Positions 1-47,689 of a stretch of DNA of 47,689 nucleotides are shown here, piece after piece; within the stretch, counting starts at the first letter, position 1; the number at the start of each line of letters is the position of its first letter. The DNA comes from a virus: the IMG/VR virus record IMGVR_UViG_3300044993_000286, positions 1 through 47,689 of that record. One strand, written 5' to 3'. The position numbers were made by a program, and so were the translations under genes. The notes beneath the pieces were generated by a model. That model ran no database searches. It saw only the letters and a list, made by a program, of their open reading frames with translations, and was not told where the DNA came from.

Positions 1-127
1 TAATCTTGCTTTTTATTCAGGACATAAAGACCAGTCAAAATTTCTTGTCGGAAAATTTCTTATAACTCCCGAAGAAGCTTCAAAGATAATTGAAGAAAGA
101 GGAGACATTAAGTTAGAGGAAAACTTT
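1..127. repeat. terminal direct repeat copy 1, identical to 47563..47689 (overlap of a circular or circularly permuted assembly)
   Basis: Read base by base: taatcttgctttttattcagg...gttagaggaaaacttt occurs at both window ends (127 nt). Confidence 0.95.
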
Positions 128-3100
128 GGATTTGATGCAGAAACAAAAGTTTTCACTCTTAAAGAACTTTATGAAGCGGCTAAAAAGAGATTTACAAATT
201 CACTAACAGACCCTGAAGATAATCCCGAAAGAGTTGAAGAACTCAGCAAAATATTTGAGCATTCTTTCGCTAATAACATAGTGTTTTTGGAAAAATTTCA
301 TAACAGAACACTGTCGAATATTGCAGAAAACGGAATAATTACCAAAAAAGCTCAAAAGAAATGGATGCTTGAACCGTTTACTTTAATGAAAAGAACACAG
401 GGTCTTAATTCCAGACAAGTACGATTTAATGCAAATGACATAGCGGAAGCTTTATTAGACAGAGAAGAAGCACTTAAAGCTAAATCTGCCTCTAAAACTT
501 CACAGGAAGGCTCAGGAGACGAAGAAACTGAAAAGCCTATCTTAGATATGGCTGAAAGAAAATCGAAGATTCAAGAGGTTGCAAAAGCGTTAGGAGATGA
601 AAGATATATTATTCTCAATTCTATTAATAGCGATGGAGATAGTACTCATGGAATGCCTTGGGTTAATGATTACAAATTTAAAGTAAGAAATAAAGACGGT
701 ACCATAGGATACAAGCCTTACGATGCTCATTTGGATGGCGGACAATTGATGAGAGATGATATATTTGAAGCAATGCTTACATCAATTGGAGAAGACATTG
801 AAGTTAAAGGAGCTGAAGTAGGTGCTTTCAAAGGTGTTACTATTCATCAGGGAAACGGTATTCAATCGGGTATATTTTCAAAGAAAGCTATATTCAAAGC
901 TCCTAAAAAATTATCGGATTGGATGAGAGCACAAAATATTCATTCAATCGAATATGATACCACAATGAAAGTATTGGGTAACAGAAAAGGAGTTGATTAT
1001 AAAATTAAACCCGATGGTACAATAGAGTTTTTAGAAACTCCGACAATTTATACCCGTAAATGGGATTCAAACACTTATCTGATGTCTGATGAAACTTATA
1101 AGCTGAATAAGCCACACAGAATGTTAAAGCAACTTTTTACCAATATATGGTCGGATACTCCCGAAGGGGTAGCTGCTCTTAATTCGATGCTTGAGTACTT
1201 CAAGGACAGAATAGAAGGAAAGAAAAGTTATCGAATTATGACCGATGAAAATGGTAATAAAATAGAAGTTGACAGATTAAGTTACGCAATAGAAAAATTC
1301 TTAAAGAATGATTTATCCGAAGATGATTTTATCCATGAAGCTCTTTTGAATAATGAAGTCGGTATAGTTGACAGACTTGCTATCTTTTTATCCAATCATG
1401 ACAGTAAGTCTTGGAGATTCATGAGAGATGAAATTTTTGATAAAGAACTTGATAATGAATACAAAGAAAATGAAGAAAATGATTTGGCATATTTCAAAGA
1501 CTTTGGTATTCAAAACAAGTTATTTGAATCAATAGATGTTACTCCCGCTATTCTTGCAAGTGTTAACAGTATAAGAAATTATACCGAAACAGCCTTAAAA
1601 CGATATCTTATGAATGAGATATTAAAGCCTAAGGTTAAAGAAGCAATGACTTCAACTCTTACTCCGCAATTTTCTTATGTTACAAATCATATCAGAAGAG
1701 GAGAAATATATTACGGCAGAGATGCCGCAAAACAAATAATCGATTTCAAAACTAAGAAAACATTAGGAGAAGCTTTTAAAGAAGCAAAGAGAAAAAATAA
1801 AGACCTTGAACTTGTAATTATAAGAGCTCCGGCTGATTCACCGTCCGGTATTAGAGTTGTTAAGCTTAAAGGTTTTATCGATGCTCCCGGTACAGGAGCG
1901 TATGTTCACCCGGATGAATATTACAATCTTGGCGGAGCTGATAACGATATCGATAAGATTACTACATATTTTAGTTTACCCGAAGAAGTAAAAACATATT
2001 ACAAAACTAAAGCAAATCAATGGTATGATTCCGAAGGAATTGCTATTGAAGCAAAACAGAATCCTGAATATTTGGAACCAAGATTTCCGACCATTGTTTT
2101 TGATTCTTTGAGTAATGCAATTGTTAATCTCAATGCTTATAAAGGAGTTCATATATTAGGAGCGGGATTAAATCATACAAACAGAATGCTGACTATTCAT
2201 GATTGGGTTGCACAAAAACACAACGGCGAACAAGTAATTACAATTTATGCCGATGATACTCCTGAAAACAAAGCAGCATTTGAGCTGATAAAAAAAGCCA
2301 ATGAAATTAACGGTTATCTTGGTTACGGATGGGAAGGATTCAAAACCAAAAAAGAAGGAAAGATAGCAATTAAATATTTGGCTAAGCTTAACAGTAAAGA
2401 TGTAATAAGCAGACATCAAAGAGACATTGTTAATTATGCAGCCGATGCTTCCAATGGAGACCCTGTTAAAGATGTTTCCATAATCAAGTCTTATGTTAAC
2501 AGAGACATGTGGATATATCCGAATGGTTTTAATCCAAAAGAAATACCGGGTTTTCATATCTATACTGATTTCAACAACAATCTTTACAAAAGACTTTCGG
2601 CATTAGACAGCATTTATGCCGACAGGAATAACTACGAAAAGGAAATATTGCCTAATGGAAGAGCAGTAATAAAAAGATATAACATCAGACAGATACTTGA
2701 AATAGCCAGAGATTATGCTGCTGAAATAGACAACAACTTTGAAGAAATGCGTGGTGGTGTATCGGGCTATATGTATCGAGTTTATGAAAAATTAGGAAGA
2801 CAAGCGGAGAAGTTCTTAAGTCTTCCCGAAACAAATTATTATTCTTGGATAGGTAACGCAAGTGCGGTAAGAAAGCTTATTTCTCAGGTAAATGATTTCT
2901 TTAAGAAGAATCCCGAAGGAGCTAAAATAGCGGAGTTTTTCTTTGGTAAGAAGTATTTTGGATTAGCGTTTTCGGATTCCGAATACACAAACAGAGCCCG
3001 TACCGCTATTCAGACATTGGAAGCTAAAAGAGAAGAAATTGAAGATTCGATTAAGTACAGAGGATTGTCTCCTTATGAAATAGAAATGGAAAAGCTTCAA

Positions 3101-6100
3101 GAGCAGGCGGAAGAAATTCAAAGACAAGTTAATTCGATGTTGAATTTTTACAAAAAAGAACCTTATAAACCTAATTTTGTTGATGTACTTAAAGAACACA
3201 GTTTCAAAGTTTTGTTATCCGATTTAAGAGCCAATGATATCATCGATTTAGCTTCTATTTGGCATGTGATATCAAAAGGTAAAATAGCTCTTGAAAATAA
3301 CAGTCATAGTAATGTCATATTGGTTCGTGATGTCATTAATGACTTAACAAAAATTTATTCCGATGTAAGAAAAGCCAAAGCTGAAGGAGACAAAAATATT
3401 GAAAATGAATGGGTTCTTAAGGTCAATGAGATAATGGATACAATTCCCGACAAGAGCTTAAGAGAATTTGCGGAAGCGTTACTTATTTCTTCGGTTCGTC
3501 CTCAAAAAAAATCGTTTGCGACTTACACTTATCCTACATTTAAGGACTTAAAAGAGCTAATAACTTCTTCAAAAAGTCAAAAATTCTTAAAGACCATATA
3601 TGATACGAAAAGCATAGAAATAAGTCCCGAAAGCGCTTATTTTTATTATTCGAATATGTCGGAAAATGAGATACGAAACTTTGTCATGGATTTTCCCGGT
3701 AACAGCGATAAGCTTTACAAAGCTATTATAAACTTTAAAGAGCAGGGAAAAGATTATTTCAGTTCAGGATTTAACGATGCAATTGCAAGACTTCCTTTTA
3801 TTAATAAAAAGACCATTTACGATTTATTTCACACTTATCAAACAATAATAGATTTTGCCAATAAAAATCTTGATACTGTAGCAATGACTACAGAAGAAAC
3901 AAAAAAGTTTATTGAAAAGGAAATTTTAGACGGAAAACCTTATGATGCTCCTTTATTGAAAGCATTTGACAATGTAAGTTTTACCGCTAAGTTAACGGGA
4001 AAGCAATTGGATGTATATGATTCTTTGAAAGAAAGACTTAAAATAATTTTGAAGAATAAACCATACTTAATTTCAACCCTTCAGGGACATTTTATTAACT
4101 GGCAAATGAAATATCAGGCTAATTTGCCCGTTACTTTGAAAGACATTACTCTTCCGCAATTACAAAAATTTGTTGACTATTTAGAAAAGAAAGCTTTTGA
4201 CAATACTTTCAAACTAAAAGGTAAAGCATGGGTTCAAACTCCTCAAGACTTTGCAGATACCGTTAATTTTTACGATACAAAAACTAATCTTGTTACGATG
4301 GTTATCGGTTCGGGTAAAAATGCCAAAATTGTTAAAGTAGAAGTGCCTTCTTCCCGTGTAACCAATTCTATTCTTGTAATTGACGGTATTCAGAATGAAT
4401 TGAATGCCCGTATTAAAGAAATAGAAAAGTTTATGAATCCCGACGGTGATGATGAAATTAAGGTAGTTTCTTATAAAACCGATGCCGATGGTTTGGATTT
4501 ACTCGATGAGAAAGGACAGAGAATCCCCGATAAAGACATTATCGTAATCAATCCGAGTTACATTAAAGCTCAGATTCCTTACGAAGATTATCAAAAATTA
4601 TTTGAATATGCATTGTCTTCACATGAAGCAAAATCTTTAAGAGGTATGAAGAAAGAAGATGCTTATGTGAGGTACTTAAAAAATAAGCTTAATGAAGCCT
4701 TAAACGCATATCGTGATGTCGAGAATAAAGTTTACAGCATTACTTCAAATAATAAGACAAGAAAACTAAAAGCTTATGAAATAGTTCTTGAAATACAAAG
4801 ATTTTTTCAAGCCGCTAATCAAAAAGGTTACAGACTTATCAATGACCCTTATCATTACAGACGATTATTTAAAAATCGTTTCGAAGATAAAGAACTTGGA
4901 TTTGGTATTCCGGGCTTTGAAGAAAGTCGTTTAATCAGAGTAACCGATTTTATTGAAAAAATGACTAATGATATTTTTTCGGGTAAAACCGAAAAATACA
5001 CAAATATGGGTTTGAATGTATGGCAATTGATAAATTGGAATAACGATATTTATCACATGCGTTTTAAGGTATCGGATAACAATTATCAAACGATAGAAAG
5101 ACAATTAAATGAAGTAGGAATTAAAACAGGAACCGATGTTTTTTGGTATGAATATGCCAAAATGGTTGAAAGATATAAATCTCTTAAAAAAGAAGACGGT
5201 AGTCCTTTGTATCCGTTTTTACATAATCCTCCCAAAGAATTTTTTGATATACCGAGATGGTACAGAGAAGGATATTTTCCACACAGAGAACATACCAAAA
5301 GTGTTATACGGGAAAGAATGCAAGCAATTCTTAAAGTAAAAGCACCTAATACCGAAGAATATCGAAAAGCTCAATTATGGCTTATAAACGACGGAAACAC
5401 TGAACTTACAAATATAGAAGATACTCTTAAAGATATTCTTTTTGATAAAAAAGATGACAAGAAATATGCAAGAATTACCGCTTCAGTGTCCGGACATTTA
5501 AAATCCAGAAATGGTGATTTGTTTATACCCGGTTACAGAAGAGATTACAGAGTTTATGAAGGATATTTGAAAGATATCACTAAACAGCTTTTTAATACCA
5601 TGATGGTAGCTGTTCATAAGCATAATATGGCAAGAATGCAAAAGGAATCTTTGACGGGAGTCAATAAAATGACTTATGAAGAAGCTACTAAATTAAGAAT
5701 GTTTTTGGACATTCGAATGCTTGATGTATTAGGTTATCCTTCTCAATTTCCCGACAGTTATGTTGATGCTTTGAAACTTGACGGTACATTCTATCATAAG
5801 CTTACCAATGATTATTGGATAAGAAAAAAGTATGCTTTTGTGGATAGAATCCTTCGTATTGAAGAAGATACTCCCGACGAGTTAAGAGCAAGGAAAATAA
5901 ACAAAACAATCGCAAGTTTAAGTAATCTGGAAGCAACATGGGCTATGATGCCTTTATTGGCTTCTCCTAAATTTATGATTACGAACAGATTTTCGGGTGC
6001 TATGACTACCATAGTAAACGCAGGAATGGAGTATTTTCTTAAAGCACATAAAATGTCGGAAGTAACGAAATATGTCAATCATATTCGTTCTTATTCCGAT

Positions 6101-7114
6101 ATGGTTGATTTTGTTTCTCAACATGGTGGTATAGAATCATTTATTAAAAATGAATTGGTATTATCTCAAAATGTTAAGTTAGGAGATGTTACCGCTTTTG
6201 TTAAGGATGTTGTACAATTTTACAAAGAAGGTAAAGATGTTCCTTTGGTGAAAATGTATGAATTGGCTAAACAAAGAGGCTTAACACAAGAGTTTGTAGA
6301 TAAAGCCGCTTATTTCATGAGAGCTTCTGAAATTAAAAACAGAGTTTATACATGGTTTGCTCATTATATGAAAGCACATGATACACTCTACAGAAATTCT
6401 TATGATGTTCCCAAAGACAGAGTAATATTAGCGGGAGACCCTTGGTTAGTTGCGATAGCAAACAAAGGTGTTGCCGCTACTCAGTATCTTTACGATTCTC
6501 TTAATCGTCCTGCTTTTGCCAGAACAGCACTTGGTAAGATGTTAACTCGTTTTCAGTTATATACTTACAATAACTTAAGATGGCGAAAACAGCTTATGGA
6601 TGCTGCTCGATATGAAGATTGGAGAAGTGCAGATGGTAAAAGATTGGCAAATTTAGTTGCAATGGATATGATGGTATTAACATTAGCTACATTTTTTCCC
6701 GGAACGATATTTTCCGCTTCTTTGAATCAACCGTATGGATGGGTTAAAGACTTGGTTACATGGTTATTTGGAGATGAAAAGGAAAGAGAAAAAGCATTCT
6801 TTGGAAGTTTACCTTATCCTGCAAATATAGTACAACCTGTACTTCCTCCTTTTACAAGATTTTTGATAAATCCCATAGTAGCTTTATTTGATTTGGAGAA
6901 GTTTACCAATACATTGGTATGGGGTTTATTTCCGTTTGGAAGAATGGTTAACGAAACAAGAAAATCCATCGACAACCCGCTATTAATGCCCGAGAAGTCT
7001 TTTGGTATTCCTATGTTTACATTGGTGAAGAAAATTCAGAAGGATTATAAGAGAAGAGAAGAAAAGGAGCAGGAAGAAAATCCCGCTCCCGTAATCAGAC
7101 GACAAGCTTCTTAA
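1..7114 (+). CDS. giant virion-associated protein with RNA polymerase core, C-terminal part (full protein 3,018 aa; beta-prime-like DPBB catalytic motif)
   Basis: There is no stop in frame 2 between positions 2 and 281, so the GTG at 281 is internal. The protein contains LVIIRAPADSPSGIRVVKLKGFIDAPGTGAYVHPDEYYNLGGADNDIDK (nt 1807-1957), with DxDxD at 1940-1954. The C-terminus has hydrophobic segments. Stop TAA at 7112-7114. Confidence 0.8.
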   Translation, partial: NLAFYSGHKDQSKFLVGKFLITPEEASKIIEERGDIKLEENFGFDAETKVFTLKELYEAAKKRFTNSLTDPEDNPERVEELSKIFEHSFANNIVFLEKFHNRTLSNIAENGIITKKAQKKWMLEPFTLMKRTQGLNSRQVRFNANDIAEALLDREEALKAKSASKTSQEGSGDEETEKPILDMAERKSKIQEVAKALGDERYIILNSINSDGDSTHGMPWVNDYKFKVRNKDGTIGYKPYDAHLDGGQLMRDDIFEAMLTSIGEDIEVKGAEVGAFKGVTIHQGNGIQSGIFSKKAIFKAPKKLSDWMRAQNIHSIEYDTTMKVLGNRKGVDYKIKPDGTIEFLETPTIYTRKWDSNTYLMSDETYKLNKPHRMLKQLFTNIWSDTPEGVAALNSMLEYFKDRIEGKKSYRIMTDENGNKIEVDRLSYAIEKFLKNDLSEDDFIHEALLNNEVGIVDRLAIFLSNHDSKSWRFMRDEIFDKELDNEYKENEENDLAYFKDFGIQNKLFESIDVTPAILASVNSIRNYTETALKRYLMNEILKPKVKEAMTSTLTPQFSYVTNHIRRGEIYYGRDAAKQIIDFKTKKTLGEAFKEAKRKNKDLELVIIRAPADSPSGIRVVKLKGFIDAPGTGAYVHPDEYYNLGGADNDIDKITTYFSLPEEVKTYYKTKANQWYDSEGIAIEAKQNPEYLEPRFPTIVFDSLSNAIVNLNAYKGVHILGAGLNHTNRMLTIHDWVAQKHNGEQVITIYADDTPENKAAFELIKKANEINGYLGYGWEGFKTKKEGKIAIKYLAKLNSKDVISRHQRDIVNYAADASNGDPVKDVSIIKSYVNRDMWIYPNGFNPKEIPGFHIYTDFNNNLYKRLSALDSIYADRNNYEKEILPNGRAVIKRYNIRQILEIARDYAAEIDNNFEEMRGGVSGYMYRVYEKLGRQAEKFLSLPETNYYSWIGNASAVRKLISQVNDFFKKNPEGAKIAEFFFGKKYFGLAFSDSEYTNRARTAIQTLEAKREEIEDSIKYRGLSPYEIEMEKLQEQAEEIQRQVNSMLNFYKKEPYKPNFVDVLKEHSFKVLLSDLRANDIIDLASIWHVISKGKIALENNSHSNVILVRDVINDLTKIYSDVRKAKAEGDKNIENEWVLKVNEIMDTIPDKSLREFAEALLISSVRPQKKSFATYTYPTFKDLKELITSSKSQKFLKTIYDTKSIEISPESAYFYYSNMSENEIRNFVMDFPGNSDKLYKAIINFKEQGKDYFSSGFNDAIARLPFINKKTIYDLFHTYQTIIDFANKNLDTVAMTTEETKKFIEKEILDGKPYDAPLLKAFDNVSFTAKLTGKQLDVYDSLKERLKIILKNKPYLISTLQGHFINWQMKYQANLPVTLKDITLPQLQKFVDYLEKKAFDNTFKLKGKAWVQTPQDFADTVNFYDTKTNLVTMVIGSGKNAKIVKVEVPSSRVTNSILVIDGIQNELNARIKEIEKFMNPDGDDEIKVVSYKTDADGLDLLDEKGQRIPDKDIIVINPSYIKAQIPYEDYQKLFEYALSSHEAKSLRGMKKEDAYVRYLKNKLNEALNAYRDVENKVYSITSNNKTRKLKAYEIVLEIQRFFQAANQKGYRLINDPYHYRRLFKNRFEDKELGFGIPGFEESRLIRVTDFIEKMTNDIFSGKTEKYTNMGLNVWQLINWNNDIYHMRFKVSDNNYQTIERQLNEVGIKTGTDVFWYEYAKMVERYKSLKKEDGSPLYPFLHNPPKEFFDIPRWYREGYFPHREHTKSVIRERMQAILKVKAPNTEEYRKAQLWLINDGNTELTNIEDTLKDILFDKKDDKKYARITASVSGHLKSRNGDLFIPGYRRDYRVYEGYLKDITKQLFNTMMVAVHKHNMARMQKESLTGVNKMTYEEATKLRMFLDIRMLDVLGYPSQFPDSYVDALKLDGTFYHKLTNDYWIRKKYAFVDRILRIEEDTPDELRARKINKTIASLSNLEATWAMMPLLASPKFMITNRFSGAMTTIVNAGMEYFLKAHKMSEVTKYVNHIRSYSDMVDFVSQHGGIESFIKNELVLSQNVKLGDVTAFVKDVVQFYKEGKDVPLVKMYELAKQRGLTQEFVDKAAYFMRASEIKNRVYTWFAHYMKAHDTLYRNSYDVPKDRVILAGDPWLVAIANKGVAATQYLYDSLNRPAFARTALGKMLTRFQLYTYNNLRWRKQLMDAARYEDWRSADGKRLANLVAMDMMVLTLATFFPGTIFSASLNQPYGWVKDLVTWLFGDEKEREKAFFGSLPYPANIVQPVLPPFTRFLINPIVALFDLEKFTNTLVWGLFPFGRMVNETRKSIDNPLLMPEKSFGIPMFTLVKKIQKDYKRREEKEQEENPAPVIRRQAS

Positions 7115-7364
7115 TCAATTCAATTGTCTTTTTATCGAAAACAAATACAATATCATGTTCTGCAGTTTTCCGATTAACAATTTCATAGATTAAGTATTCT
7201 TCATCATCATCTTCAAGAATAATGGAGATGAGTAAATTGTCCTTCCGTAGATGTTTTATGTGTTTGTATATTTCTTTTTTATATTCAGGCAACATAATGC
7301 CTACAGTACCGGAAGGCTTTCTGAATTCTCCATCATTTTCAAATATTCGGATTTTTTTGCTCAT
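7095..7364 (-). CDS. hypothetical protein (89 aa)
   Basis: ORF with a charged, non-repetitive sequence. It is the last gene of the minus block. Its 3' end overlaps the 3' end of the giant gene by 20 nt. Confidence 0.55.
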   Translation of the reverse strand: MSKKIRIFENDGEFRKPSGTVGIMLPEYKKEIYKHIKHLRKDNLLISIILEDDDEEYLIYEIVNRKTAEHDIVFVFDKKTIELIKKLVV

Positions 7365-7572
7365 TTAAACAACGGAGTCCGTATTCTATTTCGGCTTCAT
7401 GAAGCTCCAACTGAACAAGAGCAAGTTCTTGTTGAAGTTCATATTCTTCAAGAGCATTGTAAGCTGCTTCCATTTCTTCTTCAGCCGGTGTTTTAGATTC
7501 GTTTATTTCCGTTATTTTTGCTCTGTGTTTTTCGATTTCTTTGCGTAAAGCATCGATATTTGTATTTTCCAT
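7339..7572 (-). CDS. hypothetical coiled-coil protein (77 aa)
   Basis: The start was moved to the internal ATG (MENTNIDALRKEIEK...), which follows the SD AAAGGA. The longer ORF to 7662 has no SD. Confidence 0.6.
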   Translation of the reverse strand: MENTNIDALRKEIEKHRAKITEINESKTPAEEEMEAAYNALEEYELQQELALVQLELHEAEIEYGLRCLNEQKNPNI

Positions 7573-7587
7573 AAGGAGTTCCTTTCT

Positions 7588-7836
7588 GTGTATATTATTG
7601 AAAAAAATGATAAAATCCTTATCAATCTTGATAAGGCTTGGAATTTTAAAGCAAAGGTTCAAAGCTTAAAAGAACTTGGTGCACGTTATAATCCTGCCAA
7701 AAAAGAATGGATTATATCGGCAGAACATAAAGCAAAAGTTCTTGAAGCTATGAATGAAACATTTACGACTACGGAGGTCGAAGATGCTGATAAATGGTTC
7801 CAACAATGGTGGAACGATTTAGATTTTCCAATTTAG
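7588..7836 (+). CDS. hypothetical protein (82 aa), a lone plus-strand gene inside the minus-strand block
   Basis: GTG start 9 nt after AAGGAG. The ORF fills an otherwise empty 283-nt gap almost exactly. The sequence looks like a protein and contains LKELGARYNPAKKEWIIS. Confidence 0.55.
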   Translation: MYIIEKNDKILINLDKAWNFKAKVQSLKELGARYNPAKKEWIISAEHKAKVLEAMNETFTTTEVEDADKWFQQWWNDLDFPI

Positions 7837-7855
7837 CTCCTGTATTTATGATTGA

Positions 7856-8188
7856 TTAACGGTTATCACCGTCTCCTTTAATGGTATTGTTATATTGTCT
7901 TGCTTGAAGCTTTTGGAGATTATTTCGCATCACGGATTCCAAATCGAGTCCAAGTCTCCTTGCAAGCACTGCACAAAACCAGAGCACATCTCCTATTTCA
8001 TGTGCCATCTTAACGGACATTGTATCTAAATCATAATCGTTTCTGATATATTTAGCGTATTTACCTGTTACTTCTCCGGCTTCGGAAGCAAGTCCCGCAA
8101 CTAAATATTGTAACGAAAATGATTCTTTAGTACAAGTTTTCATGGCTTCTCTTTGATATTCGTTAATTTCCATTTGGTTTCCTTTCAT
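7856..8188 (-). CDS. mazG: MazG-like nucleoside triphosphate pyrophosphohydrolase
   Basis: EINEYQREAMKT...LVAGLASEAGEVTGKYAKYIR...AHEIGDVLWFCAVLARRLGLDLESVMRNNLQKL matches the all-alpha MazG pattern (E-x2-E ... E-x2-D). Alternative starts at 8173 or 8227. Confidence 0.8.
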   Translation of the reverse strand: MKGNQMEINEYQREAMKTCTKESFSLQYLVAGLASEAGEVTGKYAKYIRNDYDLDTMSVKMAHEIGDVLWFCAVLARRLGLDLESVMRNNLQKLQARQYNNTIKGDGDNR

Positions 8189-8194
8189 AATTGG

Positions 8195-8243
8195 CTCTCT
8201 CGCTGCATTAGAAGCCCACTGTGGCACGAACGCAACGAGAGAG
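8195..8243 (-). promoter_or_regulatory. GC-rich inverted repeat enclosing a degenerate half copy (R4) of the conserved R element, upstream of the MazG-like gene
   Basis: ctctctcg (8195-8202) pairs with cgagagag (8236-8243). On the minus strand the loop carries GTGCCAC and TTCTAAT at the same relative spacing as in R3. Confidence 0.4.
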
Positions 8244-8257
8244 GGTAAATATATAGG

Positions 8258-8479
8258 TTAATTAGATTCTTGCTTTAATTCGTCCCAAAAGACCCAAAAA
8301 GGTTTTTCAAGAAAAATTACTTCATCTTCCATATATGGGTCATCAATTACAACCATAACGGCGTATGTTTTGGTTTGATTGGATTTAATCAAAGGAACTT
8401 CGATTACTTGTCTGCATACTGCTTTTCGTTGAAGTGAGTCCATTGATTTCCAATAAGTTTTTCCCGGTTCTATTTTCAT
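8258..8479 (-). CDS. hypothetical protein (73 aa)
   Basis: ORF preceded by the SD AAGGAG. ATGA-type overlap with the upstream gene. Confidence 0.65.
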   Translation of the reverse strand: MKIEPGKTYWKSMDSLQRKAVCRQVIEVPLIKSNQTKTYAVMVVIDDPYMEDEVIFLEKPFWVFWDELKQESN

Positions 8480-8673
8480 TGTTGCTCCTTTTGTTTGATT
8501 TTTAATTGTTTCTCCCGCTCTTCAGCGAGTTTGATAAAAGATTCTTTTGAATGGGGAATAATAGCAATAAGAAGTATCTTTAACAAATCTTCGGGAGATT
8601 TATTACTTCCTATTTGTGATAACAAAGCTATCTGTGCTGTTATCATTATCATTGTGAATAATGTTTTAATCAT
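8476..8673 (-). CDS. hypothetical membrane protein (65 aa)
   Basis: SD TAAGGAGA. Hydrophobic N-terminal segment (LFTMIMITAQIALLSQI). Confidence 0.6.
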   Translation of the reverse strand: MIKTLFTMIMITAQIALLSQIGSNKSPEDLLKILLIAIIPHSKESFIKLAEEREKQLKIKQKEQQ

Positions 8674-8706
8674 TTTGTTTCTCCTTATAATTGCTTGTTT
8701 AACGCA

Positions 8707-8751
8707 TTTAGAGAGTCAAGGTGGCACAAATACATTAAAAAGATACATTTA
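8707..8751 (-). promoter_or_regulatory. conserved R element copy R3 (candidate phage-specific promoter)
   Basis: The minus strand reads TAAATGTAT-N25-GACTCTCTAAA. Block spacing is identical to R1 and R2. It is intergenic, about 33 nt upstream of the start at 8673. Confidence 0.5.
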
Positions 8752-8775
8752 TACCACCTGCTCAAGATTTAAGGC

Positions 8776-9030
8776 TTATAAGCCGTTTTTTTCAGCAATT
8801 CGATTGACATACACTTTATTGTCTTTGTCCCATAATTCGAAATGGGGAAATTTTTTCTTAAAGTAGTAAAGTGAATGTATCATTGCGGTTTTTTCTTCGT
8901 CGGAATCCGTTTCTATTTCCATTGTCTTATCCGGGCTTAATTCCGTTATTGCAACTCTTAATTGCAGGAATCTTCCTTTTCTTCCGATTGAATTTTTCTT
9001 TTCGATTCTGTTGATTTCTTTGATTTTCAT
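8776..9030 (-). CDS. hypothetical protein (84 aa)
   Basis: ORF with the SD AAAGGAA. Confidence 0.6.
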   Translation of the reverse strand: MKIKEINRIEKKNSIGRKGRFLQLRVAITELSPDKTMEIETDSDEEKTAMIHSLYYFKKKFPHFELWDKDNKVYVNRIAEKNGL

Positions 9031-9046
9031 GGTTATTCCTTTCTTT

Positions 9047-9688
9047 TTAGCTATCGGTATTCGGTTCGTAATTGGGAACTTTATACTCGGGTAGCAGTGA
9101 TTTATGTTGATTGGCTGTTATATAAGCCAATTCTTTTTGATTAAGGTCTTTTATTTGTATTGTTTTGATTTCTTGTTTCATTATAGCGGGATGGTCTTCG
9201 GGTAATTGAGTTACTGTTTTTGCCGTTTTAGATGTTTTATTAGTAATCAGTTCTAAGAGTTCAGAATTATTGGATAAGAAGTTTTTCAGCTTATCGTATT
9301 CTTCTTTAGTCAGTTTATCGATTGAATAGAGGTAATCTTCATCGGTAAGAAAGATAGGGTTAATACTGCGATTTACCGAATTAAACGATACTATTTTCTT
9401 TCGAGTACCGAGAACTTTATCGGCATCCTGAATTCTCCAACGGATAAACAGCTTCATTCTTTCAATCATTTTTTCAATTGTCTTGGCATGAATTGCAAGA
9501 GCTTTTGATTGTTCTTTATAGAAATTAGCACTGTTTTCCATAGTTTCAAGTTTCCAAGTGTAACTGTCAACTATTTCGGCATCCGTTTTATTCCGCTCCA
9601 CTCCCGCTATTAACTCGTTAAATTCTTCCTGAATTTCTTTAATAGCGGGATGCATAAGTTCATTGAGACTTACTTTTTTGAGTTCCAT
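9047..9688 (-). CDS. hypothetical helical protein (213 aa), possibly Gp157-like
   Basis: SD GGAGAAG. Long amphipathic helical N-terminal half. The Gp157 suggestion rests only on general resemblance and context. Confidence 0.6.
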   Translation of the reverse strand: MELKKVSLNELMHPAIKEIQEEFNELIAGVERNKTDAEIVDSYTWKLETMENSANFYKEQSKALAIHAKTIEKMIERMKLFIRWRIQDADKVLGTRKKIVSFNSVNRSINPIFLTDEDYLYSIDKLTKEEYDKLKNFLSNNSELLELITNKTSKTAKTVTQLPEDHPAIMKQEIKTIQIKDLNQKELAYITANQHKSLLPEYKVPNYEPNTDS

Positions 9689-10146
9689 AGCTTCTCCATT
9701 TGACCTTTAAGATTATTTCCTACTCCTATTGCTCTGATGATTGTGTTAATCGACATATTATGCTTTCTTGATAATTCTATAACACTGTAATGATATTTCA
9801 TTCCTTGTTTTTTCTTTTCTAAATATTCGTTATAGATTTCATAATCTCTGATTTTTGTAGTATCGATAAATCCTTTCTCTTTTAGCTCATCAAATGACAT
9901 TTGGTTTAATTCTTCAATGGTATATCCTTTGCCTTCTCGCATAATTCTTAAAACTCTAAAATCCGATAAGTTATATTTCAGACCTATATCAAATGCTGTT
10001 TCGTTTAAGCTTACATTTTTACGGTTTTCTCTGTACTTTTGAGCATCCAATCTGATTTTATTGTTTCTGAATGCTTTCCAGGGGACTAATCCCAATGAAT
10101 GTAATTCTGAAAATTTCAATGACTTATACATTTTGATTCCTTTCAT
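9670..10146 (-). CDS. putative helix-turn-helix (HTH) DNA-binding or transcription regulator (158 aa)
   Basis: The C-terminal IRDYEIYNEYLEKKKQGMKYHYSVIELSRKHNMSINTIIRAI resembles a sigma region 4 / Mor-type HTH. Alternative start at 10131. Confidence 0.45.
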   Translation of the reverse strand: MKGIKMYKSLKFSELHSLGLVPWKAFRNNKIRLDAQKYRENRKNVSLNETAFDIGLKYNLSDFRVLRIMREGKGYTIEELNQMSFDELKEKGFIDTTKIRDYEIYNEYLEKKKQGMKYHYSVIELSRKHNMSINTIIRAIGVGNNLKGQMEKLWNSKK

Positions 10147-10339
10147 TTTGTTGGATAATTGCTTCTATAATCTTTATTGAATTCTGATAACCTTCGATGT
10201 TATATTCATAAGCTTTAACGGCATCAGAATCAACGAAATTTGGAACTGCTTTTTCCAATTCCAAACGCTTTTTTTCGGATTCAAGAGACTTTAATAATGT
10301 CTCTTTAATCTTACACAATTCTTCTGTTTGGGTTGACAT
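10124..10339 (-). CDS. hypothetical coiled-coil protein (71 aa)
   Basis: SD GAGGAG directly upstream. Confidence 0.6.
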   Translation of the reverse strand: MSTQTEELCKIKETLLKSLESEKKRLELEKAVPNFVDSDAVKAYEYNIEGYQNSIKIIEAIIQQNERNQNV

Positions 10340-10624
10340 TTACTCCTCTCTTTCTATTAGTTTAATTAATGATTGAAGCATATCGACCTCCTCAAAGGTC
10401 AAATAAAACTGTTCTGCGTTTGGGTAGTAAGTCGGAAATAAGGTAACTTCCTTGTCTTTGGTATTCACATAAGCTATTTCGTCTCCATTATGCTCTAAAA
10501 CTATTCCCCATTCAAGGATGGGTTCTGTGGTAAAGTTAACCACAAGAGACCGTTTTTTACGAGCATGAAAGTTACTATTATGAAATTTTTGATTGAATTT
10601 CTCGATTATCTCATCAATCTTCAT
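10340..10624 (-). CDS. hypothetical protein (94 aa)
   Basis: SD GGAGA. Overlaps the upstream gene by 11 nt and abuts the next gene. Confidence 0.6.
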   Translation of the reverse strand: MKIDEIIEKFNQKFHNSNFHARKKRSLVVNFTTEPILEWGIVLEHNGDEIAYVNTKDKEVTLFPTYYPNAEQFYLTFEEVDMLQSLIKLIEREE

Positions 10625-10811
10625 CTTTTGTCTCCATTAATCTTTTTAATACTTCTTTTTGTGGTAATGCAATAAAATAACAATCTCCATTTAACATCAC
10701 CACACAAGCAGTATCCTCATCATCCTTTCTAATTTCCGATATATAGGATTTATTGAGATAAACAGTTGAATTCTTACCCCGTAGGGGGAATTCTATAAAT
10801 TCAGGTTTCAT
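10614..10811 (-). CDS. hypothetical protein (65 aa)
   Basis: SD GAGGAGAA. Overlaps its neighbours. Confidence 0.6.
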   Translation of the reverse strand: MKPEFIEFPLRGKNSTVYLNKSYISEIRKDDEDTACVVMLNGDCYFIALPQKEVLKRLMETKDED

Positions 10812-11092
10812 CTTTGTTTCTCCTCTTCTTTAACATCAAAAAGATACTCCGAGTATATATCAGACATTTCAGGTATCCATAAAGTATATTCTCGGTCAGG
10901 TTTAATGTCAAACGATTCTAAATATGTTCTTAAAATAAAATTGTCATTTTTACTCAAATGTGATAATAAATTTTTGAATATTGAATATAATGATTTTGGT
11001 ATAAAGCCAACACATGTCTTTCCATTATATTCAACCGTACATTTGATTAGATGTTTATACGCTACATCATCAAGTGATATTATTTTTAACAT
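10808..11092 (-). CDS. hypothetical protein (94 aa)
   Basis: The start was moved to MLKIISLDD, which follows the SD AAAGGAGGA. Confidence 0.6.
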   Translation of the reverse strand: MLKIISLDDVAYKHLIKCTVEYNGKTCVGFIPKSLYSIFKNLLSHLSKNDNFILRTYLESFDIKPDREYTLWIPEMSDIYSEYLFDVKEEEKQR

Positions 11093-11106
11093 CTTTGTTC
11101 CTCCTT

Positions 11107-11517
11107 TTAAATTAAATAAAATCTGCATAACGGAGGGTACATTCCCTCAATGCAGTACTGTGCCGGGTCAAATTCTACTTCGAAGCATTTTGCTTCTTTG
11201 CTGTAATAAACCGACACATTTATATCAGCGGGTATCTTGCATATTTTGTATGCTCTCTCGCCGACTAATAGTTCTATGTCGTCTCGCTCCTGCGACTTCT
11301 TCCATCTTATCTTCCTTTCCGGGACAAAGTCAGGGCGGAAATGAGAGAAATACGCCCAGAAATTAAAATTGTCCTTTTTGGCACATTCTACGAATTCCTG
11401 CAAACTTTCTATTTGATTACGCAGATTGTAGTAATCTACAATCCACATAATTTGATTTATTCTTTTCTTTTCTTTTTCAGAAAGATTAGTCATAATATCA
11501 ACTGCTGTTGCTTCCAT
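11107..11517 (-). CDS. hypothetical protein (136 aa)
   Basis: The start was moved to MEATAVDIM, which follows the SD AAAGGAAAA. The upstream extension runs through an intergenic hairpin. Confidence 0.6.
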   Translation of the reverse strand: MEATAVDIMTNLSEKEKKRINQIMWIVDYYNLRNQIESLQEFVECAKKDNFNFWAYFSHFRPDFVPERKIRWKKSQERDDIELLVGERAYKICKIPADINVSVYYSKEAKCFEVEFDPAQYCIEGMYPPLCRFYLI

Positions 11518-11554
11518 TGTTTTTTCCTTTTTTTTAATTGATTGTTTAATAACT

Positions 11555-11579
11555 CGGGAGACTTGCTGAAGGTCTCCCG
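11555..11579 (-). promoter_or_regulatory. GC-rich intergenic hairpin (8-bp stem, 9-nt loop)
   Basis: cgggagac (11555-62) pairs with gtctcccg (11572-79). No U-tract follows on either strand. Confidence 0.45.
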
Positions 11580-11660
11580 CCAAAATCTGACTGCTGTTTT
11601 TTACAAATAGTCTAACTAATAACAGGACTCCTTTCTTTGATTAGTGAATAAATTAGTGAA

Positions 11661-11969
11661 TTAAATAGTGATGAATTTGTCTTTTGCTAAAAAGTATTGT
11701 GGCTCATATTTTCCGTAAGAATCAACTCTGGCATTTTCAATAAGATATTCTTTAGTAGTATGATAAATCTTTCCCATAATCCAGATTGCAATATCTTTAA
11801 AGTTAAGAGTATCCACCATCTCTTTGTTTATTCCGATTTCTTGAGTTTTGTTCATTGTATGAACCGGACTGTAAATCTTTTTGATTAAGGTACCATTCTC
11901 GATTATACCTATCAATTTACGCTCTCCGTTCAGATGAAGAAAAACCTTAGAATTCACCGTTGTAATCAT
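11661..11969 (-). CDS. hypothetical protein (102 aa)
   Basis: ORF with an ATGA-type overlap with the RusA-like gene. Confidence 0.6.
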   Translation of the reverse strand: MITTVNSKVFLHLNGERKLIGIIENGTLIKKIYSPVHTMNKTQEIGINKEMVDTLNFKDIAIWIMGKIYHTTKEYLIENARVDSYGKYEPQYFLAKDKFITI

Positions 11970-12382
11970 AATAAAGTATCTCCTTCTGAAATGTTTTCCA
12001 CAAAGATTGTTGTTTTTGCTTTTTCACCAAAAGTCTTATAAGAATACAACTTAACGATATTGGCATCATTGTGATAGACAATTCCCTGCATTGCATCAAG
12101 AACCAACTTTTGCAAATTATCCAAATCGGGTTTGGTAATTTTTTCATTTACATTTTTTCGGGTCGATTGAGGTTTGATGAAATAAAATGTTATCGATATT
12201 GACAAAGGTTGGTTATTGTAAGGAATAAAATCTTGAGGTAATTGGTCTATCAATTGTTGTCTTATATGTGCTACTGCATTTGTTACTACGGGAGGTTGCC
12301 AGGAATGTATTTTCCCGTTATTAACCGAATGTCTCGCACTTTGTTTTGGTATCGGTTCTCCAAGAATCGTGAACTGTAACAT
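11966..12382 (-). CDS. rusA: RusA-like Holliday junction resolvase
   Basis: ILGEPIPKQSAR ... KPDLDNLQKLVLDAMQGIVYHNDANIV matches the RusA signature (PDxDNL..K...DAL......DD). The start was set at MLQFTILG after the SD AAAGGAA. Confidence 0.75.
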   Translation of the reverse strand: MLQFTILGEPIPKQSARHSVNNGKIHSWQPPVVTNAVAHIRQQLIDQLPQDFIPYNNQPLSISITFYFIKPQSTRKNVNEKITKPDLDNLQKLVLDAMQGIVYHNDANIVKLYSYKTFGEKAKTTIFVENISEGDTLL

Positions 12383-12403
12383 AAGTATTCCTTTGTTAAT
12401 ACA

Positions 12404-12423
12404 GCTCCCTCTTTCGAGGGAGC
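12404..12423 (-). promoter_or_regulatory. very stable GC hairpin with a GAAA tetraloop on the minus-strand RNA
   Basis: gctccctc (12404-11) pairs with gagggagc (12416-23). It is intergenic, between 12435..12863 and the RusA-like gene, and has no clear U-tract. Confidence 0.5.
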
Positions 12424-12434
12424 CTGCAAATTGA

Positions 12435-12863
12435 TTAGTACTTTCCGAATTTAGTTCCGTCTTCGTGATGGAACTTATTGAACAACTCGGTAGTATTGTA
12501 CCATTTGTCTTCATATCTGAAAAGTTGGTGAGTGGAAATACCCGTAATGGCTTTACCGTATCTTACACCGTTCTTCTTCACATTACCGTAAACCAAAACG
12601 GTTCCTTTTTTGACTTTCTTAGCCAACTCTTCAAATGTATAAGGACGAGGACGACTGTCTGTTTTCTCAACAGCATCACCGAGTATCTCATACTTCTTTG
12701 CACTTCTGTAGTACTCAATGCCTTCTATCTCATTATTGATGAGAATATTCATTGAGTTATCATCAAAACGGGTAACGATTGCTACTGCATCATTTCCCCA
12801 ATCTTTGCAGGTAAATTTCTTTCCTGCCAACAAAGCGATTGCTTCTTTTTTCGTCATTTTCAT
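12435..12863 (-). CDS. hypothetical protein (142 aa)
   Basis: ORF overlapping the stop of the primase-helicase gene (ATGA). Confidence 0.6.
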   Translation of the reverse strand: MKMTKKEAIALLAGKKFTCKDWGNDAVAIVTRFDDNSMNILINNEIEGIEYYRSAKKYEILGDAVEKTDSRPRPYTFEELAKKVKKGTVLVYGNVKKNGVRYGKAITGISTHQLFRYEDKWYNTTELFNKFHHEDGTKFGKY

Positions 12864-14632
12864 ATTGTCTCCATTCTGAAATTATGTTTGTTGAATCGTA
12901 GGTTTAATGTTATTTCAGCTTCATCCCTACTTGCTGAAGCTGTGAGTGTTCTGTAAACTGATTCTCTTTCACCTTCCCATGAAAGAATCTTATCGAACTT
13001 TTGAGCTATTGCGCTGCTTCCTATGGATGAATGAACATCCAATCGCTTTACTTCTCCTTTCCAATTGGGAGAAGAAGCTTGTTTGGAAATGTGCAATATA
13101 CAACCGATAATACAATCAGTTCGTTGTGCTACTTCTTTGAGTCTATTGGCAAGAATACTCGTTTTTGCGGTAATATCGGTAACTCCGGGTACATCCAAAC
13201 CATCGAGAGTATCAACGATTACTATTTGCGGTTGATTATCGATTATCATCTTTTCGAATTGTTCTATCGTAGGAGGAATCACAAGCATTTGGATATGCTT
13301 GATTTTATCCGAAAGAGAATTGTTCGATTGCTTGTAGTATTCTTCAACCTGTTTCTTAGTCATACCATGAGCAATTTGAATAAATCGTCTGTATGCTAAA
13401 TTTTTATGGTTTTCGAATGTACAATAAATCGATTTCATTCTGGTAAGTTTGACTAAAAGATTTTGGATAAATCCCGACTTGCCTATCTTGGTAGGACCTT
13501 GAATTCCAAAAACTTCTCCGGGATAAAATTTATAGACATATTTACCGGGAAATGCTTCGTTTAAATCAAAAGATTTTGATTCGAAATCACTTCTGATGAA
13601 ATTAACAAAGTCCTTTTCAGCATCGGCAGGTGTGATTAAATCCAATGTATAATTCTTTTTACGATAAAAGATACATTTATCCGAACAGTATTTACTCATT
13701 AAGTAATCTGCACAACTGTAAGTATATCCTTTATCGTATGTATCGTCCACTATTCTTTTCACTTCATAAGGTTCCAAAGAATCAGCCCAATCGATTAAGA
13801 GTTTAGCAACAGCTTCTCTGGGCAATCCCGCTCTTCGCCAAGCTGAAGACATTCTCAAGATTTTATGATGTCTTGTTCCCGCTTCAGCTCCTTCACGATA
13901 CATATTCGTGATGCAAGTAGCAATGGTACTTTGGTCTTTATTTTCGTTACTCGGAATAGAAGACAATTTAATGGGTATTTCCTCTATCAGATGTGTGAAA
14001 TCTTTTTCGAATGGTTCAAGATTCCATTTGAAATTTAATCTGGGTTCTTTGGCAATCCGATTAAAATCTTCGGTATTACCGTTAAAGAACTCATCTTGAG
14101 TAAGTGGGATTTTGAATAATCCCACTTTCTCGTTAAATGTATTAGGAACCCGAATCATCGAAGCAAAAGACGACCATACGGCTTTGTCTCCTTCGGGAAA
14201 TAATCTGCCAAAATTTTGACTTACCAATATTGGTAAAGAATTTGACGGATTAAATTTGAATAATTGAGGAAGAGCTATGTGATATCCTGAACCTGAAAAA
14301 TAGTATTCGATACTCTCATAAGGAATATCATAATCACTATTCATTCTGTAACAGAATTCTCTCGCTCTTCTTAGAACAAATTCAGAAGTATCCTTTCCTT
14401 TGTCTATATCAACTATCAGTTTCCTGAAATAAACATTGCCTCTGAATCCACGAATTGTTTTCACTCCTCGTGAATAATGGTCGTTGATTTCATTATCAAA
14501 TAAGTAATAAGACATGAAAAGCGTATTTCTATGTCTTGCGTAAACAGGTACTAATTTGGGTACTTCTTCAAGAGGAACTACCTTTCTGTTGACCTTTTCC
14601 GAATTAATCTCGACATAGAATGGTACTTTCAT
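12860..14632 (-). CDS. bifunctional AEP-type primase (PrimPol-like) / SF4 RecA-fold helicase
   Basis: The N-terminal part has AEP motifs: LIVDIDKG (DxD), FSGSGYHIA (sGxGxH) and MIRVPNTFNEK. The C-terminal part has a P-loop (GPTKIGKSGF) and Walker B (QIVIVDTLD). Confidence 0.8.
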   Translation of the reverse strand: MKVPFYVEINSEKVNRKVVPLEEVPKLVPVYARHRNTLFMSYYLFDNEINDHYSRGVKTIRGFRGNVYFRKLIVDIDKGKDTSEFVLRRAREFCYRMNSDYDIPYESIEYYFSGSGYHIALPQLFKFNPSNSLPILVSQNFGRLFPEGDKAVWSSFASMIRVPNTFNEKVGLFKIPLTQDEFFNGNTEDFNRIAKEPRLNFKWNLEPFEKDFTHLIEEIPIKLSSIPSNENKDQSTIATCITNMYREGAEAGTRHHKILRMSSAWRRAGLPREAVAKLLIDWADSLEPYEVKRIVDDTYDKGYTYSCADYLMSKYCSDKCIFYRKKNYTLDLITPADAEKDFVNFIRSDFESKSFDLNEAFPGKYVYKFYPGEVFGIQGPTKIGKSGFIQNLLVKLTRMKSIYCTFENHKNLAYRRFIQIAHGMTKKQVEEYYKQSNNSLSDKIKHIQMLVIPPTIEQFEKMIIDNQPQIVIVDTLDGLDVPGVTDITAKTSILANRLKEVAQRTDCIIGCILHISKQASSPNWKGEVKRLDVHSSIGSSAIAQKFDKILSWEGERESVYRTLTASASRDEAEITLNLRFNKHNFRMETI

Positions 14633-14633
14633 G

Positions 14634-15191
14634 TTATATCACCGGTTCGTTATCTGATTCGGGGAAAGGAACAGATTCATCATCAGACAGCTTAGGAGTG
14701 TATTTATACACTTTGTCTTTCGACACATCTTTTATGAATTTCTGTTCCAATTTAAGCATGTCTTTATCGAAATTTGAATATGTCCGATAAAGCTCTTCAC
14801 CGTTATCTTTAGTCGAGAGATATTTCAGAACATAAATTTCTTTCTCGATGCATTTTTGCCATACATCATCGGGAATTCTTCCCGCATCATCGGTCTCAAA
14901 TTTAAGACCCGGATTACATGCAAGAATAAATTCCTTGATTTTGAAAGCACTTCCCCATCCTTCCACTACATTATTGATATTCTTTTTGTAATTACCGTCA
15001 ATAAAGAGTTTTGAAGTTTGTGTTGTACCGTCTTTCTTTTCTCTTTCAATATCAATTTCAAGAGAAATATCCACCATCTTACCGCTATTTGGGTTAGTAC
15101 GAAACATTGTTACTTCAATGTTCTTAACCGTAAAGGGCATAATGATGTATTTGGATTTCTTAAATCCGCTATCAATACTACTAACAGCCAT
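14634..15191 (-). CDS. putative single-stranded DNA-binding protein (185 aa)
   Basis: It lies between the helicase and the Sak4-like ATPase. The acidic C-terminal tail (SDDESVPFPESDNEPVI) resembles SSB / T7 gp2.5 tails. No canonical OB-fold motif was verified. Confidence 0.35.
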   Translation of the reverse strand: MAVSSIDSGFKKSKYIIMPFTVKNIEVTMFRTNPNSGKMVDISLEIDIEREKKDGTTQTSKLFIDGNYKKNINNVVEGWGSAFKIKEFILACNPGLKFETDDAGRIPDDVWQKCIEKEIYVLKYLSTKDNGEELYRTYSNFDKDMLKLEQKFIKDVSKDKVYKYTPKLSDDESVPFPESDNEPVI

Positions 15192-15208
15192 TGTAGATTC
15201 CTTTCTTT

Positions 15209-15922
15209 TTATGAGTTGTATTCGTTGATTTTATCCAAGATAATTTTGAGGTCGTTTGGTTCTTCAAAATCGAGTTGGTCTATGGGAGATTTAGCGGTAT
15301 TAGTACCATCGGAATTAGTAACGACATAGTACTCAAGCTTTCCGTTTGCTTTTCTTGATTGACCAAGAAGTACATTGGTAAACATACCTTCTATGGTGAT
15401 TTTTTCGTCAAGCATTTTACCGATAGTTTTAGCTTTGATAATACCGTCTGAACTTTCAGCATGATGCAGAAAAACAACGGTAATATCATCTCTTAATTCT
15501 TGTGCAGTAGTAAGAACAAGAAAAAAGTTTTGTCCTATTTCGCTGAATTTTTCGTATCCTTTTTCTTTTGCTCTTGCCATGAACTCATACGCCATTAAGT
15601 ATTGCGAATCATCTATGATGATTGTTTTTATATGAGTCAATCGTTCACTGATAAGTTTAAGAGTTTTACTGACCGTTTCGGAAGCTTCCATGAATACTTT
15701 GGGATTTTTCTTCATGGTCTCAGGTCCAACTGCTTGTTTGAATATAATCTTTCGGTTTCCCTGAACCTCTCCGTGAGATTCAAAATACTTAGACCTCCAG
15801 TTTTTAAACGGGAGGTCTTTGTTAATTATTGAAATCAGATAAGTTGTTTTCGGGTCAAGATTACGGATTGATGTTGTCTTTCCGCAACCCGACGGTCCGA
15901 TGTACAGAATACTTCTGCTCAT
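15209..15922 (-). CDS. Sak4-like / AAA_24-type P-loop ATPase (recombination or replication accessory)
   Basis: N-terminal Walker A (ILYIGPSGCGKTT), Walker B (TIIIDDSQYL), and a size and context typical of phage Sak4-like ATPases. Strong SD GAAAGGAG. Confidence 0.6.
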   Translation of the reverse strand: MSRSILYIGPSGCGKTTSIRNLDPKTTYLISIINKDLPFKNWRSKYFESHGEVQGNRKIIFKQAVGPETMKKNPKVFMEASETVSKTLKLISERLTHIKTIIIDDSQYLMAYEFMARAKEKGYEKFSEIGQNFFLVLTTAQELRDDITVVFLHHAESSDGIIKAKTIGKMLDEKITIEGMFTNVLLGQSRKANGKLEYYVVTNSDGTNTAKSPIDQLDFEEPNDLKIILDKINEYNS

Positions 15923-16898
15923 CTTTTTGCTCCTTTCTTTTTAGTTTTGTACATGATTTACAAGTTTTAGAATTTGTGGGTACAAATATAGCACTACACT
16001 CATCACAAATTTTATATCCGTATTCTTCCGTAATGCTTTCTGCCCATTCTGTGATTAATTTTTCGGAAAAATATGAAGTAATTTTTACACATTCATACTT
16101 GTCATTTTTTATATTCCCGTATCGATAAATTGGAATATTCGGATTATGTGAACCATTAGCCATGTCTATCACAAGCTTGTCTATGTAATACACTTCAGGA
16201 TAGAATAATTTCGGAGTTGAAAATCCAAAATCATCAAATTTTGGAATATAAACCGTATTCCTTTTAACAGCGGGAGTGTGAGGTAAATGGATGTCCTTAT
16301 AGGTATTAAAGAATTGTCTGAACAGCTTAATTTGAACTTTTAATTCATTCAAATTAGCAAATGCATCCAAGCTGTGATAATCGTAATAACATACTCCAAA
16401 ATTGAATGCTTTGCATCCTAAATTTGTCAAGTATGATATATCCGATATCGAACCTATTCCTATTCTGAATCCTGCATCTATTAATAAGTTACGAGTATCA
16501 GTATCATCAAAAGAATACAGAACGACATCATTTCCTTTTCTGTCAAATTCAAATATCCAATTATATTTCTTATCGGTTTTGAATTCTTTAGCGGATGAAT
16601 TTCCCTGCTCTTCATCCGTTGTAAGTAATATGTCATAAGGCAAATCAAACAATTCTTCCATAATAACATATACACCTAAACGGTCATCCAATACGGGTGA
16701 ATAAAATACATGTTTGTGTGGAAATTTTACTTCTATAGCATGTGTACATTTACACACACTATCGAGATGGGCTACCGCAAGGATAACTCCACCTCTGTCC
16801 CAAAATAGGTTTCTTCCTTGTTTAAGCAAAGAGGGATACTTCGTAGTGAAGTCCTTCTCCGGAAGAAACATCAGTTCTTTCATTTTTTGTATATCCAT
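15861..16898 (-). CDS. putative co-catalytic metallohydrolase (M20/M28/M42-like) with a C-terminal zinc ribbon
   Basis: Ordered motifs VAHLDSV (HxD), PVLDDRLGVYV (D), TTDEEQG (EE) and YYDYHS (H). The C-terminus has CDECS...CKSC. Confidence 0.45.
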   Translation of the reverse strand: MDIQKMKELMFLPEKDFTTKYPSLLKQGRNLFWDRGGVILAVAHLDSVCKCTHAIEVKFPHKHVFYSPVLDDRLGVYVIMEELFDLPYDILLTTDEEQGNSSAKEFKTDKKYNWIFEFDRKGNDVVLYSFDDTDTRNLLIDAGFRIGIGSISDISYLTNLGCKAFNFGVCYYDYHSLDAFANLNELKVQIKLFRQFFNTYKDIHLPHTPAVKRNTVYIPKFDDFGFSTPKLFYPEVYYIDKLVIDMANGSHNPNIPIYRYGNIKNDKYECVKITSYFSEKLITEWAESITEEYGYKICDECSAIFVPTNSKTCKSCTKLKRKEQKDEQKYSVHRTVGLRKDNINP

Positions 16899-18216
16899 TT
16901 TTTCCTTTCTTCAAATATTCTTTTGTTACGAATCCTTCTCCTTCTGCATCTCTGAATATAACCGCATCTTCCCGAAGTATATATTGATGCATTATGTGGC
17001 TGTAAATAAGGTCTTCAGTCCATTCCAATTGTCCGTTTACGGTCATTGCATAAGATGGTCTTACATAAATACCATGTCTTTTGATAAAGACTATTTTACC
17101 TGCTTTCAGCATTTCTTCGATTATATCAGGATGGCAGAGTTGAGTAGGTCTGTCTTCGGTTGTCCATACATTATAAGGATGAAACGAAAGTTTTTCCGAA
17201 AATGCGCATTGCTTAACAAGTTTAACACACTGTTGACATAATGTATGTTCTTCATTGTCAACAATTTTCGTAACAAAATTTTGCGGTGTATCTTCTTCTC
17301 CACAATGAGTGCATTTAATTCGAACAATATCCGTATTCAAATCAATGGAAGCAATTTCGGAAGCATCATCGGAAAATAAATATCCGTGACCTTCTTCATT
17401 AATCCAAATACGGTCTTTCGCATGTCCCTTGTTAATCAAGGTAATATACTCAAAGTCCGTATCCAGAAATTCAGATATTGCTTCTTTGAGATTAAACAAA
17501 GTGAGGTTTTTACCGTTAAAATAACCGTTAAAGAGAATATAACCTCCGTTTGTTCTCTCAAATAACCAACATCTTCCGAGAGTATAACCTTCCATATATA
17601 AATGAGTATGGTCGGTTAAGAATTCAGCGGGAGGATTTTTCTTATAAAACAACAGAGCTTTGAATTTTTCATTACTTATTATCGTTTCTCTCGCATCAAC
17701 ACGACCGTTCCAAAAACAGGAATTGGAATCTCCGTATTCACCCGCAAGCCATATTTTTTCTTTTCTCGGATTAAAGACTCTGAAATATATAATCGTCTCT
17801 CCCTCTTTCGAATCAAGAACATTTCCTATTTCGGAAAGTTCTTTTTGTGTAAGCTTATAGTTCCATAATTTATGAAACCATTTTGAGATTTGTCTGTTAA
17901 GTCTTACACCTTTCGAATTCCTGTTTTTTTTAAGATTGGGAAACTCTTCCAAATCGATTGATACATCTAATATTGTTTTTGGATTGTTGTAGATGTACAC
18001 TTGAGCCAATGACTCTAAATCTTTCCCGTAAATCTCTTTGTACCATTTCCCAATCGGATGAGTGGTAAGATTATCGGTAGTTATTGGCGGCATTGTTGAG
18101 AAAATATTTCTCATTATACTGAGACACATATCATACAATGTTTTATATCTTTTCTCAATTGCCGAATTACTTTTCACAGTTAACGGATATACAATGTTTT
18201 CTTCTAAGATTTTCAT
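16822..18216 (-). CDS. hypothetical protein (464 aa) with an internal Cys4 zinc ribbon
   Basis: SD GAGGAG. Contains CTHCGEED...CQQC. No family recognised. Confidence 0.7.
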   Translation of the reverse strand: MKILEENIVYPLTVKSNSAIEKRYKTLYDMCLSIMRNIFSTMPPITTDNLTTHPIGKWYKEIYGKDLESLAQVYIYNNPKTILDVSIDLEEFPNLKKNRNSKGVRLNRQISKWFHKLWNYKLTQKELSEIGNVLDSKEGETIIYFRVFNPRKEKIWLAGEYGDSNSCFWNGRVDARETIISNEKFKALLFYKKNPPAEFLTDHTHLYMEGYTLGRCWLFERTNGGYILFNGYFNGKNLTLFNLKEAISEFLDTDFEYITLINKGHAKDRIWINEEGHGYLFSDDASEIASIDLNTDIVRIKCTHCGEEDTPQNFVTKIVDNEEHTLCQQCVKLVKQCAFSEKLSFHPYNVWTTEDRPTQLCHPDIIEEMLKAGKIVFIKRHGIYVRPSYAMTVNGQLEWTEDLIYSHIMHQYILREDAVIFRDAEGEGFVTKEYLKKGKNGYTKNERTDVSSGEGLHYEVSLFA

Positions 18217-18556
18217 CTTTTTTTCTCCTCATGTAGTTTATATATTCTTTTAAAAGTTCAAATATTCTCTCCAATTCAGTATCAACTGTATCATCAAACC
18301 ACTTAGTTTTTTCCGTAATATAGTTATATCTTACAATATGTGGAACAATGATAGAGTTTGTTTCGGGAAAATATTCAATATTTTCTTCACTGTATTTTTC
18401 CAAATAAACATCCAACGATATTTCTTCCATATTAAAATCATAGCAAATCGTATTCACCGAAAAATAATACATAGACATCGAAGATTGATTGCTTATCCAT
18501 TCTTCAACTTTATGATGAAGATTACGAATATCATTTTTTTTTATTTCGATTTTCAT
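18167..18556 (-). CDS. hypothetical protein, tandem paralog family member 1 (129 aa)
   Basis: Aligns by eye with 18553..18903: MKIEIKK / MEIEKRK, YYFSVNTIC / YSYSVGNTC, EYFPETNSIIVPHIVRY / EWFPEKDKIVIPYICKY. Confidence 0.65.
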   Translation of the reverse strand: MKIEIKKNDIRNLHHKVEEWISNQSSMSMYYFSVNTICYDFNMEEISLDVYLEKYSEENIEYFPETNSIIVPHIVRYNYITEKTKWFDDTVDTELERIFELLKEYINYMRRKKDENLRRKHCISVNCEK

Positions 18557-18903
18557 TTTAATATCCTTATCTCTTTGGTAAGAATTCTAAACATTCTTCT
18601 GATTTTCTCAATTTTTTCTTCATCTACAAATTGTGTTGTAAAAGAAAGAATATGAGTATTTACATCATACTTACAGATATAAGGAATGACTATCTTGTCT
18701 TTTTCAGGAAACCATTCGGGATTTTTACGAAGAATATGTTTATATTCTTCTATCGGCATAATCGGTGGTGTTCTGCCACGAACATGACAAGTATTACCTA
18801 CCGAATAACTGTAAGTATTCATTTCAGCTCTTTTCAGAAGCCAGTTATAAAGAGCTTCTTCGGTAATTTCTTTAATGGGTTTTTTCCTTTTTTCTATTTC
18901 CAT
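18553..18903 (-). CDS. hypothetical protein, tandem paralog family member 2 (116 aa)
   Basis: See 18167..18556. ATGA overlap. Confidence 0.65.
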   Translation of the reverse strand: MEIEKRKKPIKEITEEALYNWLLKRAEMNTYSYSVGNTCHVRGRTPPIMPIEEYKHILRKNPEWFPEKDKIVIPYICKYDVNTHILSFTTQFVDEEKIEKIRRMFRILTKEIRILK

Positions 18904-19325
18904 GATTGTTTCCTTTCATGGATGTAAGAAACGATTAAATTCTTATTTTCATTAAGGATATCATGAACGATATACTTATATCTTCGAGCAATAGGTTCTA
19001 ACCGTCTCGATATCCAATAATCGACACTGACTCTTATCGGTTTATTCCTTATGGGAAAACCTTTATAATCAGTTTCGATATAGATTTCCAACAACGTTAT
19101 CGGTTCATTATAATTTTTCGGTTGATAAATAAGATGATACCGATAAACATTTGTTGTATTACTTACCTTTTTTATTTGCAAGGTATCGCGGTTATAACGA
19201 AATACCCTTCGTTCAACCGCTTTTAATTTTATATATTGATTCAATACATCCGTCATTTCTGCCGGAGTATAGAAACAATATATTGTTTTTCCTTTTCTAT
19301 TTTCAATTTCCATATCTTTCCTCAT
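18894..19325 (-). CDS. hypothetical protein (143 aa), possible distant third member of the paralog family
   Basis: It shares only the N-terminal MEIENRKGK motif with the two downstream paralogs. Alternative start at 19313. Confidence 0.6.
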   Translation of the reverse strand: MRKDMEIENRKGKTIYCFYTPAEMTDVLNQYIKLKAVERRVFRYNRDTLQIKKVSNTTNVYRYHLIYQPKNYNEPITLLEIYIETDYKGFPIRNKPIRVSVDYWISRRLEPIARRYKYIVHDILNENKNLIVSYIHERKQSWK

Positions 19326-19458
19326 TTTTTCTTTTTAAGTACTCGATAAATTCATTGACTCTTTTAAATGTTCTTTTTGATTTAAGTTTATTTGAAACAT
19401 TATATTCTTTTACTACAAATTTACCTAACCAAAAAGATATTACGAATCTTTTGTTCAT
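19303..19458 (-). CDS. small basic hypothetical protein (51 aa), below the ORF-track length cutoff
   Basis: Hand translated: MNKRFVISFWLGKFVVKEYNVSNKLKSKRTFKRVNEFIEYLKRKNEERYGN. SD AAAGGAAAA. The stop overlaps the next start. Confidence 0.35.
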   Translation of the reverse strand: MNKRFVISFWLGKFVVKEYNVSNKLKSKRTFKRVNEFIEYLKRKNEERYGN

Positions 19459-19478
19459 TTTTTTCCTTTCAATTGAAA

Positions 19479-19520
19479 TAAAAAAAAGGCTCCTACTTGA
19501 AATATTTCTTTCGGAGCCTC
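19479..19520 (-). terminator. rho-independent terminator (minus strand)
   Basis: The minus strand reads aggctcc-N19-ggagcct followed by TTTTTTTT. It lies directly after gene 19539..20042. Confidence 0.6.
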
Positions 19521-19538
19521 ACCATACAACCGGAGAAA

Positions 19539-20042
19539 TTATGACTCTAAAATTCTTTTCACTTCCCCGATTATGTCGTTTTCTCCCCTTTCTATCAAAT
19601 CCATATACTTTTTCAGTATATGGATATTTACCGGCATATTTGCAAAGTAGTCAGGGTCTTTATCCTGAGCTACTAATGCAATAACCGATAGATTATCGAG
19701 GAGAAATTCCAGCGTTTCCTGAACTGATTTTTGAAGAGTCTTGCATGCTTTTACTGCATGCGAATATTCTTTTAACCAGTATTGTTCCCTTTCCGGGAAC
19801 ATTTGGAAGAGTATTTTCGTGCAATCAACCATTTCTTTGGTTTCTTGCACTTTTTGCTCGTCTGTCTTATCGAACAGAATAATATTCTGTTCTTCTAAAG
19901 ACAAACTATTGAAAAACATGAGTTCTAACAACTTTGCAGGTGTTAGAGACTCTATAATTTTGTAAAATTGTTCTTTTGTCAGTTTTAGTACTGACACCAA
20001 TAGTGTCAGTACCTCAACCGAAAAATTATTCAACTTATCCAT
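19539..20042 (-). CDS. hypothetical protein (167 aa)
   Basis: The start was set at MDKLNNFSVE after the SD AAGGGGGAA. ATGGATAA overlap with the upstream gene. Confidence 0.6.
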   Translation of the reverse strand: MDKLNNFSVEVLTLLVSVLKLTKEQFYKIIESLTPAKLLELMFFNSLSLEEQNIILFDKTDEQKVQETKEMVDCTKILFQMFPEREQYWLKEYSHAVKACKTLQKSVQETLEFLLDNLSVIALVAQDKDPDYFANMPVNIHILKKYMDLIERGENDIIGEVKRILES

Positions 20043-20328
20043 TTTGTTCCCCCTTTTTTTCTTTTTTGGGTGTGTGAAACTGTAACGCGTCATACGCATC
20101 TACCCATGCGTCGTGACGCGAATTTGCTTTCTCCTCTTCCAGGTGATTTTCAATCACCCAGAAGATATATCCCGCAATTCCTGCGAGGAATATTGCCGCA
20201 GAAGTTACAAGTATTGCTTCATTAGCTGGGACCGGTATGTCCCACATTTCTACAAGCTTTTGGAAAAGCTCGAAGAGAGCGATAAATATTATCGATTCTA
20301 TGATTACCAGTTTATGTATTCTTTTCAT
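20035..20328 (-). CDS. hypothetical membrane protein (97 aa, two hydrophobic helices)
   Basis: Hydrophobic segments LVIIESIIFIALFELF and ILVTSAAIFLAGIAGYIFWVI. SD context AATCGGAGAA. Confidence 0.6.
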   Translation of the reverse strand: MKRIHKLVIIESIIFIALFELFQKLVEMWDIPVPANEAILVTSAAIFLAGIAGYIFWVIENHLEEEKANSRHDAWVDAYDALQFHTPKKEKKGEQNG

Positions 20329-20366
20329 TTTTTTCTCCGATTATTTTTGGTTTGTGATTTTGTTAG

Positions 20367-20480
20367 TTATAGTTCTGCTGCTCTTACGATTTGTATAATG
20401 AAAAACGTAATTGCAGTCAAAATACCCAATAGCCCGAAGGCTATTAATGTTCCGAGTAACACTTTATCCTCTTTATCCAT
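20367..20480 (-). CDS. small single-pass membrane peptide (37 aa), below the ORF-track cutoff
   Basis: Hand translated: MDKEDKVLLGTLIAFGLLGILTAITFFIIQIVRAAEL. SD context AATCGGAGAA 7 nt upstream. Confidence 0.4.
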   Translation of the reverse strand: MDKEDKVLLGTLIAFGLLGILTAITFFIIQIVRAAEL

Positions 20481-20591
20481 GTTTTCTTTCTCCGATTTTT
20501 GATTAGTTAATAGCGAGGGGCGACATCTTTCAAAAGATGTCATTATTTGTAAATAAAGCCTCTATAAGCCACGATTTTTCCAAAGGGTATA

Positions 20592-20657
20592 TAAATGTAT
20601 GCCTTTGAATCGTTCGTGTCTCTATGAGGCTCTAATGAAGAAATTGGGCTATATTTG
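20592..20657 (+). promoter_or_regulatory. conserved R element copy R1 (candidate promoter), oriented antisense to the surrounding early genes
   Basis: TAAATGTATGC-N20-TATGAGGCTCTAATGAAGAAAT aligns without gaps to 34149..34214, down to a TTG at the position of the endolysin ATG. Confidence 0.5.
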
Positions 20658-20670
20658 ATTGCTGTCTTTT

Positions 20671-20700
20671 ACAAAATAGGGGCATTATTCAAATGCCCCT
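20671..20700 (-). terminator. rho-independent terminator (minus strand)
   Basis: The minus strand reads aggggcat-ttgaata-atgcccct followed by ATTTTGT. Confidence 0.6.
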
Positions 20701-20710
20701 TAAATATCAA

Positions 20711-20781
20711 AAGCTACTGCCTTACTAATGTCAGCAAACTCTTACCACATGGTAAGTACTGACTTCAGGTCAGTAGCTTTA
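20711..20781. other. 71-nt rod-like imperfect hairpin in noncoding DNA
   Basis: The outer 10-bp stem is aaagctactg / cagtagcttt. Inner stems are gtcag/ctgac and cttacc/ggtaag. Confidence 0.5.
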
Positions 20782-20782
20782 T

Positions 20783-20849
20783 AAATTGAAAAAGCCGTTG
20801 AACTATTTTCAGCACTCCCCAATTTGGGGGCTGATAAGAACAACGGCTT
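20783..20849 (-). terminator. compound hairpin terminator (minus strand) after the second early gene
   Basis: aagccgttg (20792-800) pairs with caacggctt (20841-49) around an inner tcagc..cccc/gggg..gctga hairpin. On the minus strand it is followed by TTTTTCAATTT. Confidence 0.55.
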
Positions 20850-20889
20850 ATTAAATGAGCAGTTTATAGACTTGCTCAGGTCTTAAAGA

Positions 20890-21555
20890 TTATTCCTCCT
20901 CCTCCTCTATTAGTCTAAAATTATGTTCTGTTAATTGCATGTTGTTTTCTTTGTCGATTTCTATGGTCGTAATGATGACCATGTCCTCAACTTCAAGAAT
21001 TTGTGTCGAATTGAATAATGGGTATAAACCCATTTTTATTTTCAATTCGTCTTTTTTAATTAAGATTGTTTGAAGTCGTTTCACAGATACTGCAGGATTT
21101 CTTAAAACGCATGCCGGTTGTGTTTCCACGATAACACATTTGCTGTTCGACATTTTTATTTCTAACAATCCAAATGTGGGTCTAAAACCCAGCACTGATT
21201 TTGCGTATTTAATATACGCAAAGCAGTCTTGAGTTGGGAAAAGAGGTGCAATTTGAACATATCTGGGTAGGAATTGTTTGATGAATTTTAACGGTATTTT
21301 CCCTAACCCAACAAACCCTTGAAGTTCGGTTTCGTATTGGTAAAAGTTTTTTGATTCTTCCTCGATGAGTATTAACTCCCCACTGAGGCAATAAACCCCA
21401 TGGGGAAGTTTTCTATTGTCGAAGGTTACAATAGGACGTCGCCCATTTAATCCGGTAATGTTGAATCCGTACTCCGGAGTTATTAACTCCAGAGTTGTTC
21501 TATCGTTCAATGATGATAAGTTGCGAATAAGTTTTTTATATTCTTGCATTTTCAT
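20890..21555 (-). CDS. hypothetical early protein (221 aa) with an acidic EEEEE C-terminus
   Basis: SD context AATCGGAGAA. Second gene after the divergent control region. Confidence 0.7.
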   Translation of the reverse strand: MKMQEYKKLIRNLSSLNDRTTLELITPEYGFNITGLNGRRPIVTFDNRKLPHGVYCLSGELILIEEESKNFYQYETELQGFVGLGKIPLKFIKQFLPRYVQIAPLFPTQDCFAYIKYAKSVLGFRPTFGLLEIKMSNSKCVIVETQPACVLRNPAVSVKRLQTILIKKDELKIKMGLYPLFNSTQILEVEDMVIITTIEIDKENNMQLTEHNFRLIEEEEE

Positions 21556-21605
21556 GGCTTTCTCCGATTGTTTTTTTGTTGATTGTTTTTTGTTAATTAA
21601 TTGAC

Positions 21606-21677
21606 AGCCCCCGAAAACCCTTTTGTGTGGAATCCAGGGGCTATCGAGTTCATACGGGGAAGAATTACTTCTTCCCC
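21606..21677 (-). promoter_or_regulatory. two GC-rich hairpins between the first two early genes
   Basis: agcccc (21606-11) pairs with ggggct (21637-42). ggggaagaa (21656-64) pairs with ttcttcccc (21669-77), and the stop codon of 21665..21922 lies in that loop. No U-tracts. Confidence 0.4.
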
Positions 21678-21922
21678 ATATAGAGGGACATATCCGCTCG
21701 GTTTTCCCAAGCAGATTCGAGCCTTCTGCGTGCTTCCTCTATACTTATATCTTCGCACGCCAAGAGTCGATACTCAAAAGACGAACCATTGTAAACGTAG
21801 AGCCCTTTGAGTTTTTCACCATCCTTCGTGGTTTCCCAATCGAAAAGACAAACTATCTCTTTCCCCGTTTGTCTATCAATTGTCTTTATCGCACCACGAG
21901 TTCTTAGTCGTTGTGGCACCAT
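21665..21922 (-). CDS. first early gene product, hypothetical (85 aa)
   Basis: Very strong SD AAGGAGGT 7 nt upstream. It is the first ORF downstream of the divergent region and looks richer in G+C than its neighbours. Confidence 0.7.
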   Translation of the reverse strand: MVPQRLRTRGAIKTIDRQTGKEIVCLFDWETTKDGEKLKGLYVYNGSSFEYRLLACEDISIEEARRRLESAWENRADMSLYMGKK

Positions 21923-22006
21923 TTTTTACCTCCTTTTTTTTAACTGAATTAATTAATTATCAAAGACAAAGGGGTGGGTAGGTGGAAGGGATATTTCCCG
22001 CCTCAA

Positions 22007-22035
22007 GTCTTACACAATTTTTATCGTTTTTTCAA
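22007..22035 (-). promoter_or_regulatory. candidate sigma70-like promoter for the early block (TTGAAA-17-TAAGAC)
   Basis: On the minus strand, TTGAAA is the reverse complement of 22030-35 and TAAGAC of 22007-12, with a 17-nt spacer. The -10 lacks the final T. Confidence 0.3.
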
Positions 22036-22155
22036 CGGTTGAAACGATTTTTTCGGAGTGTTGTAGGACTGTATCAACCCGCTATTAACAAAATTTTAAA
22101 AAATATTTTTTAGGGCAAAAATTCGTACACTTATCATTTTTTCTTGCATATAGTC

Positions 22156-22184
22156 TTGACAAAAGTTATTTTTGCATATAAGAT
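22156..22184 (+). promoter_or_regulatory. candidate sigma70-like promoter for the late block (TTGACA-17-TAAGAT)
   Basis: TTGACA at 22156-61 and TAAGAT at 22179-84, with a 17-nt spacer. About 140 nt upstream of the small terminase start. Confidence 0.4.
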
Positions 22185-22221
22185 TTCCCCCCGCAAGGAA
22201 AAACATATATTAGAACTAATA

Positions 22222-22325
22222 CTTATATAAGTATTGTTATATAGAATATCTTATATAGAATACTTAATACTAAGACTTATATAGGATATCCGAATAAGAA
22301 TACTTAAAGACTTAAGACTTATATG
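22222..22325 (+). repeat. AT-rich direct repeats (CTTATATA x4; longer unit AGAATACTTAA..TAAGACTTATAT x2) running into the small terminase start codon
   Basis: CTTATAT(A/G) at 22222, 22250, 22276 and 22318. The 27-29-nt units are at 22257-22283 and 22297-22325. Confidence 0.7.
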
Positions 22326-23018
22326 ATAGTACATAATAAGAAGATTGGTAAGAGATTATGGAAGAAATGTTATGCTTATACTATAGAAGAAGCTAAAGAA
22401 AGAGGATTAGAATGGAAAGACTTAAGAGATGAAGAAATAAGTGAATATGTTAAGACTGATGATGATTATATAGTAAAGTTAATACTGAAGAAAAGATATA
22501 ACAAAGACTTATGGATTAAAACAGAATTTGGTAGTATATTTGGAAGACAGAAATTGTTAGTTAATAAAGAATTAATTCCTTACGGTGATTGGAAAGCTAA
22601 AAAGCTTACAAAAAAGAAAAGATTTCCGATTGTAGTGGATTACATAGTAGCATGTATTTTAACGAATAGCACTATTAATCCCGATGTTATCGGTAATATC
22701 TTGGGATTGAAATATCGAAATACTAATTTGATTTGGAAGAATCTTATGAATCAACCTGAAGTAAGACAAATGGTACAAAAATCTTTAGTTGAAAGACTGT
22801 CGGATTTAAATGTTGACGAAGGTAAAGTGGTGAATTTAATAGATGATGCGATAGTAATTGCCAAAAAGAAGGGAAATGCTTTTGCTATTCTTAAAGCTGC
22901 TGAATTGTTGGGCAAATATTTAGGAATGGATGCTAAAACTGTTATCAGAGAGACTCATTCGACTGACAGTGAAGGCAATATTTCGAAGATATTAAAGGAA
23001 ATATCGATTGAAGGATAA
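22323..23018 (+). CDS. putative terminase small subunit / DNA-binding protein (231 aa)
   Basis: It lies immediately upstream of, and overlaps, the large terminase gene. It is a basic protein of suitable size. No SD. The call is by position only. Confidence 0.4.
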   Translation: MIVHNKKIGKRLWKKCYAYTIEEAKERGLEWKDLRDEEISEYVKTDDDYIVKLILKKRYNKDLWIKTEFGSIFGRQKLLVNKELIPYGDWKAKKLTKKKRFPIVVDYIVACILTNSTINPDVIGNILGLKYRNTNLIWKNLMNQPEVRQMVQKSLVERLSDLNVDEGKVVNLIDDAIVIAKKKGNAFAILKAAELLGKYLGMDAKTVIRETHSTDSEGNISKILKEISIEG

Positions 23019-24462
23019 GCTTTTAGCTCATTTTGACAAACATTTATTGGATTACGGCAAGGTAATTACAAAATCTTTTTACTATAAACCTTCCGAAGCA
23101 CACTACGAAATGGAAAAAATTCTCCTGGATGACGAAAAAAAGCAGTGTAATATCGTTGTTCCGAGAGGATTGGGGAAAACTACCATAGTGGGTGAGATAT
23201 ATCCCTTATGGCATATCTTCATTCATAAGCCTGAAATGCCAAAATTAGTCATAATAGTCTCAAAAACACAGCAACATTCATTGGACCGTATCAGACGAAT
23301 CAAGGATATTCTCGAATATAACCAAAATTTTAGAACTTTACACGGTTATCACGGTGAACAAAATGCAGTTATTTGGAGAGAAGACCGAATTATTCTTGAT
23401 AATGGCAGTACGATTATAGCAAGAGGACTTTTACAACCTTTAAGAGGGTTAAATATTAACGGTGTAAGACCTACTTTAATCGTTTTAGACGACCCTGAAG
23501 ACGAAGGAAACACAAAAACTGATGAAGCGATGGAACAAAATTTGACTTGGTTGCTTCAGGCTGCACTTCCTTCTATGGATATCAGGTATCACAAAGTAGT
23601 GGTAATTGGTACTCCGCTTAATCAGAAGTGTTTGGTAATGAAATTATCGGAAATGTCCGATTGGACTACTTACAAAACTTCTTATATTGTCGAAGAAAAC
23701 GGTGTAAGAAGGTCTATATGGGAAGAAATGAGGTCTTTGGAGTCTTTGGATGCTCTTATGAACTCTTATAAAGAGATTGGAAGACTTTCAATGTTTTACA
23801 AAGAGTATATGTGTACTGTTATAGGCGATGAAGACCAAATATTTAAGCCTGAATACATACAATTTGCCGATTATAAATACGAAAATATTGACGGAATGGG
23901 GTTTATTGTTATGGACGATAAACAAATACCCGTGAATGTTTTTATGGGTGTTGACCCGGCTTCTTCCACGAAACAAACAGCGGACTATTCCGTTATTTTT
24001 CCCGTCGCTATTGACTCTGAAAAGAACAGATATGCTCTTCCTTACTTCAGAAAGAGAGTAAAACCTATGGAATTAACCAGAGCAATAGTTGAATGGTACT
24101 CAAAATATAAACCTCAGAAAGTCAGGATAGAAACTGTTGGCTATCAGGAAATGATTAGGGATTATTTAAGAGAAGAGACTTATATTCCCGGCATGGAAAT
24201 AAAAGAAAATCCGAGAACAAGTAAATCCGCAAGATTAGAATCAATGGAACCGATGTTTGCTTCCAAAAAGGTATTTTTAACAAGAGATATGCAGGAATTT
24301 GTGGATGAATTGCTTGCTTATCCGAGAGGAAAACATGATGATTTACTCGATGCTTGGTATTATGCAAATAAAAATGTTTATATTCCATACCATGAAGCAA
24401 CAAACTACTTGACAAAAAAAGAAAATAATGTTATGTTGCAATTGGATTGGAGAATTTTATGA
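23008..24462 (+). CDS. terL: terminase large subunit
   Basis: ATPase motifs VVPRGLGKTT (Walker A-like) and PTLIVLDDPED (Walker B). RNaseH-like nuclease motifs FMGVDPASS, DYSVIF and KHDDLLDAWYYA. Confidence 0.9.
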   Translation: MKDKLLAHFDKHLLDYGKVITKSFYYKPSEAHYEMEKILLDDEKKQCNIVVPRGLGKTTIVGEIYPLWHIFIHKPEMPKLVIIVSKTQQHSLDRIRRIKDILEYNQNFRTLHGYHGEQNAVIWREDRIILDNGSTIIARGLLQPLRGLNINGVRPTLIVLDDPEDEGNTKTDEAMEQNLTWLLQAALPSMDIRYHKVVVIGTPLNQKCLVMKLSEMSDWTTYKTSYIVEENGVRRSIWEEMRSLESLDALMNSYKEIGRLSMFYKEYMCTVIGDEDQIFKPEYIQFADYKYENIDGMGFIVMDDKQIPVNVFMGVDPASSTKQTADYSVIFPVAIDSEKNRYALPYFRKRVKPMELTRAIVEWYSKYKPQKVRIETVGYQEMIRDYLREETYIPGMEIKENPRTSKSARLESMEPMFASKKVFLTRDMQEFVDELLAYPRGKHDDLLDAWYYANKNVYIPYHEATNYLTKKENNVMLQLDWRIL

Positions 24463-26759
24463 ATCATTACTCATTACTCACCGGCAAAGAAGAAGAAATT
24501 CCCGTAATCGATATCGGAAATGATGTTGATGAAGAAGCAGAACTTACCAAAAAGTTATTTGAACAATACAAATCAGCTCAAAGTGAATGGGCATATCAGG
24601 TATCCGAAGACAGAAATTTTGAAAACGGAATACAATGGACCCATGAACAAGAACTTGAGCTGAAAAAAAGAGGTCAGGCTGCGATAGTAGTCAATGTTAT
24701 TAAACCTGCAGTAGAGCAAGTAGTGGCTCTTTTAACCGCTAATAAACCCAGATTTGCGGCTACGGGCAGAGAAGACAGTGATACTAAAACGGCAAAAGTA
24801 TTTGCGGATATATTGGCTTATATATGGGAAAGAAGTAAAGGAAATGCAATTTTCAAAAAAACCATAAGAGATTATTACACTAAGGGAAGAGGTCATTTAT
24901 TGGCTTATTATGACCCTAATGATGATTTCGGCAAGGGTGAAATTAAAATTGCTTATGTTGACCCTTTAGATGTATATCCCGACCCTAATTCAAAAGACCC
25001 TCATTTTGCGGATGCAGCACACATAATCATACATCAAGTGCAAACATCGGAGCAGATACAAGCTCAATATCCGGGAATACTTCAAATATTAAGCGGTTTA
25101 CAAACCACAATGGAAAACGGAAACAAATATTCTTCTACAAGAATTAATTCCGATACCGCTCAGGATGTAATTGATAGTTATTCGGATACTTATCACAACA
25201 AATACGATGTATTTGAAAGGTATTCAAAAGTACAGTTTAACACTTACAGATTATCCGAACCGATGAGTAATTGGGAAGAAGTGGATATTACTGACCAAGA
25301 ATTACCCGATGTACTTCAAAGACAGGTATTTATTTTAGTACGGGAGAATCAACCACAACCCATTGTAAAGCCTGAAGATATTGAAATGTTTTCAAAGCTT
25401 TATGAGCAGGTAGGAGAGATATTCCATTATGAGATGCAAATTGACCCAAATACGGGACAACCTAATCCTCAAGCGGAACCAATACCTGTTTCGGGACAGG
25501 AGACAGGACAGAATCCTGCTGAGATTCCGAATTCCACTCAGCAGTTAATTCCCGTACCGATGCAAACATTGATTGAACAGCAAATGATTATTGTTAATAC
25601 ATATACAGCTGTTAAAATTCAAAGAGTCATATCAATAGCAAATACAACGATATTTTCTACGGTTCTCCCTATCTCTTCTATCCCGCTATTAACTTTATGT
25701 AATCATCATAACAACAATCCTTATCCGATGAGTGATGTAAGATTTGTAAGACCTATTCAGGAATACATCAACAAGATAAGGTCATTAATCATAGCACATG
25801 CCGCAAATTCAACAAATACTAAGTTGTTAATACCAAGAGGAGCCGTTGATAAAAAACAACTTGTCGAAGAATGGGGAAGAGCGGGAACGGGAGTTATTGA
25901 ATTTGATGCTGAATTGGGAATGCCTATTGTAGCGGGTCCTATTCCGTTGCCTAATGAATTGTATAAAAATGAAATTGATGCAAGAAACGATATAAGAGAA
26001 ATTCTTGGTGTATATCCGTTGCAACAGGGAGATTCTTCCGATGCTCCTCCTACTTACAGAGGAATAGTTTCATTGGATGAATTTGGTCAAAGAAGAATCA
26101 AATCTAAACAAGCGGACATTGAAGCGGCTCTTACTGAATTTGCAAAAGTTCTTGTTGAAATGATTCAAAATTATTATGATTCGCCGAGAGTTTTCAGATT
26201 GCTTGACCCATCGGGAATAATCAGAGAAACTAAAATTAATATTCCTTATGATGGTGTTGACCAATCAATGAAATACAGATTAAATGATGTTACCGTAGGA
26301 CGATATGATGTTGTTGTAGTGTCAGGTAGTATGCTTCCGTCTAACAGATGGGCACAACTTGAATACTATATGGAAATGTACAAAATGGGTCTTATTGACA
26401 GACTTGAAGCTCTTAAGAAAACTGAAGTTGTGGATATTGAAGGCGTTGAATCTCGTATGAATGAATTGCAACAAGCACATCAATACATAAAACAACTTGA
26501 AGATGAACTTGCACAAATCAAAGGTGATTTACAAACCGCTCATCGTGAAGCAGTAGCGGCTAATAAACGAGTTGAAGTTGAGAAATTTAAAAGCAGACTT
26601 TCGGAAATGCAATCTATGGGTAAATCGGTTCAGGAACTTTATTTAAAGAGAATGCAAGATGAACTGAATATGAATACCGAAAGATTGCGAATGAATATGC
26701 AATTAGACAGAGAACGATTAAAAAACAAAACCAAAGGAAAATCCAATGCCAGAAAATAA
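24459..26759 (+). CDS. portal protein (766 aa)
   Basis: It lies directly after terL with an ATGA overlap. The ATG at 24459 with the SD GGAGAA is preferred over the TTG at 24447. The size and the long C-terminal coiled coil (ELQQAHQYIKQLEDELAQIKGDLQ...) are typical of podovirus portals. Confidence 0.7.
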   Translation: MNHYSLLTGKEEEIPVIDIGNDVDEEAELTKKLFEQYKSAQSEWAYQVSEDRNFENGIQWTHEQELELKKRGQAAIVVNVIKPAVEQVVALLTANKPRFAATGREDSDTKTAKVFADILAYIWERSKGNAIFKKTIRDYYTKGRGHLLAYYDPNDDFGKGEIKIAYVDPLDVYPDPNSKDPHFADAAHIIIHQVQTSEQIQAQYPGILQILSGLQTTMENGNKYSSTRINSDTAQDVIDSYSDTYHNKYDVFERYSKVQFNTYRLSEPMSNWEEVDITDQELPDVLQRQVFILVRENQPQPIVKPEDIEMFSKLYEQVGEIFHYEMQIDPNTGQPNPQAEPIPVSGQETGQNPAEIPNSTQQLIPVPMQTLIEQQMIIVNTYTAVKIQRVISIANTTIFSTVLPISSIPLLTLCNHHNNNPYPMSDVRFVRPIQEYINKIRSLIIAHAANSTNTKLLIPRGAVDKKQLVEEWGRAGTGVIEFDAELGMPIVAGPIPLPNELYKNEIDARNDIREILGVYPLQQGDSSDAPPTYRGIVSLDEFGQRRIKSKQADIEAALTEFAKVLVEMIQNYYDSPRVFRLLDPSGIIRETKINIPYDGVDQSMKYRLNDVTVGRYDVVVVSGSMLPSNRWAQLEYYMEMYKMGLIDRLEALKKTEVVDIEGVESRMNELQQAHQYIKQLEDELAQIKGDLQTAHREAVAANKRVEVEKFKSRLSEMQSMGKSVQELYLKRMQDELNMNTERLRMNMQLDRERLKNKTKGKSNARK

Positions 26760-27597
26760 CGCAAATGTCAATGCCGACCAAATACAAGACTTATTTGGTT
26801 CGATTGACGAATCTTATGTTCCGCAACAAACGCAAGAGTCTGACAGACCGACTGAAATGTTAGTGGAATACCCTGAAGAGGTTGCTGCACAACCGGAAGA
26901 GGGACAACCTGCAAATACGGCTGATGAAAGATACAGATATTGGCAAAGTCAGCATGATAAATTACAAGCTGAACTTGCTGCCTATAAACAGTATTTGCCG
27001 ATGATACAATTCATCAATCAAAATCCTGAAGCGCTTACTTTATTACAGCAGCAAATTGTTGAAAAACAATTTCCTAAAAATCCCGAAGAAGAGCTTGTTA
27101 TGCCAAAAGCTCCCGTAAGACCCGAAGGTTACAATGATTACGATGCTTATAACGAGCCTGATTCTCCTTCGTTTAAATACAGGGTTGAGAGAGATGAGTA
27201 CAATGTGCAGCTAAACGAATATCTGGTTAAAAAAGACAGATATCGTGAACAAGCTTACATTGCTCAACAGCAGCAATTAGCTTTTGAGCAACAGCAAAAA
27301 CAAATTATGCAACAAACTTATCAAATGCTAACGGCGCAGTACGGGCTTAACCAAAATGAAGCTCTTGAGTTTGTTCAAATGTTCAGTGATAATCGGTCAA
27401 TTAATATGGATAATTTGGTTGATTTATACAGGCTTAAAAAAAGGCAAATTGCTGAACCTAATTATCAAGCTCAACGCAAATGGTCTCCTGTACCTCCCGT
27501 TGCACAAACAACAATGCAAGTTAACAGAAATTATTCCGATGAACAAAGATTTAATGATTCGTTAGGTCTTTATAGTTGGAAAAATCAAAGGAGATAA
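26746..27597 (+). CDS. putative scaffolding protein (283 aa)
   Basis: It lies between the portal and major capsid genes. The sequence is Q/E-rich and helical (IAQQQQLAFEQQQKQIMQQ). Confidence 0.5.
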   Translation: MPENNANVNADQIQDLFGSIDESYVPQQTQESDRPTEMLVEYPEEVAAQPEEGQPANTADERYRYWQSQHDKLQAELAAYKQYLPMIQFINQNPEALTLLQQQIVEKQFPKNPEEELVMPKAPVRPEGYNDYDAYNEPDSPSFKYRVERDEYNVQLNEYLVKKDRYREQAYIAQQQQLAFEQQQKQIMQQTYQMLTAQYGLNQNEALEFVQMFSDNRSINMDNLVDLYRLKKRQIAEPNYQAQRKWSPVPPVAQTTMQVNRNYSDEQRFNDSLGLYSWKNQRR

Positions 27598-27600
27598 AAT

Positions 27601-28953
27601 ATGGCAGTAAAAGCTTTAGCTAATACAGGTATTCTATATACCGACAGGAGGGACTTTTATGTCTCACCTATGAGAGTACAGGAATTGTATCCTTCTGTAT
27701 CACCCTTTACAACCATGCTCTTGGACAAAGGAACAAGAGAAGTAAAGGACCCTGATTTCAAAATGTTTGAGCACAGGTCTCAATTTTTGGATGCAAAAGC
27801 CGATTTGAACTGTACTCCGGCTGCATGGTCTTCAAATACAGGATTGGTAGGAGAAACCGTTGCAAACCTTGCCGTTAACAATATTAAAGGTTTAGGAGGA
27901 GAAGTATCGGATGCTTGGCTTAACATTGTATTTGAGATTTGGGATTCCACAAAAACGACATACAAAGGTGTAGCTTTTGTATCAGCTGTAAGTGGTTCAA
28001 CCTTTACTTTGAAATCTATGGGTAATCCCAGAGTATCGAATATGGGTTGTTCAGCTCTTGCAAATAACGATATTTTGTATGCTATCGGTACTGCATTCGG
28101 TGAGGGAACTGAAGCTCCTGAAGCATGGTCAGATGACCTTTCGGTAGTATTCAATTCAACTCAAATCTTTAAAAAATCAGTTGAAGTAACCGGTACTCTT
28201 TACAAAGCTGCACTGAGAGGATACAGTAAAGAACTTGAAAGACTTCGTGTAGAAGCTTTGAAGGAAATGAAGTATCAAATGGAAATCGCTCTTTTAAGAG
28301 GAGTAAGACCAAAAGGTATCGGTTCAATTGTTCTTGAAACAGGAACTGTTGACAGTAATGACCTCACTTCTTCAAATCATGCTCAAACAACTTTGGTTGA
28401 TGCAAGTGGTAAGACTGTAAGGTCAACAATGGGTATTATATCCGCTCTTGAAAGATACGGTGCAAAAACAGGTGATAAGCAGAATGTATTTACGCTTCCT
28501 GAAGCAACTTACAAGTATTCAGACTTTGTTGATGCAATGGAAAAGGTATTCCAATATCTTCCCGATAGTGGTTATAAAACTGCTTTCTGTGGAGCCGGAG
28601 CATTGTCATATTGGGCTAAAATGTCAAATGATTCGGGCTTTATAAAGAAATCAGGTTGGAATATTCAAATGTCTAAAGCTGAAACCAGCTCACTTGGTTT
28701 TAATGTACAGACTATTGATACTCCTCATGGTGGTCTTAAACTTGTATTTGCTCCCGGACTTAGAGGAATTTACAACAAATATATGGTTGTTGTAGATGAA
28801 TCTAAAGTATGGCTTGCTGAATACAGACCTTTTAGCTATAAAACCAATATCAAAACCGATAATGCTTATGATGGCGTAAAAGACCAGTATATGGCTGATA
28901 TGGGTCTTGGTATTGAATTGATTGAAGCCCATTCATTATTCAAAATCGTATAA
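27601..28953 (+). CDS. major capsid protein (450 aa)
   Basis: Its position after the scaffold gene, the strong SD AAAGGAGA and its size support the call. It is followed by a small decoration-like gene and a hairpin attenuator. Confidence 0.65.
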   Translation: MAVKALANTGILYTDRRDFYVSPMRVQELYPSVSPFTTMLLDKGTREVKDPDFKMFEHRSQFLDAKADLNCTPAAWSSNTGLVGETVANLAVNNIKGLGGEVSDAWLNIVFEIWDSTKTTYKGVAFVSAVSGSTFTLKSMGNPRVSNMGCSALANNDILYAIGTAFGEGTEAPEAWSDDLSVVFNSTQIFKKSVEVTGTLYKAALRGYSKELERLRVEALKEMKYQMEIALLRGVRPKGIGSIVLETGTVDSNDLTSSNHAQTTLVDASGKTVRSTMGIISALERYGAKTGDKQNVFTLPEATYKYSDFVDAMEKVFQYLPDSGYKTAFCGAGALSYWAKMSNDSGFIKKSGWNIQMSKAETSSLGFNVQTIDTPHGGLKLVFAPGLRGIYNKYMVVVDESKVWLAEYRPFSYKTNIKTDNAYDGVKDQYMADMGLGIELIEAHSLFKIV

Positions 28954-28964
28954 GGAGGTAATCA

Positions 28965-29366
28965 ATGGCTACAATTACAGCAGGTGAATGGATTAAGCAA
29001 ACTGTTAACGGTTATTTGGTCGGTACATCGGGTCAGACTGCTGTTTTGCCCGATGCCACAAGCGGACATGCTTCACCAACAATAACGGAAGATTTGGGCG
29101 GTAAAAAAATTCTTGTAGGAATTCATGTTACCGTAGCATTTGCTAATGTTAACTCAAATTTGATAGTTGAAGGTTCTACCGACGGAGTCAATTGGGTTCA
29201 ATTAGCAACGGCATCATCAAATACAAATCCGCATTTAATAGGAGTAAAACTCTATCTTGTTGATTTGACAAATATTCGTGCTCCTTATTATCGATTGTAC
29301 CACAATCAAAATGGTATGAGCTTGGGTACATCGGGTAAATTGAAGTTCATATACGCTAACGGTTAA
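28965..29366 (+). CDS. small beta-rich structural protein, possible capsid decoration (133 aa)
   Basis: Consensus SD AAGGAGGT. Contains a jelly-roll-like segment (IVEGSTDGVNWVQL). Confidence 0.35.
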   Translation: MATITAGEWIKQTVNGYLVGTSGQTAVLPDATSGHASPTITEDLGGKKILVGIHVTVAFANVNSNLIVEGSTDGVNWVQLATASSNTNPHLIGVKLYLVDLTNIRAPYYRLYHNQNGMSLGTSGKLKFIYANG

Positions 29367-29370
29367 ACGA

Positions 29371-29389
29371 GGGGAGGTGTATCCTCCCC
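29371..29389 (+). terminator. GC hairpin attenuator or partial terminator after the capsid genes
   Basis: ggggagg-tgtat-cctcccc followed by AATTTAT. Confidence 0.45.
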
Positions 29390-29401
29390 AATTTATACAT
29401 T

Positions 29402-30466
29402 ATGGCAACATTTAAGACAAGAGTAGAATCAATTATTGGTTCCGTATCACCTGTATCATTATTGGATACTTGGCTTACTTCGGGAGCTAAGTTTATACTT
29501 GTGCAGATACCTTCCGCTAAGCTTGCGGGATATGCACAGGAAATAAATTTTACCAATTCTGTTTCTTTATGGAACAAAAAACTGATTGGAATAACGGTTG
29601 GAGGATATGATGCTAAGAGTATAAGTCCGGGTAAAGTAGCACAAGTAACCGATAGTACTTCTATTCATTATGCAACGGCATTAACACCGGCTTATACAAT
29701 TAAGGGAGACAACTTACATGTTTATCCGACAAACTCTTCCGCTACCCTTTTTGCTATTAACTATCCTGAAGTAGCAAATACTGATTCTTCAATAGCAAAT
29801 TTTCCTCCTGAATTAGAAGATGGAGTTGTTTATTTTGCGTGCATTACGGGCTTATTATGGCGTTCTCTTGATAAGATGACTACTGATATAGCTTCGTTGC
29901 AATTTAACGCTCCTACGGCTCCTGCAGCGATTTCTAAGACATTTACGGTGGCAACTTCGCTTCCTACATTTACATTAGCTCCTGCTCCGTTATCGAGTAC
30001 AATAAATCCTTTTGTTCAGGCTGTTTCTGAATTTTCCACAGATAACGCAAAAACATATACAAGAGTTGATGAAGACCTTGAAAAAGCAGCGGGAGAATTG
30101 CAAATACAACAAGCTTTAGTGGCTAAATATAACGAAGATATTCAAAATGCAAATGCTCTTTTCCAATCGGAGCTTGCTAAATATAAAGCACTTGTAGAAA
30201 CTGAAGTAACCAGATATAATGTTCAATATCAGGCTGAACTTTCAAAGTATGGTGCTGAAGTTTCAAAGGTAAGAGCAGACCTTGAAATGGAAGTTCAACA
30301 ATATTTGGCAAAGGTGCAAAATTATCAGAATTTAGTGCAATCGGAAGTACAAAGAATAACCACTCTTATAAACAGAGTAAAGATTTATACCGAAACAAAT
30401 TCAGTTTTAGCTTCTTCGTTGCAGACACAATTAACGGCGTTAATACAAGGATTTATCAATGGCTAA
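29402..30466 (+). CDS. structural protein with a long C-terminal coiled coil (354 aa), possible fibre or needle
   Basis: About 110 aa of heptad-like sequence (QSELAKYKALVETEVTRYNVQYQAELSKYGAEVSKVRADLEMEVQQYLAKVQNYQNLVQSEV). No SD. Confidence 0.4.
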   Translation: MATFKTRVESIIGSVSPVSLLDTWLTSGAKFILVQIPSAKLAGYAQEINFTNSVSLWNKKLIGITVGGYDAKSISPGKVAQVTDSTSIHYATALTPAYTIKGDNLHVYPTNSSATLFAINYPEVANTDSSIANFPPELEDGVVYFACITGLLWRSLDKMTTDIASLQFNAPTAPAAISKTFTVATSLPTFTLAPAPLSSTINPFVQAVSEFSTDNAKTYTRVDEDLEKAAGELQIQQALVAKYNEDIQNANALFQSELAKYKALVETEVTRYNVQYQAELSKYGAEVSKVRADLEMEVQQYLAKVQNYQNLVQSEVQRITTLINRVKIYTETNSVLASSLQTQLTALIQGFING

Positions 30467-30920
30467 TTTCAGCATTATTTCGAATATTCAGGTAATACCC
30501 GTAGAAGAAATTACTTTTACGGATACCAATCAAAAGGTCAAAGGAATACATTCAAATATTGATTCTACGAGCGGTAGTTCTTATGAACTTTTAATAGGAA
30601 CAAATGCCAATAATGTCAGAAAGAAAACTTTTAACCCTGATGGTGATTATAATGTTCCATTAGGTCAGATTTTAACTTTATCAAATGCTCAATATGTTAA
30701 TTTTCTTTTTGTTAAGTTAACGGCAAGAGGAGCGGATACTGAAGCTTTAGGTCCCCGAATGACTTTTACAATTAACGGTCAAAATTTTGTTATTTTTTTT
30801 GGGAAAGTAGGAGCATTTTTTTGTTCTCCTATTTGGAATATAAATACTGACAATATTTTACTTCGTGGCGGAACAAGCTTTACTGTTACTGCTTTTGAAA
30901 TAATAGCGGGGCTTGTATGA
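30459..30920 (+). CDS. hypothetical structural protein (153 aa)
   Basis: ORF in the late block, overlapping its neighbours. Confidence 0.6.
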   Translation: MANFSIISNIQVIPVEEITFTDTNQKVKGIHSNIDSTSGSSYELLIGTNANNVRKKTFNPDGDYNVPLGQILTLSNAQYVNFLFVKLTARGADTEALGPRMTFTINGQNFVIFFGKVGAFFCSPIWNINTDNILLRGGTSFTVTAFEIIAGLV

Positions 30921-31480
30921 CCTTAAAACAGATGATAGAACAAGTTCTTGAAATCTTCCCCGATTATACCGAAACAATGATTAAAATTGACTTAAATCGG
31001 GTTTATAAAGATTTTTGTTATAAGACCAGAATACTTCGTAAGACAAGTAATTTGACTTTGACTACGGCTACAAGTTATTCTTTGCCTCACGACTTTCAGG
31101 AACTTATTCATGTCAAAGCATACAATTCAAGTTCAGTGGAAGTAAATAACATTACTTACAAAATAGAAAACAAGATTATTTACTTTTATGATGAATACGG
31201 AGATAAGCTTACGGTTTTACCGACAAACATTGCAACAATAACGATTTATTATGTCTATGTTCCCGCTGATTTAAGTTCTCTGACTTCTTCTCCCGCTATT
31301 CCCGAGATGTTTCATGAAGCTCTTGTCGAAGGGGTATATGAGAAATATTACAGAAGAAAAGGTATCTTACAGCAACACGGAGCAAGCAAACAATATTATA
31401 AAGAAGCGGTACTTGAAGGAAAGAAATATGCTAATACTGACGGTGATAAAACAATAAATATCATTCAACAATATTTTTAG
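30917..31480 (+). CDS. hypothetical structural protein (187 aa), possible head-tail adaptor
   Basis: ATGA overlap. The adaptor suggestion rests on position only. Confidence 0.55.
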   Translation: MTLKQMIEQVLEIFPDYTETMIKIDLNRVYKDFCYKTRILRKTSNLTLTTATSYSLPHDFQELIHVKAYNSSSVEVNNITYKIENKIIYFYDEYGDKLTVLPTNIATITIYYVYVPADLSSLTSSPAIPEMFHEALVEGVYEKYYRRKGILQQHGASKQYYKEAVLEGKKYANTDGDKTINIIQQYF

Positions 31481-31491
31481 AGAGAATTATC

Positions 31492-31773
31492 ATGGCTATT
31501 AACAAATATACAGAAGCAGAAGCTCTTAATATAGCATTAGGAGAAACAGGTACTAAGACAATTACATCAACTGATGGAGCGGTTACGGGTAATTTTGTAG
31601 GAATTATAGTCTTACAGGATGCTACTATTTCCGCAATGACTGCATCAAACAGTACTCTTGATACGGGATATTCAAATATTTTGAATATTAACTTATCGCA
31701 AGGAATGTCTTTTCCTTTAAGAGTAAGTTCGATAACTCTTTCATCAGGCGTTGTAATGCTTATTAAAGGATAA
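31492..31773 (+). CDS. hypothetical small structural protein (93 aa)
   Basis: ORF in the late block. Confidence 0.55.
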   Translation: MAINKYTEAEALNIALGETGTKTITSTDGAVTGNFVGIIVLQDATISAMTASNSTLDTGYSNILNINLSQGMSFPLRVSSITLSSGVVMLIKG

Positions 31774-31778
31774 AAAAG

Positions 31779-33872
31779 ATGTTTTTACCTTTACTTAAAA
31801 ACTTTATATTCAATACATTTTCCAAATGGACTCCTCATAAAATACAGTCCTTAATTGCCAATTATGATTCCCGTAAAGAAAACACAATCATGTCCGATAC
31901 AGGAGGAGTGATAGAGTGGTTTAATACCAAAGAACTTACTCCTACTGAATATCATAACAAGAAAGCATCATCATTAGACGGTACTATTCAATATTGGAGT
32001 AGAGCTCTCCCCGTAAACATCCTTACGGGAAACCAAAACAATTGGGTTCCTACGGGTTCTGTTCCTTCGGGTTGGCAGGGGAGTAGCGGAGTTACTTGGA
32101 ATCAAACAGGAATTGCGGGAAGTACGGGAACTTATGTGATACAGCTAAGTGGAAACGACCAATACATTTACTACACAGGTTTAACCATAGGCAAAAAATA
32201 CAAGCTACGGATAAGATGTTATTCCGATAACGGGATAAATATCGGAAATGACACGGGTGATACTTCTTATGGGGTTTTAGAATCGACCAACTACTGGAAC
32301 ACTGTTGTAAGAACATTTACGGCTACAACAGATAAACTGTACTTTACTGCATCGGGGAATATTTACATCGACATCATCAACATCCGAGAAGACCGGAAAC
32401 TTGATGCTACGGAAGAATGGGAGTTAATCAGACATTCTACGAACCGAGACTTCGAAGCGGGTGTTTGTGACTGGGGTCAAAACGGTAATCATTCTTTAAC
32501 CGTCTCTTCTGATGATAAGTATCAGGGTACTTACAGCATGCTTATCACTTCTACAGGAGCGGGGGATGCGGATAATTGTGTCATACTTCCTTCAAATAAT
32601 TATGAACTATTAGAAGTAGACAAAAAATACACAATAGAATTATTCCATAAAGCATCGGGAAGCAATATTTCGGGTACGATTAAGATAGGGAGTAAAACAG
32701 CTACCTTTAACGCAACTACATCGGCTTGGGGGAAAGCCGTGTTAAACTTTTTGTGCACAGATACAGAAGTCGGACAAGACATCAGGTTGTATCTTAACGG
32801 TGCAGGTAGTTGCTACATCGATAACATAAGTCTTACACAGGCTTATGATATAGTAACTATTCAATCAGTTAAACCATCTTCTTTGCAAACACGAAGTATT
32901 TTAAATTCTAATAATACCAATTATTTAGAGTTACGAAGTGACGGTTATGTAAGATATAATGTCGGAGATGGTACGACACAGGCGATTAATAATGTGAATG
33001 TAACATATTCTGCGAATGTTTTTACCACTTTTATTACACAATTTAATCGAACTGATAAGATTAAAATTGCTAAAAACGGTGTTCTTTACGCAGGCGTATC
33101 TTGTACATCAGTAGGTAAAATAATTTATGCAACTAAATTAAATATCGGTGCGAATCAATCCAATGGTGAATTATTTATAGGATTATTAGGTGCAATCCAA
33201 ATAATCCGCTTCACCAAAATCGAAGACTCCAACTTTGACCCAACTACTTACAAGATTGGGCAAGCGATAACAGGTGGAGGAGCGGAAGTAGTAGGATGGT
33301 GGGATTGGGATAATATAGTCGGAGCTATTGCATACGATAAATCTTTAGCGGGTAATAATCTTACCGCGTATGGTAATGCACAAAATGATGTGATAGTGGT
33401 TAAAGATTATAATTCAACTTATTCTTTAAGACAAGGTACTAAAGCGAACAGACCTGCTATTACTTCTAAACAGGTAGTATTTACTTCTGCTAATAGCGAT
33501 AGTCTTATAGGTAAAGGTACTATGGCTACTGTAAAGACTATAGTGATTAAACTAAAGAGAACTGTAGCAACTACTCAACCCGTACTTGAGTTAAATAATA
33601 CCGATAAGATTAGTCTTAGATACGATGGTACTATTTTGTTAAACGGGGGAACATGGACTACTGCTGATTACTATGATAAGGACTTAATACCACAACCTAT
33701 AGGGATGGATGAATTCGGATATTTTGTATTGACTTCTACCAATCCTTTTAATGCAAACGCTTTGAAGGTAAGTCCTTCCGCATATTTTGACGGTTCAATA
33801 TTAAATCTGGCATTTTTCTCTTCAGTATTAACAAGTACTGAAATAACAAAAGTCTTAAATTACATGAGGTAA
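31779..33872 (+). CDS. receptor-binding / tail fibre protein with tandem CBM-like jelly-rolls and LamG-like C-terminal domains (697 aa)
   Basis: NRDFEAGVCDWGQNGNHSLTVSS...CYIDNISLTQ resembles CBM4/9-type modules, and an earlier segment ends similarly (IYIDIINIRE). LFIGLLGAIQIIRF and FDGSILNLAFFSSVLTSTEI resemble LamG / laminin-G_3 signatures. Confidence 0.55.
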   Translation: MFLPLLKNFIFNTFSKWTPHKIQSLIANYDSRKENTIMSDTGGVIEWFNTKELTPTEYHNKKASSLDGTIQYWSRALPVNILTGNQNNWVPTGSVPSGWQGSSGVTWNQTGIAGSTGTYVIQLSGNDQYIYYTGLTIGKKYKLRIRCYSDNGINIGNDTGDTSYGVLESTNYWNTVVRTFTATTDKLYFTASGNIYIDIINIREDRKLDATEEWELIRHSTNRDFEAGVCDWGQNGNHSLTVSSDDKYQGTYSMLITSTGAGDADNCVILPSNNYELLEVDKKYTIELFHKASGSNISGTIKIGSKTATFNATTSAWGKAVLNFLCTDTEVGQDIRLYLNGAGSCYIDNISLTQAYDIVTIQSVKPSSLQTRSILNSNNTNYLELRSDGYVRYNVGDGTTQAINNVNVTYSANVFTTFITQFNRTDKIKIAKNGVLYAGVSCTSVGKIIYATKLNIGANQSNGELFIGLLGAIQIIRFTKIEDSNFDPTTYKIGQAITGGGAEVVGWWDWDNIVGAIAYDKSLAGNNLTAYGNAQNDVIVVKDYNSTYSLRQGTKANRPAITSKQVVFTSANSDSLIGKGTMATVKTIVIKLKRTVATTQPVLELNNTDKISLRYDGTILLNGGTWTTADYYDKDLIPQPIGMDEFGYFVLTSTNPFNANALKVSPSAYFDGSILNLAFFSSVLTSTEITKVLNYMR

Positions 33873-33874
33873 CA

Positions 33875-34147
33875 ATGACAACACTTAACATAAGACCTTT
33901 TCAAATAGTCAAGCTTGGTAATGTTACTTATTATGCCACTAAAGCGAATATAGAAGTAACCAATGTAGAACTATTCACTAAATGTGATGTCAGAATCTTT
34001 TTGAAAGATTCCCAAAACAATACTCTTTACATCCATACATTGGAAGTCTCACCCGAAGAGTATCAACTTTGGAATGAGGATAATTACTTGGTTGACTTAA
34101 TATGTTCAAAATTAGGGCTTATAAGAGACGAACAGACTGAAGGATAG
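33875..34147 (+). CDS. hypothetical protein (90 aa)
   Basis: ORF immediately after the fibre gene. Confidence 0.55.
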   Translation: MTTLNIRPFQIVKLGNVTYYATKANIEVTNVELFTKCDVRIFLKDSQNNTLYIHTLEVSPEEYQLWNEDNYLVDLICSKLGLIRDEQTEG

Positions 34148-34148
34148 G

Positions 34149-34214
34149 TAAATGTATGCTTAACAATCAATCGCCTTACTACGAGGCTCTAAAGAAGAAA
34201 TAGAGGTATGTATG
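34149..34214 (+). promoter_or_regulatory. conserved R element copy R2 (candidate internal promoter plus leader of the lysis / internal-protein / RNA polymerase genes)
   Basis: TAAATGTATGC-N20-TACGAGGCTCTAAAGAAGAAAT-AGAGGTATGT-ATG. It occupies the only intergenic gap in the 22.3-34.1 kb stretch of the late block. Confidence 0.5.
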
Positions 34215-34775
34215 ACAAACGATGTAAAAACTAAAGTAGCAGATATAGTTACTAAATCTAAAAAAGCAGGAATTAAGTATGTGATACTTCATTATGTCGG
34301 AGTGGCAAATACCGACACTACAGCTGAAAGGATTTCCTGGTATCATAAGGTTAAATTGAGATGGTCTAAAGATGGTTATCATTTATTCTTAAATGATGAT
34401 GGTTTGATTGAATATCTTGACCCGATAGGAACAAGAGTAAACGGATGTCTCGGAACGGGTAATACCTGGTGGGAAAGAGCAAGAGGAATAAAGTCTAACG
34501 AAGAATATATCGGAGTTAAGGCTCTTCATATTTGTTTTGAGACCGTTAAAGGATATTCTATGTCAAAAACACAGGAAGAAGTCCTTTTGTATCTGTTTAA
34601 GGAATTGATAAAGTCTAATCCTAATATTTTGATTGGCGGACACAGAGAGTTTCCTGATTATGCAAGTTGGAATAAAAGACAGCAGACACTATGTCCCGGT
34701 TTTTCAGTCTCGGATTGGTTGATGGAAAAAGGAATCTCTAAAGCTAATTGCTTTTATGAGGTATTTGTGCCATGA
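34212..34775 (+). CDS. N-acetylmuramoyl-L-alanine amidase endolysin (Amidase_2 / T7 lysozyme / PGRP type)
   Basis: VILHYVG ... DGYHLFLNDDGLIEYLDP ... ALHICFE ... GGHREFP ... TLCPGF matches the order of the zinc-binding and catalytic residues (H, Y, H, C) of T7 lysozyme. Confidence 0.8.
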   Translation: MTNDVKTKVADIVTKSKKAGIKYVILHYVGVANTDTTAERISWYHKVKLRWSKDGYHLFLNDDGLIEYLDPIGTRVNGCLGTGNTWWERARGIKSNEEYIGVKALHICFETVKGYSMSKTQEEVLLYLFKELIKSNPNILIGGHREFPDYASWNKRQQTLCPGFSVSDWLMEKGISKANCFYEVFVP

Positions 34776-35140
34776 CAGAGTTTATAATAGTAACACTAAT
34801 TTGTGTAGTACTTTCGGCTTTATTTGATTCCGAAAAAGATACTATTCAATACAAACCATTTATGACTATCTTTAAGTTTAAATGGTGGACTGAACAAAAC
34901 TATTTGATAAGAAAGATATTAGCTTCCAAGTTACCTGATTGGTTAGTTAAAGTCTTGTATTATCTGTTCAGATATCCTTTGTCTTTTATGATAAACGGGT
35001 GGCACTTTTGTAAAAGCACTTCTCTCATCTTTTTGTTTCTCCCGGTGGCTATCTTCAATCCGTACTTTGAATGGTACTATTTGTTGATAGCCATTTATAT
35101 TTTTTACGGAATTGCATTTAACATTTCATACGATTATTGA
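34772..35140 (+). CDS. multi-pass membrane protein, holin candidate (122 aa)
   Basis: ATGA overlap with the endolysin gene. Several hydrophobic helices (FIIVTLICVVLSALF, SLIFLFLPVAIF, YYLLIAIYIFYGIAF). Confidence 0.45.
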   Translation: MTEFIIVTLICVVLSALFDSEKDTIQYKPFMTIFKFKWWTEQNYLIRKILASKLPDWLVKVLYYLFRYPLSFMINGWHFCKSTSLIFLFLPVAIFNPYFEWYYLLIAIYIFYGIAFNISYDY

Positions 35141-35152
35141 AAGGATGGTAAA

Positions 35153-35593
35153 ATGACCGAAGCATTATATCTGAAATTACTGACAATTGCAATCGGTATT
35201 ATCACGGCAGGTGCGGGATTAATATCGGGAATGTTATCTTGGTATTTGAAAGGATTACATACAAAAATTCAAACAATTGAAAAAATTCAGGCAAATATAG
35301 GACAACAACATGTTGAAATAACAACCAACTATTTGACAAGATTTACCAATCTTGAATCTAAAATGGTATCTTTGTTTGAGGAACTGCGAAATGTCTTAAA
35401 CGACCATTTTACACAAAGGCACACGGAAGTAACGGAACAGATTGCAGAGTTACAAGCACAACTTGTAGAAACCATAAGAAGAACAAACGATGCTTCGGCT
35501 GATTTTTATAAAGAACATGCGGGTACATTGGAATGGGCAAAAGCTCAAAAGGAAATGCAGGAATCAAGAAAGAGAAAACGCAATGTACAGTAA
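35153..35593 (+). CDS. membrane-anchored coiled-coil protein (146 aa), lysis accessory candidate
   Basis: N-terminal transmembrane segment (LLTIAIGIITAGAGLISGMLSWYL) followed by a helical, charged region. The architecture is i-spanin-like, but no partner lipoprotein was found. Confidence 0.4.
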   Translation: MTEALYLKLLTIAIGIITAGAGLISGMLSWYLKGLHTKIQTIEKIQANIGQQHVEITTNYLTRFTNLESKMVSLFEELRNVLNDHFTQRHTEVTEQIAELQAQLVETIRRTNDASADFYKEHAGTLEWAKAQKEMQESRKRKRNVQ

Positions 35594-35696
35594 AGCAAGA
35601 CTGCGTACTGATTTGGCTAAAATTAAGTCGGACTTAAGAACGATTTATAGTGAATCGGAAGGACCCGTAAAGCAATTAAAGATATCAGAAATATGA
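35583..35696 (+). CDS. small hypothetical protein (37 aa)
   Basis: The ATG overlaps the end of the previous gene, and the ORF fills a 136-nt gap. Sequence MYSKARLRTDLAKIKSDLRTIYSESEGPVKQLKISEI. Weak SD. Confidence 0.3.
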   Translation: MYSKARLRTDLAKIKSDLRTIYSESEGPVKQLKISEI

Positions 35697-35729
35697 TTCT
35701 CAATATTGGTGAAATAGAAAGGTATTTAT

Positions 35730-35993
35730 ATGATACTCGAACAATTAACTCCACTGATGGTAAAAGCGATAATGGTTTTAATACTGACGGAAATTGCCAA
35801 TCGGTACAGTCCTAAATGGTTAAGACCAAGATATATATTGGCTTTATTATCGATTCTTATTGTATATTTGTATAAGTCTGAATTTTTAATCGGGGACTCA
35901 TTAGTAGTAATGAGTCTTTCGGTTTTGTCTTATGAGATATTTGGTAAGGATGCAGTAACCAAAATCATGAAAATTATCAAGGAAAGATTATGA
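35730..35993 (+). CDS. small membrane protein, holin candidate (87 aa)
   Basis: SD GAAAGG. Contains two to three hydrophobic helices. Confidence 0.45.
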   Translation: MILEQLTPLMVKAIMVLILTEIANRYSPKWLRPRYILALLSILIVYLYKSEFLIGDSLVVMSLSVLSYEIFGKDAVTKIMKIIKERL

Positions 35994-35996
35994 GTT

Positions 35997-36551
35997 ATGA
36001 AAAGTATCTATATACTACTGTCAGTATTAATAGTCTTAATTGGCTATTTAATTTACAAAGAACAAGTACGAGAACCGATTATTGTTCAATCAGATACACT
36101 CAAAGTAATCGACACAGTGTACATAGAAGGACAATCTACCGTATCCACTTCTATACAGAAGATGGAGACGAAGACAATAGTGATAGATTCGACTAAGTAC
36201 ATTGACTATACTGTACTGCTTAAGGAAGCATTGGAGTATTATAAAGACTCTCTTATTTCGACACCTAAAAACTTCATAGCACAGAAAGATACAGTAGTCG
36301 GAGATTCCCTCGTCAAAGTTAATATTCATCTTTCTTCACCACTACCCTTTCATCCCAACACAATTGTTAAGAGTACTCTGGATTATAAACTTCCCGTTGT
36401 TAAAGAAACTATTACGGTTACCAATACCATTGTCAAAACTCCTTTGTTAACCTATGGGTTAAGTGTAGGTGGTGGTTATGGAATGGTTAATAGCAAGTGG
36501 GATATGTGGATAGGTGTCGGATTAATGTTTAATTTAGGAAAACTTTTATGA
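35997..36551 (+). CDS. membrane-anchored protein (184 aa)
   Basis: N-terminal signal anchor (IYILLSVLIVLIGYLIY) with no lipobox Cys. Gly-rich hydrophobic C-terminus (GLSVGGGYGMVNSKWDMWIGVGLMFNLG). Confidence 0.55.
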   Translation: MKSIYILLSVLIVLIGYLIYKEQVREPIIVQSDTLKVIDTVYIEGQSTVSTSIQKMETKTIVIDSTKYIDYTVLLKEALEYYKDSLISTPKNFIAQKDTVVGDSLVKVNIHLSSPLPFHPNTIVKSTLDYKLPVVKETITVTNTIVKTPLLTYGLSVGGGYGMVNSKWDMWIGVGLMFNLGKLL

Positions 36552-37441
36552 CAATACTTGAAAAATTGTTTCGTCAACAAGGGTATGATGACCCTCCTAA
36601 AAGAACATCTTTGTTTGATGAGCAACAAAAGTTGCAAATAGAACAATTTAGGAAAAAACCTTTTGGTACATTTCCTCGTGAATATCTTTGGGAAAAAATA
36701 TCCGATTCAAATTATCCCGGTGGATATAGAGAAAGATTCAGACAGGAGTTTTTTGATAATTTTTTCAGACAACCGCCTACTTATGATATTAAAACACAAC
36801 AACCTAAGTATAGAACTCTTGTTATTAATGAACCTAATAAACCTTTGTATGTGTGGACTCAATATCATCCTGAAGATTCTCTTGACCCAAATGAATATGT
36901 CCCCATGCAATTATTTCCCGGAGATGAATTATATGATGAAATTTATCGTAAATACAGACCAAATGAAATAAGAAGTTTACCCGCTTCTTCTTCAAACGGT
37001 AAAGTGTTTTATGAACAAGCTCCTGCTGAATCAATAGGCAAATTAGATATTCCCTTAGGACCCTATAACTCTCCCGGCAGAGGAATCGCAGAGGGTACGG
37101 GTTTGCTTCCTTTTCCCGACCCTCCTGTTCCTCTGCAATATGTTGAAAAACCTTTTGTTCCGAAAGAGTATGTTCCTAATATTCCGACTAATGTAAACAC
37201 CATGCCTAAATTACCTTCTTATGGAGAATATACTCCTTATCCGGGATTTAAACCAATTGAACCTTTTTATATCAATCCAAAGACTCCTGCGGGATATTTT
37301 CATAAAGCATTTATAAAAGAAAATTTATTAACTCCTTCCATTGAAGATGATGTAAAGAGTATGATGGTTACAAAAAAACCTAAAAGTTTACTTCAAATGG
37401 TAATTGATTTTCCGTTAAAACCAATGCGTGGAATAGAATGA
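36548..37441 (+). CDS. proline-rich hypothetical structural protein (297 aa)
   Basis: ATGA overlap. The C-terminal half is Pro-rich. Confidence 0.6.
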   Translation: MTILEKLFRQQGYDDPPKRTSLFDEQQKLQIEQFRKKPFGTFPREYLWEKISDSNYPGGYRERFRQEFFDNFFRQPPTYDIKTQQPKYRTLVINEPNKPLYVWTQYHPEDSLDPNEYVPMQLFPGDELYDEIYRKYRPNEIRSLPASSSNGKVFYEQAPAESIGKLDIPLGPYNSPGRGIAEGTGLLPFPDPPVPLQYVEKPFVPKEYVPNIPTNVNTMPKLPSYGEYTPYPGFKPIEPFYINPKTPAGYFHKAFIKENLLTPSIEDDVKSMMVTKKPKSLLQMVIDFPLKPMRGIE

Positions 37442-39816
37442 GACAGTTAGAACAGATAAACGATTTCAGTAAAGGTATAATAACATCAATAGATGCTCTT
37501 GATATACCCAATGAAGCTTCTGTTTATAGTGAGAATATAGACCCTTCAATAGGATATTTGACTCCCGTTAATTTGCCTTCAACTGTAACAGGAACGGGAA
37601 CGGTTCCTTCCAATGCTTTGGTAGCAAGTTTTGTGGTAAAAGATAGCAATTCAACGGGATTATTCTATGCTCATTTAAGCGGAAACCTTCTATTCAAACT
37701 TATAGATGATTTCAGTCCTACTTTCAATGTAATGGCGACTAACATTAGCAGTAATGAACAGGTTTCTCACTTCATTCCAAAGGATAAAGAACTGCGTATT
37801 GCCCGCTATTCAAATTGGAGTCCTAAAATATTCAAATATCACGACTATGTTTATAATGGTTTGAAAGGAAAAGTTTCCGTAACTAATGTCCCGGTAAGCT
37901 CAAACAAACTTCTGTTTACGGGAACAATGTATTACGATACGGTTGATTTGGTTTCAATACATGACAGAAGTGGTAATTATGAACATTATACTGCATCTGC
38001 CGTAAATCATAATGGTTTCGTTAAAATTACTTATGATAATCCTTATACCATAAGTATTTTTAAGGTAGGAGATGCAGTAGCAAATAATGGCATAGTTTCT
38101 CCTTATCCAATTGTTACTCAAACAGGATATGATGGTTCTTCTTGGTATGTCATTGTTAATACTGCTTGGAATAATCAAGTTGTTACTTGGGTTGATTACG
38201 ATTCAGGAACATCGCTAAAAATACGCTTTTTAGTCAGACATAATAATGTTGACGACCATTTGGTGGATATCGATTCTCCTGTAAATGTTACAGGTTATCA
38301 AACGGTAGATAATCATAATCTTAAAGTAAGATTACCTGTTAACAATACTCTTAATTGGGTAAAAGGAAACACATTTACGGTCAGAAAATCAAATTGGATA
38401 TATGAAACAAATAACTTATCAAATTATAGTTCTCAAATAACGGGACCTACAATAAATCCGACTTCAGGAGCCGGTTATTTTGTTACTACGAAAAAGTATT
38501 TTTACAAATATTCTTTGGTTTACGAAGGTTTTCAGCAATCTTTATTGAATGACACTCCTACAACAATTGTTCCGACAAGCAATTGCCTTAATTTGCATAT
38601 TCATACTTTTATTCTTTTAAATTATCTTACAAGTTTTTCTCAAAGAGTAACGGGTTTTAATCTTTACAGAGCGGAAGCTTCGGATACTACAAAAACAAAA
38701 CCCGATACTTATTACAGACTTGTAAAGTCTTGGGATTTTACCGAAGAATTTTTGGAATCCGCATGGGATGAAGCACAACAAAAAGTTAAACTTACTCATG
38801 TAGATTACGGTAATTGGGGAGCTTCTTATGAATCTCTTACGGGTATTTCAGAAAGTTTGACAACTATAGTACCTAATTACACTTACGGAGTTTATAGCGG
38901 TAACAGATTATTTACAATAAACAATTACATAGCTGATGAGCCTGAAGCTTCCAGAATGCTTTTAATGAGTCAACCTTTGAAATATGATACTTTTTCATGG
39001 GATAAAGAATATGTTCTTTTGGGAAATGTTCCAAAAGGAATCGGTGAATTCAGAGGTACTATTTTTGTATTCAGTAATAATGTTATTTGGAAAATTAACC
39101 CCGATACTTTGAGCATAGACCAAACTTGGACGGGATATGATTTATTAAGTCAAAGCAGTATATTGACTACCGAGTATGGATTGTTATTTTGTACCAATAA
39201 CGGAGCTTACATAATCGATACAACAAATATTACCGAATTGAGTTACAATATCAGAAATAAGAATGGAGTAAACTCAGGAATAAGTAATACGGCTATTTCA
39301 TGGAAAGAATTTATTACCTCGAATACCAAACTTTATACTTATTTTGATGAAAAAAAACAATCGTTTGTATTTTTTGATACTTATACCGAATCTGCTATGG
39401 TTTATTACATACCGGGAAAATCATGGTGGTATTGGAAGTTTGCGCCCAACTCTGCCAATAGTACTTCTACACTGTTCATTGACCATAATCAAAATGTGTA
39501 TTACAGTACGGGAACTTCTTTGAAAAAATTTTACGGAGGTAATTTTGCCGCTACTACATGGATAAGTAAACTCATTTCATTAGGAGCGGTAAAACAAAAG
39601 AAAAGGCTTCAGAAGCTCAAATATAGCGGAAGTGGTACTTTATACTACGGAATAAATAATAATGCTCCTACGACCTCCGTAGGAAGTGAGGAAGGCAGTT
39701 TAACCTACAGTTATTTTGAAACTTTACAGTTAAAAATAACTCAATCGTCTTCTCCTACCAGATTTGTTTTTAAAGCTATTGAAATCATTTATCGTTTAAT
39801 GAAAGGATTAAGATAA
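37438..39816 (+). CDS. large tail protein (792 aa), possible nozzle / tail tubular protein B analogue
   Basis: Its size and its position just before a run of internal-protein-like genes parallel the T7 gp12-gp16 order. No motif was verified. Confidence 0.35.
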   Translation: MRQLEQINDFSKGIITSIDALDIPNEASVYSENIDPSIGYLTPVNLPSTVTGTGTVPSNALVASFVVKDSNSTGLFYAHLSGNLLFKLIDDFSPTFNVMATNISSNEQVSHFIPKDKELRIARYSNWSPKIFKYHDYVYNGLKGKVSVTNVPVSSNKLLFTGTMYYDTVDLVSIHDRSGNYEHYTASAVNHNGFVKITYDNPYTISIFKVGDAVANNGIVSPYPIVTQTGYDGSSWYVIVNTAWNNQVVTWVDYDSGTSLKIRFLVRHNNVDDHLVDIDSPVNVTGYQTVDNHNLKVRLPVNNTLNWVKGNTFTVRKSNWIYETNNLSNYSSQITGPTINPTSGAGYFVTTKKYFYKYSLVYEGFQQSLLNDTPTTIVPTSNCLNLHIHTFILLNYLTSFSQRVTGFNLYRAEASDTTKTKPDTYYRLVKSWDFTEEFLESAWDEAQQKVKLTHVDYGNWGASYESLTGISESLTTIVPNYTYGVYSGNRLFTINNYIADEPEASRMLLMSQPLKYDTFSWDKEYVLLGNVPKGIGEFRGTIFVFSNNVIWKINPDTLSIDQTWTGYDLLSQSSILTTEYGLLFCTNNGAYIIDTTNITELSYNIRNKNGVNSGISNTAISWKEFITSNTKLYTYFDEKKQSFVFFDTYTESAMVYYIPGKSWWYWKFAPNSANSTSTLFIDHNQNVYYSTGTSLKKFYGGNFAATTWISKLISLGAVKQKKRLQKLKYSGSGTLYYGINNNAPTTSVGSEEGSLTYSYFETLQLKITQSSSPTRFVFKAIEIIYRLMKGLR

Positions 39817-40037
39817 TGCAAGCTCCTATTGCAAAAACGGATAATTTACAGTATATTGTGGATAGTATTTATAAGGAATTGACTGAATTGAAAACTGAAA
39901 TAAAAAACATCAGTTCTAATATAACTTCAAACAAAACATTTGAAGTGGTTAAATATGGCAATAATGATTACCGTATTGTGGTAGCTTCCGTTGATGGTAA
40001 AGTAATTTCCCCCGCTTTTACATTGAAGGAGGATTAA
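39816..40037 (+). CDS. hypothetical protein (73 aa)
   Basis: TAATG overlap with the upstream gene. Confidence 0.55.
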   Translation: MQAPIAKTDNLQYIVDSIYKELTELKTEIKNISSNITSNKTFEVVKYGNNDYRIVVASVDGKVISPAFTLKED

Positions 40038-40038
40038 C

Positions 40039-40719
40039 ATGTTGGATTTTTTAAGTAGTGCTATTGGTCCTATCGGAGCAGGTATTGGTGGTTTAATGGG
40101 TTTAATAGGAGGATTAGGACAAGAACGCTTGGATTATGGTCAAGAGCGAAAAGACATAATGAACTTTGCTAATCTTGCAGGAACTCGTTCTAATGAAATG
40201 TATGACTACGGTAAACAGTTCATGGATGCGGATTCCCCCTGGTACAGACAAATGGCAGCTAATGTCGGAAGACAATATGATGTTATGACCGATACCATGA
40301 GGAATTTAGCAGCTACGGGTATTTCTTCTTCATCGCAATACAGAAGAATGTTGAATGACATACAAAGAAAAGCTTTTGATTCTCAATCGGGAATGATGGC
40401 TGATATGTATGCTCAAGGAGTACGCAATGCCGCTAATATGTTTGGACTTTCCAAAGACTGGTCAGGACAACAACTTAATGCTTATCAGATTCATGCTGCT
40501 ATGAAAGAAAAAGAAAATGCGTCAAAAAATGCTCCTTACGAATCATTTCTAAAAGCAGGAGCAGGACTCTTGGGAACATTCGGAGGACAAATGCTTGCTA
40601 ATCAAGGTAATCAGTACGGAATATTTACAGGCAATACCAATAATTCAAGCAATTTCGGTAATAATCGTGCTTCTTTTTACGGTGCTCCGTACAATAACAA
40701 TAATCCTTATGGTTATTAA
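40039..40719 (+). CDS. putative internal virion / ejection protein (226 aa)
   Basis: SD AAGGAGGA. Gly-zipper-like N-terminus (AIGPIGAGIGGLMGLIGGLG) and an N/G-rich C-terminus. Confidence 0.4.
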   Translation: MLDFLSSAIGPIGAGIGGLMGLIGGLGQERLDYGQERKDIMNFANLAGTRSNEMYDYGKQFMDADSPWYRQMAANVGRQYDVMTDTMRNLAATGISSSSQYRRMLNDIQRKAFDSQSGMMADMYAQGVRNAANMFGLSKDWSGQQLNAYQIHAAMKEKENASKNAPYESFLKAGAGLLGTFGGQMLANQGNQYGIFTGNTNNSSNFGNNRASFYGAPYNNNNPYGY

Positions 40720-40730
40720 TGAGGTGATAA

Positions 40731-41927
40731 ATGGCTGGTGAAGATTGGTCAAGTGTATTTTTACAAGCATTGCAGAATTCAATGGCTGAAGCAAAAGCTT
40801 CTCAAAGATGGAATCAGGAATTGGCTTTCAAAAAAGACCAATTCAAGCAAGAAGTTGAAAATTTTAACAGAACTATGGGATTAAATGAGAAGCAATTTGC
40901 CGAAGCTCAAAATTTAAACAGAGCCGCTTTTGCAAAAGATTTCAGTGTAGTAAATCCTGAAGAATGGAGTAAATATGCTTCTTACTATGGAGGAACCGTA
41001 AGTAATCCTTTTGATTCAAATGATACATTAAGATATGTTCCGAGAGTTGCTTTGAATCAAAGAAGTCATGATGAAGAAATTGCAAAACAAAGAGCTTTTG
41101 AATTTTCAAAGTATTTTGTTCCGTATAATGAAACTGCCGTTAACAGTTTTACTTATGGTCCTGCAAAACAATTAGCTCAAGTTCAAGTAAATCCAAATTA
41201 TTTGTTTGGAGATAAAGACAAATTATTCTTAGATAATAATGTTCCCGTCGGTAATTACACTCTTCTTGAAGCATTAAAGAATGCAACCGCTATAGAAAGT
41301 GATTATTCTAAATTCCAACAAGCACAAGCTGCAGAAAGGGAATGGCATAATCTCCAGGCTGCTTTAGAAAGACAAAAGATAGCACAGGAAAACTATTGGA
41401 GACAAAAACAATATGAAACTTTGCAACATCAAAATTCAGGTTATTACAGAGTAAGAGATAATAACGGTGACACATACTACACGTATTTGACTCCTGACGA
41501 GCGGAACAATATGAGTAGTTTAGGACATATAATAACACCCGCTACTCCTGAAGAAGCCGCTAATAATATGACTTGGAGAAAAATTGTCGGAGGAGGAGGA
41601 GAAGAAAAAGGATACATAGATAACATTAATAACTTAAAAACATCAAGTGAATTGCTTGATGCTTGGAATAAATTACTGGAAAGAGGAGTCAATCCTTATT
41701 ATGTTGCTCCGTTATACAGAGCATTTTTAAATAAGCTTTATGATGCTCAAATACAAGAGTATTACGGACCACATGTAAGCAAATTCTTTAAACCTAACTT
41801 CGGAGCCATAAATAAAGCTCGTGAAAATAATAAATTCAGTTCTGCTTATTATGACCTTGAAGGATTGATTTACAACACACCGAGAACCGGTATTAATTCT
41901 CATTTAGTTTTACAACCGCAACGATAG
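40731..41927 (+). CDS. hypothetical structural protein (398 aa)
   Basis: SD GAGGTGA. Lies in the run of internal-protein-like genes. Confidence 0.55.
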   Translation: MAGEDWSSVFLQALQNSMAEAKASQRWNQELAFKKDQFKQEVENFNRTMGLNEKQFAEAQNLNRAAFAKDFSVVNPEEWSKYASYYGGTVSNPFDSNDTLRYVPRVALNQRSHDEEIAKQRAFEFSKYFVPYNETAVNSFTYGPAKQLAQVQVNPNYLFGDKDKLFLDNNVPVGNYTLLEALKNATAIESDYSKFQQAQAAEREWHNLQAALERQKIAQENYWRQKQYETLQHQNSGYYRVRDNNGDTYYTYLTPDERNNMSSLGHIITPATPEEAANNMTWRKIVGGGGEEKGYIDNINNLKTSSELLDAWNKLLERGVNPYYVAPLYRAFLNKLYDAQIQEYYGPHVSKFFKPNFGAINKARENNKFSSAYYDLEGLIYNTPRTGINSHLVLQPQR

Positions 41928-41937
41928 GAGATAAATA

Positions 41938-44274
41938 ATGCCTCAGCCTTATTTCAACAATAGAGAAATATATGTAAATAGCATGACAAGACCTATGCCT
42001 GTTGATTTTTATCAGGTAGGTCAGTTTATGGAACCTGTTCCAAGACCGAGAAATTCTTTTTCAATTGGTGATATTATCAGTACTATCAGAGATGTTAAAT
42101 TAAATCCAGGCAATTATTCTCCCGATGAGATACAGAGAGCAAGAGAACTTTCGATGGAATATTTGGGGAAAGATATACACTTTGATGAAGATGTAGGAAG
42201 AATTTTAGGAAATGCTGCTTACGGATTGGGTGATGCAATAACATTTGGTTTGCTTGATTATGTAATTCCCAATGATATAAAACCTCATTCTTTAACAACT
42301 GCTGATAAAATTGCCGACTTTCTCGGTAATGGGATAGCATGGTTTACACCCGTTGGTCCTATGGCTACCGGTACAAGAATAGCAAGCAAAATACTTCCCA
42401 AAGTTGGTAAAAAGCTTGTTACTTCAGGAGTTACAAGAGCCGCTGAAAGAGCTTTGGAGGGAACTGCAAAAGCAGGTGAAGCTGCGGCAACGGCAAGTAA
42501 AGCAGGTGAAGCTGCAGCTGCTGCTCAAGAAATGATGAATATGCAAAAGTTTGGTCAATGGTTACAGACTAAAGGTGCTGCTGAAAGAATAGGTTCTGCT
42601 ATTGGTGGTGGATTTAGTTTTAGTCATGGAATTAATCCTTTAGGATTGGCATTGGGAGCAGTATTCCCACATAGATTAAATGCCGATGGATTTTTTGGCA
42701 GGTCTTTCAAATCACCTAATAATGCAAATGCTGTAGCAGGTGATGAAATAATCAAACCGATTAATGAAGCATTAGGTACTAATTTTAACCAAAAATCGTT
42801 AAGTGAAATTTATAACAAATGGTTTGCACAGAATCCGGATAAGAAAGCCAATGATTTTATAGATTTCATGATTAACTTAAATAAACCCAGTTTTGCGGCA
42901 AATGTGGACGATGCAGTTGCAGCGGCTGATAAACTTTTAACCGGTATGACTGATAAAGTCAATCAAGCAACCGGACTCAATTTGTCCAAAAATGTTGTTG
43001 AAAAAGAATTCAAAGATTGGGCAGCTAAGAATCCCAATATTCAACTTAGCGATAATGTTGATGAATTCATAAACTACTTAAAAGAAAAATCAGCAGCTTC
43101 TGTTTCAACTGCTCCTTCTGCTCCTGTTACACCACCACCTGTTACCGTTGCTCCTGTAACTCCTGTTGCTTCCACTCCTGCTGTTCCTGTTAATATTGCT
43201 GCTGTTGAGAATATTGCTCCTAAACTTCTTCCTGAGCCAGTTTTAAATCCTATACCATATCAATTTTTAAATTTAAAGGGAATAAATGCATCTATAAATC
43301 CTCGTGCGGTAGCTGAAAATTTAACACAAAATATAAATCGAAGTTTAAATGCTAATCTTACTGTTGATGAAATCAACAATTTATATTCTCAATGGTATAG
43401 AAGTGGTCGTCCTGGTGAATTTGCTAATTTTGTTAAACAAAGTATTGGGCAAGAAGTAGCTTCTTCAGCTCCTGTTATTACAACTCCTGCTTCGACCGTT
43501 GAGAAAGTTGTCGCTAATGATGTAAAACCGATTAAAGCAAAAAAAGCTGAAGTAATTACATCTCCAAGTGTCAACAAAACTATTAATCAAGCTACAAATC
43601 CGGGAGTATCAAGAATGCAACTTTTAGCAAATGAAGTTGAGAAATTAACGGGAGTAAATTATTCAGAAGAAGCTGTTACAAGAATTTTTAATGATTTTAT
43701 AGCTAAGAATCCAAAGTCAACTATAAATGAGTTTTTTGATTACATCAAAAACTATACGGCAAATTCCGCTAATAAAGCTACTGCCGCTACATCTTCTGCA
43801 GTTGAAACAGCTCTTACATCTTCTCCCACGTCTGCTGTTGCTGAAAAAATAGCTACACCTTCCGTTACACCTGTAACAAATAAGATAGTTCCTGAAGTTA
43901 GTCCTGTTAATTCAGCAAGAACTCAAACAACTCATTCTTCTAATTCGGCAGGTTCTAAGATTGATGAAACAATAACAAAATCTAAAACAGGAATCAATGT
44001 ATTAGACAATGTAGTAGAAGAAAGTTCTAATCCTTATGCTAATTTATCAATGGATGAATTAAGAGCGTTTGAAAGAGCCGTTGAAGAAGGTAATTGGGGT
44101 AAAGCATTTGGATATACTGAAGAAACAATTCCTGAAATCATAAAACACCAAGAAGGAACAATTCCTGAAATTATAAAACATAAAATTGCCGTTAATCAAA
44201 TTTCAAAAACAATTTCAGAACTTGAATCTTTAATGAAAAAAATGACAGATTATAAGAGGTTTATACAATGGTAG
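41938..44274 (+). CDS. putative internal virion protein (778 aa) with four repeat modules of about 42-45 aa and Pro/Thr/Val/Ala linkers
   Basis: SD AGGAGA. Gly-rich hydrophobic N-terminal part. The repeats start at 42760, 42958, 43333 and 43636 and share the pattern hN..hG.Nh....h...a..W/F..KNP.....-Fh.ah. Confidence 0.45.
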   Translation: MPQPYFNNREIYVNSMTRPMPVDFYQVGQFMEPVPRPRNSFSIGDIISTIRDVKLNPGNYSPDEIQRARELSMEYLGKDIHFDEDVGRILGNAAYGLGDAITFGLLDYVIPNDIKPHSLTTADKIADFLGNGIAWFTPVGPMATGTRIASKILPKVGKKLVTSGVTRAAERALEGTAKAGEAAATASKAGEAAAAAQEMMNMQKFGQWLQTKGAAERIGSAIGGGFSFSHGINPLGLALGAVFPHRLNADGFFGRSFKSPNNANAVAGDEIIKPINEALGTNFNQKSLSEIYNKWFAQNPDKKANDFIDFMINLNKPSFAANVDDAVAAADKLLTGMTDKVNQATGLNLSKNVVEKEFKDWAAKNPNIQLSDNVDEFINYLKEKSAASVSTAPSAPVTPPPVTVAPVTPVASTPAVPVNIAAVENIAPKLLPEPVLNPIPYQFLNLKGINASINPRAVAENLTQNINRSLNANLTVDEINNLYSQWYRSGRPGEFANFVKQSIGQEVASSAPVITTPASTVEKVVANDVKPIKAKKAEVITSPSVNKTINQATNPGVSRMQLLANEVEKLTGVNYSEEAVTRIFNDFIAKNPKSTINEFFDYIKNYTANSANKATAATSSAVETALTSSPTSAVAEKIATPSVTPVTNKIVPEVSPVNSARTQTTHSSNSAGSKIDETITKSKTGINVLDNVVEESSNPYANLSMDELRAFERAVEEGNWGKAFGYTEETIPEIIKHQEGTIPEIIKHKIAVNQISKTISELESLMKKMTDYKRFIQW
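44125..44181 (+). repeat. near-perfect direct duplication with a 33-nt period (ACAATTCCTGAAAT(C/T)ATAAAACA(C/T)) encoding TIPEIIKH twice
   Basis: Read directly: copies at 44125-44148 and 44158-44181. In frame. Confidence 0.85.
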
Positions 44275-45593
44275 AACAAGGATATTCGCCGCTATTATTA
44301 CAAAGGCAAATGCAACCTCAAATGCAACTTCAAATGCAGCCACAAATGCAAATGAGACAACAGTTACCTCCTCAACCTCCGGGAGCATCGGAAGGATTTA
44401 TTGGTGGTTTATTGGATAGTGCCGTTGCGGGATTACTTCCCAATACATATTTGAATCCGCAAGACCCTTCAAATATGGGTGCTGCTAAAGCAGGAGGATT
44501 ATTAGGAATGATAGTTCCGATACTGCTTGCCAAGTGGGGATTAAAGAATTTAGCATCTAAATATGCCGCTAAAGGACTTGAAGAAGGAGGTAATTTCTTA
44601 TCAAAATGGTTGGGAAATTCAATGGATAGTCCCAATGCATTGGCTAAACTTGATATGTTATCTTCAATAGGAGGTGGTCTTTTAGGAGGTACTGTTGCTG
44701 AAGGACCTTTAGGAGGTTTGTTAGGAGCGGCAGCTTTAGCAACTCACAGTAATTTCTTAGGACCCGGAGCCGTAGAAGGAGCGGGTAAATACCAATTTGG
44801 TAAATTGTTTGATAATCTGTTTAAGAAAACCGATGAGAAAGAAATTGCAAGACGATTGGCTAAGAAATATGCTGAAAAAAATACAACTCCCGCTACTCAG
44901 GAAGAAATACAAGCATTGAAAAATAAATATGAACAAGCCAAGAGAGGATTGGAAACTCACGGTGTTTTTGATATTCGTCCTTTTATGGATGATGCTTCAA
45001 AAGGTTTTGATTCAGGTGCTTATGGCAATATAAAGATTGGAGATAAAATAGAACAAGTCAGTCCAAGAACAATTACACTAAAAGCTTTTAGTGATGAAGC
45101 CAATACACCCATTACTTTCCAAAAACTTACCGCACGAACAAAGAAAGTAAACGGTAAAGAAATGGCTACCGACCCTAAGGCAGGTGAATTCACAGAAACC
45201 ACATGGAAAGATTTGTATGCAGATATGATAAAGCCTGTTGTTGATGGTGTCTCGGCAAAAAACGGAAAATGGAAAATTAAACCGATGGATAAAATCTTTG
45301 AATTTGAATTTGCTCCCGGTAAAGCCACAAGTGGTTCATTTACACCTATTACCCAAATAGAAAACAATCTTCAAAAAATTCATAAATTTCCTTTGTTAAA
45401 ACGAGATAAACCAATGTATGGAGATACAGGTTCATTCAAGAGAACGAAAACTACTACAAGTACAAGCTCTGCATCTCAAGAAGAAGATAATTTAAGTTCT
45501 ATTGCCAACAAAGTAGCAAAAACCGATGAGGAAAAAATTGCACAAGAGAATGAAATTTTGAATATGCTGGGCTTTGAGGTTATAAGTAGATAA
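44268..45593 (+). CDS. putative internal virion / ejection protein (441 aa)
   Basis: SD AAGAGG. Q/M/P repeat N-terminus, followed by Gly-rich hydrophobic segments (GFIGGLLDSAVAGLL, AGGLLGMIVPILLAKWG, GGGLLGGTVAEGPLGGLLGAAALA). Confidence 0.45.
   Translation: MVEQGYSPLLLQRQMQPQMQLQMQPQMQMRQQLPPQPPGASEGFIGGLLDSAVAGLLPNTYLNPQDPSNMGAAKAGGLLGMIVPILLAKWGLKNLASKYAAKGLEEGGNFLSKWLGNSMDSPNALAKLDMLSSIGGGLLGGTVAEGPLGGLLGAAALATHSNFLGPGAVEGAGKYQFGKLFDNLFKKTDEKEIARRLAKKYAEKNTTPATQEEIQALKNKYEQAKRGLETHGVFDIRPFMDDASKGFDSGAYGNIKIGDKIEQVSPRTITLKAFSDEANTPITFQKLTARTKKVNGKEMATDPKAGEFTETTWKDLYADMIKPVVDGVSAKNGKWKIKPMDKIFEFEFAPGKATSGSFTPITQIENNLQKIHKFPLLKRDKPMYGDTGSFKRTKTTTSTSSASQEEDNLSSIANKVAKTDEEKIAQENEILNMLGFEVISR
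44307..44354 (+). repeat. 12-nt tandem repeat (CAAATGCAACCT, about 3.7 copies) encoding QMQP/QMQL
   Basis: Read directly: caaatgcaacct caaatgcaactt caaatgcagcca caaatgca. Confidence 0.85.
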
Positions 45594-45619
45594 TTTCTAA
45601 ATCTCAATAAGGAGAATTA

Positions 45620-47689
45620 ATGCAAGAGTTGTACAACTACCAACCATATAATGAGTTGGAAGATACTCAAGCAAATAAACAGGAGGAAAACTTTCTTCTT
45701 TCTATTCCCTCGCAATTATTTTATGGTTTTTTAGAGGGTTTAACAACACTTCCGATAGCTCGTTGGGCTAATGCCGAACCAACCAATACAGTTGACCAAA
45801 TAGCAAATTCATTGGGTCATTTGATGGGATTTGTCGGTATTAACCCCATAGGAATAGCCGGTAAAGTAGCAAGTAAACTTTTTGTAAAAAGCACAATGGG
45901 TAAATACTTAGCCGGCTTTTCCAAACATACCAGAATGCCTTCACTTCCAATGTATCTTGGTAATAAAATATCAAATAAGATAAACCAAATAGGATTAACT
46001 CCTGCATTGGAAGCTATGGAATTCACCCGTAAAAATCCCATACTTAAAGATATGGCTTATTCCGCTGTTAATCTTGGTTCTCAAATGGCTGTAGGAGGAG
46101 CTCCTATTTATGATTGGTCATTAGGAGCGATAGAAGACAGGATGAAATCGGGAGTAATGGGTATGTTGTTTGGAGCGGGTAATTCATTAATAGGAAACAC
46201 TTTTACAAGAGGTGGTAGATTTGATATTAATCCGTTAAAGAATGAAGAAATACAAGCTTTAATGAAAGCTGATAAACAGCTTGCTTCCGAAGCTATTAAA
46301 GCATCGGATTTCAGAAACGGATTAGTCAGAGCTATAGTATCGGGACTTGTATTTTCAACTCCTTCATTGGTACAAGGAGCTCCTCTTCCGATAGTACTTT
46401 ATGATACCGCTTTGAATGCTTTTTTTGGTTATAAAGAATCTCCTCATTGGGTAAAACAAGCTCGTGCTATTTCGGAACAATTTGCCGATGCTCCTCATTT
46501 ATTACTTGACCCCGAAGGTACAATCAAACAATTCAAAGGAGCAGATGTATGGGATAATCTTGACAAAAGAACCAAAGAAACTCTTCAGGAAATGGCTGAT
46601 ATTCAATTGGGTGGTTTAATTAAAAATGCTCAGGATGAAAAAATTTCAATACCCGGTGTTAAAGTAGGAGAAGCAATAAGAGAGGTTTATAAAAACCTTA
46701 AAGTAGTTCCGAATGATGCAAAACCAAAAGAAGGTGAAATAAGAGAATGGGAATACAAAAAGATTCAACAGACTTATAAAATACAAGACTTAATTCATGA
46801 ATCTATTGTTGATGCCGCTAAAAACAATAAAGAGCCTACGGATGAATACATTGCCGACTATGTCAGAAAAGGATTAGTAGAAGCAGCTAAAGAATCCTTA
46901 GGTATTACTTCAAGACTTGGTACTTATAAGCTTTTTGAGACTTTGGATAATATGGAAAGTACCATTAGAGAAGGTCTTTCAAATAAAAGCAATTTTATAA
47001 TAGACAAAACTTATAAGGACAATGGTCTTTCGAGTATGTTCACCGAAGCTTTAGACAATATAGTTGTTAAAAGTTTTAAGGATGAACCTTATACGGAAGA
47101 AACTTTTACCGACAGATATGTCGATATAATCAAAATGGTTTCTAAGTATGCAAAAGATAAGACGCTTACTTATGACCAATTCAAAAATGAATTAAATATG
47201 ACTTATGATATAGTTCCCGACAAATCATTCAGAAAAGCTTATGTTTTTGCAAATCAATCAGTTCCGAGATATGAACTTACATACGATAATGGCGGAATAA
47301 GACGAGTAGCGGATGTTACGGAAAGAGGAACTGTCAGACCTGTAAGCTATCAACCAAAACCTTTAATACATGACATGTTAGATGGGGATGTCTATGAATT
47401 TAGTACCGTTAATGATTACACTCCGATACATGACAGAGAAGGTCATGATTTACTTTTATCTCATGCAAGTGCCAATGGTTTCAAAAAATCTTATGAAGGA
47501 ATTTATGCTCACTTAATAGAGAAACTTTATAAAGCTAAGATTGATAAAGGAACCGAAACTCATAATCTTGCTTTTTATTCAGGACATAAAGACCAGTCAA
47601 AATTTCTTGTCGGAAAATTTCTTATAACTCCCGAAGAAGCTTCAAAGATAATTGAAGAAAGAGGAGACATTAAGTTAGAGGAAAACTTT
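45620..47689 (+). CDS. giant virion-associated protein with RNA polymerase core, N-terminal part (continues at 1..7114 across the circular junction)
   Basis: ATG at 45620 is preceded by the SD AAGGAGAA. Hand translation shows an open frame to the window end (MQELYNYQPYNELED...). The frame (position mod 3 = 2) matches ORF 281..7114. The N-terminus has Gly-rich hydrophobic stretches (GHLMGFVGINPIGIAGKV, GVMGMLFGAGNSLIGN). Confidence 0.85.
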   Translation, partial: MQELYNYQPYNELEDTQANKQEENFLLSIPSQLFYGFLEGLTTLPIARWANAEPTNTVDQIANSLGHLMGFVGINPIGIAGKVASKLFVKSTMGKYLAGFSKHTRMPSLPMYLGNKISNKINQIGLTPALEAMEFTRKNPILKDMAYSAVNLGSQMAVGGAPIYDWSLGAIEDRMKSGVMGMLFGAGNSLIGNTFTRGGRFDINPLKNEEIQALMKADKQLASEAIKASDFRNGLVRAIVSGLVFSTPSLVQGAPLPIVLYDTALNAFFGYKESPHWVKQARAISEQFADAPHLLLDPEGTIKQFKGADVWDNLDKRTKETLQEMADIQLGGLIKNAQDEKISIPGVKVGEAIREVYKNLKVVPNDAKPKEGEIREWEYKKIQQTYKIQDLIHESIVDAAKNNKEPTDEYIADYVRKGLVEAAKESLGITSRLGTYKLFETLDNMESTIREGLSNKSNFIIDKTYKDNGLSSMFTEALDNIVVKSFKDEPYTEETFTDRYVDIIKMVSKYAKDKTLTYDQFKNELNMTYDIVPDKSFRKAYVFANQSVPRYELTYDNGGIRRVADVTERGTVRPVSYQPKPLIHDMLDGDVYEFSTVNDYTPIHDREGHDLLLSHASANGFKKSYEGIYAHLIEKLYKAKIDKGTETHNLAFYSGHKDQSKFLVGKFLITPEEASKIIEERGDIKLEENF
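47563..47689. repeat. terminal direct repeat copy 2, identical to 1..127
   Basis: Same 127-nt string as 1..127. The unique genome length is therefore 47,562 bp, which is divisible by 3, so the reading frame is preserved across the junction. Confidence 0.95.

Follow-up and report, generated by a model that had tools for sequence, protein, structure and literature searches.

To our knowledge, experiments have demonstrated virion-delivered RNA polymerases (RNAPs) of the two-barrel type in just two cases, the crAss-like phages, where the enzyme is gp66, and Thermus phage P23-45. The gp66 protein of Cellulophaga phage phi14:2 (PDB 6VR4) is packaged in the virion and is a rifampicin-resistant RNAP of the early genes, and the catalytic motif of the crAss-like enzymes reads DFD[IV]D, with Ile or Val at position 4 (10.1101/2020.03.07.982082). 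In P23-45, gp96 is a two-barrel virion RNAP that is fused to the tape-measure protein and enters the cell with the DNA, as described in a study that catalogues 23 RNAP families (PMC10770324). The virion RNAP of coliphage N4 and other Schitoviridae (about 3,500 aa) provides a third point of comparison. One account (PMC13434306) describes it as a capsid-packaged protein with a central polymerase, whose flanks are needed for injection and encapsidation, and as the sole RNAP required for the early genes.

A preliminary description of the phage genome considered here had proposed that its largest gene encodes a single-chain RNAP with a beta-prime-type double-psi beta-barrel. The following analysis supports that proposal. 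The product is best read as a modular virion-block protein whose central ~550 residues form a single-chain two-barrel polymerase homologous to gp66, a reading to which we assign a probability of roughly 0.8.

The giant gene and its product

The window, which is the whole stretch of DNA analysed (IMGVR_UViG_3300044993_000286; 47,689 nt), has the same 127 nt at both of its ends, so that it is a circular assembly of 47,562 unique bp. The giant ORF begins with the ATG at 45620, crosses the circular junction and stops at 7114. Its product has 3,018 aa, exactly as had been reported, and takes up about 19% of the genome. Three modules conserved among the homologues are separated by long, poorly conserved linkers, and the most widely conserved stretch is the RNAP core. 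The features, all on the plus strand, are as follows:

45620-47689, plus strand: first part of the giant gene, residues 1-690; nt 1-127 recur as the final 127 nt of the window
1-7114, plus strand: continuation of the giant gene over the circular junction, from residue 649 (first base at nt 2) to the end of the stop codon at 7114
45620-46519, plus strand: N-terminal family-conserved module, residues 1-300; hydrophobic and Gly-rich at 71-89 and 233-260
605-2257, plus strand: predicted two-barrel RNA polymerase core, residues ~850-1400; conserved family-wide and modelled with pLDDT 84
674-1084, plus strand: predicted barrel 1 (beta-like), residues ~873-1009; D893 and G894 invariant
830-832, 881-883 and 968-970, plus strand: invariant barrel 1 lysines K925, K942 and K971, respectively, aligned to gp66 lysines
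1085-1642, plus strand: predicted helical connector between the barrels, residues ~1010-1195; aligned to the gp66 connector region
1643-1969, plus strand: predicted barrel 2 (beta-prime-like), residues ~1196-1304; R1256-A-P1258 (nt 1823-1831), G1264, G1272-F1273 and H1284
1940-1954, plus strand: predicted catalytic metal-binding triad D1295-N-D1297-I-D1299, inside GGADNDIDK
2258-5254, plus strand: variable middle region, residues ~1401-2399; conserved in only the 4-8 closest homologues
5255-7057, plus strand: family-conserved module at the C-terminus, residues 2400-3000; all-alpha by prediction and containing a putative, divergent domain of PLxRFG type (NF032893)

Within the connector, the conserved pairs are KQ (1024-1025) and PK (1191-1192). 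The C-terminal module contains hydrophobic segments at 2789-2807, 2866-2884 and 2928-2946, and its best PLxRFG-type stretch covers residues 2798-2872 (nt 6449-6673).

The catalytic motif and its conservation

Translation of nt 1817-1957 (plus strand) gives IIRAPADSPSGIRVVKLKGFIDAPGTGAYVHPDEYYNLGGADNDIDK, the IIRAPADS...GGADNDIDK peptide that had been quoted in the preliminary description. In the earlier coordinates, 1807-1957, the start lies 10 nt upstream of the first quoted residue and out of frame, which is trivial. Translation of nt 1940-1954 gives DNDID, and the aspartates are indeed residues 1295, 1297 and 1299. RAP (residues 1256-1258) and GGADNDID (1292-1299) are both located on a modelled barrel. 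The Escherichia coli RpoC sequence that had been quoted for comparison proved accurate when RpoC 421-470 was checked; in this stretch of the K-12 protein, the R-x-P-x5-G and H-x9-AD-x-D-x-D spacings agree with those of the giant protein. The spacing from R-x-P to AD-x-D-x-D is equal in the giant protein, RpoC and gp66.

The triad alone proves nothing, because a bare DxDxD is expected 0.86 times by chance at the length and composition of the giant protein, and exactly one is present. An extended pattern, combining R.P, G/S, the spacing and [AS]DxDxD, appears in 5 of 20,000 shuffles, a figure to be read with the fact that the pattern was picked after the fact. The stronger evidence comes from the homologues (14 plus 106), nearly all of which are 2,600-4,150 aa long. 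G[A/M]DxDxD is found in 114 of these 120 proteins, and the six that lack it comprise five short sequences (94-266 aa) and a single full-length one, P0108. In an alignment of 96 sequences with a mean identity of about 20%, D893, K925, K942, K971, R1256, P1258, D1295, D1297 and D1299 are all 100% conserved, whereas the x positions of the triad motif vary freely across about 100 sequences. More than 100 divergent homologues keep this catalytic set under strict purifying selection.

Position 4 of the motif is Ile both in the giant protein (DNDID) and in gp66 (DFDID). Family-wide it may be I, G, S or A, with 24 cases of GADLDGD and 19 of GADLDID among the examples. Many family members have Gly at this position (DLDGD), like the cellular enzymes and unlike gp66.

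Relationship to gp66 and other two-barrel polymerases

When a 99-sequence family profile is compared with a 31-sequence gp66 family using hhalign, the two match with a probability of 90.6% and an E value of 1.3e-6 over 340 columns. The aligned span, giant protein 899-1305 against gp66 986-1371, includes both barrels and the connector. The two families agree in the placing of the lysines, of R-x-P and of the aspartates, with K925, K942 and K971 corresponding to gp66 K1012, K1027 and K1065, and the segment from R-x-P to DxDIDK is aligned without gaps. An upstream beta-like barrel with conserved lysines, which the preliminary description had proposed looking for, is present in the model and the alignment: K925, K942 and K971 are located in a strand-rich domain at residues 873-1009 (AlphaFold2 and alignment), and all three are invariant. 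Against E. coli RpoC the family profile picks the correct stretch (421-470), but with an E value of 0.17, and the comparison with RpoB yields nothing.

An AlphaFold2 model of residues 840-1420 (pLDDT 84.2, pTM 0.78) has the order barrel, helical connector, barrel. In a Foldseek search of the PDB, the first match is 6vr4_A, the phi14:2 virion RNAP gp66 (E 2.4e-8, probability 1.0), followed by the AR9 nvRNAP beta-prime, bacterial and plastid beta-prime proteins, and ZmRDR2. There are 49 matches at E<=1e-3, and all of the top 50 are two-barrel RNAPs, with no unrelated fold among them. Because global TM-scores to solved structures are low (the highest is 0.36, to 6vr4_A, with an rmsd of 21 A), support for the fold comes from the statistics of local 3Di+AA alignments and not from rigid-body superposition. 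Against BFVD, unnamed viral proteins are at the top (E 3e-24, TMq 0.64), and next come numerous proteins of crAss-like phages, along with YonO-like ones and one from P23-45. The latter, A7XX94, is the only P23-45 protein among the BFVD matches, and at E 3e-3 it is far weaker than the crAss-like proteins.

The core is visible to fold search and profile-profile comparison only, and standard HMM searches miss it. Of the checks proposed earlier, HMMER with the single sequence found no polymerase match in Pfam, PHROGs, NCBIfam or PDB sequences, whereas the profile-profile and fold searches matched gp66. HMM profiles of the core likewise found nothing in PDB sequences. A tblastn search of 50,697 phage records with the core, the C-terminal module and the core of a distant member gave no match, and IMG/VR and GTDB genomes searched with the single giant protein gave no relative. 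By tblastn, neither IMG/VR nor INPHARED yielded a relative. The motif strings of the family were sought in the supplements of the P23-45 paper (PMC10770324), and none were found.

The giant protein is accordingly modelled as belonging to the two-barrel RNAP superfamily, with one barrel bearing AD-x-D-x-D and R-x-P, a lysine-bearing second barrel and a matching fold. The profile alignment further points to gp66-like homology over both barrels and the connector within a single chain, which is the arrangement of gp66 and its crAss-like orthologues. Identity to gp66 is only about 12-18%, and BLAST and HMMER find nothing between the two. Both proteins are giant and encoded in the virion module. SPbeta YonO, Neurospora QDE-1, plant RDR and bacterial beta/beta-prime have the same superfamily active site (two barrels, lysines, DxDxD) as the giant protein, but here the matches trail far behind, at E 1e-4 to 1e-3 or, by sequence, without significance. 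Neither YonO nor QDE-1 is a virion protein, and the cellular enzymes split the barrels over two subunits.

A bridge helix or trigger loop was sought in residues 1300-1800 by hhalign against gp66, with no significant result; the bridge-helix candidate lies at residues 1344-1387, immediately ahead of the variable middle region, its stretch 1344-1373 aligns to the gp66 bridge-helix region at a non-significant E of 0.23, and the helices at 1350-1387 are modelled with a pLDDT of only about 55. No cleft-blocking domain was identified in the giant protein.

The terminal modules

The giant protein is longer than gp66 (3,018 against 2,180 aa), and its additional hydrophobic N-terminal and PLxRFG-type C-terminal modules have no match to gp66 by hhalign. 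The N-terminal module (residues 1-300) is without a match to any known family. The C-terminal module resembles NF032893 (PLxRFG): the giant protein itself reaches E 7e-4 with 18.1 bits, well short of the curated cutoff of 100, and 18 of 18 aligned family members match the model, the best at E 1.8e-10. The C-terminus of the giant protein also has a weak match to phrog_11358, a 3,431-position family of unknown function. AlphaFold predicts an all-alpha structure for this module with a pLDDT of 55.9; Foldseek gives nothing below E 0.8, and membrane-protein matches are meaningless at such confidence.

A family HMM of the C-terminal module detects SopranoGao gp6, a 'PLxRFG protein', at E 2.4e-9 (66% by hhalign) and Vibrio phage PVS_24 at E 8e-9. 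SopranoGao gp6 (Klebsiella phage, 4,369 aa) and PVS_24 (Vibrio phage vB_VspS_VS-ABTNL-3, 1,790 aa) are each encoded by the gene that closes the virion block and is the largest in it, as is the giant protein, and the C-terminal segment FMR.SE..R ... TQFLY..NRP.F is common to both of them and the giant-protein family. Unlike the giant protein, they contain neither DxDxD nor a match to the polymerase core.

Genomic context

The giant gene is the last of a TerL-portal-MCP-tail block, which is followed by a convergent replication block, and distant relatives preserve this synteny on 45-47 kb contigs. It had been called the last of a run of ejection-type virion genes; the terminal position in the virion block is correct, but Pfam and PHROGs are uninformative as to the ejection-type neighbours. 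Pfam assigns the MCP to SU10_MCP, the portal to P22_portal and the adaptor to SU10_adaptor. The best cultured matches of TerL are to one Vibrio podovirus and then to Schitoviridae (N4-like) at 25-27% identity. A Crassvirales context (a genome of ~100 kb with crAss-type capsid, portal and terminase) is absent: the capsid and adaptor proteins are of SU10 type, the portal is of P22 type, and the terminase has its best cultured-phage matches in a Vibrio podovirus and N4-like phages. At 47.6 kb the genome is, as previously noted, about half the size of that of phi14:2 (100.4 kb).

A DnaB/primase-type (primase-helicase-like) gene is present, and no recognisable DNA polymerase was found among the large ORFs. 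The earlier statement that there is no other RNA polymerase gene holds for ORFs that are large enough, as no other ORF exceeds 800 aa and a scan of the 30 largest others with PHROGs and Pfam gave no second candidate. A sigma-70 promoter scan of the early region showed no enrichment (62 found against 65.5 expected from shuffles), and no repeated candidate early-promoter motif was found; the early promoters of gp66 likewise have no repeated motif (10.1101/2020.03.07.982082).

Proposed role and alternative explanations

By analogy with phi14:2 gp66, the N4 virion RNAP and P23-45 gp96, the giant protein would be made late in infection and packaged in the capsid. It would then be threaded into the host with the DNA, and the terminal modules may serve incorporation and passage through the envelope. 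Inside the host, the three aspartates would bind Mg2+, and the enzyme would transcribe the first phage genes, probably the leftward block from 21922 to 7095, independently of the host RNA polymerase. Co-delivery with the DNA and early-gene transcription are thus suggested by these analogies. The position of the gene at the end of the virion block supports the proposed presence of the protein in the virion.

P23-45 gp96 offers an earlier example of an ejection scaffold onto which a polymerase domain has been grafted, although it belongs to a siphovirus and is a tape-measure fusion, whereas the phages of the present group are podovirus-like; P23-45 also has a second, non-virion RNAP, and none is seen in this genome. 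The N4 virion RNAP shares the logic, the tripartite layout and the size, and the terminase here is distantly N4-like, but its T7-like palm is unrelated to the two-barrel fold, so that the likeness is one of analogy and not homology. That the giant protein could itself be an N4-type, palm-fold virion RNAP is suggested by the Schitoviridae matches of TerL, second to those of one Vibrio phage, and by its ~3,000-aa size and tripartite layout. There is, however, no match to the T7-like RNA polymerase families in Pfam, the modelled fold consists of two beta-barrels and all Foldseek matches are two-barrel enzymes, and this identification is rejected as scarcely credible. That the motif arose by chance, or that the barrel is degenerate and non-catalytic and has only a structural use in an ejection protein, would be in keeping with the ~0.9 bare DxDxD expected per such protein and with the silence of all routine family databases. 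Such an explanation is nevertheless highly improbable given aspartates, R-x-P and three lysines that are invariant over about 100 sequences at ~20% identity, the rarity of the extended pattern among the shuffles, and confident fold and profile matches to polymerases only.

More serious, if still unlikely, is the idea of a polyprotein whose cleavage, either ahead of packaging or once ejected, would release a membrane-active N-terminal piece, a free RNAP and a PLxRFG piece, with the working enzyme far below 3,018 aa. The three conserved modules and the long, poorly conserved linkers between them would suit such processing, which P1 DdrB-type polyvalent proteins undergo, and some crAss-like phages fuse the RNAP and two neighbours into a huge polyprotein that is 'likely cleaved' (10.1101/2020.03.07.982082). 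Yet the giant protein and its neighbours showed no protease domain when searched, the N4 virion RNAP, which is the closest functional analogue by size, is packaged unprocessed, and the fusion is kept in about 100 divergent homologues of similar length. Less probable again is an active two-barrel polymerase that is no early-gene transcriptase. ZmRDR2 is among the Foldseek matches, gp66 and QDE-1 prefer single-stranded DNA in vitro (10.1101/2020.03.07.982082), and the genome has a primase-helicase-like gene, yet no recognisable DNA polymerase among its large ORFs. Against a role of this kind, the gene ends the virion module and is fused to a PLxRFG-type module of virion-block giants, both the fold search and the profile comparison have a proven virion DNA-dependent RNAP as their best match, and a DnaB/primase-type protein is already encoded.

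A wider family of virion-block giants

At 50% identity the family falls into more than 100 protein clusters, from genomes with GC contents of 35% to 74%. The same predicted catalytic core occurs in a large family that is unrecognised by Pfam, PHROGs and NCBIfam, in genomes half the crAss size and with a different capsid and terminase lineage. Giant proteins labelled 'hypothetical', in more than 100 clusters, can be given an annotation, and the diverse alignment defines a minimal conserved catalytic set of three lysines, R-x-P and three aspartates. The results point, moreover, to a modular design, with a PLxRFG-type ejection scaffold that takes up a polymerase as its 'cargo'. The cultured Klebsiella and Vibrio podoviruses with the polymerase-less scaffold could be experimental handles. 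In addition, the family bears on the proposal that eukaryotic RNAi polymerases are derived from phage enzymes of this two-barrel clade.

A broader reading, held tentatively and at somewhat below even odds, is that these genomes represent an undescribed, widespread podovirus-like lineage (~45-55 kb) in which an ejection scaffold of PLxRFG type has taken in a gp66-like two-barrel RNAP, and a single molecule of 3,000 aa would both clear the route into the cell and start transcription. If so, crAss-type virion transcription would be no peculiarity of Crassvirales, but an old strategy of modular kind, which the crAss-like phages either have in common with this lineage or took over from it. The polymerase-less PLxRFG giants (Lastavirus, Vibrio phage VS-ABTNL-3) would then be the same scaffold with other cargo.

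Strong Shine-Dalgarno sequences at nearly every gene had been taken as an argument against a Bacteroidota host. That inference is weakened by the GTDB genomes, in which the only relatives found are in Bacteroidota or Rhodothermales MAGs. The region at about 1.735-1.747 Mb of the 1.84-Mb Bacteroidetes MAG contig CAWAJW010000012.1 may be a prophage or a misassembly. Shine-Dalgarno use itself is real, but 'nearly every gene' was an overstatement, as a Shine-Dalgarno core is found at 72% of 53 starts, compared with 11% of control positions. The ATG of the giant gene at 45620 has AAGGAG in front.

The giant gene and its catalytic motif

An exact direct repeat of 127 bp occupies both ends of the window (1-127 and 47563-47689), and these identical ends indicate that the assembly is a closed circle with 47,562 unique bp. 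A counterpart of the window is a 47,592-bp contig in Logan SRR35364708. The giant gene, whose ATG is preceded by AAGGAG, spans the circular junction.

Giant gene and motif
45620 past the window end, in frame from nt 2 to the stop at 7114, + strand: giant gene, 3,018 aa
1817-1957, + strand: peptide carrying the proposed catalytic signature, within the giant gene
1940-1954, + strand: D-N-D-I-D, residues D1295/D1297/D1299

The peptide in which the preliminary description recognized a beta-prime-type barrel signature is indeed encoded here; only its start, placed at 1807, lay 10 nt too far upstream and in another frame, which is immaterial. The Escherichia coli RpoC sequence quoted there agrees with that of K-12, and the spacings R-x-P-x5-G and H-x9-ADxDxD are the same in both proteins.

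By itself, the DxDxD triad is no more than chance: composition predicts 0.86 occurrences in a protein of this length, and exactly one is observed. The extended pattern, which was picked after the data were seen, arose in 5 of 20,000 shuffles. Conservation, not the bare motif, is the real test of significance. A word-indexed search returned 14 homologues (2,903-3,561 aa), and phmmer run exhaustively over 1.84 billion cluster representatives with residues 800-1999 added a further 106, most of them 2,600-4,150 aa long, with a matched stretch in common at residues ~840-1400. All of the 120 contain G[A/M]DxDxD except five short proteins (94-266 aa) and one full-length homologue, P0108, which leaves 114. 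Nine residues (D893, K925, K942, K971, R1256, P1258, D1295, D1297 and D1299) are 100% conserved in a 96-sequence alignment, with a mean column identity of ~20% as measured on a related 37-sequence alignment, A2. The x positions of the triad are free to vary (L, N, K, T, H and others; I, G, S, A), as would be expected if the carboxylates alone matter.

Fold of the core and relationship to gp66

Neither Pfam, PHROGs and NCBIfam nor phmmer against PDB sequences detected the core, and family HMMs (11 or 37 members) likewise had no match among PDB sequences. Of the checks suggested in the preliminary description (HHpred or HMMER, and AlphaFold with Foldseek), the routine sequence and HMM searches were unproductive, and it was the fold search and profile-profile comparison that succeeded. 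An AlphaFold2 model of residues 840-1420, based on A2, has a mean pLDDT of 84.2 and a pTM of 0.78, with 333 residues at pLDDT >=90, and contains two strand-rich domains.

Predicted secondary structure of the core
Residues ~873-1009: strand-rich domain 1
Residues ~1010-1195: all-helical stretch
Residues ~1196-1304: strand-rich domain 2; the aspartate loop is flanked by a short helix and the final strand

Against 350,542 PDB chains, the best Foldseek match is 6vr4_A (E 2.4e-8, probability 1.00), which is gp66, the virion RNA polymerase of the crAss-like Cellulophaga phage phi14:2. It is followed by the beta-prime subunit of the phage AR9 non-virion RNA polymerase, dozens of bacterial, cyanobacterial and plastid beta-prime chains, and maize RDR2. 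Global TM-scores against solved structures are <=0.36 with large rmsd, so the match is local and statistical, with no clean rigid-body overlay. Among predicted viral structures (BFVD), unnamed UniProt viral proteins match best (E 3e-24, TMq 0.64), and these are presumably unannotated members of the same family; there is also a long series from uncultured crAss-like phages, together with YonO-like 'RdRP' proteins and one P23-45 protein.

The giant protein is homologous to gp66 (locus tag Phi14:2_gp077, KC821624 45265-51807, 2,180 aa). The segments RIPNQGQSSNDPLQIVGILPEAMGDTIVAYTEIPTKTGSDFDIDK of gp66 and RAPADSPSGIRVVKLKGFIDAPGTGAYVHPDEYYNLGGADNDIDK of the giant protein align without gaps. With hhalign, the family profile matches the single gp66 sequence over 484 columns (E 5.9e-4) and a 31-sequence gp66-family profile over 340 columns (probability 90.6%, E 1.3e-6); the latter span, giant protein residues 899-1305 against gp66 986-1371, covers both barrels and the connector.

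Residue pairs in the hhalign alignment to the single gp66 sequence (giant protein, gp66)
K925/K942/K971, K1012/K1027/K1065
Q1025, Q1116
K1192, K1232
R1256/P1258, R1322/P1324
D1295/D1297/D1299, D1361/1363/1365
K1300, K1366

The beta-like barrel with conserved lysines that had been anticipated upstream is thus present, with K925, K942 and K971 invariant and in register with gp66. The architecture of gp66 comprises two barrels, a ~140-residue connector and a DFDID motif with Ile/Val at position 4 (10.1101/2020.03.07.982082), and the giant protein resembles it in barrels, connector and motif, including the Ile at position 4. A bridge helix and a trigger loop follow downstream in gp66 (10.1101/2020.03.07.982082); neither was identified in the giant protein, where one suggestive alignment (residues 1344-1373 against gp66 1524-1553) is not significant. 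Residues 1400-2400 are conserved in the 4-8 closest homologues only.

Modules outside the core

Family-wide conservation divides the giant protein into three modules (residues 1-300, 850-1400 and 2400-3000), of which the first and last are the only ones with hydrophobic segments (71-89 and 233-260; 2789-2807, 2866-2884 and 2928-2946). No resemblance of either terminal module to gp66 was found. Judged from profile comparisons, the C-terminal module (residues 2400-3000; window 5255-7057) is probably a divergent PLxRFG-type domain. The giant protein itself matches NCBIfam NF032893 weakly (E 7e-4, 18 bits where the cutoff is 100), and all 18 of 18 aligned homologues match it, with a best E of 1.8e-10. 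The family HMM also matches two proteins of cultured phages.

Cultured-phage proteins matched by the family HMM
Klebsiella phage SopranoGao (Lastavirus), 3115-16224 of its locus: 4,369-aa 'PLxRFG protein', matched in its C-terminal part (E 2.4e-9; hhalign probability 66%)
Vibrio phage vB_VspS_VS-ABTNL-3, 17815-23187 of its locus: PVS_24, 1,790 aa (E 8e-9)

Like the giant protein, each is the last and largest gene product of its own virion block; unlike it, both are without DxDxD and have no match to the polymerase core. By terminase, no cultured relative is closer than the Vibrio phage, and its capsid protein places it among just two such relatives. PVS_24 is annotated as a 'putative DNA methylase', a label to which the analyses run gave no support. 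AlphaFold modelled the C-terminal module poorly (pLDDT 56, predicted all-alpha), and nothing informative came from the fold search.

In our reading, the giant protein is a PLxRFG-type scaffold of the virion block with a two-barrel polymerase as its cargo. Its layout has parallels in the N4 vRNAP, where the polymerase lies between injection and encapsidation regions, in P23-45 gp96, where it is fused to a tape measure (PMC10770324), and in polyvalent virion proteins in general (PMC5512222). An inserted cpYpsA domain (PF12694, SLOG-type nucleotide-binding) is found in some family members (homologues P0004 and P0011; 8911-18411 of one relative's locus). In P0004 it probably lies within an insertion of ~140 residues that precedes the polymerase core. 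This fits a 'polyvalent' scaffold into which further cargo domains can be inserted.

Genome context

The giant gene, the last of a plus-strand virion block, is convergent with a minus-strand block.

Genes and blocks
22323 to the giant gene, + strand: virion block
23008-24462, + strand: TerL (phrog_38)
+ strand block: portal (phrog_156; Pfam P22_portal)
+ strand block: capsid protein (phrog_1328; Pfam SU10_MCP)
+ strand block: adaptor, SU10-type
31779-33872, + strand block: 697-aa protein with CBM_4_9 and Laminin_G_3 (concanavalin-like) domains
21922 to 7095, minus strand: convergent block with primase-helicase, Sak4-like annealase and RusA

The 697-aa protein is likely a receptor-binding or tail-fibre protein recognising polysaccharide. 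The rest of the block includes several large proteins without assignable function, and the two genes directly 5' of the giant gene (41938-44274, 778 aa; 44268-45593, 441 aa), which the preliminary description placed in a run of ejection-type proteins, gave no informative family match that would bear this out, only sub-threshold DUF445. The nearest cultured TerL relatives are one Vibrio podovirus and then N4-like Schitoviridae at 25-27% identity; since an SU10-type capsid protein and adaptor are combined with a P22-type portal, the virion module is either mosaic or deeply branching. No other ORF exceeds 800 aa, and none of the 30 largest others has an RNA polymerase match in PHROGs or Pfam, a range within which the earlier statement that no other RNA polymerase gene is present holds. 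The window contains no tRNAs.

Contigs carrying distant family members measure 45.7 and 34.6 kb (up to 47.2 kb is recorded for the same protein), and that of P0004, which is 48% identical, 32 kb; synteny is the same on all three. The giant-protein phages thus look like a coherent lineage rather than an isolated case, with no relatives found in INPHARED by tblastn or in IMG/VR by pattern scan.

Two non-coding regions stand out. Iteron-like repeats at 22210-22342 (CTTATATAR / TTATATAG[AG]ATA; three 31-nt copies plus inverted copies) lie in the 400-bp divergent intergenic region, directly 5' of the first plus-strand gene, and their core 9-mer is almost absent elsewhere in the genome. They may serve as an origin, as a regulator-binding array or as a late-promoter region. 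Within the minus-strand block, a 346-bp gap (20544-20889) contains several stable hairpins, with terminator-like ones at 20678-20700 (minus) and 20522-20541 (plus), and may mark an early/middle transcription-unit boundary or a small RNA gene.

Proposed role

The analysis establishes a conserved two-barrel catalytic core, homologous to gp66, in a modular protein encoded within the virion block. Beyond this, we infer that the giant protein would be synthesised late and packaged in the capsid, would leave via the tail together with the DNA, aided by its hydrophobic terminal modules, and would then carry out Mg2+-dependent transcription of the first genes, independent of the host. In phi14:2, gp66 does so: early transcription is rifampicin-resistant and the early promoters have no common motif. 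The window phage is alike in the latter respect, with no repeated motif found in its early region and no enrichment of sigma-70-like sites there.

Other readings differ in weight. The modular giant protein could be processed into separate proteins, which is unlikely. Less probable still is a polymerase in another role, such as RdRP or priming; RDR2 is among the structural matches, gp66 being the best of the solved ones. A degenerate structural domain is very improbable beside the invariant aspartates and lysines, and an N4-type fold hardly credible, no fold other than the two-barrel one appearing among the Foldseek PDB top 50.

A virion-delivered single-chain two-barrel RNA polymerase is an already known kind of system. 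What sets the giant-protein family apart from the crAss enzymes is its genome type and size, its additional terminal modules and the occurrence of both Gly and Ile motif forms. It carries no annotation in the databases searched, and no paper describing it was found in the literature searched, though it may be among the '23 RNAP families' of PMC10770324.

Host

The GC content of the window is 34.7%. Of 53 starts, 72% are preceded by a Shine-Dalgarno core at a distance of 4-20 nt, compared with 11% of control positions, which bears out the use of such sites, if not in 'nearly every gene'. This would be unusual for Bacteroidota, and a host outside that phylum had been proposed on these grounds. 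The proposal conflicts with the only three relatives found in 185,579 GTDB genomes, whose MAGs (GC 42-74%) are labelled Bacteroidetes, Bacteroidota and Rhodothermales, binning being weak evidence.

Relatives in GTDB genomes
CAWAJW010000012.1, 1.84-Mb contig, Bacteroidetes MAG: best segment 49% identical, gene split over several frames
52.9-kb contig, Bacteroidota MAG
2.3-kb contig, Rhodothermales MAG

The frame breaks on the 1.84-Mb contig may stem from long-read indel errors or from decay of a prophage.

Follow-up and report, generated by a model that had tools for sequence, protein, structure and literature searches.

The reading that we favour, at a probability of roughly 0.4, is that R1 is one copy of a non-coding junction cassette. 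The cassette is about 100 bp long and would occur in a few copies at the junctions of transcription units or modules, comparable to the PeSLs of T4. Its structured leftward RNA would attenuate, process or stabilise the transcript, and the element would also be a mark of module exchange. The window is the whole stretch of viral DNA that was analysed (47,689 nt), and it belongs to a group of uncultured podophages whose hosts are probably Ignavibacteriaceae. If the cassette reading is true it gives a first look at early-transcription punctuation in an uncultured podophage lineage. The same structured repeat would then mark the exchange points of orphan and lysis genes, and the PeSL idea would extend beyond the T4-like phages. 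If a rival is true instead, R1 would be a compact timing device, acting as an antisense promoter or an anti-leader RNA. Under all readings there is a defined motif of about 100 nt, two boxes and a hairpin, with which new genomes can be scanned. The coordinates are collected in Table 1.

Table 1. Features in and around R1 and its related copies (window coordinates).
Feature	Coordinates	Strand	Basis or remark
R1, the studied copy of the R cassette	20556..20660	+ (strand as in the R2 alignment)	ungapped identity to R2; nhmmer homologues
R2	34117..34217	+	last codons of the 90-aa gene, then 64-nt leader, SD and ATG of the endolysin gene
Endolysin (amidase)	34212..34775	+	PHROG 822, E = 1e-13; PF01510 in homologues
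R3, doubtful third copy	8707..8783	-	in a 102-nt gap before a 65-aa TM-protein gene (8476-8673)
Box A, TCTATAAGCCACGAT	20561..20575	+	conserved across lineages
Box C, GAGGCTCTAATGAAGAAAT	20626..20644	+	best-conserved stretch, pattern GAGGCTCTAA(T/A)GAAGAAAT
Pseudo ribosome-binding site and start, TGGGCTATATTTG	20645..20657	+	aligns with the endolysin SD and ATG
Central cassette hairpin, 17 pairs	20573..20615		consensus fold of orthologues
35-codon ORF of the preliminary description, judged non-coding	20655..20762	+	TTG start; overlaps terminator hairpins 1 and 2
Tandem array of four hairpins	20678..20878 (20678-20700, 20711-20782, 20792-20850, 20856-20878)	-	folds z = -8.9 (minus), -7.8 (plus)
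Promoter-proximal early unit	20890..21922	-	85-aa gene (21665-21922) and 221-aa gene (20890-21555)
Next leftward unit, headed by R1	19539..20480	-	37-aa TM peptide (20367-20480), 97-aa two-TM protein (20035-20328), 186-aa protein (19539-20099)
Small perfect hairpin	20522..20541		a little to the left of R1, within the next leftward gene's leader
Intrinsic terminator, GGCTCC...GGAGCC then T8	19480..19518	-	closes the 37-aa/97-aa/186-aa unit; gap 19459-19538
Back-to-back sigma-70-like promoters	22133..22184		rightward for the late operon, leftward for the early block

The preliminary description placed R1 on the plus strand in a non-coding gap of the minus-strand early block. That placement is correct, and the gap is 409 nt long (20481-20889). 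A BLASTN search of 20501-20800 against the window returns one non-self match, between 20583-20644 and 34140-34201 (75.8% over 62 nt, E = 0.002). The ungapped alignment is longer. R1 20560-20659 and R2 34117-34216 are identical at 67 of 100 bases without any gap (z = 9). The genome-wide background for ungapped matching of R1 is 27.1 +/- 4.4 per 100, and the best genome match of shuffled R1 (n = 300) averages 47.2 +/- 1.3 with a maximum of 51/100. The offset of the alignment is 13557, which sets the TTG at 20655 opposite the endolysin ATG at 34212. This bears out the claim that the similarity runs through the leader up to these two codons. It begins at about 20560, some 30 nt to the left of where it was first said to start, and in R2 it extends into the final nine codons of the upstream 90-aa gene. 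On this alignment, R1 and the endolysin leader sequence of about 100 bases are true paralogues. The third copy is marginal, since R3 scores 52/100 against the shuffle maximum of 51 and nhmmer gives it E = 0.2. R3 and R1 have CTTATAAGCC and GGTATAAATGTAT in common, and R3's own 17-bp hairpin sits in a different register.

It had also been suggested that R1 could drive a 35-codon ORF starting at the aligned TTG. No counterpart of this ORF exists in the relatives: L001/L015 read ATG-AGG-TAA, and L005 and L013 differ. Short ORFs inside R were rejected as a general identity too, with neither length nor sequence conserved and about 8 non-synonymous changes against 1 synonymous in the best frame of the R1-R2 comparison. 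The L001 and L005 copies also carry GGG/GAGG and a start codon, and the ORFs behind them are not conserved.

A profile of R1 and R2 finds copies in several relatives with nhmmer. The copy in L005/6/7/13 (E about 1e-3) has a 117-aa gene on one side and, on the other, a TM-protein gene and a 187-aa gene, a position syntenic with R1. The 186-aa protein of the window and the 187-aa protein of L005 are 28% identical (E = 4e-5) and both have a TM protein and an R copy upstream; the early genes to the right of the L005 copy are unrelated to those of the window. The copy in L001/L015/L033 (E = 4e-6) sits in the divergent early/late control region. The L107 copy (E = 3.7e-7) is inside the late operon and on its opposite strand, with a tRNA on one side and a 124-aa gene on the other. 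The genomic sites differ between lineages, and in 4/4 of them the homologous copy is reverse-complementary to local transcription and stands just ahead of the next gene. The claim that R1 is reverse-oriented to the early block is upheld, and it extends to the homologues. Given this shared orientation in four lineages, R1 is a maintained element and not noise. It must be noted that the four known lineages represent about three independent placements, and the probability of a shared reverse orientation by chance is about 0.25.

The boxes of the cassette, TnTAAGnCnCGA and GAG(G/C)CTCTAA(A/T)G, flank the central hairpin. Box A is 14/15 identical in L001/L015 (TCTCTAAGCCACGAT), and its counterparts are TTATAAGCCTCGAT in L107, CTTCTAAGACACGAA in L005 and CTTATAAGAGACGAA in R2. 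The 18 bases of box C at 20627-20644 are identical in L001/L015, and L107 has GAGCCTCTAAAG. The box C 17-mer occurs at 57 loci in IMG/VR, where the only true relatives are L015 and L016, and a longer R pattern has no match in the JGI metagenomes. One can imagine that R1 is a functionless relic of a duplication upstream of the endolysin, or a recombination scar. There is no gene behind it, its SD/start region is decayed relative to both R2 and the L001 copy, and the genome has two clear copies only. However, boxes A and C and the hairpin are kept in four lineages between which the neighbouring proteins have identities of 28-59% or cannot be aligned, and the conservation of the boxes outlasts that of the flanking 186/187-aa proteins. 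Elsewhere in the early region, alignment between the window and these genomes is lost in the intergenic DNA. We regard a relic as highly improbable.

The hairpin makes the same kind of argument through its base pairs. A consensus fold of the orthologues has 22 pairs, with 88.6% of cells paired as opposed to 28-50% when the partners are slid, and 9/22 of the pairs show compensatory double changes. On the four R1-type sequences the paired fraction is 88-90%. When five sequences from the four lineages are taken in the locally transcribed sense, the fold has 26 pairs with 82% of cells paired (28-50% slid). Ten of its pairs have compensatory double changes, a result reached by 1/500 shuffles. On these comparisons the R hairpin is kept by compensatory changes. 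The preliminary description had offered a short structured RNA as a fallback, and this stands in part: a hairpin with compensatory changes is indeed there. Against the cassette reading, the consensus folds have little energy (-3 to -14 kcal/mol), and the registers partly shift between lineages. Fold z-scores for the local and the other strand are -4.15 and -4.07 in the window, -4.25 and -2.08 in L005, -0.64 and +0.61 in L033, and -2.14 and +0.46 in L107. Predicted structure relative to shuffles is better on the locally transcribed strand (leftward in the window) in 4/4 lineages, with the two strands of the window near-equal, and the L033 copy alone is not significantly structured. Of the 22 consensus pairs R1 keeps 18, R3 14 and R2 13. 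Since R2 keeps so few and is oriented with its own gene, R1 and R2 cannot have exactly the same job, which counts against the cassette reading. R2 has no significant RNA structure (z = +0.5 and -1.1), and a structure common to R1 and R2 was sought and rejected, with consensus energies of -4.6 and -0.4 kcal/mol. Rfam 15 gives no gathering-score match in the whole window and only chance-level matches in 20400-21000. No tRNA was found in the window.

R1 directly follows the leftward terminator array of the first early unit and precedes the next leftward unit. The z values of the array come from a fold of 20660-20890, and each hairpin was also folded singly. T runs follow hairpins one to three (20678-20850) on the minus strand only, and the terminator scan flags hairpin 1 as a minus-strand terminator. 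From these signals we read the array as the leftward terminators that end the first early unit. Because the early block would be transcribed leftward, the RNA made from R1 would be its reverse complement, folded into a long, imperfect hairpin with a U-rich stretch behind it. To the 3' side of the hairpin the leftward RNA has GAGGCUUUAUUUACAAAU in the window and GGCUUCUUUUAACAAUAA in L005, and the U tract is absent from the L033 copy. Compared with an intrinsic terminator, a GC-rich stem-loop with a U tract right behind it, leftward R1 has the long imperfect hairpin (z = -4.15) and then CUUUAUUUAC, or CUUCUUUUAAC in L005, with an atypical loop and stem. The reverse complement of R1 is not among the calls of the terminator scan. 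We suggest that the R1 RNA punctuates the early transcript, either as an attenuator or as a signal for processing or stability. It would separate the immediate-early from the delayed-early unit and give the second of these its 5' region. We count it against the cassette reading that R1, coming after three terminators, seems superfluous as a fourth.

The position of R1 could also be that of a promoter region. A promoter is to be expected between the end of the terminators (20678) and the start of the next gene (20480), a space that R1 mostly fills. In such a scenario the 37-aa/97-aa/186-aa unit would have a leftward promoter with R1 as part of its upstream control region. This region would be bound by an activator or repressor regardless of orientation, and the likeness to R2 would come from shared sites. 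The perfect palindrome CTTATAAG, present in R2 and R3, is in favour of this. A leftward candidate, TTTACA-17-AAAGAT (20553-20525), does lie just left of R1 with a -10 that is one base from the TAAGAT of the late promoter, but it is weak and falls below the scan threshold. In L005 there are 28 nt from R to the next start codon, which leaves no room for a promoter downstream. A similarity of 100 nt that reaches the start codon far exceeds the length of an operator, and the covariation of the hairpin is left unexplained. We think this scenario is quite improbable. The 186-aa protein of the unit has no match in Pfam, PHROG or the PDB sequences. An identical Logan contig, L027, gives the same gene calls.

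R1 is closer to R2 (67%) than to its orthologues (53-60%), and the difference is sharpest in the middle third, where the figures are 67% and 30%. This excess requires either recent copying or gene conversion, or a functional coupling of the two sites. The cassette reading needs no coupling, and it would explain the resemblance by common descent of one cassette rather than by a shared promoter. In the anti-leader RNA model, the reverse complement of R1 in the early leftward mRNA would pair in trans with the endolysin leader in R2. The main duplex would cover -29 to -11, by the SD, and as a result translation would be blocked or RNase III cleavage set off. Lysis-gene expression would in this way be coupled to falling levels of early mRNA, or vice versa. 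The relative amounts of early and late transcripts would then set the timing of lysis-enzyme synthesis or of early-mRNA decay, and the antisense regulator would be part of an mRNA that lies 13.5 kb away from the target. Gene order suggests that leftward transcription of R1 is necessary when the downstream replication genes are expressed. The predicted duplex of the R1 reverse complement with R2 has -75.7 kcal/mol versus -24.5 +/- 6.2 for other late-strand windows, and predicted in-register helices of 10 and 8 bp fall at 34183-34201, beside the SD. The pseudo SD and start codon are kept without a conserved ORF, and the L001 copy matches the leader, SD and ATG of the window's endolysin at 29/32. 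There is a proposed precedent as well, an antisense RNA at the endolysin gene of phage PAK_P4 (review PMC12197685).

We nevertheless judge this antisense pairing to be unlikely. L107 is the sole relative in which both copies are visible, and there the reverse-oriented copy and the endolysin leader are about 38% alike over the shared part. This implies that pairing is not a conserved property. The transitions between R1 and R2 show no wobble excess, with 7 compatible and 9 incompatible. The leftward path meets three terminators before R1. Holins set the time of lysis, so the translation of an endolysin rarely needs to be delayed. R is missing from the endolysin leaders of other relatives, L022-25 and L029-32, and the corresponding junction in L041 is without R and has a downstream gene unrelated to the endolysin. 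Known phage antisense RNAs (P22 sar, lambda OOP, P1/P7 c4 and PAK_P4as15; PMC12197685) resemble R1 in combining a complement to an initiation region with a stem-loop. However, they have their own promoters and are encoded opposite the target (in cis) or within the target's operon, whereas the complement in R1 lies 13.5 kb away inside an early mRNA and its complementarity is not kept in L107.

The preliminary description took the R elements for promoters, with R1 firing antisense into the early genes as a built-in switch. R would then be a promoter-plus-leader module read with a phage-specified factor. R1 would fire rightward through the hairpins, antisense to the 221-aa and 85-aa genes and towards the late operon, and would shut off the early genes by antisense RNA or by polymerase collision. 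Intergenic gaps are rare, and R2 and possibly R3 do occupy such gaps immediately 5' of a gene on their own strand; the other copies face against the local genes in 4/4 lineages. Four strong hairpins separate R1 from the early genes in question, though those hairpins have no T runs on the plus strand and need not halt rightward transcripts. [quoted passage not shown] P001 is proposed to block transcription that would enter the early genes at late times of infection (PMC10914365). P001 and R are alike in that an element upstream of a late gene is repeated against the surrounding genes and conserved among relatives (PMC10914365). P001, however, is a promoter motif of 20 bp with near-identical copies, serves a known phage RNA polymerase and has a mapped transcription start (PMC10914365), and R has no detected polymerase and no conserved promoter motif. 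The near-identical motif of about 20 bp at several sites upstream of genes that marks a P001-type promoter family is not seen for R: box C occurs just twice in the genome within 3 mismatches (20626-20644 and 34183-34201), and box A is not enriched, with 3 matches against 2.9 expected.

A recognisable promoter is what this reading lacks. Sigma-70 scans for a TTGACA-like -35 and a TATAAT-like -10 (A at 2, T at 6) with 16-18 nt spacing covered 19800-22600 and, at 10/12 or better, the whole genome. They find no site on either strand of 20556-20660, and R1 contains no recognisable promoter. The same scans recover the late-operon promoter, TTGACA-17-TAAGAT at 22156-22184 (rightward), next to which is the early-block promoter TTGTCA-18-AATGAT at 22162-22133 (leftward). 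The rightward promoter is conserved as TTGACA-17-TA(T/A)AGAT in L001, L005, L028 and L033, and L005 also has the back-to-back pair. The late operon already has a conserved sigma-70-type promoter of its own, which is a further point against the antisense promoter. A Bacteroidota-type TAnnTTTG promoter was rejected as absent, the conserved late promoter being of the ordinary TTGACA type. The idea that R1 points towards the late operon is not conserved either: the L107 copy is on the strand opposite the late genes and faces away from those downstream. Predicted structure favours the strand opposite to the proposed antisense transcript in three of the four lineages.

Other promoter types do no better. 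TATAAATG, found in R1 and R3, matches 7/8 of the T4 late -10 element TATAAATA, and we count this in favour of the antisense promoter. It is, however, the apical loop (20590-20597) of the covarying hairpin, and it varies between lineages, with TATCAAAG at this position in L001, GGTAATCC in L005 and GGTAAGAT in L107. A T4-type late promoter was rejected for R, as TATAAATG is only in R1 and R3 and R2 has GGTAAATG. The best-conserved stretch, box C, is downstream of the TATAAATG motif. Pfam, PHROGs or both detect no sigma factor or RNA polymerase in 46 proteins or segments. Neither a phage RNA polymerase nor a gp55-like sigma factor is among the matches, and most of the early proteins have no detectable family, so a divergent factor may be present. 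The giant protein of 3018 aa (45620..7114) has no Pfam, PHROG or PDB-sequence match above the cut-off; its sub-threshold Pfam match is PF18994 Prophage_tailD1 (E = 2.8e-4, 21.4 bits, cut-off 23.6). N4-type hairpin promoters have a stem of 5-7 bp and a 3-nt loop, and this identity was rejected for an R hairpin of about 17 pairs. An invertible promoter was rejected too: the inverted repeats on either side of R1 (TTTGTAAA / TTTACAAA) are only short and AT-rich, and a recombinase was not detected. On the sequence the antisense-switch idea is unproven rather than refuted, and we consider it rather unlikely.

For the junction cassette the closest comparison is with the PeSLs (promoter-early stem-loops), the composite terminator/promoter repeats of T4-like phages (PMC2839356, PMC4122927). 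Both PeSL and R are short repeated intergenic stem-loop cassettes at gene or unit junctions beside lineage-specific ORFs (PMC2839356, PMC4122927). The copies within a genome resemble each other, and module exchange is proposed for both (PMC2839356, PMC4122927). They differ in that PeSLs have a recognisable sigma-70 early promoter, many copies, and the orientation of the genes (PMC2839356, PMC4122927), whereas R lacks a recognisable promoter and is present only 2-3 times in a genome, with most copies reverse-oriented and one doubling as a late-gene leader and RBS. Of the properties that define a PeSL, R thus has the repeated stem-loop and the lineage-specific or swapped flanking genes and lacks the early sigma-70 promoter.

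Bacterial palindromic intergenic repeats and MITEs such as Correia, ERIC and RUP are about 100 bp long, form hairpins, occur in either orientation, are co-transcribed with neighbouring genes, and sometimes provide an RBS or a processing site. R is like them in all of this and in its intergenic site, but no terminal inverted repeats with a target-site duplication and no high copy number were found. Nor was there a transposition signature or a pair of empty and filled sites, which counts against the cassette reading. A true palindrome or MITE was rejected, because gap-free self-complementarity is significant solely for the window R1 (z = 3.2). The template or variable repeat of a diversity-generating retroelement was likewise rejected, with no adenine bias beyond base composition and no reverse transcriptase.

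Like the T4 PeSLs, the R repeats may also be points at which modules are swapped, and genes at two of the junctions are consistent with this. One is the gene for the 221-aa protein to the right of R1, an orphan with only a self-match among 5.8 billion proteins. The other is the endolysin of L107. The 87-aa gene of L107 is 59% identical to the window's 90-aa gene and its 124-aa gene is 54% identical to the window's 122-aa gene. The endolysin that these two genes bracket has no BLAST similarity to the endolysin of the window. In L107, then, the genes on both sides are conserved, and the endolysin between them, which has an R2-like leader, is non-homologous.

R1, the plus-strand copy of the R cassette in the non-coding gap of the leftward early block, is interpreted here as a junction cassette that would act through a structured RNA within the local transcript; in the window this runs leftward. 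We rank this reading first and give it a probability of roughly 0.4. What is conserved in all four lineages (4/4) is the two boxes of R, its hairpin, its position at a junction ahead of the next gene and its reverse orientation. The genomic place of R and its similarity to the endolysin leader are not conserved, and that is the basis of our ranking.

The first and last 127 bases of the window are identical (1-127 = 47563-47689), so the assembly is circularly closed and measures about 47.56 kb. One Logan contig (L027) is identical to it. The genome is of podophage type, with a P22-like portal, an SU10-type capsid protein and a large terminase. It has no close cultured relative, its TerL being at most 27% identical to any GenBank-phage entry. 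Two sigma-70-like promoters stand back-to-back between the leftward and rightward blocks, and the rightward one is kept with its leader in four related contigs (L001, L005, L028 and L033). The late-operon leader (22185-22322) has a conserved TTCCCC...GGAAAAA motif directly after the -10, then 4 copies of (A/T)CTTATATA(A/G)G-like repeats, including a perfect palindrome (CTTATATAAG). These repeats look like operator sites; L001 and L028 have other repeats at the corresponding position. A G-rich part of the leftward early leader (21949-22022, AAGGGGTGGGTAGGTGGAAGGG...) is 79% identical to L005 even though the adjacent early genes are unalignable, and the early transcript may have a conserved leader element here.

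Features of the window around R1, the promoters and the lysis genes
Feature	Position	Strand	Details
R1	20556-20660	+	
R2	34117-34217	+	leader of the endolysin gene
Leftward block	21922 to ~7095	-	early and replication genes, including primase-helicase, RusA, MazG
Rightward block	22323-45593	+	terminase-to-tail genes and lysis genes
Late promoter, sigma-70-like	22156-22184	+	TTGACA-17-TAAGAT
Early promoter, sigma-70-like	22162-22133	-	TTGTCA-18-AATGAT
Promoter-proximal early unit	right of R1	-	85-aa and 221-aa genes
Small hairpin	20522-20541		left of R1, followed by RBS and new leftward unit
Next leftward unit	left of R1	-	37-aa TM peptide, 97-aa two-TM protein, 186-aa protein
Terminator of 37-/97-/186-aa unit	19480-19518	-	the unit's own
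Post-endolysin proteins	34772-36551		122 aa; 146 aa, coiled coil; 87 aa, 2-3 TM segments; 184 aa

The similarity of R1 to R2 claimed in the preliminary description is real. BLASTN of the R1 gap region against the window gives a single non-self match (20583-20644 vs 34140-34201, 75.8% over 62 nt). Aligned without gaps, 20560-20659 and 34117-34216 are identical at 67/100 positions against a genome-wide background of 27.1 +/- 4.4, and the best genome-wide matches of R1 shuffles (n=300) have a mean of 47.2 and a maximum of 51. The similarity starts within the final codons of the 90-aa gene upstream of the endolysin, and TTG 20655 does align in register with ATG 34212 of this amidase-type endolysin. 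Only two genome sites come within 3 mismatches of the best-matching stretch, GAGGCTCTAA(T/A)GAAGAAAT. A third copy, R3 (minus strand, 8783-8707), is marginal (52/100, nhmmer E = 0.2). It is overlapped by a 17-bp hairpin with G-U pairs (AGGUGGUAUAAAUGUAU...AUGUAUUUGUGCCACCU, 8705-8745, minus strand) in a 102-nt gap upstream of a 65-aa TM-protein gene.

TerL homologues of 79-82% identity identify wastewater contigs that share the divergent layout. A search with a profile of R1 and R2 detects R in four lineages, the relatives being partial genomes. In contigs L005, L006, L007 and L013, R fills a gap of 131 nt that has a 117-aa gene on one side and, on the other, a 95-aa TM-protein gene with a 187-aa gene behind it. 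Since the product of the latter shares 28% identity with the window's 186-aa protein, the copy is syntenic with R1. In L001, L015 and L033, R is found within the divergent control region: the first leftward gene is ~175 nt away, and the late promoter is ~135 nt downstream of R. Contig L107 was reached via an 87-aa homologue of the window's 90-aa gene. Its R copy (E = 3.7e-7) is within the late operon on the opposite strand, between a tRNA gene and the start codon of a 124-aa gene. The 60-nt tRNA (4291-4350; Rfam RF00005, 40.9 bits) is immediately before the R copy and was missed by ARAGORN. A weak R2-like leader (E = 0.039) is present in L107 as well, ahead of an Amidase_2 endolysin that has no BLAST similarity to the window's endolysin; the genes flanking it are homologous to the window's (59% and 54% identity). 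The genomic place of R differs among lineages, as does its strand relative to the late genes in L107. The reverse-oriented copy is reverse-complementary to local transcription in four of four lineages and stands 0-180 nt ahead of the next gene, an orientation that is not significant alone since there are only about three independent placements.

The aligned family has a variable middle flanked by box A (TnTAAGnCnCGA) and box C (GAG(G/C)CTCTAA(A/T)G...). Between the window and L001, box A is identical at 14/15 positions and 18 box C bases are identical; the proteins beside R barely align. The middle folds as a hairpin. In the four R1-type sequences it has 22 pairs, 88.6% satisfied against 28-50% in a partner-slid control, and 9 of the 22 pairs have compensatory double changes. 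With L107 added in the locally transcribed sense there are 26 pairs, 82% satisfied and 10 double-changed, a result matched by 1/500 shuffles; we take all the hairpin figures as moderate evidence because the sequences are few and related and the structures were derived from those same sequences. Consensus fold energies are weak. R1 keeps 18/22 consensus pairs and R2 only 13/22, and R2 has no significant structure when its fold is compared with shuffles. In every lineage the fold of the locally transcribed strand is better, when set against shuffles, than that of the other strand (z for local/other strand: window -4.15/-4.07, L005 -4.25/-2.08, L033 -0.64/+0.61, L107 -2.14/+0.46).

To the right of R1 there are four hairpins in 20660-20890 (fold z = -8.9 on the minus strand, -7.8 on the plus). 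Behind each of the first three comes a T run, present on the minus strand alone; for most of the hairpins the minus-strand fold is also the slightly better one. We read those at 20678-20878 as a putative tandem terminator array ending the promoter-proximal early unit. The array, three or four strong hairpins after the 221-aa gene, is unusually heavy for a terminator; two of its hairpins are 60-72 nt and branched, and it has no match in Rfam. A search of 5.8 billion proteins found no homologue of the 221-aa protein. With the early unit closed on the right and a new leftward unit on the left, R1 would sit exactly at the junction of two leftward units. Leftward transcription presumably passes through or starts near R1 because replication genes lie further left. 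That R1 is the upstream control region of a leftward promoter is very unlikely in our estimate, and that it is a relic is less likely again.

The terminator of the next leftward unit starts GAGGCTCCGAAAGAAAT, similar to box C (GAGGCTCTAAAGAAGAAAT); the likeness could be due to chance or to distant kinship. In the leftward RNA the R hairpin is followed directly, on its 3' side, by UUUAUUUACAAAU in the window (20545-20556, minus) and by CUUCUUUUAACAAUAA in L005 (2205-2222). The stretch is reminiscent of boxA antitermination sequences (CUCUUUAACAA), from which that of the host may differ.

R1 had been proposed to be a promoter firing antisense into the early genes. We consider this unlikely, and nothing in the sequence supports it positively. 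The sole promoter-like feature of R1, TATAAATG, is the apical loop of the hairpin and is not kept in other lineages. Neither strand of R1 has a -35/-10 pair, and no sigma factor or RNA polymerase was matched among the proteins scanned. Box C is downstream of the supposed -10 and has two copies only, and the late operon is served by a different, conserved promoter. L107 also shows that the pointing of R towards the late operon is not a conserved trait. In its favour, a phage-specific factor could recognise boxes A and C, no T runs follow the hairpins to the right of R1 on the plus strand, and phage LUZ19 provides a precedent, its early region carrying a phage promoter copy that is antisense and conserved (PMC10914365). 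The 35-codon ORF that R1 had been suggested to drive is judged non-coding: it crosses two terminator hairpins and has no counterpart in relatives (ATG-AGG-TAA at its position in L001 and L015, other ORFs in both L005 and L013).

A leftward transcript of R1 would be complementary to the endolysin leader and could act as an anti-leader RNA. The predicted duplex has -75.7 kcal/mol against -24.5 +/- 6.2 for other windows, with 10- and 8-bp helices at -29 to -11, adjoining the SD. Such an RNA would account for a pseudo SD and start codon kept without an ORF, for R1 being closer to R2 (67%) than to its orthologues (53-60%), for the same pattern in its middle third (67% vs 30%), and for the 29/32 match of the L001 copy to the window's endolysin leader. 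However, the two R copies of L107 are only ~38% alike in their overlap, the R1/R2 transitions lack a wobble-compatible bias (7 vs 9), and three terminators stand ahead of R1 on the leftward path. We judge this quite improbable.

If R1 is a junction cassette, its RNA would serve as an attenuator, or else as a signal for processing or stability, where the immediate-early unit gives way to the delayed-early one. Copies of R would also mark points of module exchange, as at the orphan gene adjoining R1 and where R2-like leaders precede non-homologous endolysins. Among described elements the nearest are PeSL, the composite terminator/promoter repeats of T4-like phages (PMC2839356, PMC4122927). R differs from these in its few copies, its orientation and its lack of a recognisable promoter.

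Three consecutive early genes (18167-18556, 18553-18903, 18894-19325) share an N-terminal peptide, MEIE... or MKIEI..., and look like tandem paralogues of one family whose stop and start codons overlap. Three genes in L005 (3-1074) likewise begin MEIE, and L006 has short DNA repeats at the starts of such genes.

The ORF listed as 281..7114 (2277 aa) really begins at ATG 45620 and crosses the window ends, so that the late operon ends with a 3018-aa protein (45620-47689, then 128-7114). Searches of Pfam, PHROG and PDB sequences gave a single match for it, a sub-threshold one in Pfam (Prophage_tailD1, E = 2.8e-4, under the curated cut-off). L107 has a 5393-aa counterpart in the same position. The protein is a candidate giant virion protein and might be either an ejection protein or an N4-like virion RNA polymerase.

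The endolysin (34212-34775) is 65-66% identical to Ignavibacteriaceae MAG sequences (CP129491.1, CAYSJM010000023.1) and 61-64% identical to endolysins of metagenomic Mu-like phages. Together with the 34.7% G+C of the window, these identities point to an Ignavibacteriaceae host. We know of no cultured phage for this family. The four proteins after the endolysin are membrane or signal-anchored and are probably the holin/spanin part of the lysis cassette. L107 has conserved counterparts of three of them, the 122-, 146- and 184-aa proteins.

Follow-up and report, generated by a model that had tools for sequence, protein, structure and literature searches.

A three-block intergenic element at fixed spacing in a podovirus-like phage and its relatives

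What is the short repeated sequence that stands in front of the endolysin gene of this phage and recurs at two other places in its genome? A preliminary description, made from the letters of the DNA, had read it as a phage-specific promoter or regulator site that splits the late genes into two units. The stretch analysed, hereafter the window (47,689 nt), is a complete circular assembly of ~47,562 bp with an exact terminal direct repeat of 127 nt (1-127 = 47563-47689). The 47.6-kb genome is podovirus-like, with a G+C content of 34%, and encodes a P22-type portal, an SU10-type capsid protein and a large terminase. Virion and lysis genes lie on the plus strand from 22323 to 45593, and a block of minus-strand genes runs from 21922 down to 7095. 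A plus-strand ORF of 82 aa (7588-7836) with a plausible protein sequence may also be a real gene; minus-strand genes 7339..7662 and 7856..8227 leave a gap of 193 nt in which it sits, close to the region around ~7100 where the plus- and minus-strand blocks converge.

Searching GenBank phages at the DNA level gave no match to the window, and the portal found just three weak matches among them (21-30% identity over 22-31% of the protein). The Logan assembly of SRR35364708 contains the same contig, and relatives of the capsid protein at ~50% identity are common in metagenomes, Tara Oceans records among these. Among the minus-strand proteins, Pfam and PHROGs assign only Sak4, RusA, MazG, a peptidase and an AAA_25 domain (AAA ATPase); the majority of the early proteins are without a family match, including the product of 9670..10146, which had been called an HTH protein. 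The same two collections identified no DNA-binding regulator, sigma factor or second polymerase among the early proteins. The phage lineage is without a cultured member. A conserved spaced element common to several of its members is a concrete handle on its gene-expression programme.

Architecture of the element

Three copies, R1, R2 and R3, share three blocks (A, B and C) in the fixed arrangement TATAAG-N23-TAAATGTAT-N25-GAnnCTCTAA, with start-to-start distances of 29 nt from A to B and 38 nt from B to C (Table 1). Block A, exactly 29 nt upstream of block B in all three, reads CCTCTATAAGCC in R1, GGCTTATAAGAG in R2 and GGCTTATAAGCC in R3. The 23-base pattern of the three blocks has three exact matches in the window and none in 100 shuffled versions of it, even at up to three mismatches. 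With the same tolerance, the two-block pattern TAAATGTAT-N25-GAnnCTCTAA finds three sites only, against a shuffle mean of 0.53, and three matches were reached in one of 100 shuffles. Pairwise identities over the 87-nt core are 68%, 55% and 51%, compared with 27 +/- 5% for random pairs from the window, and 34 of the 87 columns are invariant. A scan of the window with a sequence-only model gave no fourth copy; its next best match (E = 0.12, not significant) is a partial block-C-like stretch, CCTCTCTCGTTGCGTTC, at 8186-8236 on the minus strand ahead of the MazG-like gene.

The alignments on which the preliminary description rested were reproduced. Without gaps, R2 34149..34201 and R1 20592..20644 are identical over the left 11 nt and match at 10 of 20 spacer positions and at 20 of 22 positions of the right block, and R3 on the minus strand (8751..8707) carries TAAATGTAT followed by GA-nn-CTCTAAA at the same offset. 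The core that had been delimited, 34149..34214, is real, but the true span of R2 is ~34106..34214; block A had been missed, and it is the sole block to share its TATAAG core with the late-promoter array considered below. The gap that holds R2 is not strictly the only one in the late genes, as had been stated, for another of 35 nt, with a hairpin, lies at 29367..29401.

Table 1. Positions of the element copies and of the late promoter in the window
Feature	Position	Strand	Remarks
R1, whole element	20549..20657	+	Model match 86.4 bits; set among minus-strand genes
R1, block A core TATAAG	20563..20568	+	
R1, block B TAAATGTAT	20592..20600	+	
R1, block C GAGGCTCTAATGAAGAAAT	20626..20644	+	
R2, whole element	34106..34214	+	Model match 82.9 bits, E = 1.4e-23; order: A-rich tract, block A, block B, block C, Shine-Dalgarno, endolysin ATG
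R2, block A GGCTTATAAGAG	34116..34127	+	TATAAG at 34120..34125; within the last codons of a 90-aa ORF (33875..34147)
R2, block B TAAATGTAT	34149..34157	+	
R2, block C GAGGCTCTAAAGAAGAAAT	34183..34201	+	AGAGG comes next, then the ATG at 34212
R3, whole element	8687..8794	-	Model match 70.4 bits
R3, block A GGCTTATAAGCC	8784..8773	-	Overlaps the stop codon of an 84-aa ORF
R3, block B TAAATGTAT	8751..8743	-	
R3, block C GACTCTCTAA	8717..8708	-	ATG of a 65-aa ORF at 8673
Late promoter and array	22156..22325	+	Six TATAAG cores within 150 nt, then a terS-like ORF

In R2, block C ends 10 nt before the next ATG; from the end of CTCTAA to the next ATG there are 34 nt in R3 and 9 nt in a copy from another phage (L126, below), so that in these three copies the distance from CTCTAA lies between 9 and 34 nt. 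The ATG has a Shine-Dalgarno sequence, and the ORFs upstream terminate within block A or in spacer 1, between blocks A and B. Downstream of R2 lie the endolysin gene, whose product matches Amidase_2 in agreement with its earlier naming, and then genes for four membrane proteins; R3 is followed by five small genes, one of them MazG-like. R1 is oriented away from its neighbouring genes.

Read from the sequence, blocks A and C resemble weak direct repeats of CTnTAnAAG. When the copies were checked for terminal inverted repeats of the MITE type, the flank of block A paired partially with block C in R1 and R2, and no such pairing was seen in R3 or L126. Two partial likenesses occur elsewhere in the window. 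A 32-nt stretch at 5373-5404, in the giant ORF described below, has 81% identity to R2 over block A and spacer 1; neither of the other two blocks comes after it, and the likeness is therefore probably due to chance. An interrupted form of the block A palindrome, GGCTGTTATATAAGCC, is found at 9112-9128 inside a 213-aa gene, ~340 nt upstream of R3.

Copies in other phages and the pattern of conservation

Three contigs from other phages, L019, L031 and L126, each carry one further copy, so that six are known, nearly all beside a gene start. The L126 copy is the one real match among 92 returned by a two-block scan of metagenome contigs. It has all three blocks and is identical to R2 at 61 of 90 positions, while the other 91 matches reach at most 45 of 90 against any copy, which is chance level because the pattern itself forces 17 bases. 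In L126, CTCTAA runs directly into a GGAG Shine-Dalgarno sequence ahead of a 63-aa ORF, an upstream 121-aa ORF terminates in spacer 1, and the flanking genes have no homolog in the window.

The sequence-only model, trained on four copies, recovered the other two. The first (L031:12649-12542, E = 1.4e-8) belongs to a syntenic relative with a giant ORF of 5262 aa, sits where the window has overlapping genes and is inverted with respect to the genes that flank it, such that the reverse complement of its block A gives GAGG and the ATG of gene 12636. The second (L019:3-99, E = 7.8e-5) is orthologous to R1; of the relatives identified, L019 is the nearest, at 74% for the capsid and 61% for the terS-like protein. 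The L019 contig terminates inside block A of its own copy, at positions 1-3, as assemblers do at repeats, and the L019 genome thus probably has several copies. Two other features of L031 were recorded. Adjoining the inverted copy, 12470-12545 (+) looks like part of a tRNA: it has an acceptor stem and a T-arm (GGTTCGAGTCC) but lacks an anticodon arm, and ARAGORN called no tRNA in this region. Within an 809-aa gene, 15206-15284 (+) matches the model weakly (E = 0.011) and has 13 bases (TAAATGCGTTAAA) in common with the extension of block C in R3.

No true copy was found in 185,579 bacterial and archaeal genomes or in IMG/VR. The two-block pattern gave 35 matches in genome contigs, none real (best 45/90 identity), and the three-block pattern gave none in the metagenome and genome contig collections, L126 having escaped that scan because its block A reads TACAAG. 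Viral contigs yielded eight matches at the N25 spacing and likewise eight at a control spacing of N24; all 16 have flanks unlike those of the R copies, and none has block A. There is no copy ahead of the endolysin gene in L031 or L035-37, no element in the relatives located through the major capsid protein (L020-L028), whose G+C content differs, and no copy at 80 viral loci encoding a nuclease like that of L126. Three phages located through their endolysins (L029, L032 and L038) proved to be unrelated. The element is a real, conserved and phage-restricted cis-element.

Comparison of R1 with its L019 ortholog locates the conservation. Block A plus CGA is identical at 14 of 15 positions, AGG plus block B at 9 of 15 and block C with its extension at 20 of 25, whereas spacer 1 retains 6 of 14 and spacer 2, between blocks B and C, 4 of 21, and the alignment has no indel. 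Blocks kept while spacers drift without any indel point to selection on spaced blocks. Over ~95 nt, the alignment of all six copies has a single 1-nt gap (in L031), and its consensus retains T..AAG, AGG, T.AA..TA and gA..cTCTAA. Outside the window, block B varies most, reading TCAAAGTAC in L019 and TAA-GATAC in L031; the block A palindrome is not retained in L126 or L019. Such block-wise conservation with free spacers is what contacts by a protein at set distances would be expected to leave.

Recognition and candidate functions

Folding was examined on both strands. Relative to shuffles, the z values (sense, antisense) are -4.2 and -4.4 for R1, 0.0 and -1.0 for R2, -3.8 and -1.7 for R3, -2.4 and -0.6 for L126, -1.5 and -2.6 for L031, and +0.5 and -0.1 for L019. 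In the sense of the local mRNA, four of the six copies therefore have a stable hairpin (R1 -4.4, R3 -3.8, L126 -2.4, L031 -2.6), and R2 and L019 fold no better than shuffles. The hairpins are not in register, since block B occupies the loop in R1 and the 5' arm of the stem in R3 and L126, and loops range from 4 to 24 nt. RNAalifold found no consensus pair among the six copies, and Rfam gave no match at gathering score over the whole window and no relevant match at E <= 1 in 20300..22400. The stems of R3 and L126 rely on G-U pairs and fold worse on the opposite strand, which hints that block B is transcribed. Folded as DNA, R1 has strong dyad symmetry (z -3.7 and -5.2) and R2 has none. Taken together, the strict spacing, the free spacers and the lack of a common fold are more easily reconciled with a site read as double-stranded DNA than with one read as RNA.

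Structure is also present next to R1. A G+C-rich hairpin at 20678..20700, 33 nt after its block C, is terminator-like for the minus-strand gene 20890..21555, and its T-run on the plus strand is only weak. The 190 nt from 20700 to 20890, between R1 and the end of a 221-aa gene, are non-coding and contain at least four hairpins (e.g. 20751-20766, 20767-20785 and 20794-20848) with no Rfam match; a small RNA is one possibility, a structured 3' UTR another.

The blocks do not match ordinary host promoters. A sigma-70 consensus scan of 7000..23000 found no site inside R1 or R3, and the hexamers 17 bp upstream of TATAAA in these two copies, read from the sequence, are not TTGACA-like. As the preliminary description had recognized, the blocks do not fit sigma-70 in consensus or spacing; its elements must lie 16-18 bp apart. 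A good sigma-70-like promoter is located elsewhere, with TTGACA-17-TAAGAT at 22156-22184, and is conserved in L019. Downstream of it, CTTATATAG / TATATAAG recurs five or six times; the corresponding array motif in L019 is TATATAATAAG. Near intergenic DNA, TATAAG occurs 13 times against 3.5 expected, and six of the 13 lie in this array. Through this clustering at the late promoter, the core of block A is common to a likely protein-binding array, and the array at 22156..22325 is possibly linked in function to the element. In L019, the R1 ortholog stands ~150 nt upstream of the late promoter and faces the late genes, whereas in the window two minus-strand genes (20890-21922) and the structured 190-nt spacer intervene between R1 and that promoter. 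A literature search for TATAAG in phage promoters returned nothing relevant. Several other consensuses were compared and set aside. Those of sigma-54, the T4 MotA box, the IHF site and the T4 late TATAAATA box do not fit all copies, and neither does the P1 C1 operator, which shares GCTCTAAT; an ECF/sigma-E promoter could use TCTAA as its -10, but its -35 would read AAT, not AAC.

The genome also encodes a candidate polymerase. An ORF of 3018 aa crosses the assembly junction (45620-47562 joined to 1-7114) and contains RAP...HP...GGADNDID at residues 1260-1300, with DNDID at residue 1295. Members of its family have 2600-4100 aa, and their most conserved stretch, R-x-P...G..R...H...GGAD-x-D-x-D, surrounds DNDID; among 24 of them, R-x-P, G, H and GGAD-x-D-x-D vary little or not at all. 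This motif resembles the catalytic loop of the RNA polymerase beta-prime subunit and the DFDID of crAss gp66. Against 177,635 PDB sequences, the sole match of the family profile was 6VR4_A, the phi14:2 gp66 RNA polymerase, aligned on the catalytic DFDID at a non-significant E = 4.4. A word-index homolog search with the giant protein found nothing, and a single-sequence AlphaFold model of it (pLDDT 35) was unusable. The naming of this protein as a giant polymerase in the preliminary description gains some support from the conserved motif and from the identity of the PDB match, non-significant as that match is; the evidence is suggestive of a crAss gp66-like RNA polymerase.

We tentatively favour the view that the element is a phage-specific promoter or operator cassette of ~95-110 bp, acting at the DNA level for a phage-specific factor. 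A phage-directed transcription complex would contact the spaced blocks on double-stranded DNA. Block A, with its core T..AAG (usually TATAAG) and an A-tract upstream, would be the binding site of the factor; block B (TAAATGTAT, with TATAAAT in two copies) would be the most -10-like part; and block C, GAnnCTCTAA with its extension, would form the initial transcribed or leader region directly before the ribosome-binding site. The lysis cassette, the ejection proteins and the giant gene would then form a second late unit that R2 starts or boosts, transcription of the last five minus-strand genes would come from R3, and R1 would be directed toward the late operon through two early genes. Copy number, fixed spacing, conservation by blocks, phage restriction and the position beside start codons are shown; we infer the reading of the element as DNA, the start of transcription inside it and the identity of the protein that reads it. 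Fixed spacing, the six-copy alignment, the ortholog footprint, the position relative to start codons, the enrichment of TATAAG and the restriction to phages all count in favour of such a cassette, and the middle promoters of the crAss-like phage phi14:2, treated below, offer a precedent. Counting against it, no block pair has sigma-70 spacing or consensus, block B is least conserved in L019 and L031, which is odd for a -10 element, four of six copies have the mRNA-sense hairpin, and no regulator, sigma factor or second polymerase was identified among the early proteins. The original interpretation is thus partly supported: a phage-specific repeat under block-wise selection, with R2 and R3 pointing at the next gene, agrees with it, but R1 faces away from its neighbours and the L031 copy is inverted. 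On the favoured reading, the element predicts the starts of transcription units, one of them holding the lysis cassette and the giant polymerase-like gene, and can serve as bait for finding the regulator.

Those hairpins could instead mean that the element acts in RNA, as an intercistronic leader in which a stem-loop covers block B while block C stays single-stranded before the ribosome-binding site, and this is possible, if on the unlikely side; it might then affect the processing or stability of the mRNA, control translation or act in antitermination of the nut/boxA kind, none of which is rated higher. Stable local-mRNA-sense hairpins in R1, R3, L126 and L031, the U-G pairs in the stems of R3 and L126, which fold less well when the opposite strand is taken, the way in which block C abuts the Shine-Dalgarno sequence, and the termination of upstream ORFs in block A or spacer 1 all agree with an RNA role, and GCTCTAA resembles the boxA sequence, GCTCTTTA. 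Against these stand the absence of RNAalifold consensus pairs and of an Rfam match, the differing hairpin registers, the two copies (R2 and L019) without a significant fold, and a sequence conserved in one orientation even though R1 and the L031 copy are antisense to local genes. A doubtful proposal is that the element is a spreading junction cassette that mediates exchange of modules between phages, with any role in expression secondary. The copies do mark points where relatives differ in gene content (adjoining R1, R2 and the L031 copy): the L126 copy, 61/90 identical to R2, lies between genes without window homologs, the endolysin genes of L031 and L035-37 have no preceding copy, the inverted L031 copy stands where window genes overlap, two extra genes separate R1 from the late promoter relative to L019, and the L019 contig terminates inside block A. 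The PeSL cassettes of T4-like phages have been described as exchange points between unrelated sequences (PMC4122927). There are, however, just three copies per genome and no clear terminal inverted repeats or target duplications, and conserved blocks amid randomized spacers imply a sequence-specific function beyond homology for recombination. A junction cassette is in any case compatible with a promoter rather than a strict alternative to it, and the element marks points of gene-module exchange.

A special case of the promoter reading, in which a giant gp66-like virion RNA polymerase encoded by the phage itself would use the copies as its promoters, appears very unlikely. The invariant R-x-P, G, H and GGAD-x-D-x-D of the giant family, its sole PDB match on the catalytic DFDID of gp66 (6VR4), blocks that match no host consensus, and a number of copies equal to the three early promoters of N4 are consistent with it. 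That PDB match is not significant (E = 4.4), however, R2 precedes lysis and virion genes rather than early genes, and the fixed hairpin of the N4 type is absent; moreover, the gp66 transcripts of phi14:2 share no common upstream motif (bioRxiv 10.1101/2020.03.07.982082). A related proposal, quite unlikely in our estimate, is that the cassette represents the first defined promoter class for a two-barrel virion RNA polymerase of the crAss/gp66 type or for a host polymerase reprogrammed by a phage factor; the accompanying idea, held at the same low level, is that recognition there would depend on three blocks over ~70 bp and not on a -35/-10 pair. Should a gp66-like polymerase read the element, a known gap would be filled, since that enzyme is still without a recognized promoter motif. 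It is highly improbable that the copies serve some other DNA transaction, as a replication origin, a packaging site or an architectural binding site. A seemingly flexible orientation, the fixed spacing and the strong dyad symmetry of R1 (z -3.7 and -5.2) would suit such a role, but three dispersed copies beside start codons are atypical for an origin or pac site, R2 is without dyad symmetry and the copies have no iteron arrays.

Comparison with known phage elements

The C-dependent late promoters of Mu and the Ogr-dependent late promoters of P2 are few in number and combine a weak or absent -35 with a conserved site further upstream, whose distance from a -10-like box is fixed. The element likewise has a handful of copies, a weak or absent -35, a conserved upstream site and a -10-like box, but it differs in its extra conserved downstream block C and in the loss of the block A palindrome from L126 and L019. 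The virion polymerase of N4 uses three promoters with stems of 5-7 bp and 3-nt loops, located at the genome end and all facing early genes. Three copies, hairpin potential in some of them and a candidate giant virion polymerase recall this system, whereas loops of 4 to 24 nt in differing registers, and two copies without a significant fold, do not. Lambda nut sites and the boxB-boxA sites of rrn operons place a hairpin before a short single-stranded box, in few copies, each after a promoter. Here too a hairpin can precede a conserved box (GCTCTAA compared with GCTCTTTA), but the T-run of boxA is absent, the hairpin is not conserved and the phage is not known to have an N-like protein.

PeSL cassettes combine a promoter with a stem-loop and are points of exchange between unrelated sequences in T4-like phages (PMC4122927, PMC2839356). 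Their promoter is a recognizable sigma-70 early promoter, and hyperplastic regions contain many copies of them (PMC2839356, PMC4122927), in contrast to the three copies, the missing sigma-70 consensus and the inconstant stem-loop of the present element. Both are nevertheless small multi-copy intergenic cassettes found at junctions between unrelated genes and common to several phages; the flanks of the L126 copy place the element, as a multi-copy cassette, between non-homologous genes in different phages.

The middle promoters of the crAss-like phage phi14:2 are an 'extended tripartite motif' read by the host polymerase (bioRxiv 10.1101/2020.03.07.982082). An alignment of P070, P075, P108 and P110 gives their blocks as an A-rich tract, TTG at -33 and TAnnTTTG at -7, which is the Bacteroidota host consensus. 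This motif is in none of the six copies of the element, whose blocks share no sequence with those of phi14:2 and fit no host consensus, and the phi14:2 promoters have mapped transcription starts. In organization the two are alike: each has few copies per genome, with several fixed-spacing blocks that extend further than a plain -35/-10 pair, and each precedes middle or late genes in a phage that has a giant DxDxD virion protein.
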